Below are positions 1 through 64,000 of a stretch of 64,000 nt of DNA, in pieces. The notes beneath the pieces are model-generated. The model saw nothing but the letters and a program-made list of their open reading frames with translations. It did not search any database and was not told the origin of the DNA. Positions within the stretch are counted from its first letter, which is position 1; each line of letters starts with the position of its first letter. This stretch comes from Myxococcota bacterium (GTDB taxonomy: Bacteria; Myxococcota_A; Polyangia; Polyangiales; Houyiibacteriaceae), in contig JBCCEA010000004.1 of NCBI GenBank assembly GCA_039030515.1, positions 32,001 to 96,000 on the forward strand, in the 5' to 3' direction. A program made the translations under genes and the position numbers.

Positions 1-9255: not shown

Positions 9256-9822
9256 TCACTCGAGGTCTCCTGCGATACCCAAACTCTGAAAGTCGATTTC
9301 GTCCTCCCCAGCAAGATCCAGTTCGAAGTTCACTCCATCCATATCGTCTAAACGTTCGAGAGCCGGCAAGTGGGTCGCATCGTCATCGTCGAACATCGCA
9401 GGACTGAGGTCACTATCGCGGTCCGTTTTTTCGGCCCTTTGACCTGGAGGGCCCTCCGGTTCGCCCTCTGCCTCAAACTCGATTCCGAGCTCTTCGATGC
9501 CGAGCATTTCACCCCCTTCAGCCCATCCGTATTCATCCCGCACAGGGGTTAGTTCTTCTACATCGAACAGCGAAGCGTCAGTATCGTTGTCGGCAGTCCA
9601 CACAGTTCCCTCCAGCGCAAGGCCGTCCAGTGCTTCGGAAGCTAACTCCAACTCGGAGAGATCGGGGGAGCTCGTCACGTGATCAAGTCGATCGGACTTT
9701 ACACGCCACTCCTCGAGGTCCAGCTCGTCCAAACCCAGCGCCTCCTCGTCCTCCAGGGCAAGTGCTGGCAGTGATAGGATCGCCAATTCGTCCTCCAGTC
9801 CATCATAGTTCGTGTCGGGCAT
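9256..9822 (-). CDS. Highly acidic hypothetical protein
   Basis: 188 aa, about 30% Asp+Glu by hand count, few Lys/Arg; GGAGG SD upstream. Confidence 0.65.
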   Translation of the reverse strand: MPDTNYDGLEDELAILSLPALALEDEEALGLDELDLEEWRVKSDRLDHVTSSPDLSELELASEALDGLALEGTVWTADNDTDASLFDVEELTPVRDEYGWAEGGEMLGIEELGIEFEAEGEPEGPPGQRAEKTDRDSDLSPAMFDDDDATHLPALERLDDMDGVNFELDLAGEDEIDFQSLGIAGDLE

Positions 9823-9909
9823 CGCCTATCCTCCCCCGTTGGAATCTATCGTTGCGACGAGGCCGCGTATCATAGCAAAACGAGCGGAGTAAGGATCGCC
9901 TGCATTGCC

Positions 9910-10623
9910 CTACGGCGACAGCAGCTTGGCCATCACCTGCTGAAGATCCTGCCATACGACTCGCTTGAACTCGGGGCTCCGCAAAAGAAACGCCGGGTGA
10001 TACGTAGGCATCACGGGATACCCTCGAAAAGTACGCCATGTTCCCCTCCAGCGCCGGTTGTCTCTCGGCACACATCCAAGGTTTTCTGCAGCACATTTGC
10101 CGAGCGCCACGATCACCTTCGGATGGACCTGATCTATCTGGGGAACGAGAAATCTGGAGCACGCGTTGGCCTCGGCCGCAACCGGCGTACGATTGTTGGG
10201 CGGACGGCACTTAACTACGTTGCAGATATATACTGAGTCTCCGTCCAGCCCCATCGCGGCGATCATCTTGTCGAGCAACTGCCCCGCCGGTCCCACGAAA
10301 GGAACGCCTTGCTGATCTTCGTGAAATCCTGGCCCTTCACCAAGAAAGAGCAGATCGGCATCTGCAGTGCCGCGAGAAAAAACACTATGGGTCCGCCCTC
10401 GATGTAGCTCGCAATCGGTGCATTGCTCCGCCTCACGCTGCAGCACGGACAAAGGTTCAGCGAGTGACGTTTCTTTTTGTATCGAGACCCTTTGTTCTTG
10501 GGGCTTGGGGGCAGATTTGCTCGGATCGAACACAAGACCGCCAACTCCCGAGCGTTCCTCCCAATCGAGAAGGCTACGTGTCAGCGCAGATAAAGCCGCC
10601 AACTCCTTCGCAAATTCGATCAC
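9910..10623 (-). CDS. udg: Uracil-DNA glycosylase, family 4 (Fe-S)
   Basis: CTDCEL, GEGPG, PFVGPAG, NVVKCRPPNNR, YHPA. Confidence 0.95.
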   Translation of the reverse strand: MIEFAKELAALSALTRSLLDWEERSGVGGLVFDPSKSAPKPQEQRVSIQKETSLAEPLSVLQREAEQCTDCELHRGRTHSVFSRGTADADLLFLGEGPGFHEDQQGVPFVGPAGQLLDKMIAAMGLDGDSVYICNVVKCRPPNNRTPVAAEANACSRFLVPQIDQVHPKVIVALGKCAAENLGCVPRDNRRWRGTWRTFRGYPVMPTYHPAFLLRSPEFKRVVWQDLQQVMAKLLSP

Positions 10624-10662
10624 GCTTGGGAGATAGTCTGATGCAGACCTCGCGACAACACA

Positions 10663-10692
10663 TTGACGAGCGAGGCTTCGTTTGGCTACGTT
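10663..10692 (+). promoter_or_regulatory. Candidate sigma-70 promoter for the phosphatase/ugd genes
   Basis: TTGACG-18 nt-TACGTT, 35 nt upstream of GTG 10728 (GGGAGG SD). Confidence 0.4.
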
Positions 10693-10727
10693 CCATTATG
10701 GCTGGACAAACGGGAGGACTCTAACTC

Positions 10728-11507
10728 GTGACCCTGGGTGCGCGTGTGCTCGCCGTCGGAGAAACGAATGTGGGTATGAGGCGTGCCCACAACGAGGACA
10801 GCTTCGACGTGATTAGCGATGAGCATCTCTACATCGTTGCGGACGGCATGGGGGGTCACGCTTCTGGTGAAGTCGCCAGTACGATGTCGATCGAGACGCT
10901 GCGAGAGTTCTTCAAGGCCACCAAAGACGACCCCGAGGCCACTTGGCCCTACAAGATGGACAAGTCGCGTGGCTACGAAGAAAACCGTCTTATTACGGGC
11001 ATTAAGCTAGCAAACCTCCGTATATTCGAGGCCGCACAGCGCGACCCGAAACTCAGAGGAATGGGTACGACGGTGGTCGGTGTACTGGTCGTGGAGGAGG
11101 GAGTCCTGATCGCACACGTTGGCGACTCGCGGGTCTACCGCCTCCGGGATGGTGAGCTCCAACAGCTCACCGAAGATCACTCGCTGCTCAACGACTACAT
11201 CAAGATGAAAAAGCTCTCCGAAGAAGAGATCGCAAACTTTCCGCATAAAAATGTGATCGTACGTGCGCTCGGCATGAAAGAGAGCGTCAAGGTGGACATC
11301 CAGCTCGATCGTCCCAACCACGGCGACGTTTATCTGCTTTGCAGCGATGGATTGTGCGGACCGGTGACCGACGCTGAAATCGCCGAGCTGCTCCTTTCAC
11401 ACCAAGATCTCAAATCCGCAGGCAGCGCTTTGATTCAAAAGGCAAACGCGAACGGGGGACCGGACAACATCACGGTGGTGCTCGCGAAGGTCATGGGAAC
11501 CGGCTGA
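10728..11507 (+). CDS. pph1: PP2C/Stp1-family Ser/Thr phosphatase (Pph1-like)
   Basis: RxxNEDS, VADGMGGH, GMGTT, HVGDSR, CSDGL, GGPDNIT; myxobacterial ATWPYKMD insert. Confidence 0.9.
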   Translation: MTLGARVLAVGETNVGMRRAHNEDSFDVISDEHLYIVADGMGGHASGEVASTMSIETLREFFKATKDDPEATWPYKMDKSRGYEENRLITGIKLANLRIFEAAQRDPKLRGMGTTVVGVLVVEEGVLIAHVGDSRVYRLRDGELQQLTEDHSLLNDYIKMKKLSEEEIANFPHKNVIVRALGMKESVKVDIQLDRPNHGDVYLLCSDGLCGPVTDAEIAELLLSHQDLKSAGSALIQKANANGGPDNITVVLAKVMGTG

Positions 11508-11616
11508 TCGCTGAGACCTGTCCGAGCGACTTCTCAGGAGCGCACCAGCATATCGACGCAGCCTCTTGCCGTGATCGTCCATGCCGGTTACACCATCCGG
11601 CAAAGGAACGGCGCTC

Positions 11617-12957
11617 ATGAAGATCTGTATGGTAGGCACCGGATACGTCGGTTTGGTTTCCGGAGCTGGATTTGCTGAGACTGGAACCAACGTGAGCTGC
11701 GTCGACGTCGACGCGGAGAAGATCAAGCAACTTCAGTCCGGTGAGATCCCAATATTTGAGCCAGGTCTCGATACCTTGGTGGCGCGCAACGTAGCCGGGG
11801 GACGGCTTACGTTCAGCAACGACGTCTCCGAAGTCATGTGTGCTTCCGATGTAGTGTTCATCACGGTGGGCACACCTCGTCGCCCGGACGGCGCAGCCGA
11901 CTTGCGCGCGGTCGACCGGGTAGCCGAAACCCTCGCCAACCACGTCCAGCGAGAAACTGTAGTCGTTCTGAAGAGCACCGTGCCCGTCGGCACCAACGCT
12001 CGAGTGCGACGCATCGTCGCCGACGCGAAATACAAGGTGCACGTCGTTTCCAACCCAGAATTCCTCAAAGAGGGAGATGCGGTGAACGACTTCCTTAAGC
12101 CCGACCGCATTGTCGTAGGCTGTGACGAGGACGACGATGTGGCCAAAACCGCTATGAGCCGCCTCTACCATCCCGTCTGTCTCGACCACGACCGCATTGT
12201 GTGGATGGACCCGGCGAGCGCTGAACTGACCAAGTACGTGGCCAATACCATGCTGGCGATGCGGGTATCTTTCATGAACGAAGTCTCCAATCTATGTGAG
12301 AAAGTAGGCGCAGACATTCATCGAGTGCGCGTCGGAGTCGGCAGCGATGAGAGGATAGGATCACGGTTTCTCTACGCTGGACCCGGTTACGGTGGTTCAT
12401 GTTTCCCGAAAGACGTCAGCGCCCTTGTTCACACAGCGGAGGAATACGGCATGCAGCTAGAGCTCGCAGCCGCCACGGATCGGGTAAATCACCGTCAAAA
12501 AGGGCTCGCCATGCGAAAGCTAAAGTCGCACTTTGGCGGCGATCTTCGGAGCAGAAAGATTGCGGTCTGGGGCGTGGCATTCAAACCGCGCACCGACGAT
12601 ATTCGCGAGTCTCCATCCCTTACCCTCATCGACGGGCTCCTGGCAGAAGGCGCAGAGGTAGCAGTTCACGATCCGGAGGCGAGTCATGAAGCCCGTGAAC
12701 GATATGGAAACCGAATCGAGATCGTCAACGATGCTTATGAGGCCGCTCGCAATGCAGACGCCTTAGTTCATATGACGGAGTGGAGGATGTACCAGAATCC
12801 GAACTTCGAGCGACTAAGAGAACTGCTGCGTCATCCACTCCTACTCGATGCGCGCAACATATGGACAAGCTATCAACTGAATGCTCAAGGCTTCCACTAC
12901 ATGGGAATCGGAACTCGAAATGCAGATTCCCAAGCCGGAGCCGGCGAAGCCCAATAA
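11617..12957 (+). CDS. ugd: UDP-glucose 6-dehydrogenase
   Basis: GTGYVGL, KSTVPVG, SNPEFLKEG, catalytic GYGGSCFPKD, AFKPRTDDIRES. Confidence 0.95.
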   Translation: MKICMVGTGYVGLVSGAGFAETGTNVSCVDVDAEKIKQLQSGEIPIFEPGLDTLVARNVAGGRLTFSNDVSEVMCASDVVFITVGTPRRPDGAADLRAVDRVAETLANHVQRETVVVLKSTVPVGTNARVRRIVADAKYKVHVVSNPEFLKEGDAVNDFLKPDRIVVGCDEDDDVAKTAMSRLYHPVCLDHDRIVWMDPASAELTKYVANTMLAMRVSFMNEVSNLCEKVGADIHRVRVGVGSDERIGSRFLYAGPGYGGSCFPKDVSALVHTAEEYGMQLELAAATDRVNHRQKGLAMRKLKSHFGGDLRSRKIAVWGVAFKPRTDDIRESPSLTLIDGLLAEGAEVAVHDPEASHEARERYGNRIEIVNDAYEAARNADALVHMTEWRMYQNPNFERLRELLRHPLLLDARNIWTSYQLNAQGFHYMGIGTRNADSQAGAGEAQ

Positions 12958-13053
12958 CTCAACTCGCAAGCGTCGGCTTCTGAGCACAACATCCGTGAGT
13001 TCCTAGAGAACAAACTCGATAAAGATCAACAGCGCGGTTATCATCTCGGGTCG

Positions 13054-14343
13054 ATGGAACTTCGGCGCAAGATCGAAGAGGGGCAGGCTCAAATTGGAGT
13101 CATCGGCCTCGGTTACGTTGGTCTCCCACTTGTATTTCTGTTCTCCGAGGAGGGTTTCCCAGTCATCGGTCTGGACAGCGATCAGTCTAAGCTCAAACAA
13201 CTTCGGGCGGGTCGGTCGTACATCCGTCACCTGCCCAGTGAACGAGTCCAGCAAGCCCTCCAATCTGGGCTGATCATCGAATCACACTTTGAAGCGTTGA
13301 AATCATGCGATGTGATTTTGATTTGTGTTCCAACTCCGCTTTCTGCACATCGCGAGCCTGATCTCAGTTACGTCATCAACTGCTGCCGCTCTATCGCGCC
13401 ATTTTGTGATGAGACACTGGTAATTCTTGAATCGACCACCTACCCGGGAACCACTCTTGAAATCGTACGACCGATTTTAGAGTCTCACGGATCAACCCCT
13501 TGGGTTGCCTACTCACCCGAACGAGAGGATCCGAACAACCCGAAGTTTGCGACCGAAGCGATTCCCAAACTGGTGGGAGCGGACGATCCGGAGTCACTTA
13601 GTGCGGCGACGGCTCTATACCGGAAAATCATAGCCCGCGTCGTGGCCTTGGAATCATCTAAAGTGGCAGAAGCCGCAAAGCTACTTGAAAACACTTTTCG
13701 GGCAGTCAACATCGCCTTGGTCAATGAGTTAAAGGTTGTATTTGATCGAATGGGCATCGACATTTGGCAGGTCGTCGATGCGGCAGCAACCAAGCCTTTT
13801 GGCTTCATGCGCTTCGATCCAGGCCCAGGACTTGGAGGTCATTGTATTCCAGTGGATCCCTTCTATCTGGCTTGGAAAGCAAAGGAATACGGACTCTCGA
13901 TGCGCTTCATCGAAATGTCCGGCGAGATCAATCGATCCATGCCGAACTACGTGATCTACCGAACTATGCGAGCGTTATCCGAGCGCGGAAAAGGGCTTTT
14001 GGATCTCCAGATCCTGATTGTGGGCATCGCATATAAGAAAAATGTAGACGATGCTAGAGAGTCACCTGCATATCAGCTCATCGATAAGCTCGAAGGTCAC
14101 GGTGCCCGCGTTGACTATCATGATGACTACCTGCCCGTCCTACCCTCCTCACGTGACCATGCAACTTTGGCGGGGCGTCAAAGCGTAAGTTTAACGCGAG
14201 TCTCAGAATACGACGCGGTTCTCATCGCAACGGCTCACGACTATATCGACTGGGATGAGCTATGGGAGCAGGCATCGCTAATTATCGACACCCGAGGTGT
14301 CTACCGTCACCTTCAAAATAAAGAAAAGTTGGTGAAAGCTTGA
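13054..14343 (+). CDS. wbpA: Nucleotide-sugar dehydrogenase, WbpA-like (UDP-GlcNAc 6-dehydrogenase)
   Basis: GLGYVGLP, ESTTYPGTT, SPEREDP, KLLENTFR, GGHCIPVDP. Confidence 0.85.
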   Translation: MELRRKIEEGQAQIGVIGLGYVGLPLVFLFSEEGFPVIGLDSDQSKLKQLRAGRSYIRHLPSERVQQALQSGLIIESHFEALKSCDVILICVPTPLSAHREPDLSYVINCCRSIAPFCDETLVILESTTYPGTTLEIVRPILESHGSTPWVAYSPEREDPNNPKFATEAIPKLVGADDPESLSAATALYRKIIARVVALESSKVAEAAKLLENTFRAVNIALVNELKVVFDRMGIDIWQVVDAAATKPFGFMRFDPGPGLGGHCIPVDPFYLAWKAKEYGLSMRFIEMSGEINRSMPNYVIYRTMRALSERGKGLLDLQILIVGIAYKKNVDDARESPAYQLIDKLEGHGARVDYHDDYLPVLPSSRDHATLAGRQSVSLTRVSEYDAVLIATAHDYIDWDELWEQASLIIDTRGVYRHLQNKEKLVKA

Positions 14344-15377
14344 AACCGTTACGCGTTGCGATGGTGGGCGCTGGGCGAATCTCCAAACAACATCTTGCGG
14401 CGTTCGATTTAGCCACCGAGAGCGTTCAGCTTGTCGGAGTCTGTGATGCCGACAAAAAGGCCGCCGAGTCTTGTGCACGCGAGCGGAACGTCCCAGCGGT
14501 AGCGTCTATGGAGGACGTGCTCTTGATGAAGCCAGAGGCTGTCCTCTTAGGTACTCCATCCGGCCTACATGCTGAGCAAGCGTCATTTTTTCTCGAGAGA
14601 AGCATTCATGTAATTACAGAGAAGCCTCTTGCAGTCGATGTGCACGACGCTGCGAAAGTATGCGTCGATCAGTCGACAAGCCACGGCAAGGTGTTTGTCC
14701 TACAACAGCTTCGCACTTTGGCTATCGTCCAACAGATCAAGGAACTGTTGGCCAACCAATGCTTCGGAGTTTTAGCCGTAGCTCAGGTAAATGTATTTCG
14801 GACGCGCCCTCAAGCGTATTTTGACGCAGTACCTTGGCGGGGAAACCAAGAGCTCGATGGAGGCGCATTGCTCAATCAGGCCTCTCACTACCTCGATCTC
14901 TTACTTTGGTTTTTGGACGCGGTTCGTCAGGTGCGTGGCATCTCGCGCACGCTCGCACGAGACATCGAAAGTGAGGACTCGGTGGTGGCGTCGATTGAAT
15001 TTGAGTCCGGTGCCCTTGCGACGGTGTCCTGCACGGTGCTGAGCTATCCTAGGGACTTTGAAGATTCGATCACCCTGATTGGAACCGAAGGCACTCTAAA
15101 AATCCGAGGTAAAACGCTCCAAAATATCGATACGTTCACCTTTAAACATGACGAGTCGCTTCAGCCGAACATTGGGGACGACACCTCTCTTGGAATGCTG
15201 CATGCACGCTACTTTCAAGAAGTCTGCTTAGCGCTAAGAGCAAAACGAACTCCAGGATGCATAGCGACAGCAGAAGAAGGCTTTCAACTTGTCTCTCTGA
15301 TCAATGCGATACATCGATCGAGCACGACCCAGAGAGCAGAGTCACCCTATCGAATCGAAGAACTCAAAGGCCCATGA
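14340..15377 (+). CDS. wbpB: Gfo/Idh/MocA oxidoreductase, WbpB/WlbA-like (UDP-GlcNAcA 3-dehydrogenase)
   Basis: GAGRIS, TPSGLH, EKP, RPQAYF..WRG..DGGALLNQASHYLD; TTGA overlap with the upstream gene. Confidence 0.8.
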   Translation: MKPLRVAMVGAGRISKQHLAAFDLATESVQLVGVCDADKKAAESCARERNVPAVASMEDVLLMKPEAVLLGTPSGLHAEQASFFLERSIHVITEKPLAVDVHDAAKVCVDQSTSHGKVFVLQQLRTLAIVQQIKELLANQCFGVLAVAQVNVFRTRPQAYFDAVPWRGNQELDGGALLNQASHYLDLLLWFLDAVRQVRGISRTLARDIESEDSVVASIEFESGALATVSCTVLSYPRDFEDSITLIGTEGTLKIRGKTLQNIDTFTFKHDESLQPNIGDDTSLGMLHARYFQEVCLALRAKRTPGCIATAEEGFQLVSLINAIHRSSTTQRAESPYRIEELKGP

Positions 15378-16054
15378 CAGCCCCGTTCAATCCGGTAGCG
15401 CGGCCCTACTATCGGCATGAAACAGCAGAGGTCGATGGGGAGTCCGAGGCGAATGACTTCTGCGACCCGAAAATCGGACGCGGCACCAAAATCTGGCATC
15501 ACGCTCATGTAATGCGTGGCGCTCAAGTCGGTCCACACTCAGTGCTCGGTCAGAACAGCTACATCGCCGCAACCGCCATTGTTGGAGAGGGGTGTCGGCT
15601 TCAAAACAACGTCAATGTGTACGATGGGGTTAGGTTAGGTAACTACGTATTTTGCGGTCCGCAAATGACTTTCACCAACCTCTCGACGCCGCTGCCCAGA
15701 GCTGCAATCTCACGTCGAGATTCCTACCAGAACACCATCGTTGGAGACCATGCCTCATTTGGCGCAGCGAGCGTTGTGATCTGTGGAACACAGATAGGCG
15801 AAGGTGCCTTCATCGCTGCGGGCGCCGTGGTCACACGTGATGTACCGGCGTTCACCATCGTAGCTGGATGCCCTGCAAGACCCCTAGGTTGGGCTTGTCT
15901 TTGCGGGGCTCGCCTCAACTTCACCGGAAAAAATTCAAACTCCTACCGATGCGAGGCCGAGGTGCCCCCACATATAGGGCATCCCGGTGGTTGTTGCGGT
16001 AGGGTGTTTACCAGAGACAAAGAGGGCTTGGTCGCGCTCGAAAACCGCACATAA
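15374..16054 (+). CDS. wbpD: Hexapeptide N-acetyltransferase, WbpD/WlbB-like
   Basis: IGRGTKIWH, QNNVNVYDGV, FCGPQMTFTN, GAVVTRDV, GWACLCG; ATGA overlap at 15374. Confidence 0.85.
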   Translation: MTAPFNPVARPYYRHETAEVDGESEANDFCDPKIGRGTKIWHHAHVMRGAQVGPHSVLGQNSYIAATAIVGEGCRLQNNVNVYDGVRLGNYVFCGPQMTFTNLSTPLPRAAISRRDSYQNTIVGDHASFGAASVVICGTQIGEGAFIAAGAVVTRDVPAFTIVAGCPARPLGWACLCGARLNFTGKNSNSYRCEAEVPPHIGHPGGCCGRVFTRDKEGLVALENRT

Positions 16055-16069
16055 TTTTCGGCTTCTCGA

Positions 16070-16669
16070 TCAAAATACGCGCTGAGGTACGTAAATCAGG
16101 TCTCCAGACTGCAAGAGGAAATCCTCAGTGCGCCCTCTAGTTACCTCCCGCACTGGAACACGGAAACGTCGCAAACTACCGTCTACCTTCCGAGTCACCA
16201 CCGTCGAGTTTTCATCAGCAATATTTGTAAACCCTCCAGCAAGGCTCACGGCCTGGGCCACGGTTAACCCGCTGGATATTTGAAACGAACCGGGGTTACG
16301 TACTTCACCCACGATGCTAATTTTCTTGGAGTTATACTCCTCGACCAGAACGGTAACTTGCGGCTGCTGCAAATACCCCTCTGCTCGAAGACCTTCGGCG
16401 ATACGTTCCGCCACTTGGAATGGCTGCATTCCTGCGACATTTAACTCCCCGATGAAGGGAAAAACGAAACTTCCCGAACTGCCTACTTGATAAGTGCCCG
16501 ACAGTTCTTCTTCGCCATACACTCGAACTGAGAAAATATCACTAACGCCCAAGCTACTGTCGTCTTGCACCACTGTAGGATCTACTGGAGATGCAGTTTG
16601 GCTTGAGACACAGCTTAAGAGTGAAGCGCAACAAAGGACAAAGACTCGACCGTCAACAGTACATTTCAT
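16070..16669 (-). CDS. wza: Short OPX / Wza-type polysaccharide export lipoprotein (Poly_export + SLBB, no C-terminal OM helix)
   Basis: Lipobox LLSC; LGVSDIFSVRVYGEEELSG, FPFIG, VGEVRNPG, LAGGF, LQSGDLIYVP; only 199 aa. Confidence 0.9.
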   Translation of the reverse strand: MKCTVDGRVFVLCCASLLSCVSSQTASPVDPTVVQDDSSLGVSDIFSVRVYGEEELSGTYQVGSSGSFVFPFIGELNVAGMQPFQVAERIAEGLRAEGYLQQPQVTVLVEEYNSKKISIVGEVRNPGSFQISSGLTVAQAVSLAGGFTNIADENSTVVTRKVDGSLRRFRVPVREVTRGRTEDFLLQSGDLIYVPQRVF

Positions 16670-16705
16670 TACAATTTTCTTACAAGCTCAAGATAGGCGG
16701 GCGGT

Positions 16706-18064
16706 CTAGTAGAACACGCGAACGCCGCTCCACGCCTCGAACTTTGAAAACTCGGCCGCGTCAACGCTAGACGTTCCGCGATCGACAGAGAAATCGAAAT
16801 CTGTGAAGTCTGCTCGGTAAAGAACCGTGCCGTTGAGCGCAAGCCAATCGGTCGCGCGATACTCGGCAAAGATACCTGCGTGAAGCAGAGCATCGCTTCG
16901 CTCTTCTCCGGGATCGGTTCCGAGACTGGTCGCGCCGAAATTCAGGAAGTTGACAGAGAAATCGGCTCCCAACAACAACGCGCCCAACGCGAGGGCCTGT
17001 ACTCTGGTGTAGAGACGATCTCTAGACTGAAAGTTTCCCATGAATGCTCGAGCAAATGTACGATCGTAACCAAAGGAAACACTGGAGGATTCACCTATGG
17101 ATAGGCGACCTTCCAACTGTCCGACAACTGACTCGTACTCATCCCCTGCAAAATCGTCGGTATCGTAGAAACCGACGGCATATCCGACAAGGGCGCGCAA
17201 CGAGAAACGTTGGGTGAACGCACCGTCGATTCCAACTCGGGTTTGAAACCTCCGGTGGTCGTTTAGCTCCGTAACAGCGGGAGCCGTTCCCGCATCGGTA
17301 TCAAGGTAGTCGGAGAAGACGAATTCCGCATCGTACAAGAGTGCCGTCTGCGGCAGAAAACGCCATGTCCAGGCACCCTCAACGACATGTTCGATGCTGC
17401 TCGCATACCGAAAGCTGTCGCCCTCGAAATAATCCAGACGCATCCGGTACCCGGCTCCACCACGCAGTACTCCGCCGCGAGTTTGTGCTTGAAAAGCCAA
17501 TCCCAAGTCATTTTGACTACGGGCGTAATTGTCGCTCGGACCATTCTCGGTGAATGGACGGATGGTACGTCCGAAGGATTCGGTGAACGTGAGCGAGAAA
17601 GGTCTCCCGGGCATAACCCGGAGTCGGACATCCGCATCTGCGCCCAGATTGCTTCGCGCCTCGGTCTCGAAGTAATGGAAGTAGTTGGCTGAAAGGCCTG
17701 CACGCAAATCCACTTTTCGCATCGCAGCCTGCGCATCTCCCTCCGATCGCTCTCCACCAAGCGTGGAGAGGTAGAGGTGCGGTGTAACCCTCAACACTGC
17801 ACTGCTGTCGGGATTGTCCTGCGAGAAGAAGACGTTAGAATCGTAACCCATTTCGAGTCCGACGCCGGGATGCAGCTCCAAGTTACCCACACGGAACCCG
17901 ATCCCTTCGGTTCGGTCCCTATCTTCGAGCCATCCAGGAGCGTCAGACCGAGTGTACCTAACCTGAGCGCTCACCTCAGCCAACGGCAACGACCCGTATG
18001 TACAAATAGAAACGACCGTAATTATCCAAAAGCAGGCGTTTCTTAAGTCAATATTCGGCATCAT
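16706..18064 (-). CDS. Outer-membrane beta-barrel, EpsX/ExoB/Wzp-like partner of short OPX proteins
   Basis: Signal peptide; G.ELHPGVGLEMGYDSNVF start typical of BBP2-type barrels; amphipathic strands; ends in an aromatic residue (GVRVFY); adjacent to OPX. Confidence 0.75.
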   Translation of the reverse strand: MMPNIDLRNACFWIITVVSICTYGSLPLAEVSAQVRYTRSDAPGWLEDRDRTEGIGFRVGNLELHPGVGLEMGYDSNVFFSQDNPDSSAVLRVTPHLYLSTLGGERSEGDAQAAMRKVDLRAGLSANYFHYFETEARSNLGADADVRLRVMPGRPFSLTFTESFGRTIRPFTENGPSDNYARSQNDLGLAFQAQTRGGVLRGGAGYRMRLDYFEGDSFRYASSIEHVVEGAWTWRFLPQTALLYDAEFVFSDYLDTDAGTAPAVTELNDHRRFQTRVGIDGAFTQRFSLRALVGYAVGFYDTDDFAGDEYESVVGQLEGRLSIGESSSVSFGYDRTFARAFMGNFQSRDRLYTRVQALALGALLLGADFSVNFLNFGATSLGTDPGEERSDALLHAGIFAEYRATDWLALNGTVLYRADFTDFDFSVDRGTSSVDAAEFSKFEAWSGVRVFY

Positions 18065-18230
18065 CCCCGTTCTCTCCGTAAGGCGGTGGGGCCGGGAAAC
18101 AGTGTGACCCCAATTAGGCGGCTCATCCGAGTGTCAATTTCTGGTGCGGCGTCTCTGGGTGCTGTCTTCGGTTGTTAGCCAAAACGAAACCAGGCAGTCC
18201 GCGCCAGCGCCCGATTTCTGACGCACCTTA

Positions 18231-18821
18231 CTACATAGAGGGGCTTTCCGGGGGAGGGATAAAAGGAATCGCGACAGAAGGCGGGCCTGCAACGGTTCCT
18301 GGACGCTCGGCTGGCGTCGACGGATCGACGCTGGTGGTCACCTGAGTCGCCCCGGTGTCATACAAGTCCGTGCCGATGCACTGATTAGCCTCTTGTTCTA
18401 GGACATCTAGCTTCTGAGCAAGAACACTTAAAATGGTAAAGTGATGATTTCTCTGATCTCCGCCCTGATCGATCGCCGTGCGTAAGGATTCCTGCCGAGC
18501 TCGTATGGCCTGGCGATTTGCGTTGATTTGCGCAAGCTTGTCGTTCAGGCACGTCACGCGAATGATATCCTGTTCTCGCCTGGACTCATTGAGCATGAGA
18601 CTGACGCGCCGGGATATTTGCTCACCTCTACGGATCAAAGATTCGCCACGCTCCAACTGCTCTTGGGCACGAATGTCTACGCTCTGGCGAACTTCAAACG
18701 AGCCACCCTCATCTTGACCATCTTCGCTGGACTCACCGTCTGCTTGCGCATGCACAATGTTGCTCGAGCTTGCGATCATCAGAGCGAGTAAACTTGAAAA
18801 AAACGATTTAGTTCTGAGCAT
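18231..18821 (-). CDS. Secreted coiled-coil hypothetical protein with two Cys
   Basis: Signal peptide (..VHA-QAD), DIIRVTCLNDKL...EANQCIG, Pro-rich tail; start at MLRTK (18821) preferred over 18878. Confidence 0.75.
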   Translation of the reverse strand: MLRTKSFFSSLLALMIASSSNIVHAQADGESSEDGQDEGGSFEVRQSVDIRAQEQLERGESLIRRGEQISRRVSLMLNESRREQDIIRVTCLNDKLAQINANRQAIRARQESLRTAIDQGGDQRNHHFTILSVLAQKLDVLEQEANQCIGTDLYDTGATQVTTSVDPSTPAERPGTVAGPPSVAIPFIPPPESPSM

Positions 18822-18985
18822 TTTGCGCCATCCACAACATCTTTTGCAATCCCCGAAAATGGTATACGTGAAGTGCATTATCTACAAGAACTTGGATCGT
18901 TCACGCCAGAGGACAACGCGTAGCATCAAGCCGCCACTACCTTCAACTAGGATTGACTCCATGACCTGCTTTACGGCTTCCATTT

Positions 18986-20467
18986 CTAGTTCTGAGGGGC
19001 AAAAACGAATGGATACCGGAACGATACGCTTCCTCCTTCCGGCCCCGGATTGAACCGAAGCCGTCGGACAGTGCTGACGACACACGCTGCAAGGCCGGCA
19101 GATGCTGAAGTGTTTTCTACCGCATTCGCAGCAGAAACCGTTCCTGCCGGAACGATCGTGAACTGAACTGTAACCTTGCCCTGGACCGTAGGATTGTTGC
19201 GGAGCTCCCGCTCGTAACATGCCTGAAACGCGCGTCGCCTTGCTCCTATGGCACGCGTTACGTTTCCTTGAGCAAAAACCCCGGATCCTCCTACATCCGC
19301 TCCACCCGAGAAGTTTACCCGCCCTCGAATTCGACGTTCCTGAACTGCTGCTCCTTCTGCAGCGGCTCTTCCAGCCTCTCCCCGCTGACGTAAAGCACCC
19401 AGTCCAGCGCCCTGACCGCTTCCAGCCCCGCCCGAGCGCGTCCGTAGTGTACCGCTGGCTCCTCGGGAGGCGACGCCAACCCCACTCGCCTGGGCCATCA
19501 CCTCTTCCGCGTTGCCCGTCACCGCGCCACCCGCGAGCACGTCCGCGAGCGCTCCACCTTCACCCAGTGCGCCAAGAATCATCGATTCAGCCTGAGCAGC
19601 GGCCTCCTCCGCAATACGCGCACGAGCTTCTGCTCTTGCTGCTGCTTCATCTTGCTCGGATTCTTGACCTGAATTTGCTTCGCGAGGTGGCTCCTTAGTA
19701 GGTTCTCGCTTAATCGGCGTACGCTTCGCTACCTTTTCTGGCTCACTCTTTTCTTCATCGACCGGATCAGTCTGAGGCTCTTCTTGAGGTTCCTCCGGAG
19801 GCTCGGGCTCCTGAAAAATCAACCGTGCCGCAGCGTCCGGCAGCGCCTGAATGCCGCGTTCGATCGGCCAATCGGCATTCTCCAGGTAGATAATGAATCC
19901 GAAGAACGCCATATAGCTGAACACGACCAAAGACGTGAACGGCCAATCGATTCCAGCGACAAAACCTCCTGTGGCGGCTGCGGGGAGTTGAGGCCTCGGT
20001 GTGACAGGTGGTGGAGCCACAAATTGAAATAGCAAAGTAGTGTCTCCGATCACTACTTTGCCTCGAGAGCTATCCGTGAGCTTCACTTGATGATAGCTGT
20101 CGGCCTCTCTAGCGGCTCCCGACTTTCGCAGCTGATCGAGATCTTGAACTCCGGAAGGCAACCCCACTCGGCCGGACATCAGAGAGGTAAAGTTGAGAAT
20201 GTAATCATTTCCCACCAACTGAAAAAGCTCGAAGCGTCCCGGAAGACCCTTTGCTTGAACTATGAAGTGGTTCTTTTCCGACGTTCCTACGCACACCGTT
20301 TCGCGCTTCCGGATGATCCGCTCCTCGACGATCTTTCCCCCCTGAATCAATCCGACACGCAAAACTCGTGGCCCCGCAGACCGCGCCGCCACAGCATTCA
20401 TGGCCATGGTCATGGCTCCGGGTTTTCCCCGACCACTTGGTTCTGTTCTTCGAGTAAATTGGCTCAT
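18986..20467 (-). CDS. gltG: GltG/NfsG (PglI/AgmX C-terminal domain) family: FHA-like domain, TM helix, Pro/Glu linker, TonB-C-like domain
   Basis: N-terminal beta domain, TM FTSLVVFSYMAFFGFIIYL, EPEPPEEP linker, C-terminal ACYERELRNNPTVQGKVTVQFTI...ACV...YPFVF. Confidence 0.8.
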   Translation of the reverse strand: MSQFTRRTEPSGRGKPGAMTMAMNAVAARSAGPRVLRVGLIQGGKIVEERIIRKRETVCVGTSEKNHFIVQAKGLPGRFELFQLVGNDYILNFTSLMSGRVGLPSGVQDLDQLRKSGAAREADSYHQVKLTDSSRGKVVIGDTTLLFQFVAPPPVTPRPQLPAAATGGFVAGIDWPFTSLVVFSYMAFFGFIIYLENADWPIERGIQALPDAAARLIFQEPEPPEEPQEEPQTDPVDEEKSEPEKVAKRTPIKREPTKEPPREANSGQESEQDEAAARAEARARIAEEAAAQAESMILGALGEGGALADVLAGGAVTGNAEEVMAQASGVGVASRGASGTLRTRSGGAGSGQGAGLGALRQRGEAGRAAAEGAAVQERRIRGRVNFSGGADVGGSGVFAQGNVTRAIGARRRAFQACYERELRNNPTVQGKVTVQFTIVPAGTVSAANAVENTSASAGLAACVVSTVRRLRFNPGPEGGSVSFRYPFVFAPQN

Positions 20468-20662
20468 CTCACGCTTCCATCCAGTTCAGGAACAATGCTC
20501 CACCCGCTTATTCCATGACCTCATCTCGAAAAAGAGCGCCCTTGTTCGCAAAGAGCTTAGTGATTTGAGTGCCCCACTTCGATCGTCTCCCACCGAAGAC
20601 CAATCCTTTGACGAAAAGCCGCATCGGGCCTTCGGCCAGCTAGCGGATCTCGCAGACAAGCT

Positions 20663-20986
20663 CTAGAAGGGCTCCTGCTGAACGCTTTGAAGAACTTCCT
20701 GCACAAAACTCGTACGAAGATCCAAAACCTCATAACCAATATTGCTGCGGTTGAGAATGTAGAAAGCATTTGGCTTCTGAACACGCCCTTCTATCCGAAA
20801 CTCTTCGAGCTGAATTACCCGAGGCGCGCCCCTTCCCTGCGCTTCGACTTTCTTCAGCCCGAGGCCGAGGAACAGGAGACTCATCACAGCGCCTCCAACG
20901 ACCACACCAGATTTAAGACGATGTCCAATCACGTTGAAACTCTTTCGCACGACGACGAGTGAATCATATACTTTGGATGTACACAT
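20663..20986 (-). CDS. gltF: GltF/NfsF-like small secreted protein
   Basis: IEGRVQKPNAFYILNRS...RTSFVQEVLQSV..PF; lies between gltE and gltG; true start may be downstream. Confidence 0.7.
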   Translation of the reverse strand: MCTSKVYDSLVVVRKSFNVIGHRLKSGVVVGGAVMSLLFLGLGLKKVEAQGRGAPRVIQLEEFRIEGRVQKPNAFYILNRSNIGYEVLDLRTSFVQEVLQSVQQEPF

Positions 20987-22533
20987 TACTCTTCCAAAGT
21001 TTCGGATCCATCACGGGGACCACGTTCAGCCTCTTGCTGAGCCGCAGCGCGTTCTCTTTCGATACGACGATTTTCTCTCTCGATGCGGCGACCGATATCC
21101 CTCAAGTAGCCTTCCGAAGCGTCATCACGTGGAAGCCTAGGTCCCATCATGTCTCGGTATCGTGTGAATGCGTCGACCGCCAACTGGAGCGACGTCAGTG
21201 CATCATTGCCAGGGAATTCGCCGCCAGCCATCAGGTACGTAAGACCCAGATTGAAATGAGCCTCCGGTAGATTCGGATTCATTTGTAAGGCTCGGTCTAG
21301 AGAGGCCTTTGCTCGTTGCCACTGTCGATTGGCTCGGTAGGCATCTCCAAGGTTCAAGTGAACGACTGCAAGTTTCGGAGCCAATTGAGCGGCTGTCTCA
21401 AAGTGGCTTAATGCTTCCGGGTAGTTGGCGCCAGCCAGCAGCTGAATCCCCAGCGCCATGTGTGCCTCGGCGTAATCTGGCCGCAACTGAACTGCACGCC
21501 TGAATTCAACCAGAGCGTCCCTCAATCGCCCCGACTCCTCCAGATACATCCGGCCCTTAAGATAATGCAGCTCAGCATTTCCATCTCCAACCTCTAAAGC
21601 CTGTGCGAGAATACGCTGAGCAAGCTCGCCCCTCCCCTGTTCTAAACTCGCCTTCACCAGAGCGACCATCGCAGGCACAAATCTCTCATCGCAACGAAGT
21701 GCCCGCCGTGCTGCATCCCAGGCCTGATCAAATTGGCGACTCATGACGAGAACTTCAGCGTAGAGAGCTTGGATGTGGAGGTTTGTGGAATGCGTCCGAG
21801 CCATCGGCTCCACAAAAGCTAGCGCTTCTCGCACGGAACCTCTCCGCAGCTGGATGGTGACGATCCCTCGTGCCGCCGGCTCGTAGTCTTCCTGAATTTG
21901 AAGTGCCTGGCGGTAGTGATCCATCGCCGCCGCCTCGTCACCGGAGCGCTGAGCCAAGACCCCGATGCTATATCGCGCTTGATAAGATCCGCTATCCGCA
22001 CTCAAGGCCTGCTGGAACGCGGTACGAGCACGAGAATAGTCTCCGCTGTTTGAATATTGAACTCCTGCCTCAAACTTCTCGCGGGCACGCGCGTTCATCT
22101 GCCTTCGCTCTGGACTGCGGCACTGCTCCGCCCGAGTCTGTCCCCATGGACTCTGAGCCGTAGACGGTTCCTCTAAGGAACCTTCTTGAGTGTCTCTCTC
22201 AGAAAACTCGGTCGGCGAAACGTTCTCTTCTTGTTCGTGGTCTAGTGAATCCTCATCGAACTGCGACGCAACTGACTGCCGGTCGTCGGCCGACGCGCTG
22301 GACGAAGATTCACCTCCCGCTGACGACTCGGTGATCGGCGGTCTCCCACTCGAGGCACCACCGCAGCCACCAAACAAAACGCAGCCCGCGAGAACGCATC
22401 GTGTAAGAAGAAACACTTTCGGGGTCGATTCTTCGAGCATGGATCTCGTAGGCATCCGCTGGGCAGAACGAGTAGGGAACAAACAACCGCTGGCCACGTC
22501 ATCACGGCCGTGAAACCTGAAAAACTTCGTCAT
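20986..22533 (-). CDS. gltE: TPR lipoprotein, GltE/AglT/NfsE-like
   Basis: Lipobox VLFGGC, many TPRs (PDYAEAHMALG, PEAHFNLG); operon position; start may be downstream. Confidence 0.7.
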   Translation of the reverse strand: MTKFFRFHGRDDVASGCLFPTRSAQRMPTRSMLEESTPKVFLLTRCVLAGCVLFGGCGGASSGRPPITESSAGGESSSSASADDRQSVASQFDEDSLDHEQEENVSPTEFSERDTQEGSLEEPSTAQSPWGQTRAEQCRSPERRQMNARAREKFEAGVQYSNSGDYSRARTAFQQALSADSGSYQARYSIGVLAQRSGDEAAAMDHYRQALQIQEDYEPAARGIVTIQLRRGSVREALAFVEPMARTHSTNLHIQALYAEVLVMSRQFDQAWDAARRALRCDERFVPAMVALVKASLEQGRGELAQRILAQALEVGDGNAELHYLKGRMYLEESGRLRDALVEFRRAVQLRPDYAEAHMALGIQLLAGANYPEALSHFETAAQLAPKLAVVHLNLGDAYRANRQWQRAKASLDRALQMNPNLPEAHFNLGLTYLMAGGEFPGNDALTSLQLAVDAFTRYRDMMGPRLPRDDASEGYLRDIGRRIERENRRIERERAAAQQEAERGPRDGSETLEE

Positions 22534-25500
22534 CGGATTCCTCCGAGAATCGATGGAGGTGCCCCTGACTCAAGGTGGACCGTGCGTCCTCGAGGTGCTC
22601 GAGTGAACTCTCCGTTTTGATAGGCCCCCATGCTCGGATCGGTTTGTTGAACTTCAGCGATGCACTCCGCTATGCGCTCTTCGCCGTATGCCTGGAGCCG
22701 ATCGGTGGACGTTTGTGTAAACTCGTCGTCTAAGCTCGCTTGTCTCGCTGCGCGCGAAGCAAGCGCGTATCTCGCAATCGCGAGACATTCGATGGGACGC
22801 ACTCTGTCATCCAGCACTGCACGAATCCGGTCCTCGACCTCGATCTGAATCAGGTCCCGATCCATCGGGTCCACGGCACGGAGTTGTCGCTGCATATCAC
22901 CCGGCATCACGAAGGGCGTATTGAGAATCGCTCGCACCAAGACTTCGTATACACGACCCTGCTGAACCAACGCGGCGATCGTCCAAGCGGGTCTCCGATA
23001 CGATGGCACTTCACTGTAGGCCTCAGACCTCGCATTGGCCTGCTGACTCGCGTCATCGATTTGGGACGTAATCGAGCCTACGTAAGCTTCCATCGTCGTA
23101 GGACGCTCAGCGTCAATCTCAATCCGCTCGTACTCAGCCATGCCGGCATCTACCAGCATAAAGCGTGCATGAGCTGCATATTCTGCTGCCAATGACCCTG
23201 GATCTTCGCCCGAACTTTCGAATTCTGAAACTACGTTGCGCAACGCATTTCTATATTCACGTTCGCGCCGAAATTGTCGAAATGCCTGGGCAATACGCCA
23301 TCGGGCCTGGACGCGCAGCTCTCCAGAACCCTGGCTCACCGGGTTGTCCAAGAAGGAACGCATTTGGCGTATTGTTTCGGCCCAATCACCACGCGTGTAG
23401 CGCATCTCCGCTATGCGGTAGTACGCGCGTCGACGCGTCTCTTCGTCCGAGGTCGTTTCGGCTGCCCGCTGATAGTAGCTTGCCGCCGGATCATAACGCT
23501 GAAGATTCTCTAGTATAACCGCAGCGTTGATCAGTGAGTCTTCTCGGTACTGACGAATTTTTTCATCCTCGGTCGACTGAAACCGAGAACTGTCTGCGAG
23601 AATTCTGTAATTCTCGACTGCTCGATCAAACTCAAAAAACCGATTCGAGTTGTACGCCAATCGGAAATACGCGTTCGCCAAAATCGCATCGAGACGCGCC
23701 TGCTCTGCCACGTCCTCCGAACTACGCGGACCAACTTCCTCGACGATACGCTCGTAGAGGCCAGCCGCAGATTCGAATCTGCTCGTTCGCTCAAGCGCAG
23801 TCGCGGCGTATTCAAGAGCTACGGGCGCCTGAGTATCGCCGGGGTTTCTGTTGACCGCCTCCACCAGCATCGTCGCAGAGCGTTCGTAGAGACGGCGGCG
23901 ATCTTCATTCAGAGGCTCGCAGTTGCCCACATCTAAAGTTCCGCAAGCCTGCTGGAAAATATCCAGGGCGCGGCGGTAGCGAATGCTGTTCAGGTCACCC
24001 ATAGCCCTACACAAAGGCGCGTCTCGATTGATGGGGTCTTCACAATCTACCGTTCGGCAGTCCGGATGCCTTGAGTTCGCCTCGTCGCTACAGTCGATAG
24101 AACTTGCCTGAAAAGTGCAACGTCGATCCTGTAGCTCCCTCGCCAACTCCTCAACGCGATCGTTATTGCCGAGCGCGATGGCCATATTTCGAAGGTTCTC
24201 CCAAGACGTTTGACCAGTTTCATCAGCAAAACGACCGGAGCATCTTTCATCGAAAATACGCTGGAAACGGTCTTGAGCGTAGTCCCAGTAGCCGTACCAG
24301 TAAAGCAGCAGAGCGTTATTGAAATCATACGCTTCGCGAACATCCTCTAGGTCATCCGCATCAGAAACTCGCGCCAAGTACATCTCTCGAGCCTGAGCGA
24401 TTCGTTGAACCGGCTCCGGCATGCTCATCGGTGCAATCTGAAGCGGGTCCCCCTGGGCGTCCGGAGCTGCGCTTCGAACCTGTAGACGTCCAGACCCAAC
24501 AAGCTGTTCGTTGATCCGCTTGACCGATTCAACCACTCTCCTGGCAGATTCACCAAGGTGTGTGTCATCGAGGTTGCTGTCTCGAACCGATGCATATTCA
24601 AGGGCGGCGTTCTCGTAATCCTCCGACCAGAAAAGCGCGTCTGCCAAATTATATCGCAGCTCGTACGCTTGGGGATCGTTGGGGTACGCAAGCAGATATT
24701 GTCGGTAGGCGATCGCCGCTGCTCGGTAGAGTCGCTGCGCTTCGTTGCAGAGCTCTAGATCACTGTTGCGCACGCATTCTCGTCGGGTTGATTGAGCCTC
24801 TTGATGTTGGCGAAGCGCGGTGCGAATCAACGCCCCCTCGGCCATCTCCTCGGCTTCGCGCTGTTCACTGGGATGATCGATCTGGTTACTGTACCAGCAG
24901 TTTGGATCGATTTCGCATGCACCCGGTCCAAAACGTGCGAGTTCTGCAAGAGCTTCGAAATGCTCTTCACGCTGATTGTGCATCTGGTATGCACGAGCGA
25001 TCATATTCGTGATTTCAGCCGCTCGATGGTGGTACGGCCATCGCTGCAAAGCGAGCTGCCACACTTCAACAGCTTCGGGGTACTTCGCTTCATCGAAGTA
25101 GACCTGACCTAGTTGGAAGTATACTTCGGCAGTCCAGGGTTGATCCTGGGGCAAGAGTGCCGGGTTCTGGACGCGCTGAAGGCTAGTAGGTTGGCCCTCG
25201 TAAGCGTCGGGAACCTGGTTTTCATTCCAGTCGTCATACGCAAACGATATCCCCAAATACTGGATGGCTTCCGGACGCAATTCAGATCCGGCACGACCCG
25301 TCCGGGCTCGTTCACGATCAGACCAGTCGACCAGCATCGTAAAGTACCGAATAGCCTCCGGATACCGACTTGCCCTGTAGTAGGCCCAAGCGATTTTGTA
25401 GAGGGCTAGATTGTAGTTTCGGTCATCCGAATCGGAGAGGATCTGACTGTATGCGTGAATGGCCAAATCAAGTGCTTGAGAATCGCGATAGTCATCGAAA

Positions 25501-26561
25501 TGATACTCCCCAACTCGAAACCAGGTTTCACTCAAAAAGCGCGCATCTTCAGAGACCGGCTGGCAGGACGCGTAAGGATTTGCGGCAGACTCAGCACGAG
25601 GGGCTTCAAGCGTTCCAGGCGCATCAAGCGATATCGCTGGATACTGCGCAGCGTCATCTTGCTCCTCTTCCGCGGGAGGAGAAGCAGAAACGAAGGCCAT
25701 CGGATCGTAACGGTATTGATTGGCACATACTAGATTGAGCCAAGCCATGCGAGCTTCGTCCGGACGGCCCATCTCATTCAAGCAGTAGCCGATGAGGTAA
25801 TATGCACCGTCAACACGTCGATATTCGGGGAAGTGAGCTGCCAAGCGCTGATAGATTTCGACGGTGGGCATGAAATCGGGAAAGTCAGGAACCGCTAGCT
25901 GCTCGCCTCGCTCCGCTGCCTCGTTGGCCGCGTCATACTGCTCCTGAAACTGGACTGCGCTGCGCTCAAAGTAGAGTTCGCCAAGCCTGAACATTGCATC
26001 CGGTGTGTAGTCAGAGTCGTCCGGGTACCTAGCGACAAATCGTTCGAAGAGTCGTATCGCCTGGTCGCGAGCATCGTTTTGTAGGCGATCCTCTTCTACA
26101 ACCTGTTCGTCATACCATCGATCACGACTCCATCTCTGACGGGTATATTCTCGACGAAGCATCGAGTTGACCACGCTTTGATAGGCTTCGGCAGTATTGC
26201 TAAACCTGGAAACCTCAGACTCCATTTCACGAAGGGCTTGCACCTGAGACTCCGTCGGGGGCTCTCGTTCGTCCTGAAGTCGAAGATCCGTTGTATCTAG
26301 AAACGCCGGAACAGACGGTACTTGGCTCGAATAATCTTCTTCTGCTTCAGACCAAGGAATCTCATCCTGCGTCGGCTCCGCGGAGGGTGATGTCGAATCG
26401 ACATCGCCCTGCTCTCGTTCGCTCTGACCGGACTCTTCGTTCGCTTGGGTTTCATCACCAGATTGCGCTGACGCTGCAGTGGATTGCGCGTGGGCAACGT
26501 GTGGCCCAACCCAAGCCAAAAACAGTACTACAGCAAAGAGTCTCAGAAGTCCGCTCGTCAT
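22530..26561 (-). CDS. gltD: Large periplasmic TPR protein, GltD/AgmU/NfsD-like
   Basis: Signal peptide; TPDAMFRLGELYFE, WFRVGEYHFD, ALYKIAWAYY, LRPEAIQYLG, WTIAALVQQG; 1343 aa. Confidence 0.75.
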   Translation of the reverse strand: MTSGLLRLFAVVLFLAWVGPHVAHAQSTAASAQSGDETQANEESGQSEREQGDVDSTSPSAEPTQDEIPWSEAEEDYSSQVPSVPAFLDTTDLRLQDEREPPTESQVQALREMESEVSRFSNTAEAYQSVVNSMLRREYTRQRWSRDRWYDEQVVEEDRLQNDARDQAIRLFERFVARYPDDSDYTPDAMFRLGELYFERSAVQFQEQYDAANEAAERGEQLAVPDFPDFMPTVEIYQRLAAHFPEYRRVDGAYYLIGYCLNEMGRPDEARMAWLNLVCANQYRYDPMAFVSASPPAEEEQDDAAQYPAISLDAPGTLEAPRAESAANPYASCQPVSEDARFLSETWFRVGEYHFDDYRDSQALDLAIHAYSQILSDSDDRNYNLALYKIAWAYYRASRYPEAIRYFTMLVDWSDRERARTGRAGSELRPEAIQYLGISFAYDDWNENQVPDAYEGQPTSLQRVQNPALLPQDQPWTAEVYFQLGQVYFDEAKYPEAVEVWQLALQRWPYHHRAAEITNMIARAYQMHNQREEHFEALAELARFGPGACEIDPNCWYSNQIDHPSEQREAEEMAEGALIRTALRQHQEAQSTRRECVRNSDLELCNEAQRLYRAAAIAYRQYLLAYPNDPQAYELRYNLADALFWSEDYENAALEYASVRDSNLDDTHLGESARRVVESVKRINEQLVGSGRLQVRSAAPDAQGDPLQIAPMSMPEPVQRIAQAREMYLARVSDADDLEDVREAYDFNNALLLYWYGYWDYAQDRFQRIFDERCSGRFADETGQTSWENLRNMAIALGNNDRVEELARELQDRRCTFQASSIDCSDEANSRHPDCRTVDCEDPINRDAPLCRAMGDLNSIRYRRALDIFQQACGTLDVGNCEPLNEDRRRLYERSATMLVEAVNRNPGDTQAPVALEYAATALERTSRFESAAGLYERIVEEVGPRSSEDVAEQARLDAILANAYFRLAYNSNRFFEFDRAVENYRILADSSRFQSTEDEKIRQYREDSLINAAVILENLQRYDPAASYYQRAAETTSDEETRRRAYYRIAEMRYTRGDWAETIRQMRSFLDNPVSQGSGELRVQARWRIAQAFRQFRREREYRNALRNVVSEFESSGEDPGSLAAEYAAHARFMLVDAGMAEYERIEIDAERPTTMEAYVGSITSQIDDASQQANARSEAYSEVPSYRRPAWTIAALVQQGRVYEVLVRAILNTPFVMPGDMQRQLRAVDPMDRDLIQIEVEDRIRAVLDDRVRPIECLAIARYALASRAARQASLDDEFTQTSTDRLQAYGEERIAECIAEVQQTDPSMGAYQNGEFTRAPRGRTVHLESGAPPSILGGIR

Positions 26562-28930
26562 AGAGCACTTCCTTCCTCGTCTCCATTTTCGTTTTGATCC
26601 GTGATTTCACGAAACTCATCGTCGAGAGTCTGCACCTCACGCTGTCGATCGCGGGTTAGCGAGTCCACACGGAGTCGATGTTCCTCACGACGCTGCCATG
26701 AAACGTCTATCTCGCCCACGTGACTCCGGAGTAGGAGGTTGTGGAACCGGTCGCGTACCTGAAGGAAGTGATCGTAAGCAAGTGCTCCGATCACTTCTTC
26801 GGTCTCGGCCTCAAGTAAAGCCAGCAAATCTCGATACCCCGCCAGCTTCAACCGTTCGTCTTCCAAAGTCTGTTGCGTTGCAGCAACGCGCGACGCAACA
26901 GCTGCGTCGATTTCGTCGTCATGGGAATCAAGCAAAGCCTCAACCCTTGTGATTTGACCGAAGAGCCGACCCGCTTCGCTAGAAGAGCGCAACCCGTTCG
27001 AGGCGAGCAACTGGCGTTCCTTATCGACCAGGTTGTTGTAATCACTTCGCAACCGGCGATCGCGAATGTATCGACTGTCACCAACCCCTACCTGCATTCG
27101 AGCGACCTCGACACTGCCAGCGAGTTCATCGATAGCCTTTTGATACCTTTCGATAGCTTCTAGATGCGCCGCCAGCTCCGATGCCACTGCACTTGTATCC
27201 GAGTTCTGCTGACTTACAGGGTTCGACAGAAAATGATCGGTAGCGGTAATTCGTGCCTCCATACCGAGCAGTTCCACTTCCAGTTCACGCAATGCACGTT
27301 GAAGATCTCGATAACGCTCAAGCGCCTGATCATCGCGTGCTGAGAAGTCCTCATCCGACATCGGCATCCGGTCGAGCGACTGCTCGAGCTGTGCTCGCTC
27401 TTCTCGGAGCGCCTCTAACCCTTGAATTGCTCGCGAGGAAACAGGGCCAAACTCCGCTCCCATGAGCGCCCGGCGCGCTCGAATCAAACGATTCCTGAGC
27501 GCGATCGTACCTTCACGATGTCGACGAAGGTTGGCAAAGACATTGACTGCGTTTGTGGAATTCACCGCAGCATCCAAACGTGTCACGAGGCCAGCAGTCT
27601 CGTGTACCAACCGTCTGGCTTGACTGAGATCGTCGATAACCTGTAGCGCTCGACCGACTTCACCCTCGCTCTTGGACCATCGTTGAGCTAGCGGTGGAAG
27701 CACGCTGGCGGCATCAAACGCTTCGAGATTCGTCCGAACCAAATCTCGGAAGTACAGAGGAAGATCTGCATGGGAGTGCAGCACGTCGTCGAGTTCTTCG
27801 CCAACAGGTTCAAACTGTGCCTGAACATCATCAAAGACTTCGTCGGCATCATCGAACCGCCCGTTGCGGAGTAGCAAGTTACCCCGAAGCAGCTGACCGT
27901 CGGGGATGTAGCGACTTTCCGGGGCAGCAACCTGCAACACTTCGAGGGCTCGCTCAGCGCGGATAGAGTCGCCAAGACGAATGAATGCCCAGGCGATCTC
28001 GTAAAGCGCGGTATCGAATCGAGGAGAGCTGCGTGAGACGCTTTGGTACGCCTCGATCGCCTGCAAAAGCTGATTGGTCTCGTAGTACAGACGCCCGAGT
28101 GCCAACTGTGCGAGCTCGGCCACCTGAGGATGCCCGGCCTCGGTCGTTGGAGCGCGAAGCACTCGTCGGAACGCCTCGATGGCTTGGGGGAACTCAGCGC
28201 GAAGCGCGTGAATCACTCCGATAAAATACACCGCCTGCGGGTAGTAGGAGCTACCCGCAGCCACCACCTCAAACGCTCGTTTGGCTGACTCGATAGCCGG
28301 CAGATCCACGCGCAGTTCACTTAGGTCTGCCTCCGAGCCGACCGCCTCGGATGGAACGGCTCGATTGTATAGGTATTTGGCGCGAAAATAAGCGGTTGAG
28401 GCGCCAACTTCTGCCGGCGGTAAACGGTTCAGCCGCTGGAAGTAGGCTTCCACCCCGGTGAACTCATGCGTGTGTATCGCAATCTCGATGAGTCGCCCCA
28501 AGGTGTTTTGAACGTAAGGTCGAAACGCAGATTCGTCAGAGTTCGCGAGGACAGTCTCGTAGTGCCGTCTCGCGCCGAGGTAGTCTCGTGCCATGAACAG
28601 AGACTCTGCCAGTAAAAACTTGGCCTCTGGGTAGATCGCATGCGCCGCGTGATGGTCGACGATATCGGTGAAGATGATGCTGGCTCGCCCGTAATCCTGC
28701 AGTTGGAAAAACAGCTCCCCGTCGGTGAGCCGTTCCTCTACGTAGGTTGGGCTTCTCAAGCGTTGTCGATCGAGCGGATCTGACGCAAGCACACGAGCGC
28801 GCTGCTCGATATCGACCACGTCTCGACTGACTCGTTCAAGCCCCTGTGTTGCTCCAATCGCGGGAAAAGCAAGCGAGGACAGAGCAACCAAAACAAAACC
28901 AGCCCCTGGCGCCGAAGGCCGAAACATCAT
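26558..28930 (-). CDS. gltC: TPR + coiled-coil protein, GltC/NfsC-like
   Basis: Signal peptide; ELAQLALGRLYYE, SPRFDTALYEIAWAF, long C-terminal coiled coil; ATGA-coupled to gltD. Confidence 0.6.
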   Translation of the reverse strand: MMFRPSAPGAGFVLVALSSLAFPAIGATQGLERVSRDVVDIEQRARVLASDPLDRQRLRSPTYVEERLTDGELFFQLQDYGRASIIFTDIVDHHAAHAIYPEAKFLLAESLFMARDYLGARRHYETVLANSDESAFRPYVQNTLGRLIEIAIHTHEFTGVEAYFQRLNRLPPAEVGASTAYFRAKYLYNRAVPSEAVGSEADLSELRVDLPAIESAKRAFEVVAAGSSYYPQAVYFIGVIHALRAEFPQAIEAFRRVLRAPTTEAGHPQVAELAQLALGRLYYETNQLLQAIEAYQSVSRSSPRFDTALYEIAWAFIRLGDSIRAERALEVLQVAAPESRYIPDGQLLRGNLLLRNGRFDDADEVFDDVQAQFEPVGEELDDVLHSHADLPLYFRDLVRTNLEAFDAASVLPPLAQRWSKSEGEVGRALQVIDDLSQARRLVHETAGLVTRLDAAVNSTNAVNVFANLRRHREGTIALRNRLIRARRALMGAEFGPVSSRAIQGLEALREERAQLEQSLDRMPMSDEDFSARDDQALERYRDLQRALRELEVELLGMEARITATDHFLSNPVSQQNSDTSAVASELAAHLEAIERYQKAIDELAGSVEVARMQVGVGDSRYIRDRRLRSDYNNLVDKERQLLASNGLRSSSEAGRLFGQITRVEALLDSHDDEIDAAVASRVAATQQTLEDERLKLAGYRDLLALLEAETEEVIGALAYDHFLQVRDRFHNLLLRSHVGEIDVSWQRREEHRLRVDSLTRDRQREVQTLDDEFREITDQNENGDEEGSAL

Positions 28931-29730
28931 TCATCCGTTGCGGCAACACCGCTCGAAGACGAGCCCTCGTCGATACGCTCCACGAAGCGGATCGCAGGTC
29001 GATCCTCCAGCGGGGCCGTTGGGCCGCCCTCTTCGTATCCGATAACCCTCAAGTCGATCGCCCTTCCTTCAGGAGCCGTAAACGAGTAGTTGGATCGCAC
29101 CTTGAAGCGATAACCCTTTAAGTAGGAAAAGACTCCGTAGCCGTGACCACGGTACTCTGCATTGACGGTGAGTGTATGCTCCCCGGGCACGATACTTCCG
29201 TTGTACACCTGAAATTCTTCGCGCTCCCCGAGGTCCCCGTCCTCATCCGCTCTACTAAATATCGGAGCTCCGTCCAAAGCGTATACTGCCTTGACGAGTT
29301 TGTAAGAGTTGCTCATGCGATTTTGGTGCACGATAACCGCCTGCGCTCCGGCGACCACTCCCTGAAGTACAGTCTCAGCTAGGAGGGACAAACGAGCTTT
29401 CGAACGAAATATTTGTTCCTTGAGCTCGTTGATGCGCTGCTCCAAATCTCGAAGCCGCACCGCGTACGTACTGGCGTTCATCTCGTCTACCTGACGACCC
29501 TCGACCTCGGAACTTTGGGGCGAGACATTGCTTCCGTTCGTCGTTACCTCGCCAAACCCCTCCCCCGGGTCTGCGTCTGCCGCCCGAGAATTCTCCGTTG
29601 GGGGTGCGGAATCTTCCCTGGAAGAATCCACACCATCGAGTTCATCAGTATTGTTGGGTTGTGCAACCGAAGTAGCGGTGACCAGCATGGCCAGCGCGAT
29701 CAATGGCCACATCGACGTCAGCCTACGCAT
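28927..29730 (-). CDS. Secreted hypothetical protein (acidic linker, coiled coil, beta-sandwich); probable first gene of the Glt-like operon
   Basis: Signal peptide; LRDLEQRINELKEQIFRSKARLSLL, YALDGAPIF, YRGHGYGVFSYLKGYRFKV; ATGA-coupled to the next gene. Confidence 0.8.
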   Translation of the reverse strand: MRRLTSMWPLIALAMLVTATSVAQPNNTDELDGVDSSREDSAPPTENSRAADADPGEGFGEVTTNGSNVSPQSSEVEGRQVDEMNASTYAVRLRDLEQRINELKEQIFRSKARLSLLAETVLQGVVAGAQAVIVHQNRMSNSYKLVKAVYALDGAPIFSRADEDGDLGEREEFQVYNGSIVPGEHTLTVNAEYRGHGYGVFSYLKGYRFKVRSNYSFTAPEGRAIDLRVIGYEEGGPTAPLEDRPAIRFVERIDEGSSSSGVAATDE

Positions 29731-29988
29731 CTGCGTCTCCTATCTAGCGAGGCCGCACCAGGGGCCACTCCTCCCCCCGACAGGCTCCTCGCTTATATCA
29801 ATCTTCCTTCAGACGGTCAACGGCGTCCAACAATCCTTGCTGCTTGAGTCGAGGGCGATTTTCTAGCAGATTCCGATTTCTTCGACTCGTTACCAACGAA
29901 GTATGCACCAGGTCAAGGTGGACATCACTGGGCATCGATTTGGCGCACAGCACAATAGGGAGCCGGGTTGCCAAACGGAAGGCGAGAC

Positions 29989-30771
29989 TCAGAACGCCCC
30001 GAGCCACCGCATCCATCCGCCTCGGCGTCTCAGCTCGAAGCCGCCGGCAGTTTGGGCACCCACCACGGCGTGCGCAAGCGAGTCGAAAAACTCCTCCTCC
30101 GGAAGCGACATCCTGAGGGCGCGCGCGATGATCTTCCACTCCTCCGAAGGACCTGCGAACGTCACCTTGGCGCCCATAAAACGCGCGACGTCACGCACCG
30201 ACAGCAACTCCACCACGCGATCCCTGGCCGCCTCGACCAGCCCAAGAGAGTCGACGACGAGCGCTCCAATCGGCTCGCGAAGCATCCACGCTCCGACCTT
30301 CTCGTTCACCCGAGCGATAGACTCACTGGGCCAGCTACCGGATAGGGTGAGCAGCAAACATCCGGGATAAAGGAGGCGAAGCGGTACACTCGCCTGCTGT
30401 TTTGCTTGGAGCTCGGACTGCTCCACCTCTTTCATTCCAGCGAAAACCCCTTCGAGAAAAAGAGCGAAGAGGCGCTGACCGTCTCCGACCACAGGAGAGA
30501 CTCGGAGCCGCTCAAAAAGTGCCGTTCCGACGGTGAAGACGCCGGTTGGAGAAAGCTGGCATGCTCCGACTCGTCGCCCAAATAGCGTCAGGAGTGCACA
30601 GCCTTCAGAATGACTAAGGGAGAACGGCCGATCGGATTCTGAATGAGAAAAAGCGAGGAATACGGGCCGGGTCTCCTCGGTCAACTCATCGATCCAGAAT
30701 CGATCTGCATGCAAAACGAGCGACTCGCTTAATTGATTATGAAATTTCTGTTGCTCGACATTCGCATCCAT
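29989..30771 (-). CDS. Hypothetical protein with a C-terminal STAS (RsbR-like) domain
   Basis: ALVVDSLGL...LLSVRDVARFMGAKVTFAGPS resembles RsbR STAS (IIDITG...RLLGAxxILxGIxP). Confidence 0.55.
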   Translation of the reverse strand: MDANVEQQKFHNQLSESLVLHADRFWIDELTEETRPVFLAFSHSESDRPFSLSHSEGCALLTLFGRRVGACQLSPTGVFTVGTALFERLRVSPVVGDGQRLFALFLEGVFAGMKEVEQSELQAKQQASVPLRLLYPGCLLLTLSGSWPSESIARVNEKVGAWMLREPIGALVVDSLGLVEAARDRVVELLSVRDVARFMGAKVTFAGPSEEWKIIARALRMSLPEEEFFDSLAHAVVGAQTAGGFELRRRGGWMRWLGAF

Positions 30772-30879
30772 CGATCTCGACTGTAGAGGAACCCCACTTG
30801 CGAGGGTACCCCCCTAACCGCCATCTGTTGTGGTAACGCGGTTCCACCCTGAACGAAAAGTCGCAGCAGGAGATTCCAA

Positions 30880-32265
30880 TTGAGCGCAAACATCCTCGTC
30901 ATCGACAATGAAAAAAACATCCGGAGAACGCTCAGGATGGTCCTGGAAGGTGCAGCTTTTGAAGTACTCGACACCGGCACCGGGGAGCATGGCCTTGAGC
31001 TGCTTCAAGACGGCGTCGTCGACCTGGTGATCCTCGACGTGCGACTTCCCGGGATTAGTGGGATCGAGACCCTGCAGAAAATACGCAGCAACACCGTCAC
31101 GAAACGACTGCCGGTCCTGATGATTTCGGGTCACGCCTCCCTCGCCGAGGCGGTCCAGGCCGTGCAGAGCGGCGCCACCGACTTCTTCGAAAAACCTCTC
31201 GATCGCGACCGAATCTTGGTCACGGTTCGCAACGCGCTTCGCACCTGGCAACTCGAAAGAGAACTCGACCGATTGCGAACCGACGCCCGCGAGCGTTACG
31301 AAATGATAGGAAAGAGCGCGGCGATGCGGGAGCTCTACGGACAACTGGAAAAGGTAGCCCCGACCAATGGTCGCGTATTGATTACGGGGGAAAGCGGCAC
31401 CGGGAAAGAACTGATCGCACGCGCCATTCATCGACTTAGCCCGAGGTCCGAAAGTGCTTTTATCAAGGTCAATTGCGCGGCGATTCCTTCGGAGCTTATC
31501 GAGAGTGAACTTTTCGGCTACGAGCGAGGCGCATTTACCGGCGCCCAGAACCGTAAAAAAGGCATGTTCGAGCTTGCGAACAGAGGCACCCTCTTCCTTG
31601 ACGAGATTGGGGACATGAGCCTCAGCGCTCAAGCCAAAGTCCTCAGGGCGTTACAAAGCGGTGAAATTTCTCGAGTGGGCAGCGAACGAACAGTTGCGGT
31701 CGACGTGCGAGTACTCGCTGCCACCAACAAAGACCTGGAGGATGCGGTTGACGAAGGCGCGTTTCGGGAAGACCTATACTTCCGCCTCAACGTGGTTCCA
31801 GTACACAGCCCCCCACTGCGCGACCGTCTGGAGGATGTTCCGTTGCTGGCGCAGTCATTCTTAAAGTCCTTCTGCGCAGAAAACGGACTTCGCAACAAGG
31901 AATTCGAGCCGGTCGTTTTGAACCGGCTTGCCGAGCGCTGGTGGCCGGGAAATGTTCGAGAGCTAAGGAACGTGGTGGAGCGGATGGTGATTCTCAGCGG
32001 TGACCGCATCTGCGAGGAAGATCTCCCCGATCAGGGTCGCCTCGCACGTTCGACGGCACAGAAACCTTCCACCCCCCCGTCGGCCGAACACGAAACCGGC
32101 GCTCGAATGACCCTGCGTGAATATCGAGAGCAGGCAGAGCGTTCCTACATTCTCCAGATGCTGCAGGAATGCGATTGGAACATTTCGAAAGCTGCTGTGA
32201 GTCTTGGAGTGGAGCGTACCAATCTACACAAGAAGATGCGTTCCTACGGCATCAAACGTAGTTAA
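30880..32265 (+). CDS. Sigma-54-dependent response regulator (NtrC/NtrX family: REC-AAA+-HTH)
   Basis: [44 protein letters not shown], Fis-type HTH; AGGAG SD before TTG. Confidence 0.95.
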
Positions 32266-32339
32266 ATCCAAGCGGTCTAGAAGTGCCAAGCGCACAGATA
32301 CTCTACGTTCGAGCACGAGTCCGATGGGAATAGGGAACC

Positions 32340-32582
32340 ATGATCTTAACGCTACTCAAAACCACGCTTTCGCTCTTTGTTCTCTTCTGCGTCGGATGGT
32401 TCTTTTTTATGGTGCCCCTGGGTGAGCGAACTCTTTTTGAGCACTGCTGGAGAATTTCTAAGACCGACGAGGCTCGGGAGCTGGGTCGTGAATTCGGCGA
32501 AGCGGGAAGCCGTCTTGTCGATCAAATCGGCAACCGCATCGAAGAGCAGAACTCCGATGCGGAGCCATCTCATCCAAAATGA
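32340..32582 (+). CDS. Small membrane-anchored hypothetical protein
   Basis: N-terminal TM, then FFMVPLGERTLFEH; SD-like AGGGA upstream. Confidence 0.6.
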   Translation: MILTLLKTTLSLFVLFCVGWFFFMVPLGERTLFEHCWRISKTDEARELGREFGEAGSRLVDQIGNRIEEQNSDAEPSHPK

Positions 32583-32601
32583 ATTCGATTGAGAGATCGC
32601 C

Positions 32602-33552
32602 TTAGAGCGTCGATTCAGAATCCATTTCCGCAGGTTGATACTCTGCCGTCTGGCCCTCTGAAGCATCGTCACTCACTTCTGTCTTGAGCTCACATCGGCG
32701 CCACTCTTCCAGAAACTCCCACTCCGCGATGAGACCTTTTCGAATGAGTATTTTCATAAGACACGCAGACACGCGCTCCCAACCCGCGCCTTCAAGCACA
32801 TCGGAAACTTCCTGACCCTGATCGCGAGCCACAAGCGCCTGAAAGAGCTCCGACACGGTCAGCGAGGGCTCTTCTGCCGAAGGCTGCTCTTCGTGCGCCT
32901 GCGGATTGGACAACATCACCGAAGTGCCGTCGAGGAAGGTGAGCGTCATCGCTTTAGGAGATGTTCCACCCCCGCGAACGGGAGCGTTCTCGGGAGTGCC
33001 CAAAGGCCTAATGTTCTCCGTCGTATCCGAAAGCTTGATATAGGACGGTGCCGTCAATTCTGGAGCGGGAATCGTGGGTTGATCCACCGGGATCGGAGCA
33101 GCGATCGTCCGTTGATAGTAGATTCGAATCGCGTTTCGAATCTCACCAGGCGGGGCAACCATAGCCTTCACCGCAAGACCCGATTCGGAACGTACTTTAG
33201 ACAAAGCGGTCTGATTGGTCGGATCGTCCATGGCCACAAAGAGCGTATCCCCGTCATGGCGCACTGAGCGTCGATATACCGGAATGAGGCAATACTCCTC
33301 AGCCAGGTCCGGTGAAACCAAATCGAGAAGTGTGCGCGAAAACTGCACGTGATAAAGAGAAACCCAAGGAATCGAAAGCTGATTGGATAAGATTTGAGTA
33401 AGCTGCACTTCAGTTAATAAACCCAAAGCGGTGAGCTCTTCGCCCAAACGCCTACCCGAAAGCTTTTGGGTGCTTAGTGCTTCGTCGACCTGCTCCTCAG
33501 TGACCAGCCCAGCGGCAACCAACATATCACCTAGGCGCGCGAGCCTTGCCAT
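32602..33552 (-). CDS. Stand-alone MshEN (GspE N-terminal) domain protein, probable c-di-GMP receptor
   Basis: Tandem RLGxxLxxxGLxxxxxxxxxLxxQ motifs, AEEYCLIP, LFVAMDDP; no ATPase domain. Confidence 0.85.
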   Translation of the reverse strand: MARLARLGDMLVAAGLVTEEQVDEALSTQKLSGRRLGEELTALGLLTEVQLTQILSNQLSIPWVSLYHVQFSRTLLDLVSPDLAEEYCLIPVYRRSVRHDGDTLFVAMDDPTNQTALSKVRSESGLAVKAMVAPPGEIRNAIRIYYQRTIAAPIPVDQPTIPAPELTAPSYIKLSDTTENIRPLGTPENAPVRGGGTSPKAMTLTFLDGTSVMLSNPQAHEEQPSAEEPSLTVSELFQALVARDQGQEVSDVLEGAGWERVSACLMKILIRKGLIAEWEFLEEWRRCELKTEVSDDASEGQTAEYQPAEMDSESTL

Positions 33553-33710
33553 AGGCTCTAATAGTACAGTTCATTCCTTCTCGGCGTAACTATTGACTTG
33601 GGCTTTGACCACGACTCTCGAACAGCCGCGGCACCCCAACTCCCGGAAATAGTGCGGCTGCCTCCTCGTCGGACAGGATCCTGCTTTGCGTGGTCCGAAT
33701 CGTAGGCGGC

Positions 33711-35006
33711 TTAGAGAAGCGCTCCGACTCGGCGCTCGACCTCTACGCGAATATCTGCTGGAAATATCAGCCGCGGTCGCTGAACCTTCTTATTTTTCAG
33801 TTCGCCGAGTACAAAGGACACCTGACTTAGTCGCTGTATGGGAACGTGAGAGAGAACGACCCAGAGTCCGTCTTCGGCGCCCTCAGACTCAGCGTATGGA
33901 GTGGACTCTGGCAGATCGAGCTGCACCTCTAAATCGCCTCGGATTCCCTGTTGTTCCGAAAGCTTCCTCACAGTATCTGCGGCGCGAGCCCAGAGCTCTT
34001 CAGCATATGCCGGCAGAGGCAAAGTTTTCGGTAAGGATCGCGCACGAAAGCGTTTCGCGAGACCGGACAGAGTCCGATCGTCTGTGTGTTCCCAAACCGA
34101 AAAAGCGTGCAGAAGTGACGCATCGTCGATTTCAAGGTACTCGCGAAGCGTAGGCACTATCCCTAAGCAGGCATCCCTCACCGCGGTCGGAAGCGCCTCT
34201 GGAGGCGTTCCATCGCGCACCAGTTCAGCCAATCGCCTAAAAATGGAGCGAATGAGTGCCTCCGCCGCACGAGTCGCCTTATGGTGGTATACTTGTTGAT
34301 ACATGTGGTGCCGTCCCAGGAAGAACCGCTCTATCGGAGGCAACCCCTTTCGCCCCTCTACGGCCAAGACTTCAACACCCGACGGGGTCGTTCCGAAAGT
34401 GAGCGCCTGAAGCACCCAATCGAGATCGAACTGACCGTAGCGGACCCCGGTCATATAGCTATCTCGGAGTAGATAGTCGCAACGGTCTACGTCGAGCATG
34501 CCGCTCACTGCTCGGGTCAAGTAGGAGAGCCGCGCTCGCCCTGCCAGGATATCGACGACTCTTGTGGCCATCCCTGGCGATAGAGACTCGAGGGCTCCGT
34601 GAACCTCAGTCGCTGGATCGCTCAGAATTAGCGTGGTCCACGACTCGTGATGGATCGCATTGTCGAATACCTCTTCAAAAAAATGTGAGAATGGGCCGTG
34701 ACCGATGTCGTGAAGCAGTGCAGCAGCAACGGCTTCAAGAGCTTCCTGCTCGTTCAAGCGGGAGGAGTATTCGATCAGGTGCTCACAGCAACGGATCCGC
34801 TGCAGCAGCAGAATCATCACGTGCGCCGTGCCAAGCGCATGCGAAAATCTACTATGCTCCGCGCCAGGGAATACCAGGCTTGTCAATCCAAGCTGGCGAA
34901 TGTAGCGCAGTCGCTGAAACTCCCTTGTGTCGATGAGTCGACGTACGACCTTTTCAAAGTCCCCCTCGAACGCAACCAAACCATGTACGGGATCACGCAA
35001 AATCAC
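33711..35006 (-). CDS. HD-domain phosphohydrolase (YwfO/SAMHD1-like dNTPase family)
   Basis: RDPVHG, FQRLRYIRQLG, HSRFSHALG, LLHDIGHGPFSH, DVDRCDYL, MYQQVYHH. Confidence 0.92.
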   Translation of the reverse strand: MILRDPVHGLVAFEGDFEKVVRRLIDTREFQRLRYIRQLGLTSLVFPGAEHSRFSHALGTAHVMILLLQRIRCCEHLIEYSSRLNEQEALEAVAAALLHDIGHGPFSHFFEEVFDNAIHHESWTTLILSDPATEVHGALESLSPGMATRVVDILAGRARLSYLTRAVSGMLDVDRCDYLLRDSYMTGVRYGQFDLDWVLQALTFGTTPSGVEVLAVEGRKGLPPIERFFLGRHHMYQQVYHHKATRAAEALIRSIFRRLAELVRDGTPPEALPTAVRDACLGIVPTLREYLEIDDASLLHAFSVWEHTDDRTLSGLAKRFRARSLPKTLPLPAYAEELWARAADTVRKLSEQQGIRGDLEVQLDLPESTPYAESEGAEDGLWVVLSHVPIQRLSQVSFVLGELKNKKVQRPRLIFPADIRVEVERRVGALL

Positions 35007-35116
35007 GCTGACAACCTAGCGCGCGGGCACGGTCTGAGTCGATGAAGACCGTGTGCGAAGCAGCAAACTCTCAGCGTCCGTAGCAAGGTAGCGAGAGAAC
35101 CTGCTACATCGCTGGC

Positions 35117-36553
35117 ATGAGACGATCGATCCATGTTGCCTCCTGGGCCGGATGGCTTCTGCTCCTGACCCCCAGCCTGAACGCACAGAGTTTGCGACCA
35201 GAGGCAGCGATTGCGCTTCAGAATGAGCTCAGACGGATTGTCAGAGAATCATCACCGTCCGAAGCGCTAGGAGTTGCGGTTTCAGACGCGGTGACCGGAC
35301 AAGACATTTTTTCACACAACGCGCACATACACCGCAATCCAGCATCCAATATGAAACTGGTCACCGCTGCAGGTGTCCTCAAGCACCTCGGCCCGAATTT
35401 CAAGATACGAACGGCCCTATACGGGCGGATGGATGACTCAGGGAACGTCGATGTCCTCGTTTTGCGTGGTCAGGGAGACCCTTCACTCAGCATGAGCGAT
35501 TTCACCGAACTCGCTGCGCAGATCCGATATCGAGGTGTTCGCAGGGTTCGCAAAGTCATAGTCGATGGATCGTATTTTGACGATCAGCGGCTCCCGCCGG
35601 CTTTTGAGCAACAACCCAATGAAGTGTCCGCATTTCGAGCTCCAGTTGCGGCCGTTACCTTGGAGCGCAGTAGTTTTCTGCTCAGAGTTCGCCCGAGTCT
35701 GAGTGCTGGGGACACCGCCGTAGCCACCCTGGTACCCAGTGGCTACTTCGATGTCGAAAACCAAATCACGACGACGGCTAGCGGATCACCCAACATTATT
35801 GCGATACAGCGAGACGCAGGCAGACAGCTTTCTCTCAAACTCCGAGGCAGCATCCCCATCAGCTCGACAAGGGGCGTGGCTTATCGCAGGCGCGTTGCGA
35901 ATCCCCTATCCTATGCTGCCTTCGGCATGGTCGAAGCGTTGCAGCGCGTGGGGATTCGAACCGATAGGCTCGTGGAAACACGGAAGGTCGACGACCCCTT
36001 GCCCATGCTCGCGTCTCGACAGTCTCCCAGCGTCGCAACGCTGTTGCAACGCGTCGGAAAGCTCAGCGACAACTTCTATGCCGAAATGCTCCTCAAAGTG
36101 ATGGCAGCGGAGCACGCGGCTCCGGGCACCTCAAAGCATGGCGCACAACTGCTTGAACAGATGCTCTCCGAAGTAGGCGCTCCAGGAGAAGCCACGATCA
36201 TCAACGGATCCGGTCTATTCGAAGGAAACGCCATTACTCCCGCTCAGCTCACGCACCTGCTGCATCACGTGTATCGATCACCCTCGATACGCCATGAATA
36301 TCTCAGCCATCTTTCCATCGCAGGGGTGGACGGCACACTCCGAAGAAGAATGCGGGATACTGCAGCTCAAGATACGATCCGAGCGAAAACCGGAACGCTA
36401 AATGGGGTTATCACGCTCTCCGGCTACGCCGTTTCCAACCACCGAGTCTTCTCGTTTTCGGTGCTGTGCAATGGTGTACGTGGCAAACACGCGCAAGCCC
36501 GACGATTCACCGATGAAATCGCCACTGCGCTGGCGATCCACGTACAGAGGTGA
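35117..36553 (+). CDS. dacB: D-Ala-D-Ala carboxypeptidase/endopeptidase (PBP4, peptidase S13)
   Basis: PASNMK (SxxK), GDPSL, SDN, NGSGL, KTGTL. Confidence 0.93.
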   Translation: MRRSIHVASWAGWLLLLTPSLNAQSLRPEAAIALQNELRRIVRESSPSEALGVAVSDAVTGQDIFSHNAHIHRNPASNMKLVTAAGVLKHLGPNFKIRTALYGRMDDSGNVDVLVLRGQGDPSLSMSDFTELAAQIRYRGVRRVRKVIVDGSYFDDQRLPPAFEQQPNEVSAFRAPVAAVTLERSSFLLRVRPSLSAGDTAVATLVPSGYFDVENQITTTASGSPNIIAIQRDAGRQLSLKLRGSIPISSTRGVAYRRRVANPLSYAAFGMVEALQRVGIRTDRLVETRKVDDPLPMLASRQSPSVATLLQRVGKLSDNFYAEMLLKVMAAEHAAPGTSKHGAQLLEQMLSEVGAPGEATIINGSGLFEGNAITPAQLTHLLHHVYRSPSIRHEYLSHLSIAGVDGTLRRRMRDTAAQDTIRAKTGTLNGVITLSGYAVSNHRVFSFSVLCNGVRGKHAQARRFTDEIATALAIHVQR

Positions 36554-36688
36554 CTGTATGACGGATGGCTGGAACAGACATCGTCTCACCGAACATCATG
36601 GAACTCTGGGCGTGAAGAACTCCGCCCGCGAAACGTCGGTCAGGTGCCGAACCTGACTCGGTCGCAGGCGGAGCATTGTTTCGCTGGT

Positions 36689-37999
36689 TTACTCTTTCAT
36701 CTGTCGTCGAATTTTACCAAGCGCTTGTTCCTGAAGCTGGCGAATGCGCTCTCGCGAAAGATTGTACTTATCGCCGATCTCTTTCAGCGTCAGCTCATCT
36801 TCTTCGTCAAGACCAAATCTCCATCGAAGGATCCGCGCCTCCATAGGAGTGAGCGTTTCCAGAAGGCGCCGAACTTCCTCGCTCCACTTCTGACTTACCA
36901 ACTGTTCATAGGGGGTAGGAACGTTTTCCTGTTCGAGGAAGTCGATGAACTTTCGCCCATCCTCGTCGTTTACCGGGCGATCCAGGGAAAACGGCGTCTC
37001 GGCCCAGTAGCCCTTGATCTTTTCCAGTTTCTCAGCCGCGATTCCCGTCTCTTTTTCGAGCTCTTCCGAAGTTGGCTCCTTGCCGGTCCGCGTGGCGATC
37101 GCTTGAGTGGCTCGAGCCACCCGATTGTAGGTGTCGAGCATATGCACCGGGATACGGACCGCTCGCCCCTTATCTGCCAGTGCCCGACTGATGGCGTGTC
37201 TGATCCACCAGGAAGCGTAAGTGCTAAAACGGTATCCACGGTTGTGATCGAATCGCTCAACCGCCTTCATCAGGCCGATGTTCCCCTCTTGAATCAGGTC
37301 GATGAGCGGGAGTCGCCCTCGATTGTAGCGGCGTGCGATAGAGACGACGAGTCTTAGATTGGCTGCAACAAATCGATTTTTGGCGTTCTGCTGCGCTTTC
37401 CGCCCACGCACGACTGTCTTCAAATATGCTTTGAAGGAAGCGGTAATCCGTACCTCGTCGCCCTTCAGATCTCGCTCCTCCGCGAACTCACCAGCGATAC
37501 GATGCACCGCTCGGTCCGACTCCTGGACGAAAATGCGATCGCTATCGAGTTCCCGCAGTGTCGTAGAGAGTTCGAGCACCAGCTCATCCCAGCGAACCTG
37601 CTGACGCTTGCCGAGCTTCCCGCGTTTTGCGCCTTTGGCGATCTTCCTTAGCGCTGCCAGTTGAGGTAGCGCCTCTTCTTTGCAGTGTAATTCCACTACC
37701 GAAGCCACGGTCTCAAATGCGGAAGGGTAGGAAAAGAGCCCCTGCCAGTAGCCGATCTCGAGGCGTTCCACTTCCTTAGCGGCTTCGATCTCTTCCTGAG
37801 GCGTGAGAACCCTGTGACATGCCATTTCCCGAAAGTAACGAGACAGGGTTGAGTCCCCGGCGCCCTGACGTTCCAGCTCCTTTAGCGCTTTTGCTGCCTC
37901 AGAAGCCGCCTTATCGAGCTGCTCCTTTGTAGGCTCCGGCTTGCTTTCGCCCCCCTCCAATTGTAGCTCATCATGCGCCGCTGCTCCTCGCTTCGCCAT
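36689..37999 (-). CDS. Alternative RNA polymerase sigma-70 factor (RpoD/SigA-like, no region 1.1)
   Basis: Region 1.2 LSRYFREM, region 2 [38 protein letters not shown], region 4 TLKEIG..SRERIRQ; GGAG SD before ATG 37999. Confidence 0.93.
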
Positions 38000-38139
38000 A
38001 TTGGTCTCCACACTCCCCGTCTTGCTCGTGGGTTCTGCGGGTATCCGTAATTCCAGGACCCCCATGTCCGCCACGATCTCTTTAGTTTCGCCAGGTCGAT
38101 TTCCAGGTGTCGAACTGACGGTCTTGAGCTAGGTTAAGA

Positions 38140-38155
38140 TGCACGGTTCGTGCCG
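38140..38155 (-). promoter_or_regulatory. Candidate sigma-54 (-24/-12) promoter for the sigma factor gene
   Basis: Minus strand CGGCACGAACCGTGCA = GG-N10-GC with a GGCACG core, about 140 nt upstream of the start. Confidence 0.55.
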
Positions 38156-38297
38156 CAGCGGGCGTGAGCGTCGCTCATTCCGTATGCTCTGCGAGACAGC
38201 TCGTCTCGTATCGCGGTAATCATACGAAAAAAGCCCATCTTCGCATCCATCCGACTCCGATCTGAACACCACGGCACCACCTTCTTATGTTAGGCGG

Positions 38298-38312
38298 TTC
38301 CGAGACTCGGAA
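38298..38312. promoter_or_regulatory. Inverted repeat TTCCGAG-A-CTCGGAA, possible activator-binding site
   Basis: Perfect 7-bp arms, about 145 bp upstream of the candidate -24 element. Confidence 0.35.
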
Positions 38313-38643
38313 ACAGGGGAGCACCCCCAAAAAAGGCTGTTCAATGCATGTTTCGCCGTCAGTTCTTTCACGCTGTCGACACGCTTTGCCACTGAGATTC
38401 CTCAAGTAAACAAGGCGTATACGTGATGAATCTCAACTCACCAGCGGCTCCGGCACGCCACGCTTCCTCAAGATTGAAGCCGCCACCCAGTGGGGACAGC
38501 GCTCCGGCGTCACTGGTCACCACTGACCAACGCTGTAGCCGTAACACTTCACTCCGTGCACAACCTTCATCACTGCGGTAGGCGGAGCATTCGAGTAATT
38601 GTTCTTGACGGCTCGCGACATTTCTGACTGACCGGGCACACGA

Positions 38644-41052
38644 ATGCGCAAGTATTTACGGCTCTTCGCCTACCTCACCTACGTATCCGTTACATTCACA
38701 ACTGAGATAGCCCTCGGTTCGCCCTTACCGCTAGAGATGCCGTTGCGCCTGGGTCGGAAAACGACTCCATCTCAGCTAACCATCGAAGAAGACTCAGAAG
38801 GACACGTACGACTAGAGCTCTCGCATGGAAAAAGGCACGTTCAGCGACATCTCGCGATTTCGGCAGGCTCGAATGTTTCGATCGAAACGATTCCCGTAGA
38901 TAGGCGAGCCCGAATCGCAAAGATTCAACTCACTGAGCGTTCGGGGACCACCATGGAGATTTTGGTCACCGTGGATGATGACGGTTTTCCTCAAGTACTC
39001 TGGCACGGCAAAACAAGCTGGTCGGGAGACCCCGGTGAACGCCAAAGACACGAGGTAGAGGTACGCGGCCGAAACGAGGGAGCCGGGCAAGATGTGATCG
39101 TTTGGGAGCATCACGAACGCATCAGGCTTTGCGACGGTTCCTGGAGCGGACTGAGACCGCGGGCGGTGCACGTGCCCTCACTCACCCTGAGGCCGGTGGT
39201 ACGCGCAAGTCGGCACGTCGGTTCAGCGCATCGAGTTTCACAATCGCATGCCCTGCATCCGGTGCGTCGACTGCCGAGACTGAGAGCCATTGCCTCGTCG
39301 TCAGAGTTAGGTCAGCCCTCCGACCCGCTTTTGCGCTCACCACCCACGGCGTTGACCGATGCCGACCCAACTACGTCTTGGACAGAGGCGCAAGGGGGTC
39401 CTGGGCAAGGAGAGTTCGTGACGTTGGAGTGGCGCGCTGGCCCGCTTGATGCGCGGGCGATTCGATTGACTCAACCCGAGCACGAACACCAGGGGCACCT
39501 ACGAGAAGCGATTCTGATCACCGAAGATGGCCTTCTTGGCACGCTTTCCATACCAGAATCTTCCGAGGACCACTGGGCCGTTCTTCCCTCGGGAACAAGA
39601 TTCCGCTGCCTCTCGCTGGTCCTGACCGAAATCGACTACGCAGATCATGTACCTGCAGCTCAGGTGCGCACGAGCATCGCAGAAGTAGAGGTGCTCTCCG
39701 AACTCGAACTCGATGCAGACGCGACAAGCCGGCTCGGGCAGGCACTGATCGAGGACGCCCCGCACGGTCGACAAGCAGCGCAGACCTTACTGGACCTAGA
39801 GGCCGAGGGAATGCGCGAGATTCACCAAGCCTGGACAGAGCTCTCTGCTCCCCAACGATTGAACGTCATTCAACTCCTCGGAGATCGAACGATCGATTCT
39901 GCAGAGGCAAGACAGCTCCTTTCCCGAGCGAGCCGAGACCCAGACCACGCGACGCGCGTTCATGCCAATCGTCAGCTCGCAGTCCTGGGTGCCGCGCAAT
40001 TCCTCGAATCGGTCGCAGCCGGAGGAGGACCCGCAGGTAGGGATGCAATCCTCGCTCTTTGTGATGTAGCTGAGGGTGGCGCTGCACTGCGCTCACTATT
40101 CCGGGAGCCTGATGGTCCGGGCCAGCCGCATTTGAGAAACGCCCTACGCTGCCACGCACGTCGTCACGGACCACCAGATCAGAACGAGCTCACCGACCTT
40201 GGACCATCAGAAAAAACGGCGCTAAGCCTTGTATACGCATCGGTCGAATCCACAAAAACTCTAGCCCAGACCCTATTGGCACAGGCGATCATCCACCTGG
40301 AACGATTCGAAGACCGATATCGAGCAGTTCGAGCTGCTCGACTCCTCCCGCCCCATCCGGTGGTCGATTCGTTTTTACTAGGTGAGATGCAGCAAGAGGA
40401 ATGGATGCAGCGCCGGGAAGCACTCAAAGCCCTATGGCTTCGACAGTCGCCAGGTCTGTCGCCTGCCCTAGCGCGGGCGTTTGAAGATCCATATCCACGA
40501 GTGCGTCTAGAGGCGGTCACCTTACTAAGCGAGTCCGAATTACTGAGCGACTCCAAGGCGCAGGAACGACTGGCGAAACTCGCCGCAAACGATCCGTTTC
40601 CGATAGTGCGCTCGGCAGCCGTCCGCAGACTGAGGCCCATCCATCAAGATTTACTCGAGTCGAGCCTCGACGATCGCTATGGAGAGGTACGACAAGCCGC
40701 GCTGCGGAGGCTCACCGTCCTCAAACGCCGATCTGCCTGGCCTGTCGTCTTGGAGCGACTCGAAGATCGAAGTGAATGGCTATCGAATCGTGTAGCGTCT
40801 ATCGACTACCTCAAAGACACATGCATCTCGGATGCGGCGCCTGCGCTACTTAGGCTGGTGCGTCGCGGCATGCACCCGGAAGCCCAAACGATGGACAGAG
40901 ATTTGGCGGTACGCGCCCTCAACGGCTTGGCCCGTCTGCCCAACACGGATCTCTCAGCGATCCTTCGAGAAGCGCGTGGGGGACCGCATGAGCTAAAGCA
41001 AGCTGCCGAAGCGATTCGTGACGATCTTCCGCCGCGCTGCTCGCTTGATTAA
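38644..41052 (+). CDS. Secreted protein with a discoidin/glycan-binding-like domain and C-terminal HEAT repeats
   Basis: ALTDADPTTSWTE..G.GQGEFVTL..IAEVEV; HEAT-like DPYPRVRLEAV, DPFPIVRSAAV, DRYGEVRQAAL. Confidence 0.75.
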   Translation: MRKYLRLFAYLTYVSVTFTTEIALGSPLPLEMPLRLGRKTTPSQLTIEEDSEGHVRLELSHGKRHVQRHLAISAGSNVSIETIPVDRRARIAKIQLTERSGTTMEILVTVDDDGFPQVLWHGKTSWSGDPGERQRHEVEVRGRNEGAGQDVIVWEHHERIRLCDGSWSGLRPRAVHVPSLTLRPVVRASRHVGSAHRVSQSHALHPVRRLPRLRAIASSSELGQPSDPLLRSPPTALTDADPTTSWTEAQGGPGQGEFVTLEWRAGPLDARAIRLTQPEHEHQGHLREAILITEDGLLGTLSIPESSEDHWAVLPSGTRFRCLSLVLTEIDYADHVPAAQVRTSIAEVEVLSELELDADATSRLGQALIEDAPHGRQAAQTLLDLEAEGMREIHQAWTELSAPQRLNVIQLLGDRTIDSAEARQLLSRASRDPDHATRVHANRQLAVLGAAQFLESVAAGGGPAGRDAILALCDVAEGGAALRSLFREPDGPGQPHLRNALRCHARRHGPPDQNELTDLGPSEKTALSLVYASVESTKTLAQTLLAQAIIHLERFEDRYRAVRAARLLPPHPVVDSFLLGEMQQEEWMQRREALKALWLRQSPGLSPALARAFEDPYPRVRLEAVTLLSESELLSDSKAQERLAKLAANDPFPIVRSAAVRRLRPIHQDLLESSLDDRYGEVRQAALRRLTVLKRRSAWPVVLERLEDRSEWLSNRVASIDYLKDTCISDAAPALLRLVRRGMHPEAQTMDRDLAVRALNGLARLPNTDLSAILREARGGPHELKQAAEAIRDDLPPRCSLD

Positions 41053-41198
41053 ATCCGTCTGCCTCAAGAAACCTGGCTCGTCGCCTCACGAAAACTCGGT
41101 CAGGACGTTCGGTGGCCTCGTGGGCGAACGAAGCAAACGGATTGAGACCATCAAAAGCAACATGATAATCTGCCGCAAGTTGACGAAAGAACTCCTGC

Positions 41199-41918
41199 AT
41201 GAGTAACCCATTTCCACGCGCCAGGTCTTTGTCTTGGGCGTCGTTGCAAAAACCGGCTTTGGCTCGACCAGGTTTCAAGAACTCCGTTTGGCTGAAACAT
41301 TTCGCTTTATGCGGGACTTCCATACTTTGGCTGGCGGCAGCCGGACTTACCGGATGCGCCGAGCAACCGGCAAGCGATCTGCAGATCACCCGCCTACCGG
41401 AAGTACACCCCGACCTACCGGCAGTTCCCGAGCTACCCGAAGCGCCATACCCCATAAGACATCCAGACCGCAGCTACACGCTCTATGGTCTTCGCAGCAA
41501 GATTCGGCAGACCATCGATACGTCGGTCACCGTCACGGCATACATCCACGAGATCTACGAGCCTCCCGAATGCGAAGAAGACGAAACCTGCCCCAGACCC
41601 ACAGCCCCCCACATATGGATCGCCGACAGCCCGAACGAAACCGACAAACGCAAGAGACTTACCGTGGTCGGATACGCGCCAAATCACGAAAAACTGGAGC
41701 AAGCCAACCGTCTCGCAAAAAGACGAGGCCGACCACGTGCGGCGCGCAACGGCGCCGTTCCCATACCGACCGACTTCGAGGTTGGAAATCGAGTGAAGCT
41801 AAGCGGCCGCTTCGTTCGGGTGTCCGACGGGGGATTCAACTCCAGTGAAGGCCTCATCGAGTACGCCGGACACGAAACGCTGACCACCGATGCCGACGCG
41901 AAGCATGCTTCGCCCTAG
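41199..41918 (+). CDS. Hypothetical lipoprotein (possible OB-fold); start may be downstream
   Basis: Lipobox LTGC; VTVTAYIHEIY, CxxxxxC, VGNRVKLSGRF. Confidence 0.7.
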   Translation: MSNPFPRARSLSWASLQKPALARPGFKNSVWLKHFALCGTSILWLAAAGLTGCAEQPASDLQITRLPEVHPDLPAVPELPEAPYPIRHPDRSYTLYGLRSKIRQTIDTSVTVTAYIHEIYEPPECEEDETCPRPTAPHIWIADSPNETDKRKRLTVVGYAPNHEKLEQANRLAKRRGRPRAARNGAVPIPTDFEVGNRVKLSGRFVRVSDGGFNSSEGLIEYAGHETLTTDADAKHASP

Positions 41919-41935
41919 GACTCGACGTACTGCAG

Positions 41936-41980
41936 AGCACCCCGAGTCACTTCAAAGCACCCCGAGTCACTTCAAAGCAC
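41936..41980. repeat. 20-bp tandem duplication AGCACCCCGAGTCACTTCAA (2.25 copies) spanning the DUF4340 gene stop codon
   Basis: Copies at 41936-41955 and 41956-41975, plus a partial copy. Confidence 0.9.
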
Positions 41981-44260
41981 TGGGCGAAACAAAGCGTCGA
42001 GGTCCTTCGCCGGCACCAGGTAGGTCGGTAGAGGGTTGTGGGCCGATGGTGAAGTGACGGGTGCATGACGTCGAAGCTTGTGTAGTGTCACACGGCGCAT
42101 CCGTTCGGGACCTGAGGAGGATCCCTGCCGCTCATCCGAAAGGCGCCGGTTTGCAGACGGGGATTCATCCGAAAAAGGTCCGAAATCGCTGAGGACAACT
42201 GTCGATCCGGAGTTGACTGGCGCCTCGTCTGTCGCGTCAAAAGCCGCCGAACGGGATGCAAGCCCTAGCGTCAACATGCGCAGCGGAGTCCCCTCTGGGA
42301 CGCCATATCCGAGCAGGCGACTCGCGCTGAGGGAGGTCAGGTGCCGCAGAAAAGGTTGAACTCGAGCGAGCGAAACAACCACATCTCGCTCGTCGACAAA
42401 TTCGGTCTCTCTTCGCCGAAAAGAGATCTTTCGACCGTCCAACTCAAACAGAATGCGCTCGAGTTCCTCGACCTCGAGTTCAAACATGCGGCGCGTTGCG
42501 AGCGGTGCATTGAGTATCGAGAATAGTCTTGCGGAGGCGAGAAATACGGGAGACTCGTCCAGACGCCCCAAAACCTCTCCATCTTCCTTCTTGAGCAGGA
42601 GTCGATACTCCGAGGAAACGCCTTCCTGCTCCAGGGTCAGCAATACCGCGATGGCGCTCGGGTCCGCCTCCCACCGCCCCGGACGAAACTCAAGCGCGGT
42701 CAGCCCGCCGAGCAGCGACAAGAGCTCTCGAATCCCCTCCACATCGGCGTCCATTTCGACCGGCTGAGACAGTCGAAAACCAGTTGGAGAGACACGCTCC
42801 GCAACCTCTCGAATCCCGCGCCGGTCGATCTGGAGGGCTTGAATCGCGCTCGGAGCCACGTTGAGTAGTCTTCGCGGTCGAAAATGAAGGTCGGTCGCAC
42901 GCAGAAGTTCGGCCTGCTTTTCGGAGAGCAGAACCCTCCGATCTTCACCTGCACGATGCGCCGTCCATGTGCCCACAGAAGATCGAACGACGCGAAGCTG
43001 CTCCTCGCGACCGGTGCGGGACCGCAGCTGAAGTTGAGAAAAAGAGGACTCCGTAGCGCCCGCTCCCTGAGACGCATCACCAAGGGGCATCTGTTCAGCC
43101 CACTCAGAAGCACGAAGCTCGGCAAGCCAGCGTTCGACGGCTGCACCATCGATATCTCCGACCCCACCGGCCTCACTCCAGCGCCATCGATCTCGCTCGC
43201 CTCGCTCGGCAACGAGTTCTTCATTCCCGGGGGACGTCCAACGAACCTCGGCAAGCTCCGGATAGTCGAGCGTCACGAGGCGCTTCTCGAGCAATTCCTG
43301 CAAGGTCGGCAAGAGTCCTTCGATCTCGGATGACGCCACGCAGTACGCACGGCCCGGGTCCACTCGGAGGTAGCGCTGCCCCTCATGCCCGTCGCACGGT
43401 CCATCGATCGCGGTGGTGTCGGTGGCCGGGTCGCCGATGAATAGAGCGACTCGGATGTCTTCTTCCCGCTGACGTGGAATGTGCAGCTGAATCTGCTTCG
43501 AGGGGACGGGTGCCGCAGGGCCCTCCGCCGCAAAGCTGGTCGCCTTTAGGTCTTGAAATGCGTCGATAAGGCGAGTCATACGAGATGCCCCGGCAAGGGC
43601 GCGCTCTGGAGTGGTGATCCAAAAGCGATCCTTTTCTCTGTGCACCTCGATTCGCCGCCTGTCCTCAACCCAGGCGATCTCGTCGGCCTCAGCTATCGGA
43701 ACGGAGCGCAACACATGCTTGTCACGATAGTGGTCTGCGTTTTTTTCTAAGATTTCCAGAAGATCTCGGCCGACTACGTACACCTTGTCTGCCGCCTCGG
43801 CTGCAAGGTAGACGCCCTCTTCTCTCGGATCGTCTGCCCCTATCCGTAGGCGATAGGACCTGCCGCCGACCGTGTAGATCGCCTCGGCTCGGGGCTCCTG
43901 CAGCCCGAAGGTCATCAGATCGCTCGGCTCGATATGCTCCAGTTTTCGACGGGCCGTGGCCCACTCAAGAGCCGACATCAGGGATGCCACCGAGTCGGCG
44001 TCCGCCACTTCCTGAACGGGAGCGAGAATGCGCCAAGCGCGCCACTGACCGTCTTCACCTCGCTGTCGGCCGAGCAACGTGGTTTCCCCTCCATGCTTGA
44101 GCTCGATCGACTCCAACCGGTCGCGAATAAAGCTATCGAGCACACTCCCGCGTCGCGATTCTCGCTCTGCAGGAGACACAAGGTGACGCTCGTAGAGAAA
44201 AATAAACGCCGCGAAAGCGCCCGCGATGAGACCCAGGGCCACTGCTGCACGCTTGGTCAT
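41972..44260 (-). CDS. DUF4340-domain membrane-anchored protein (multiple domain copies)
   Basis: N-terminal TM; W.I.AP....AD...V..L..L, FGLQEP, LRIGA...GVY patterns recur; ATGA-coupled to the GldF/G gene. Confidence 0.8.
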   Translation of the reverse strand: MTKRAAVALGLIAGAFAAFIFLYERHLVSPAERESRRGSVLDSFIRDRLESIELKHGGETTLLGRQRGEDGQWRAWRILAPVQEVADADSVASLMSALEWATARRKLEHIEPSDLMTFGLQEPRAEAIYTVGGRSYRLRIGADDPREEGVYLAAEAADKVYVVGRDLLEILEKNADHYRDKHVLRSVPIAEADEIAWVEDRRRIEVHREKDRFWITTPERALAGASRMTRLIDAFQDLKATSFAAEGPAAPVPSKQIQLHIPRQREEDIRVALFIGDPATDTTAIDGPCDGHEGQRYLRVDPGRAYCVASSEIEGLLPTLQELLEKRLVTLDYPELAEVRWTSPGNEELVAERGERDRWRWSEAGGVGDIDGAAVERWLAELRASEWAEQMPLGDASQGAGATESSFSQLQLRSRTGREEQLRVVRSSVGTWTAHRAGEDRRVLLSEKQAELLRATDLHFRPRRLLNVAPSAIQALQIDRRGIREVAERVSPTGFRLSQPVEMDADVEGIRELLSLLGGLTALEFRPGRWEADPSAIAVLLTLEQEGVSSEYRLLLKKEDGEVLGRLDESPVFLASARLFSILNAPLATRRMFELEVEELERILFELDGRKISFRRRETEFVDERDVVVSLARVQPFLRHLTSLSASRLLGYGVPEGTPLRMLTLGLASRSAAFDATDEAPVNSGSTVVLSDFGPFSDESPSANRRLSDERQGSSSGPERMRRVTLHKLRRHAPVTSPSAHNPLPTYLVPAKDLDALFRPVL

Positions 44261-46662
44261 GCCCTTCGCTGCCACCAAACGGCAAACCCCATGAGGATCA
44301 CCGCGGCCGGAATCAACACCAACACCCTGAAAAACAAGCCGTTCATGTCGGACTCCGTCATGATGAAATCCGTGGCGTTCACCTGACGCGGCGGAATCGA
44401 AATGAGCGCCTCACGCTCGGTCAGCCACCCGACGGCCGCGCTTGCAAAAAAGGCATTCACCGCTTCACCGATCTGAAGTTGGTCGCGCGCCAACCAAGCG
44501 CTACTTCCCACGACGACCAACCGGCCACCCTGAAGTGGAGGCGAACCCGGCTCGGAGTCCTCAAGTGAATTAGAGTCCTCAAGTGAATTGGAGTCCTCGC
44601 GTGAATTGAAGTCCTCGAGCCCCTTAGCATCTTCGAGTGAATTGGAATCCTCGGGCGCCGTCGAGCGCTCCGAATCGGTCGTCGCAGCTCGCGTCACTGA
44701 GGACGTTTGAGTGGCTGTCGCGGTGGTCTGAAGGGTCACCTGTTTCGCAACCGCGAGCACAACCGGCCCCGGCACGTCTTCGGGCGCAGCAGCCGGCGCA
44801 GCAGCCTCAGTTAGACTTGCCAAGCGCACCTCGCCGTAGCTCTGCTCGCTGGCCCTCAGCAGTGGCTGGACTCCAGAGCCTTCAACGATCTCAAGAGGTC
44901 TTGCAAACCGCAGGATCATCGGCATGTGCACCTGCTGACTCGCAGCCAGATGAAGCGGAGCGGTGAGCGGATGATCGCCCCAGTCACTGACCAGAAAAGC
45001 ATCCACCGGGCTGGGGGTCAGGAGCTTACTCGGATCGAGCTCAACCACGAGCGCGCTCGGCAGGCGGATGCCTTGCGCTTCTAAAAAACCTTCAAGCCCC
45101 GTCGGTTGCACCTGCTCGGACTCGATGACCGGGGCAAGGGCGACAAGCATGCTTCCGCCCTTGTCGAGATAGGCCTGAAGTCGGTCTCCTTCAGGCCCCG
45201 AGAACTCGAGCTGCGGACCCACGATCGCGACGGCGTCACAATCTTCGGGAATCTCCGCCTGCCCCTGAAACGCGATCGAATCCAGCGCGATATTGTCTCG
45301 ACGCAGCTCCTCTTTCAGTGCCTGGAGACTCCGAGGGACCTCTCCATCGAGCGTCCACTCTCCGTGCCCCGAGGTCACACACAATCGGGTCGCCTCACCT
45401 TGAGTGACCTGCAGCACTGCCTCGGTGAGCGCCCGCTCTGCGTGTACGTCGACTTTCGGCTGTCCTGAGCCCAGCGAGCGGTAGTCCTGCTCGATCAGGT
45501 CGTCGTAGTCCACGTGCCAAGTACGGTCGTTTGACTCCAATACGACCGCCACGTCGGCCCGCCGAGCGCCAGTGCTGTCGAGTAGAATCCGAACGCCGAG
45601 ACGATCGAGCAACAAACGATACTCGCCTGGCGAGCGCTCTGGATCGACTTCCTGAAACACAAAACTATCGGTCGTCGCTCGATAGCGCTCGATCAGCTCG
45701 CGAAGGTCACCGTAGTTCGGCTCAGACGGCGACATAAACAAGTAGGCGTGGACGGGTGCCTCGAGTTCGCGAAGCACCTGCTCCGTGCGATCGGAGAGCG
45801 TGTATCTCCCCTCTGAGGTCCAGTCCCAACGTTCAAAATGACGAAAGGAGAGATAATTCACCATGAGGAAGAGACACAAAGCGAAACCCTGCCCGAGCGC
45901 CAACCAGACGCGACTTCGCTCTTGCGTAGACTGTGAACGCAAACTGCCGACGACCTGTGAAGTCAGAAACAGAGCGAGCAATGAGAGGCTTAGCGAGTAG
46001 ATAAGGGGGCGACTGTCGACGATTCCTTTCGAAAATCCCTCCATGTGGGACCAAACGCTGAGGTAGCTAAACAACTCCTTGGAATCGCTCGCCACAAACT
46101 CGAACAGCCCAGCCGAAAAGAGCAAGCCCAGCATCAGAAACGTGAGCACCGCGGCCACGATCTGGTTCGGCGACACGGCGCTCATCAGTAGTCCCAACGC
46201 CATGTAGTACGTCCCCATCAAAAAGATGCCGAAGTACGAGGCAGCGATGGTTCCCGGGTCGATATGGCCAAAATTTGAGGTGATGACGACGTAAAGGCCC
46301 GTGGGCAACCACATCGCGATCCAAATCAGAAGCGCCGCGAGATACTTACCGTGCACCACCGCGTGATGGGAAATCGGTGCCGTAAGCAGTGGCTCGATGG
46401 TGCCGCTGCGTCTCTCTTCCGCAAGCAATCTCATGGTGATGATCGGGACAAACACCAGCGGAGCGAGATAAAACAGGATGGTTCGGCCGAAAAAGACGGT
46501 AAGCGGGTTGTCCGAGCCTCCCATAGAACTTCGCGCCCAGCTGCCGAGCAGACAAAAGTCCAAGCCGCGGAGAATCACCCAAACGGTCAGTACAATCCAA
46601 GCGATCGGCGAAACGAAAAATGCGTGCAAGTCACGCCGCGCAACAGTCCAAAAAGCGTTCAT
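44257..46662 (-). CDS. Fused ABC-2 permease (GldF-like) and GldG-like periplasmic domain
   Basis: FFVSPIAW, TMRLLAEERRSGTIEPLLTAP, RWDWTSEGRYTLS, TSGHGE, GRLVVVGS, WLTEREALISI, C-terminal TM. Confidence 0.88.
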   Translation of the reverse strand: MNAFWTVARRDLHAFFVSPIAWIVLTVWVILRGLDFCLLGSWARSSMGGSDNPLTVFFGRTILFYLAPLVFVPIITMRLLAEERRSGTIEPLLTAPISHHAVVHGKYLAALLIWIAMWLPTGLYVVITSNFGHIDPGTIAASYFGIFLMGTYYMALGLLMSAVSPNQIVAAVLTFLMLGLLFSAGLFEFVASDSKELFSYLSVWSHMEGFSKGIVDSRPLIYSLSLSLLALFLTSQVVGSLRSQSTQERSRVWLALGQGFALCLFLMVNYLSFRHFERWDWTSEGRYTLSDRTEQVLRELEAPVHAYLFMSPSEPNYGDLRELIERYRATTDSFVFQEVDPERSPGEYRLLLDRLGVRILLDSTGARRADVAVVLESNDRTWHVDYDDLIEQDYRSLGSGQPKVDVHAERALTEAVLQVTQGEATRLCVTSGHGEWTLDGEVPRSLQALKEELRRDNIALDSIAFQGQAEIPEDCDAVAIVGPQLEFSGPEGDRLQAYLDKGGSMLVALAPVIESEQVQPTGLEGFLEAQGIRLPSALVVELDPSKLLTPSPVDAFLVSDWGDHPLTAPLHLAASQQVHMPMILRFARPLEIVEGSGVQPLLRASEQSYGEVRLASLTEAAAPAAAPEDVPGPVVLAVAKQVTLQTTATATQTSSVTRAATTDSERSTAPEDSNSLEDAKGLEDFNSREDSNSLEDSNSLEDSEPGSPPLQGGRLVVVGSSAWLARDQLQIGEAVNAFFASAAVGWLTEREALISIPPRQVNATDFIMTESDMNGLFFRVLVLIPAAVILMGFAVWWQRRA
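44555..44653 (-). repeat. 18-bp coding tandem repeat (EDSNSL, about 5.5 copies) inside the GldG-like domain
   Basis: GAGTCCTCAAGTGAATT(A/G) twice, then diverging copies. Confidence 0.9.
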
Positions 46663-47705
46663 CGATCGAGTTCCTCAGAGCGTGCTTCGACCTCGGAATC
46701 ATCGAGCCGCGCCTGCGCGGCGGCCTCCGATCGAGGTGAATGACGCTTGGCCGAATCTTCGGTAGTCAGCGAGCGAAAAACCTCCTCGAGTGAGGTGGAT
46801 TCACGTCTGAGCTCACGCAGGGTGAGTCCGGCATCTGCCACCGCAGAGAACACCCGCTCGGTGAGCGTCGCGTCTCCTTCGGCGAGAATCTCCAGTCGAA
46901 CGGTGGCGCCGTCCCGATCTGCAGGCGCATCCGTTGACTCCGACTCCTCAGAAACAGACTGCACACCATCCACCGACGCGATCACATCCCGCAAACGACC
47001 CGCGTCGCTGCGGCCTACCGCCACCACGTTTAAGGAGCCTTTCGAGGTACGCAGCGTATTCGGCTTGCCTTCACCGACTACCTGACCCTTGTGAATAATG
47101 ATGACGCGTTCGCAAACAGCCTCTACCTCAGGCAGGATGTGCGTAGAAAGCAGTATCGTTTTCTGACCGGCAAAGCCCTGAATCAAACTGCGGACGTGGC
47201 GTATCTGATTGGGGTCGAGACCTGAAGAGGGTTCATCGAGAATCAACAAGGGAGGATCAGAAAGCAGCGCGTCAGCAAGGCCGATCCGTTGACGGTATCC
47301 TTTAGAAAGCTGACCGATGATGCGTTCGCGAACGTCGACAAGCTCTGCTTGAGCGAGCGAGCGTTCCACGGCCTCCGCCCTTGTCGACTTAGAAACGCCC
47401 TTTAGTTTCGCGCGGTAAAGGAGGTATTCCGCAATCCGCATCTCGAAATAGAGCGGCACCCCCTCGGACATATATCCGATGAGCCGACGTGCGCCGATCG
47501 GATCCTCAAGGGCGTCCACCTCACCGATGCGGATCTTGCCCGAGGTAGGCCTGAGATAACCGGTCAGCATGCGAAGCGTCGTCGTCTTGCCGGCTCCGTT
47601 CGGCCCCAGGAAACCGACGATCTCTCCTGGATCCACACGAAATGTCGCATCGCGAACCGCCACGCGATCCCCGTAGTGCTTGGTCAGTCCCTCGACCTCG
47701 ATCAC
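46659..47705 (-). CDS. ABC transporter ATP-binding protein (GldA-like)
   Basis: GPNGAGKTT, LSKGYRQRIG, ILDEP, STH; GTG 47705 with GGAGG SD. Confidence 0.93.
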   Translation of the reverse strand: MIEVEGLTKHYGDRVAVRDATFRVDPGEIVGFLGPNGAGKTTTLRMLTGYLRPTSGKIRIGEVDALEDPIGARRLIGYMSEGVPLYFEMRIAEYLLYRAKLKGVSKSTRAEAVERSLAQAELVDVRERIIGQLSKGYRQRIGLADALLSDPPLLILDEPSSGLDPNQIRHVRSLIQGFAGQKTILLSTHILPEVEAVCERVIIIHKGQVVGEGKPNTLRTSKGSLNVVAVGRSDAGRLRDVIASVDGVQSVSEESESTDAPADRDGATVRLEILAEGDATLTERVFSAVADAGLTLRELRRESTSLEEVFRSLTTEDSAKRHSPRSEAAAQARLDDSEVEARSEELDR

Positions 47706-47875
47706 GCCGCCTCCACACGCTAGGCGCGGGTCGTACCCTGAGGCCGTGTCCACTGCAACGTTGGCGTTTCATCCTGCCGCGCCACCGAAGAGTCCTGCGG
47801 GAGCTCCTCGGGGCGAGGCTTATACACCTCGCCGCAATTTTGGAAGCGCACGGTCACGACGCGTAAGCTTATGGG

Positions 47876-49012
47876 GTGCTTAGTGCGCCACGTGCTTCCA
47901 AGCTCGCAGCCCGCGGGATCCTGTGCATAGGGTCCTTAGCGTTGGGTGCCGCAGTGGCAGAGCGCACTCGGAACACCGGACATGCGGGAGTGATCCATGC
48001 CGCAGTGGAACGCTCGCAAACCCTCGAGCAAGACGCGCCGCCGACTCCGCTTCCGTCGCTTGCGCAGTCGTCTACCGGCGAAGGTCGCCCTCCCCCGGTG
48101 CTGCCTGGCGATCCAGTGCGGCTGCCAGTCGGGCTCCCCGAACAAATCGCAGATCGCGCGTCGGATGGACCCACCGGACGTCCCTTTCGTGGCGGTCTCA
48201 GGGTCACCGGAGCCACTTCACGGCGACTCCTCCTTTTTACCTTCGACGATGGACCCCATCGGGAGCACACGAAGCGGCTCCTCGATATCCTCGATGAGCG
48301 TGACGTAAAGGCAGTATTTTTTCTGAACGGCGAGCGCATCCTCGGCGAAAACCGCCGGCAGCGCGCACAGGTCGAAGTGGCCCGAGAAACGATTCGCCGC
48401 GGGCACATCGTGGGGAACCACACCGTGCACCATCCGCAACTCCCTCTTCTCAACAACCTAGAAGTCGCTGCCGAAATCGATAGCGCCGCCGACATCATCA
48501 AGCGGCTTACGGGTGAGCGTCCGTGGCTTCTCAGACCTCCGGGGGGTGCAAGAAGTCCGAGGGTAGACGAGCTCATCGGAGTCCGTGGCTATACGATTTT
48601 CGAATGGAACCTCGGCGCTGGTGACTTTCAGGTCGACACCCCACAGGCTGTCGTCGACATATGGGTTCGCGTCTTCGAGCGGCGCCAGCGTGAGCTGGGA
48701 CACCGAGGGGGCATCATCCTGCTCCACGATACCCACGCGTGGAGTGTCGACGCAGTACCCATGCTTTTCGATAAGATCGACGAGTGGAACTGCGAAGCAC
48801 TCGCACTCGGTGAGGAGCTCTACGATATCGTAGACAGCCCTCGGTATTTTTTCTTTCCTCGTGAAAAAGAAGCCTACGGGAGCGCCGCGCCACCCGCGCA
48901 AATGGAACCGGAAGTGCACGCATATCGCCAGCAGAACCTGCGAGACCACTACCATGGGTTCTGCGAACCTCCTCCCGGACCGCCCGATCTCGATGAATCG
49001 CAAGCTGATTGA
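47876..49012 (+). CDS. Polysaccharide deacetylase (CE4/NodB)
   Basis: TFDDGP, GNHTVHH, RPPGG, ILLHD; N-terminal hydrophobic anchor. Confidence 0.9.
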   Translation: MLSAPRASKLAARGILCIGSLALGAAVAERTRNTGHAGVIHAAVERSQTLEQDAPPTPLPSLAQSSTGEGRPPPVLPGDPVRLPVGLPEQIADRASDGPTGRPFRGGLRVTGATSRRLLLFTFDDGPHREHTKRLLDILDERDVKAVFFLNGERILGENRRQRAQVEVARETIRRGHIVGNHTVHHPQLPLLNNLEVAAEIDSAADIIKRLTGERPWLLRPPGGARSPRVDELIGVRGYTIFEWNLGAGDFQVDTPQAVVDIWVRVFERRQRELGHRGGIILLHDTHAWSVDAVPMLFDKIDEWNCEALALGEELYDIVDSPRYFFFPREKEAYGSAAPPAQMEPEVHAYRQQNLRDHYHGFCEPPPGPPDLDESQAD

Positions 49013-49041
49013 GAACCAGGTCGCCTAGACGCGGGCCCGCT

Positions 49042-49722
49042 TCAAGCATCCGCGGGAGCACGGCGCGCGCGGATGCGATGAACGGGTAAGCCGTCTTGCT
49101 CGGCCCTCAGCTCTCGATTGGAGGGATTTCCATAGGGATTTTCACTAAGCACGCACGGTTCATCGAACAGCGGATGGACCCGGAGCATGGCTTGAACCTG
49201 CTCCGCTCTCTCTTCCACATCGGTCTGAATGTAGAGTTCCCCCTTCGGTCGCATGAGCCGAGCCAAAGTGTCCAAAAACGGGGGCGAGAGCAAAAGTCGT
49301 TTCTGGTGACGCTTTTTCCACCAAGGATCGGGAAAGTGCACAAAGACGCGATGCACCGAGGAAGAAGGACTACAGCGCGCCAAAAGAGCTACTGCGTCTC
49401 CGGTCCACACCACCACATTGGACATCGACTCGCGCAGGCATCTTTGGGCCACGCGATAAGCCCACTTTGTTTTGATTTCGATCCCGATGATTCGATGATG
49501 TGGGACCAGCCGCGCTCGACGAAGCAGCGACTGCCCCCGGCCGAATCCGATATCGAGCTCGAGCCCCTCCGAACCGCCCGTCACGGATCGCAGATCGATA
49601 TCGCCGAGCGGAGCCCGAGGCGCGACCTCATCGTAGCGCCTGGGCGCCTCCGAATCGCTACGACCACACAGAAGCTCAGGTTCGTCTTGAGCGCAAGATT
49701 CGGGGTTTACTCGACTGTCCAT
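49042..49722 (-). CDS. trmB: tRNA (guanine-N7)-methyltransferase
   Basis: LDIGFGRG, GIE, FPDPWWKKRHQKR, QTD. Confidence 0.9.
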   Translation of the reverse strand: MDSRVNPESCAQDEPELLCGRSDSEAPRRYDEVAPRAPLGDIDLRSVTGGSEGLELDIGFGRGQSLLRRARLVPHHRIIGIEIKTKWAYRVAQRCLRESMSNVVVWTGDAVALLARCSPSSSVHRVFVHFPDPWWKKRHQKRLLLSPPFLDTLARLMRPKGELYIQTDVEERAEQVQAMLRVHPLFDEPCVLSENPYGNPSNRELRAEQDGLPVHRIRARRAPADA

Positions 49723-50714
49723 GTATGTCCTGAATGCAGCAGCGCGTGAAGATCACCGACGCCGGCTCGCGCGACTGCCGAGCTATTCTGCGCACGCACC
49801 GCGGCGTCGTACGCCGGAGCAGGATCTCGATAGAGCACGCCGAACGCGATAGGATCACCGAGTCCCGCCAAAAGAAACGCAACGCCGATGTTTTGTTCAT
49901 CGTGAACCAAGACTTCTGATTCTTCTGCGTCTCGACCGATCGTGACCACTTCCAGCTGCGCGTTGCGCAAGCGGATTCCCTTCTCGCGATTCGGGCCAAA
50001 CCGCATCGGCTGACCGGACTCCAACCACAGCTGAGACTCGGCAGCACGCTTTCTATCGGTCACGTCGGACCAGGCGCCGTCGTTGAACACGGGACAGTTC
50101 TGAAGGATCTCCACAAAAGAAGCACCGACGTGCGCATGTGCCTCTTTGAGTAACTCCGGGAGTCGTTTGCTAACGTCGTAACCGCGAGCCACGAAACGTC
50201 CTCCCGCTCCGAGAGCGAGACGAAGCGGCGAAACCGGCATGTCTACGGAGCCGAGCGGCGTGCTTGGAGTCACCTGACCTATGAGGGACGTCGGCGAATA
50301 CTGCCCTTTCGTCAATCCATAGATGCGGTTGTTGAAGAGAAGAATGTTGAGATCCACGTTTCTTCGAAGCGTGTGGAGCAAATGGTTCCCACCGATGCTG
50401 AGGGCGTCTCCGTCGCCCGTCACCACCCAAACCGAGACTTCGGGGTTGGCCAGCTTGAGGCCTGTCGCTACTGCGGGAGCACGACCGTGGATCGTATGAA
50501 ACCCGTAGGTGTTCATATAGTAAGGAAACCGAGCGGCACATCCGATGCCGCTGACAAAGACGGTCTGGCTCGGAGAGACACCGAGTTCAGGCAGCGTTCT
50601 CTGAACAGAGGCCAAAATCGCGTAGTCGCCGCAGCCAGGACACCAGCGCACGTCTTGATCGGACGCGTAGTCGGCTTTGCTGAACTTTGAACGGGTTGTG
50701 CTCGAGTCACTCAT
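49707..50714 (-). CDS. korB: 2-oxoacid:ferredoxin oxidoreductase beta subunit
   Basis: RWCPGCGD, SGIGC, HTIHGRA, GDGD..NN.IYGLTKGQ.SPT, QNC. Confidence 0.93.
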   Translation of the reverse strand: MSDSSTTRSKFSKADYASDQDVRWCPGCGDYAILASVQRTLPELGVSPSQTVFVSGIGCAARFPYYMNTYGFHTIHGRAPAVATGLKLANPEVSVWVVTGDGDALSIGGNHLLHTLRRNVDLNILLFNNRIYGLTKGQYSPTSLIGQVTPSTPLGSVDMPVSPLRLALGAGGRFVARGYDVSKRLPELLKEAHAHVGASFVEILQNCPVFNDGAWSDVTDRKRAAESQLWLESGQPMRFGPNREKGIRLRNAQLEVVTIGRDAEESEVLVHDEQNIGVAFLLAGLGDPIAFGVLYRDPAPAYDAAVRAQNSSAVARAGVGDLHALLHSGHTWTVE

Positions 50715-50727
50715 GGGATCCACCGCC

Positions 50728-52596
50728 TTAACTCGGCTCCAGTCGCGAGCGAAATACGGTTTCTAGCTCTACGATGCGGAAAGGTGCACCGGTCGGTCGG
50801 GCGTAGCTTTCTAGCTCGATCGAGAACTGCGCACGCAAATGGTGCACCAGCTGCCCCTGGTTTTTTTCGGGCACAATTACCCGCTCAAAACGACCGAGCA
50901 GCTCCCCCAGGCCTTGTGGCAGAGGGTTGAGATATCTGAGATGGGTATGTCCGATCGAACATCCCTCGCCCGCCAGCACACGCACCGCCTGGCGGACCGC
51001 TCCGTAGGTCGAGCCCCACGAAACGACCAAGAGCGTGCCTTCCTCTTCACCTACCTCGATCTTTTGCAGAGGCAGATCGTTGGCGATGCGGGCTACGCGT
51101 TCCGCTCGAATCTGAGACATCTTCAGGTGATTGCTCGGATCATAGCTTATGTTTCCGGAATCATGATGCTTTTCTAATCCGCCTATTCGATGCGCCATTC
51201 CGTCGGTGCCCGGACGCACCCAAGGACGGGCGAGGGTTTTTTCGTCCCTCAAAAACGGATGGTAGCCCTCGGGGTCCTCGCGAAACCGAACCGGAAACGG
51301 TTCGAGCTGGTCGACCTCCGGGAGTTTCCAGGGCTCTGATCCATTGGCGAGGTATCCATCGGTAAGCAGCATCACCGGCGTCATGTAACGAGTTGCGATA
51401 CGGACCGCTTCGATCGCAACGTCGAAACAATCGGAGGGAGTGCGGGCGGCTAGGACCGGCATGGGCGCATCGCCGTTTCTGCCCCATATCGCCATCATCA
51501 GGTCCGACTGCTCGGTTTTCGTGGGCAGACCTGTCGACGGGCCACCGCGTTGCACATCGATCACGACCAGAGGCAGCTCGGTCGCGATCGCGAGCCCAAG
51601 CGCTTCCCCCTTCAGCGCCAGTCCCGGTCCCGAAGTCGCGGTCACTCCCAGCGCACCACCAAAGGAAGCACCGATGGCGGCGCAGCATGCAGCGATCTCA
51701 TCTTCGGCCTGAAACGTCGTCACGTCGAAGTGCTTGAGCTTCGCCAAGGCGTGCAGAAGTGACGATGCCGGGGTGATCGGATAGCTGCCGTATACGACCG
51801 GCAGTCCTGCGAGACGCGCACCGGCTACGATCCCCCAAGCTGTAGCGTCGTTGCCCTGGATGTTCCGATACGTGCCGGGCGGAAGGTCGGCGGGCGGCAC
51901 CTGATACGCACCGATACCGCTCGGCATCTCAGCGGTTTCGCCAAACGCGTGGCCGGCCTTCACCGCAGCGATGTTTGCTTCGGCGATCACCGGTTGCGAC
52001 CGAAATTTTTGCGAGAGAAACTCAAAAGTGGTCTCGCAGTTGCGGTCGTAGAGCCAAAACACCAACCCAAGCGTCCACATATTCTTGCAGCGAGCCGCCT
52101 GTTTCGCGCTGAGTCCGAAATCTTTCACCGCCGCCGCAGTCAGTTTGTTGATGTCGATGCGCAAGACCCGATAGGCATCAAGCTGCGGATCTTCGAGAGG
52201 ATCGGTTTCGTATCCTGCCTTATTCAGGTTGGTGGTCGTAAAGGCCCCTACGTTGAGCAGGAGCAGACCGCCTTGGCGAAGGTCCGGCAGATGTACCTTC
52301 AGAGCCGCTGGGTTCATCGCAACCAGTGCATCTGGGGTGTCTCCGGGGGTGCGTACGTCGTGGGCCGCAAAGTGAACCTGAAAACCGGAAACGCCGTAGG
52401 TCGTCCCGGCTGGCGCGCGTATTTCGGCCGGGAAATCGGGAAAGGTCGCAAGATCGTTTCCCATGAGCGCGGTCGACTGGGTGAATTGATTTCCCGTCAG
52501 CTGCATCCCGTCGCCGGAATCACCCGCAAATCGGATCACGACTGCATCGAGAATCTCTCGGGCTCTACGGTCTTTTTGTGTCGCGGCGGGCTCCAT
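50728..52596 (-). CDS. korA: 2-oxoacid:ferredoxin oxidoreductase alpha subunit (gamma-alpha fusion)
   Basis: AGDSGDGMQLTG, FPAEIRAP, YPITPAS, QAEDEIA, TSGPG, QRGGPSTGLPTK. Confidence 0.93.
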   Translation of the reverse strand: MEPAATQKDRRAREILDAVVIRFAGDSGDGMQLTGNQFTQSTALMGNDLATFPDFPAEIRAPAGTTYGVSGFQVHFAAHDVRTPGDTPDALVAMNPAALKVHLPDLRQGGLLLLNVGAFTTTNLNKAGYETDPLEDPQLDAYRVLRIDINKLTAAAVKDFGLSAKQAARCKNMWTLGLVFWLYDRNCETTFEFLSQKFRSQPVIAEANIAAVKAGHAFGETAEMPSGIGAYQVPPADLPPGTYRNIQGNDATAWGIVAGARLAGLPVVYGSYPITPASSLLHALAKLKHFDVTTFQAEDEIAACCAAIGASFGGALGVTATSGPGLALKGEALGLAIATELPLVVIDVQRGGPSTGLPTKTEQSDLMMAIWGRNGDAPMPVLAARTPSDCFDVAIEAVRIATRYMTPVMLLTDGYLANGSEPWKLPEVDQLEPFPVRFREDPEGYHPFLRDEKTLARPWVRPGTDGMAHRIGGLEKHHDSGNISYDPSNHLKMSQIRAERVARIANDLPLQKIEVGEEEGTLLVVSWGSTYGAVRQAVRVLAGEGCSIGHTHLRYLNPLPQGLGELLGRFERVIVPEKNQGQLVHHLRAQFSIELESYARPTGAPFRIVELETVFRSRLEPS

Positions 52597-52728
52597 CGTG
52601 AAGGCTAAGTATGGGTGCGGTCGAAACCCCGTCCAGTGCAATCTATGGATGGGTGGTCGCGGCATCAAGCCAGAGTGAACAGTTACGATTGACACAAAAA
52701 AAGCGATCGGAGTACAGAGTTTTCGGAC

Positions 52729-55700
52729 ATGGCGCCACGCATCTCCACCCCAGTGCGACTTGGTCTTCTCTACCTCGCCCTGGTGCTGTCAGGCGCCGCA
52801 GCGCTCGCATACCAGACCGCTTGGGGTCGCATGCTTCAACGCATTTTTGGCGTGAGCGATCTTGCGGTCGCCACCGTCCTCGCGACGTTCTTTGCCGGAT
52901 TGGGCATCGGTTCTTGGCTGGGAGGCCGGTGGACTCAAAAGCTGACTCGCCCGGTGCGCGTCTATGCGCTCATAGAAGCCGCAATCGGCGCCTACGCACT
53001 GCTTTCTCTTCCGTGGATTCCTCAAGTTCACGTTATCTACGGAGTGTTGGGTAGAGGAGCATCCTTCGAGCTGCTCAGCGCGATTCGATGTTCGATCGCG
53101 ATGCTGCTGTTGCTGCCGCCCACCATCATGATGGGCGCGACACTACCGATTCTGATCGGGTTCATCTCTCGGCGTGAACGCGATTGGAGCGCACCGTCCA
53201 CGCTTCTCTACGCCGTCAACACCCTCGGAGCCGTGCTCGGGGCGGGGCTCACCGGCTTTTACCTGCTGCCCGTGCACGGCAATCAGTTCACGATCCTTAC
53301 CGCAGCATCCCTGAGCCTCGCTGCGGGAGCCGCGGTCCTGCTGGGCTGGCAGAACGCCCCAACTGAAGAACCAACCTCGGTTGAGGCGCTAGAGGCAAAG
53401 GGCGTCTCGACAGGAAACGCCCTCCCTTCACCGGAGGTAAGCGTGCCGGAGGCAAACGCGTCGGCTGTCGCTAGTCCTGCCCCTGAAAAGCCCGCCTCGA
53501 TCGACGACGTCGCCCGCGTTCAGGTCGCGATCACGTTGGCGACAATCTCTGGTTTCGCAGCCCTTGCCAGCGAGGTTCTTTGGACGCGCGTTCTTCGAAC
53601 CATCCTCGGAGGAACAACGATCGCGTTTTCGGCGATGCTCGTAAACTACCTCACGGGTATCGCCCTAGGCAGCCTGCTCGCAAAGCGCTGGGCTTGCCGC
53701 TACCGGCCCCAAAGACTCTTTGCGTGTACCCAGCTCGCCCTCGCGATCCTCACCCTGTGCTCCCTACTGCTCACCCCTCAAATGGTGCGCTGGATCCCGC
53801 TGCTGCGGGGCGACTTACAGCTTACGCCTCACGAGCCCTGGATCATTCTGACAGTTTCGGCAGCGCTACTCCTGCCGATCGCGCTCGCCTTGGGTACTTC
53901 GGTACCGCTCGCCTGGTCCATCGCGCAGCGAGACCCCACTCAGGCGCCAACCCAAGCGGGTTCCATTCTTGCCGCCAACACGATCGGTGGTCTTCTAGGT
54001 TCCATCGTCGCCGGCTTTGTACTCGTTCCAACCTCCGGCATCGAAACGGCGATTCACACGATCGCTTCGATTCACTGCGTATGCGCAGCGTTCGCCTGGG
54101 CTTCAGAGCAGCGAGATTCGCAGCCGCGCACCTCCAGGCGAAGGGCGCTCCCTGCGGTTTTTTTGCTCCTCTTTGCCGCAGTCCTTCCGATCTTCGGTCC
54201 TCCCCTGCACCTGCCGTATCTCCTCGACGCTCGCCACCAGGCCCAGGCCGCCTTGATCCGCGGACCCGGAGCTGAGTGGGAAGCTCCGCTGAAGTTCATT
54301 GAGGAAGGCCGAAACACGACGGTCACGCTCACATTTCGGGACGGCTCTTTGCGGCTGTACAACGACGGTCGTCCTGAATCCGGCTTCGGGCAGGCTGAGC
54401 CAGGCTTTGGCAGTGAGCTCATCTTGCTGGGCGGGCTTCCCTCGCTTTTTGCCGAAAGAACAGAGCGGGCCATGGTGGTCGGCCTCGGTGCCGGCCATAC
54501 GGCCACGATGCTGCTCCGCGGCCCCTGGCGCCAGGTGGACGTCGTGGAGCTAGAAGAAGCAGTCGTTCGCGCTGCACGGGTGCTGCACGAAGCACGCGAC
54601 AAGCCGTTTCCTCTCGACGATGCCCGCACCCGTCTCATCGTTGACGATGCGAGGGCGCAGCTCGCCCTTGCGGAAGAAGACAGCCTGGATGCGGTGGTCA
54701 GTCAACCGTCTCATCCCTGGCTTGCGGGCTCCAGTGCCCTATACACCCTGGAATTCTTTCAGGAGGTCGACCGTGCCCTGCGCCCCGGCGGCGTATGTTC
54801 GCTGTGGCTCAATATGTTCCGTATCGACCTCGTGCATGCTCGCTCGGTCCTCGCCACCCTCAATGCGGTGTTCTCGTCGGTTCAGGCCTTCATCATCGAC
54901 GATTCAAGCTTGATTATGCTCGCCGGCAACGGATCGCTGCAGTGGGACGAGGGAGTCGAGTCTCGCCTTGCCCTTCAGCCACTCAGCGATCTGCTGGCGG
55001 CCGCCAATATCCGGTCTACGGAGACGCTCGCCTCGTTTCTAGAGCTCGACGCCGAAGCGACGCGAGCCTGGACTCGCGATACCGAAACGATTCACGACGA
55101 TCGCCCCACTTTGGAGTTTGAACTCGCGCGGCTCGACCCGGAGGACGCGATCGACGGGCCTGCCTTGGAGCGCGCCGTGCAGCACCTTCCGTGGGTCGCC
55201 AGAGGCATCTTTGCACATCTTTCTGAGTCCAGTAGGGCCGAGGCGGTGCTCGAGCGAATCGAGCGTGTCCAATATCGACGCAGCGCTCTAAATCGTCTCG
55301 AGGCTTCGCTTGGAGGGCTCGATCTGAGCCGACCAAAGCACGCGCTCTTGGCGGGTAGAATCCATGAAGCAAGAGGAAACCTCCGCGCGGCGGCGGAAAC
55401 GTACGCCGATTCTTCGGATCCGGAAGCGATCTATAGGCTCGATCTGCTGCGCCACGACGAAGGACTGCATCGAGTGCTTCTGACCCACGCGCTGCAGAGA
55501 CACGCGTCTTCTCTCGACCATCAGCCACTTCTTTCTTCCGCGTTTGCAACTCAGTCTCGTTCGATGATGCGAAACGTGATTCAGCTCGTCCCCTTGGCCG
55601 AACACGCAGATCAACCGCTACTGCCCCTGGGAGCGGCCTTTGCACGCGGAGGATGCACGAGCCTACTCGCCGCCCCAGAGCTAGAAGCGCAAGCCTCCGA

Positions 55701-56070
55701 AGCGCTCTCGGTGGCGGCACTGGCGATGCGCTGTGCGTTTGAACATCGGCAAGTCGGCCAGGCTGCTCGGATGGAACGTCACTATGCAAGGCTCCTCAGA
55801 AGCAGAGCAGTCCGCGAAGCAAACCGGGGAAAAGCCGCGCAAGCGGCGGGCAACGGCGGCTTGGCCATGGTCCACTTCCGGCGTGCGCTCAAGTCCAATC
55901 CCGGCCACGGCGCTTCCGCAGCGACCTACGCGACGCAACTTGATCGACTGAATCGACGCGCCGAAGCGGAAGCCGTTCTCAGGCGAGCGGCTAGAGAAAC
56001 CAAAGGACTCCCCGCGTCGACCGCCGTAATACGCAATGCTGCGGCGACTCTTGGAATCGATCTGGAATAG
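52729..56070 (+). CDS. Fused MFS-like membrane / spermidine-synthase-like SAM-dependent protein with a C-terminal helical/TPR extension
   Basis: SG..AL.YQ..W.R.L, PPT..MGATLP, LYAVNTLGA..G, VGLGAGHT, VELE, DDAR, SQPSHPW, LYT.EFF. Confidence 0.88.
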   Translation: MAPRISTPVRLGLLYLALVLSGAAALAYQTAWGRMLQRIFGVSDLAVATVLATFFAGLGIGSWLGGRWTQKLTRPVRVYALIEAAIGAYALLSLPWIPQVHVIYGVLGRGASFELLSAIRCSIAMLLLLPPTIMMGATLPILIGFISRRERDWSAPSTLLYAVNTLGAVLGAGLTGFYLLPVHGNQFTILTAASLSLAAGAAVLLGWQNAPTEEPTSVEALEAKGVSTGNALPSPEVSVPEANASAVASPAPEKPASIDDVARVQVAITLATISGFAALASEVLWTRVLRTILGGTTIAFSAMLVNYLTGIALGSLLAKRWACRYRPQRLFACTQLALAILTLCSLLLTPQMVRWIPLLRGDLQLTPHEPWIILTVSAALLLPIALALGTSVPLAWSIAQRDPTQAPTQAGSILAANTIGGLLGSIVAGFVLVPTSGIETAIHTIASIHCVCAAFAWASEQRDSQPRTSRRRALPAVFLLLFAAVLPIFGPPLHLPYLLDARHQAQAALIRGPGAEWEAPLKFIEEGRNTTVTLTFRDGSLRLYNDGRPESGFGQAEPGFGSELILLGGLPSLFAERTERAMVVGLGAGHTATMLLRGPWRQVDVVELEEAVVRAARVLHEARDKPFPLDDARTRLIVDDARAQLALAEEDSLDAVVSQPSHPWLAGSSALYTLEFFQEVDRALRPGGVCSLWLNMFRIDLVHARSVLATLNAVFSSVQAFIIDDSSLIMLAGNGSLQWDEGVESRLALQPLSDLLAAANIRSTETLASFLELDAEATRAWTRDTETIHDDRPTLEFELARLDPEDAIDGPALERAVQHLPWVARGIFAHLSESSRAEAVLERIERVQYRRSALNRLEASLGGLDLSRPKHALLAGRIHEARGNLRAAAETYADSSDPEAIYRLDLLRHDEGLHRVLLTHALQRHASSLDHQPLLSSAFATQSRSMMRNVIQLVPLAEHADQPLLPLGAAFARGGCTSLLAAPELEAQASEALSVAALAMRCAFEHRQVGQAARMERHYARLLRSRAVREANRGKAAQAAGNGGLAMVHFRRALKSNPGHGASAATYATQLDRLNRRAEAEAVLRRAARETKGLPASTAVIRNAAATLGIDLE

Positions 56071-56298
56071 GCGCAAGGTTCTTTTGCAGGCGAGAAGCCT
56101 GAGACGAATAGCTGCAACCAGAGCGAAAGACGAGACTGCGACATTACCCAGTGGTTCCGTTCACCTGCAGCAACAAGTTCCCGGATCGTCGCGCTATGCA
56201 CCGATCGGCAAGTCCGAAAAAATGAAGCGATTTCCGTACATTCTCTTGACCCACGCGGCGAGACTGTCGTATCCAACATCCCGGACAGGAGGGCTCCC

Positions 56299-57186
56299 TT
56301 GGCCGTGAAAATCATCGCTGCAGACGACAGCGCTACGATGCGGACGATTCTCGAGATGACCTTTGCAGGTGAGAATGCAGAGGTTACTACGGTCCCAACG
56401 GCTCAAGCAGCGCTCGAAGCCATCAAGCAATCGCGACCTGATCTGGTGCTTGCAGACGCTTCGATGAAGCCAGACGGTTACGAACTCTGCAAAGTGATCC
56501 GAAGCGATACGCAAATCGCACATACCACGGTCATCTTGCTGGCCAGTCAGCACGTGCCGTTCGACGCGGACAAAGCCAAAGCTGTCGGCTTGGACGATCA
56601 CATCAACAAGCCTTTTGATACCCAAGCGCTTTTGGATAAGGTGAGCCAAGCGCTCTCCAAACCGCGCTCTGCGGCAGCATCCGTTCCAGCAGCGTCCACA
56701 CCGGCGGCGGCCAGTCCTGGAGCGCCCGCGCGACAACCCAACACGACCCGAAGACCTGCGGCGCCAACGCCAGCTATGCGACCATCCGCAAAATCTACGA
56801 TGGCGTTTGGCAGCGCTCCATCCCGCACTGCAGCGCCGCGTGCGGAACCCGAGCCGCTCGCGCGTCCAGCACCTCCAAAACCGATGGCGCCGAAGTCGAC
56901 TCCATCGCGACCTTCGCCCCCGTCGAGGCCCGCCATCGCCAAGCCTGTGGCGCCACCTCCTGCTGCTGCATCCAAGCCGGCTCCGATTTCGGCAAAAGCC
57001 TCCGCCGCTACCGCGACCCATGGAGACATGGCCACCAAGCTCAGCGAGTTGGGATTGAGCGGGACCCAAATCGATGGGGTGCTCGCGCTCTCACGAGAGG
57101 TGATCGAGCAGGTGGTTTGGGAAGTAGTGCCAGACCTGGCCGAAACGATCATTCGCGAAGAGATAAGCCGGCTCACTGCAGAGTGA
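56299..57186 (+). CDS. romR: RomR-like polarity response regulator (REC, Pro/Ala linker, Glu-rich tail)
   Basis: ADDSATMR..LEMTF receiver; C-terminal SREVIEQVVWEVVPDLAETIIREEI; upstream of valS; start TTG 56299 or GTG 56305. Confidence 0.85.
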   Translation: MAVKIIAADDSATMRTILEMTFAGENAEVTTVPTAQAALEAIKQSRPDLVLADASMKPDGYELCKVIRSDTQIAHTTVILLASQHVPFDADKAKAVGLDDHINKPFDTQALLDKVSQALSKPRSAAASVPAASTPAAASPGAPARQPNTTRRPAAPTPAMRPSAKSTMAFGSAPSRTAAPRAEPEPLARPAPPKPMAPKSTPSRPSPPSRPAIAKPVAPPPAAASKPAPISAKASAATATHGDMATKLSELGLSGTQIDGVLALSREVIEQVVWEVVPDLAETIIREEISRLTAE

Positions 57187-57219
57187 CCGACTGCAGAGTG
57201 ACCGACTGCAGAGTGACCG
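57175..57219 (+). repeat. 15-bp perfect tandem repeat ACTGCAGAGTGACCG x3 including the romR stop codon
   Basis: Copies at 57175, 57190 and 57205. Confidence 0.95.
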
Positions 57220-57349
57220 AGACCTGCATGGGTCTCCACGCCAGGCGGCTCGATCTGGGGTAAAGGATATGCGGGCATCTGAGCCTTGCCAAGCGGCTAA
57301 CCCACCTGCAATCGGTTGCCGTCTCCCTGAAAGAGCCTAAATATCGCGC

Positions 57350-64000: not shown

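What the first reader, a model, noticed from the sequence alone, without database searches (positions are those of the whole stretch)
16070..29730. Glt/Nfs-like trans-envelope machine co-oriented with a polysaccharide translocon: candidate motor-coupled polysaccharide export system
Seen: nine consecutive minus-strand genes, in order unknown secreted protein, gltC-, gltD-, gltE-, gltF-, gltG-like, unknown coiled-coil protein, OM barrel, OPX. The first five are joined by ATGA/TAATG overlaps. Established: C-D-E-F-G is the gene order of the Nfs spore-coat and Glt gliding machineries, which are driven by the AglRQS proton motor through the TonB-like GltG/NfsG and use GltA/B/H (NfsA/B/H) OM barrels; Nfs moves secreted Exo polysaccharide over the surface. 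Also seen: no gltA/B/H/K or aglRQS here, and their positions are taken by two unknown proteins and the export barrel. Inference: a further Glt paralogue that engages or energises the polysaccharide pore directly. Additional uncharacterised glt-like clusters are known in myxobacteria, so it may be orthologous to one of them.
Basis: partly seen in the sequence, partly recalled or inferred. Interest (0 to 1): 0.8.

Follow-up and report, generated by a model that had tools for sequence, protein, structure and literature searches.

The report
Glt-like G4 machine beside polysaccharide pore
These nine genes are this bacterium's copy of an old gene block also present in Myxococcus xanthus, where an envelope machine of unknown job (related to the gliding motor) sits next to a sugar-polymer exit pore, which suggests a testable job for that machine.

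Summary
Observation confirmed. The locus is most likely the orthologue of the M. xanthus region holding the uncharacterised Glt paralogue cluster G4 (MXAN_1919-1923), MXAN_1917, wzpB and wzaB; it is not the gliding set, whose best match lies on another contig. The OPX hits WzaB (PDB 9N9A) at 148.6 bits, and Myxococcus-like metagenome loci read mglA-gene1-C-D-E-F-G-gene7-barrel. The block is deeply conserved: the barrel follows G4 in 64 of 75 full-length loci (26 of 31 families). In 43 of 75 an AglRQS-like motor sits between gltF and gltG, where the window has a 195-base gap. Gene 7 (three-helix bundle, conserved Cys pair, C-terminal PPxxSP motif) stays with the barrel even when G4 splits off, so it is a candidate pore component. 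Against obligate energising: a published M. xanthus G4 gltD insertion had no motility defect while wzaB/wzpB deletions do; one family keeps the pore without the G4 GltG; many barrels lack room for a TonB box. Best reading: an accessory, Nfs-like proton-driven handler of the exported polymer or its pore (0.45). No physical link was tested. The scan found this block before in at least six other genomes.

The parts
28927..29730 (-). Gene 1: secreted protein of no Pfam/NCBIfam family (by position the MXAN_1924 orthologue); long helix followed by a transthyretin-like beta-sandwich; marker gene of G4
   Evidence: No family hit; found in 153 of 201 phylum genomes, mostly one copy; model pLDDT 89.5; best fold match Z 9.1, rmsd 3.6, 100 aligned, not specific
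26558..28930 (-). gltC-like TPR protein, 790 aa (G4; MXAN_1923 is 809 aa)
   Evidence: NF033756 105.9 bits, cut-off 450; length from paper table
22530..26561 (-). gltD-like TPR protein, 1343 aa (MXAN_1922 1111 aa; Sorangium sce5944 1431 aa)
   Evidence: TPR hits; profile hits the other gltD-like ORFs of the genome; position; lengths
20986..22533 (-). gltE-like TPR lipoprotein (lipobox LFGGC; true start may be downstream of 22533)
   Evidence: NF033758 120.7 bits, cut-off 225; starts
20663..20986 (-). gltF-like small secreted protein (probable start GTG 20932, 89 aa)
   Evidence: NF033764 20.5 bits, E 3.7e-4; conserved in the loci
20468..20662 (-). 195-base gap at the position where an AglR/Q/S-like motor triad lies in 43 of 75 related loci
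18986..20467 (-). gltG-like inner-membrane transducer with TonB_C / AgmX-PglI tail, no FHA domain (MXAN_1919 447 aa)
   Evidence: PF03544 at 429-489; NF033760 matched from profile position 192 only; best hit in this genome of the mglA-linked GltGs
18231..18821 (-). Gene 7: secreted three-helix bundle with conserved Cys pair and an extended tail ending in a PPxx(S/T)P motif (by position MXAN_1917); candidate accessory of the pore
   Evidence: Model pLDDT 85.9; C66 and C123 nearly invariant; (S/T)P in the last 12 residues of 56 of 74 homologues; directly upstream of the barrel in 16 of 17 barrel-centred loci
16706..18064 (-). Outer-membrane beta-barrel, WzpB (MXAN_1916)-type polysaccharide porin
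   Evidence: BBP2_2 in 30 of 64 aligned members; 42% identical to a Sandaracinus barrel; one copy found in the genome
16070..16669 (-). Class-3 (short) OPX lipoprotein, WzaB orthologue; ends in -VF
   Evidence: PF02563 + SLBB; 148.6 bits to PDB 9N9A = M. xanthus WzaB; only Poly_export gene found in the genome
11581..16054 (+). Context, convergent on the OPX: two nucleotide-sugar dehydrogenases, a Gfo/Idh/MocA oxidoreductase and a hexapeptide acetyltransferase
   Evidence: not part of the conserved block

Best explanation
The block is the orthologue of M. xanthus G4 + MXAN_1917 + wzpB + wzaB (about 0.93 for this identity). It is probably a vertically inherited derivative of the ancestral Glt 'core complex' operon, which once carried its own ExbB/ExbD/ExbD motor between gltF and gltG. 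Mechanism, inferred from Glt/Nfs and not shown here: an AglRQS-like proton channel (encoded elsewhere in this genome) drives GltG, whose TonB-like C-domain works across a periplasmic TPR scaffold (GltC/D/E/F plus gene 1). In place of GltA/B/H barrels, the outer-membrane end is the gene7-WzpB-WzaB pore. The Wzc-OPX-barrel channel exports the polymer by itself. G4 is an accessory that positions or moves the pore, or pulls on the gene 7 tail or the emerging polymer to clear and release it, as Nfs handles spore-coat polymer after secretion. Shown: gene content, order, conservation, OPX identity, motor insertion. Inferred: any contact, any force, any effect on polysaccharide.
For: Barrel downstream of G4 in 64 of 75 full loci, 26 of 31 families; with OPX in 47. 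Independent of my choice of loci, 99 of 142 genomes with both coordinates listed have gene 1 and the barrel co-oriented 8.7-15.5 kb apart. Flanking genes change between lineages; no flanking family recurred in more than 17 loci. Motor triad inside the block in 43 of 75. A Wzc gene lies downstream in 9 loci, and sugar-pathway or Wzc genes in 27 of 64. Gene 1 and barrel co-occur: both 148, gene 1 only 5, barrel only 6, neither 42 of 201 (kin not independent). In 15 of 75 loci barrel and G4 stay together while the OPX has moved or was not within the fetched stretch (12 of them 1CDEFrqsG7B). The other three glt-like clusters of the genome each have an OMP_myx_plus barrel; this one does not. In M. 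xanthus MXAN_1915-1920 all fall in an mrpC mutant (log2 -1.3 to -2.3). Precedent: Agl-Nfs moves secreted polymer and is separable from secretion (PMC3858216).
Against: A polar insertion in MXAN_1922 did not affect motility appreciably (PMC3169522; figure not seen), whereas loss of wzaB or wzpB gives a severe swarm defect (PMC12819527). The link is broken in families f17, f8, f18 and f9, and loosened in f11. Five f17 genomes show no G4-type GltG (best 188-218 bits on 590-1374-aa frames). MXAN_1917 has its own start site with an MrpC peak at -88; MXAN_1922/1923 follow a different pattern (up in csgA, unchanged in mrpC); MXAN_1918, a cyclic-nucleotide-binding protein, separates gltG from gene 7. 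No conserved N-terminal extension on the barrel. Which of this genome's three motors belongs to G4 is unresolved.
Confidence: 0.45

Rival explanations
1. Two functionally separate modules (G4; gene7-wzpB-wzaB) stay neighbours through inheritance and shared regulation only; G4 does another envelope job.
For: Repeated separation at the gltG/gene 7 junction with both modules intact; own promoter for MXAN_1917 and unlike regulation of gltC/D4; no phenotype of the MXAN_1922 insertion; gaps of 164-195 bases.
Against: Persistence across 26 of 31 families and in Myxococcus-like loci while all flanks change; co-loss of gene 1 and barrel; the barrel stays with G4 in lineages where the OPX has moved away.
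Confidence: 0.3
2. One reading: G4 is the energiser of export, a reverse TonB system in which GltG pulls a TonB-box-like strand on the barrel (or on gene 7) to open the pore.
For: GltG has a TonB_C domain; motor, transducer, barrel, OPX and Wzc lie in one run in several genomes; gene 7 has an extended tail with a GxTxVxxxxD consensus.
Against: The EPS and MASC class-3 pores have no such cluster described; the published export model needs only PCP-OPX-porin; the G4 gltD insertion lacks the BPS-minus swarm phenotype; f17 keeps the pore without G4 GltG; no room for a TonB box on many barrels.
Confidence: 0.12
3. Gene 7 and the barrel are primarily G4's own outer-membrane module (for example for exposing or secreting gene 7 or another protein, or for barrel assembly), and the OPX borrows the barrel.
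For: Barrel + gene 7 remain with G4 in loci where the next gene is unrelated, such as ftsK; gene 7 has a conserved extreme C-terminal motif resembling a sorting or docking signal.
Against: WzpB binds WzaB and is essential for BPS export; all genomes of those families still have an OPX elsewhere; when the block splits, gene7-barrel goes with the OPX, not with G4.
Confidence: 0.1
4. It is the orthologous gliding (G1/G2) or Nfs set with A/B/H genes elsewhere.
For: Same C-D-E-F-G order; NCBIfam glt models are the best named hits.
Against: Contig C10 carries a better set: GltC 271.5 bits, FHA-bearing GltG 417.5 bits, two OMP_myx_plus barrels and a 3378-aa ORF; the window GltG lacks FHA.
Confidence: 0.02

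Closest known systems
M. xanthus G4 cluster, MXAN_1919-1923 (PMC3169522); Sorangium sce5940-5945; Stigmatella STAUR_2684-2688
   Same: C-D-E-F-G order, protein sizes (809/1111/490/91/447 aa versus 790/1343/515/107/493), FHA-less GltG, no A/B/H barrels; function unknown
   Different: In M. xanthus mglBA lies upstream and MXAN_1918 (cyclic-nucleotide-binding) is inserted after gltG; here an RsbR/STAS-like gene and an NtrC-type regulator lie upstream. The paper did not count gene 1 or gene 7 as members, nor note the pore in the passages I read.
WzpB-WzaB (MXAN_1916-1915) class-3 OPX/beta-barrel translocon of the BPS pathway (PMC9603273, PMC12819527)
   Same: Short D1-D2 OPX lipoprotein, 148.6 bits to WzaB, hydrophobic C-terminal pair (VF versus FF), barrel gene directly upstream, Wzc with fused kinase encoded elsewhere
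   Different: Polymer unknown here; it is the only OPX found in this 85%-complete genome, so it need not be a biosurfactant. The papers' model has no gene 7 and no Glt-like partner.
Agl-Nfs spore-coat machine and Agl-Glt gliding machine (PMC3858216, PMC9946355)
   Same: TPR scaffold C/D/E, small F, TonB-like G driven by an ExbB/ExbD/ExbD motor; works-like model for handling a secreted polymer
   Different: No GltA/B/H, I, J, K in the block; GltG lacks FHA; extra gene 1 and gene 7; a polysaccharide porin follows instead
Ancestral Glt 'core complex' operon of Gammaproteobacteria and Geobacter (PMC3169522)
   Same: Order C-D-E-(small gene)-R-Q-S-G by locus tags is matched by 43 of 75 related loci
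   Different: The window has lost the motor from the block; the core complex has no gene 1, gene 7, Wzp barrel or OPX reported

Membership tests
G4 Glt-paralogue cluster | gltC-D-E-F-G contiguous, without A/B/H/I/J/K | tested here: met
   compared with tags and sizes
G4 Glt-paralogue cluster | GltG of about 450-510 aa without FHA domain | tested here: met
   493 aa; NF033760 matched only from position 192; no FHA hit
G4 Glt-paralogue cluster | Orthology to the cluster downstream of mglA in Myxococcus-like genomes (proxy for MXAN_1925-1915) | tested here: met
   MglA-like ORF upstream of gene 1 in 24 of 28 metagenome loci over 7 kb; L162 MglA 418.7 bits to PDB 6HJH; five mglA-linked GltGs hit the window GltG at 174-193 bits versus 61-103 for the genome's other paralogues; the tree itself left deep branches open
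G4 Glt-paralogue cluster | Reciprocal best hits against the M. xanthus proteins themselves | not testable with these tools
Gliding Glt (G1/G2) or Nfs | FHA-bearing GltG/NfsG and adjacent GltA/B/H-type barrels | tested here: not met
   Absent from the block; present on contig C10
Gliding Glt (G1/G2) or Nfs | NCBIfam equivalog cut-offs | tested here: inconclusive
   Window proteins fall far below, but the C10 set is also below cut-off, so only the ranking is informative
Class-3 OPX / Wzp translocon | OPX with Poly_export + one SLBB, lipobox, no C-terminal membrane helix | tested here: met
   199 aa; aligns to WzaB to the last residue
Class-3 OPX / Wzp translocon | Adjacent outer-membrane barrel gene | tested here: met
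   36 bases upstream; BBP2_2 in 30 of 64 homologues
Class-3 OPX / Wzp translocon | 18-stranded barrel with charged lumen | not tested
Class-3 OPX / Wzp translocon | Cognate PCP (Wzc) in the genome | tested here: met
   One Wzz-domain hit at the end of C41; its continuation with a kinase motif at the end of C28, 141-base contig overlap
Core-complex operon with own motor | ExbB/ExbD/ExbD between gltF and gltG | tested here: not met
   Absent in the window; met in 43 of 75 relatives; three triads elsewhere in the genome
TonB-dependent pore | Conserved TonB-box strand at the barrel N-terminus | tested here: inconclusive
   No conserved N-terminal motif; 38 of 63 barrels have 16 or fewer residues between a signal-peptidase-like site and the first conserved Pro, by a crude pattern biased to short values; no complex prediction was available

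The most novel reading that the evidence does not exclude
G4, its motor, gene 7 and WzpB-WzaB are one ancestral proton-driven polysaccharide export machine of the myxobacteria. GltG pulls the gene 7 tail, which gates the Wzp barrel. The gliding and spore-coat motors would then have arisen from a polymer exporter by replacing the pore with GltA/B/H.
Probability: 0.15. Interest if true: 0.88.

Novelty: new member of a known kind. Interest (0 to 1): 0.55.

Why it matters
Each half is in print: G4 was named in 2011 with unknown function, and WzpB/WzaB are characterised. In the searches I ran no paper linked them. The tags MXAN_1917-1919 and 1922-1924 occurred in the main text of one paper only, and 'glt' occurs 0 times in the two main Wzp papers; the library lacks most subscription papers. 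The conserved block gives a concrete, cheap hypothesis in a genetic model for two open questions: what G4 and the ancestral core complex do, and whether anything beyond Wzc powers or finishes class-3 OPX export. Gene 7 (MXAN_1917) is a separate lead, an unstudied protein that almost never leaves the barrel gene. If G4 proves unlinked in function, this window is an ordinary orthologue of a known locus.

Tried and rejected
Complex prediction (barrel + GltG C-domain + gene 7) was not available; binding is untested. No RNA holder was listed, so co-transcription in this organism is untested. The promoter/terminator scan gave 4 promoter-like sites (shuffles 5.6 +/- 2.1; none on the minus strand) and 19 terminator-like (14.7 +/- 3.5): uninformative. 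The named-genome scan with gene 7 found one locus. A GltC-family search over 292 genomes at E<=1e-125 rang nowhere, controls included, so no Myxococcus genome was reached. Plasmid search: no match. Metagenome loci could not be extended, so only L162 reaches the barrel N-terminus and none reaches the OPX. Fold searches for gene 1 and gene 7 (best Z 12.0, rmsd 2.7, 105 aligned, generic helical bundles) gave no specific family; the Atlas gave only unnamed or mis-named Myxococcota clusters. AglR tree: polytomy. The C31 minus-strand triad scored best against embedded motors for R (29 of 46) and S (38 of 44), but the C8 triad did for Q (28 of 43); no cognate motor is claimed. The GltG tree left deep branches open and flagged long-branch joining. 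My guess that Haliangium Hoch_3957-3964 is G4 with a motor was wrong. Start-site tables of PMC8844925 gave no hit in 4 held files. One search timed out and was redone by another method. Coevolution analysis was not tried: about 60 paired sequences are too few.
Full report
OBSERVATION. Nine minus-strand ORFs occupy 16070-29730 as described. Junctions are -4, -4, -4, -1, then 195, 107/164, 166 and 36 bases. Family scans give GltC-, GltE-, GltF(CglF)- and GltG-like hits below cut-off, TPRs for the gltD-like ORF, TonB_C without FHA in GltG, a weak BBP2_2 hit for the barrel, Poly_export + SLBB for the OPX, and nothing for genes 1 and 7. Two of the four overlaps rest on first-ATG starts that are probably too long.

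NOT THE GLIDING SET. The genome (4.08 Mb, 85% complete) has three more glt-like clusters. C10 has GltC 271.5 bits, FHA-GltG 417.5 bits, two OMP_myx_plus barrels and a 3378-aa ORF; C53 and C8 each have one such barrel. Three ExbB/ExbD/ExbD triads lie on C31 (two, back to back) and C8. Only one Poly_export gene, one barrel of this type and one Wzz-domain gene were found. The latter runs off C41 and continues on C28 with a kinase motif (141-base overlap).

IDENTITY. PMC3169522 (abstract, passages, two parts of the main section, supplement 1 text, part of Table S3) defines G4 as MXAN_1919-1923 (447, 91, 490, 1111, 809 aa), function unknown, next to mglA (MXAN_1925). PMC9603273 (passages) places wzaB (MXAN_1915) 23 bp downstream of wzpB (MXAN_1916); PMC12819527 words the order the other way. 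The window OPX matches PDB 9N9A at 148.6 bits, E 1.8e-42, which is M. xanthus WzaB; the EpsY model gives 90.8 bits (a different scoring method, so only indicative). I could not reach a Myxococcus genome, so I used a database homologue of gene 1 named Archangium to fetch 80 metagenome loci and examined the 28 longer than 7 kb. In 24 of 28 an MglA-like ORF precedes gene 1; 12 reach gltG, none with a motor after gltF; 3 reach gene 7; 1 (L162) reaches the barrel start (hhalign 97.2%). L162's MglA differs from PDB 6HJH at five positions in the printed alignment (that 6HJH is the M. xanthus protein is recalled). Five mglA-linked GltGs hit the window GltG over full length at 174-193 bits, against 61-103 for the other paralogues. 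Supplement rows of PMC11980068 name MXAN_1917 hypothetical and MXAN_1918 a cyclic-nucleotide-binding protein. Identity with G4 + MXAN_1917 + wzpB + wzaB is therefore very likely, though by proxy.

CONSERVATION. Gene 1 was found in 153 and the barrel in 154 of 201 genomes drawn evenly from the phylum: both 148, gene 1 only 5, barrel only 6 (three of them weak hits), neither 42 (kin are not independent). Of 142 genomes with both coordinates listed, 99 have the barrel co-oriented 8.7-15.5 kb downstream, 9 are otherwise arranged on one contig, and 34 are on different contigs, many in fragmented assemblies. I fetched 20 kb around gene 1 for 80 of the 153, chosen for long contigs and family spread, and dropped 5 (four contig ends; one fetched in the wrong direction, refetched as L092 and complete with motor, gene 7 and barrel). 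Among 75 loci (31 families): barrel 64 (26 families), barrel + OPX 47 (19), gltG 69. In the 7 loci where the gene 7 profile missed, a secreted Cys-containing ORF of 169-255 aa sits in the same place. Wzc lies downstream in 9 loci, and nucleotide-sugar or Wzc genes within the short fetched stretch in 27 of 64. No flanking family recurred in more than 17 loci.

THE MOTOR. In 43 of 75 loci (18 families) a MotA_ExbB gene and two ExbD genes lie between gltF and gltG, matching the order of the core complex read from locus tags; 41 of these also have the barrel. The window's order lacks the insertion and has a 195-base gap there. The first ExbD carries Asn at the membrane position (38 of 43 matched; 5 no match), the second Asp (22 of 44 matched; 22 no match). 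Which triad of this genome descends from it is unresolved.

WHERE THE BLOCK BREAKS. In f17, f8, f18 and f9 gene7-barrel-(OPX) lies apart from G4; gene 7 is directly upstream of the barrel in 16 of 17 barrel-bearing loci fetched, the exception being L088. In f17 all six loci end at gltF, and five genomes searched show only longer GltG paralogues. Conversely, in 12 loci of pattern 1CDEFrqsG7B the barrel stays with G4 and the OPX is elsewhere; those genomes still have an OPX (191 of 201 genomes match, many through unrelated OPX classes). The gene7-barrel link is thus the tightest, and both G4-barrel and barrel-OPX links break at times.

THE TWO UNKNOWNS. Gene 1: helix 16-56 then a beta-sandwich (pLDDT 89.5), transthyretin-like at unspecific Z; homologues are often auto-named dihydrolipoamide acetyltransferase without any such Pfam hit. 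Gene 7: three helices, near-invariant C66/C123, then a tail with consensus GxTxVxxxxD and a C-terminal PPxx(S/T)P(F/Y) motif ((S/T)P in 56 of 74, SP[FYW] in 29 of 74). The barrel has no conserved N-terminal extension, unlike GltA/B, which have one with a possible TonB box (PMC9946355 passages). If GltG grips anything here, the gene 7 tail is the better candidate; this is inference.

FUNCTIONAL EVIDENCE FROM PRINT. For: Agl-Nfs moves secreted Exo polymer and is separable from secretion; MXAN_3003 bound neither GltG nor NfsG (PMC3858216 passages). MXAN_1915-1920 are all down in an mrpC mutant at 24 h (log2 -1.84, -2.19, -2.32, -1.59, -1.33, -1.58). Against: MXAN_1922/1923 are instead up in csgA and unchanged in mrpC, 1921 and 1924 are not in that table, and MXAN_1917 has its own start site with an MrpC peak at -88. 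The polar MXAN_1922 insertion did not affect motility appreciably, with soft-agar insets in a figure I could not see, whereas wzaB and wzpB deletions give a severe fuzzy-swarm defect and are complemented ectopically. That test predates the description of BPS, so a mild defect may have been missed, but an obligate role is unlikely. Other papers seen as passages only: PMC7310880, PMC7484181 (supplement rows; it calls MXAN_1915 outside any polysaccharide cluster), bioRxiv 10.64898/2026.09.26.754727 (supplements not seen), PMC12288465, PMC9601211; PMC8844925 supplement search only.

VERDICT. Real, conserved, and an orthologue of known loci; new member of a known kind whose function is open. Accessory Nfs-like handling of the polymer or pore 0.45; conserved neighbours only 0.30; obligate energiser 0.12; barrel as G4's own protein module 0.10; gliding set 0.02. 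No contact or phenotype was tested here. The scan's notes record the same block, with and without the embedded motor, in at least six other genomes; I reached both readings before opening them and do not count them as support. Interest 0.55.

Noticed in passing
window 11581-16054 (+): Two nucleotide-sugar dehydrogenases, a Gfo/Idh/MocA oxidoreductase and a hexapeptide acetyltransferase converge on the OPX; they resemble a partial WbpA/B/D diacetamido-uronic acid route (name recalled); no aminotransferase in the run.
   Followed up: partly
window 29989-32265: RsbR/STAS-like gene (weak YtvA hit) directly upstream of gene 1 on the same strand, divergent from an NtrC-type sigma-54 response regulator.
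   Followed up: no
window 35117-36553; L074:14734-16296: A PBP4-type D-Ala-D-Ala carboxypeptidase family occurs near the block in 17 fetched loci; the window has a similar-looking ORF 5 kb upstream (not scanned).
   Followed up: no
L214 (G000:C53:5601-9055): The gltD-like gene of the third glt cluster is split into two ORFs 23 bases apart: frameshift, pseudogene or assembly error.
   Followed up: no
L215 (G000:C8:101519-117667): A fourth glt-like set: motor triad, 150-aa ORF and an 850-aa protein with an AgmX/PglI tail, then an OMP_myx_plus barrel and gltC/D-like genes.
   Followed up: partly
L216 (G000:C31:25185-29338): Two divergent AglRQS-like triads back to back, as sce2991-2996 in Sorangium.
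   Followed up: partly
L100-L104: Five genomes with the embedded motor showed no member of the two AglR clades found on C31, while motor-less genomes had them: the embedded triad may be the ancestral AglRQS.
   Followed up: partly
L042-L047, L082-L087, L099 (family f17): G4 truncated to gene1-C-D-E-F with no G4-type GltG found; gene7-barrel-OPX often about 20 kb away on the other strand.
   Followed up: yes
L010 (G119); L097 and L098 (G134): Tandem duplicate of gene 1 in G119; two separate gene7-barrel-OPX copies in G134.
   Followed up: no
L170, L180, L187, L192: An extra TPR ORF between gltD and gltE in one group of mglA-linked loci.
   Followed up: no
G000:C41 end / C28 end (L132): The single Wzc is split across two contig ends overlapping by 141 bases, flanked by flippase, glycosyltransferase and pseudaminic/nonulosonic-acid-like genes (names by eye, not scanned).
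   Followed up: partly
P0134, P0143, P0187: Gene 1 homologues are mis-named 'dihydrolipoamide acetyltransferase' in public records.
   Followed up: yes
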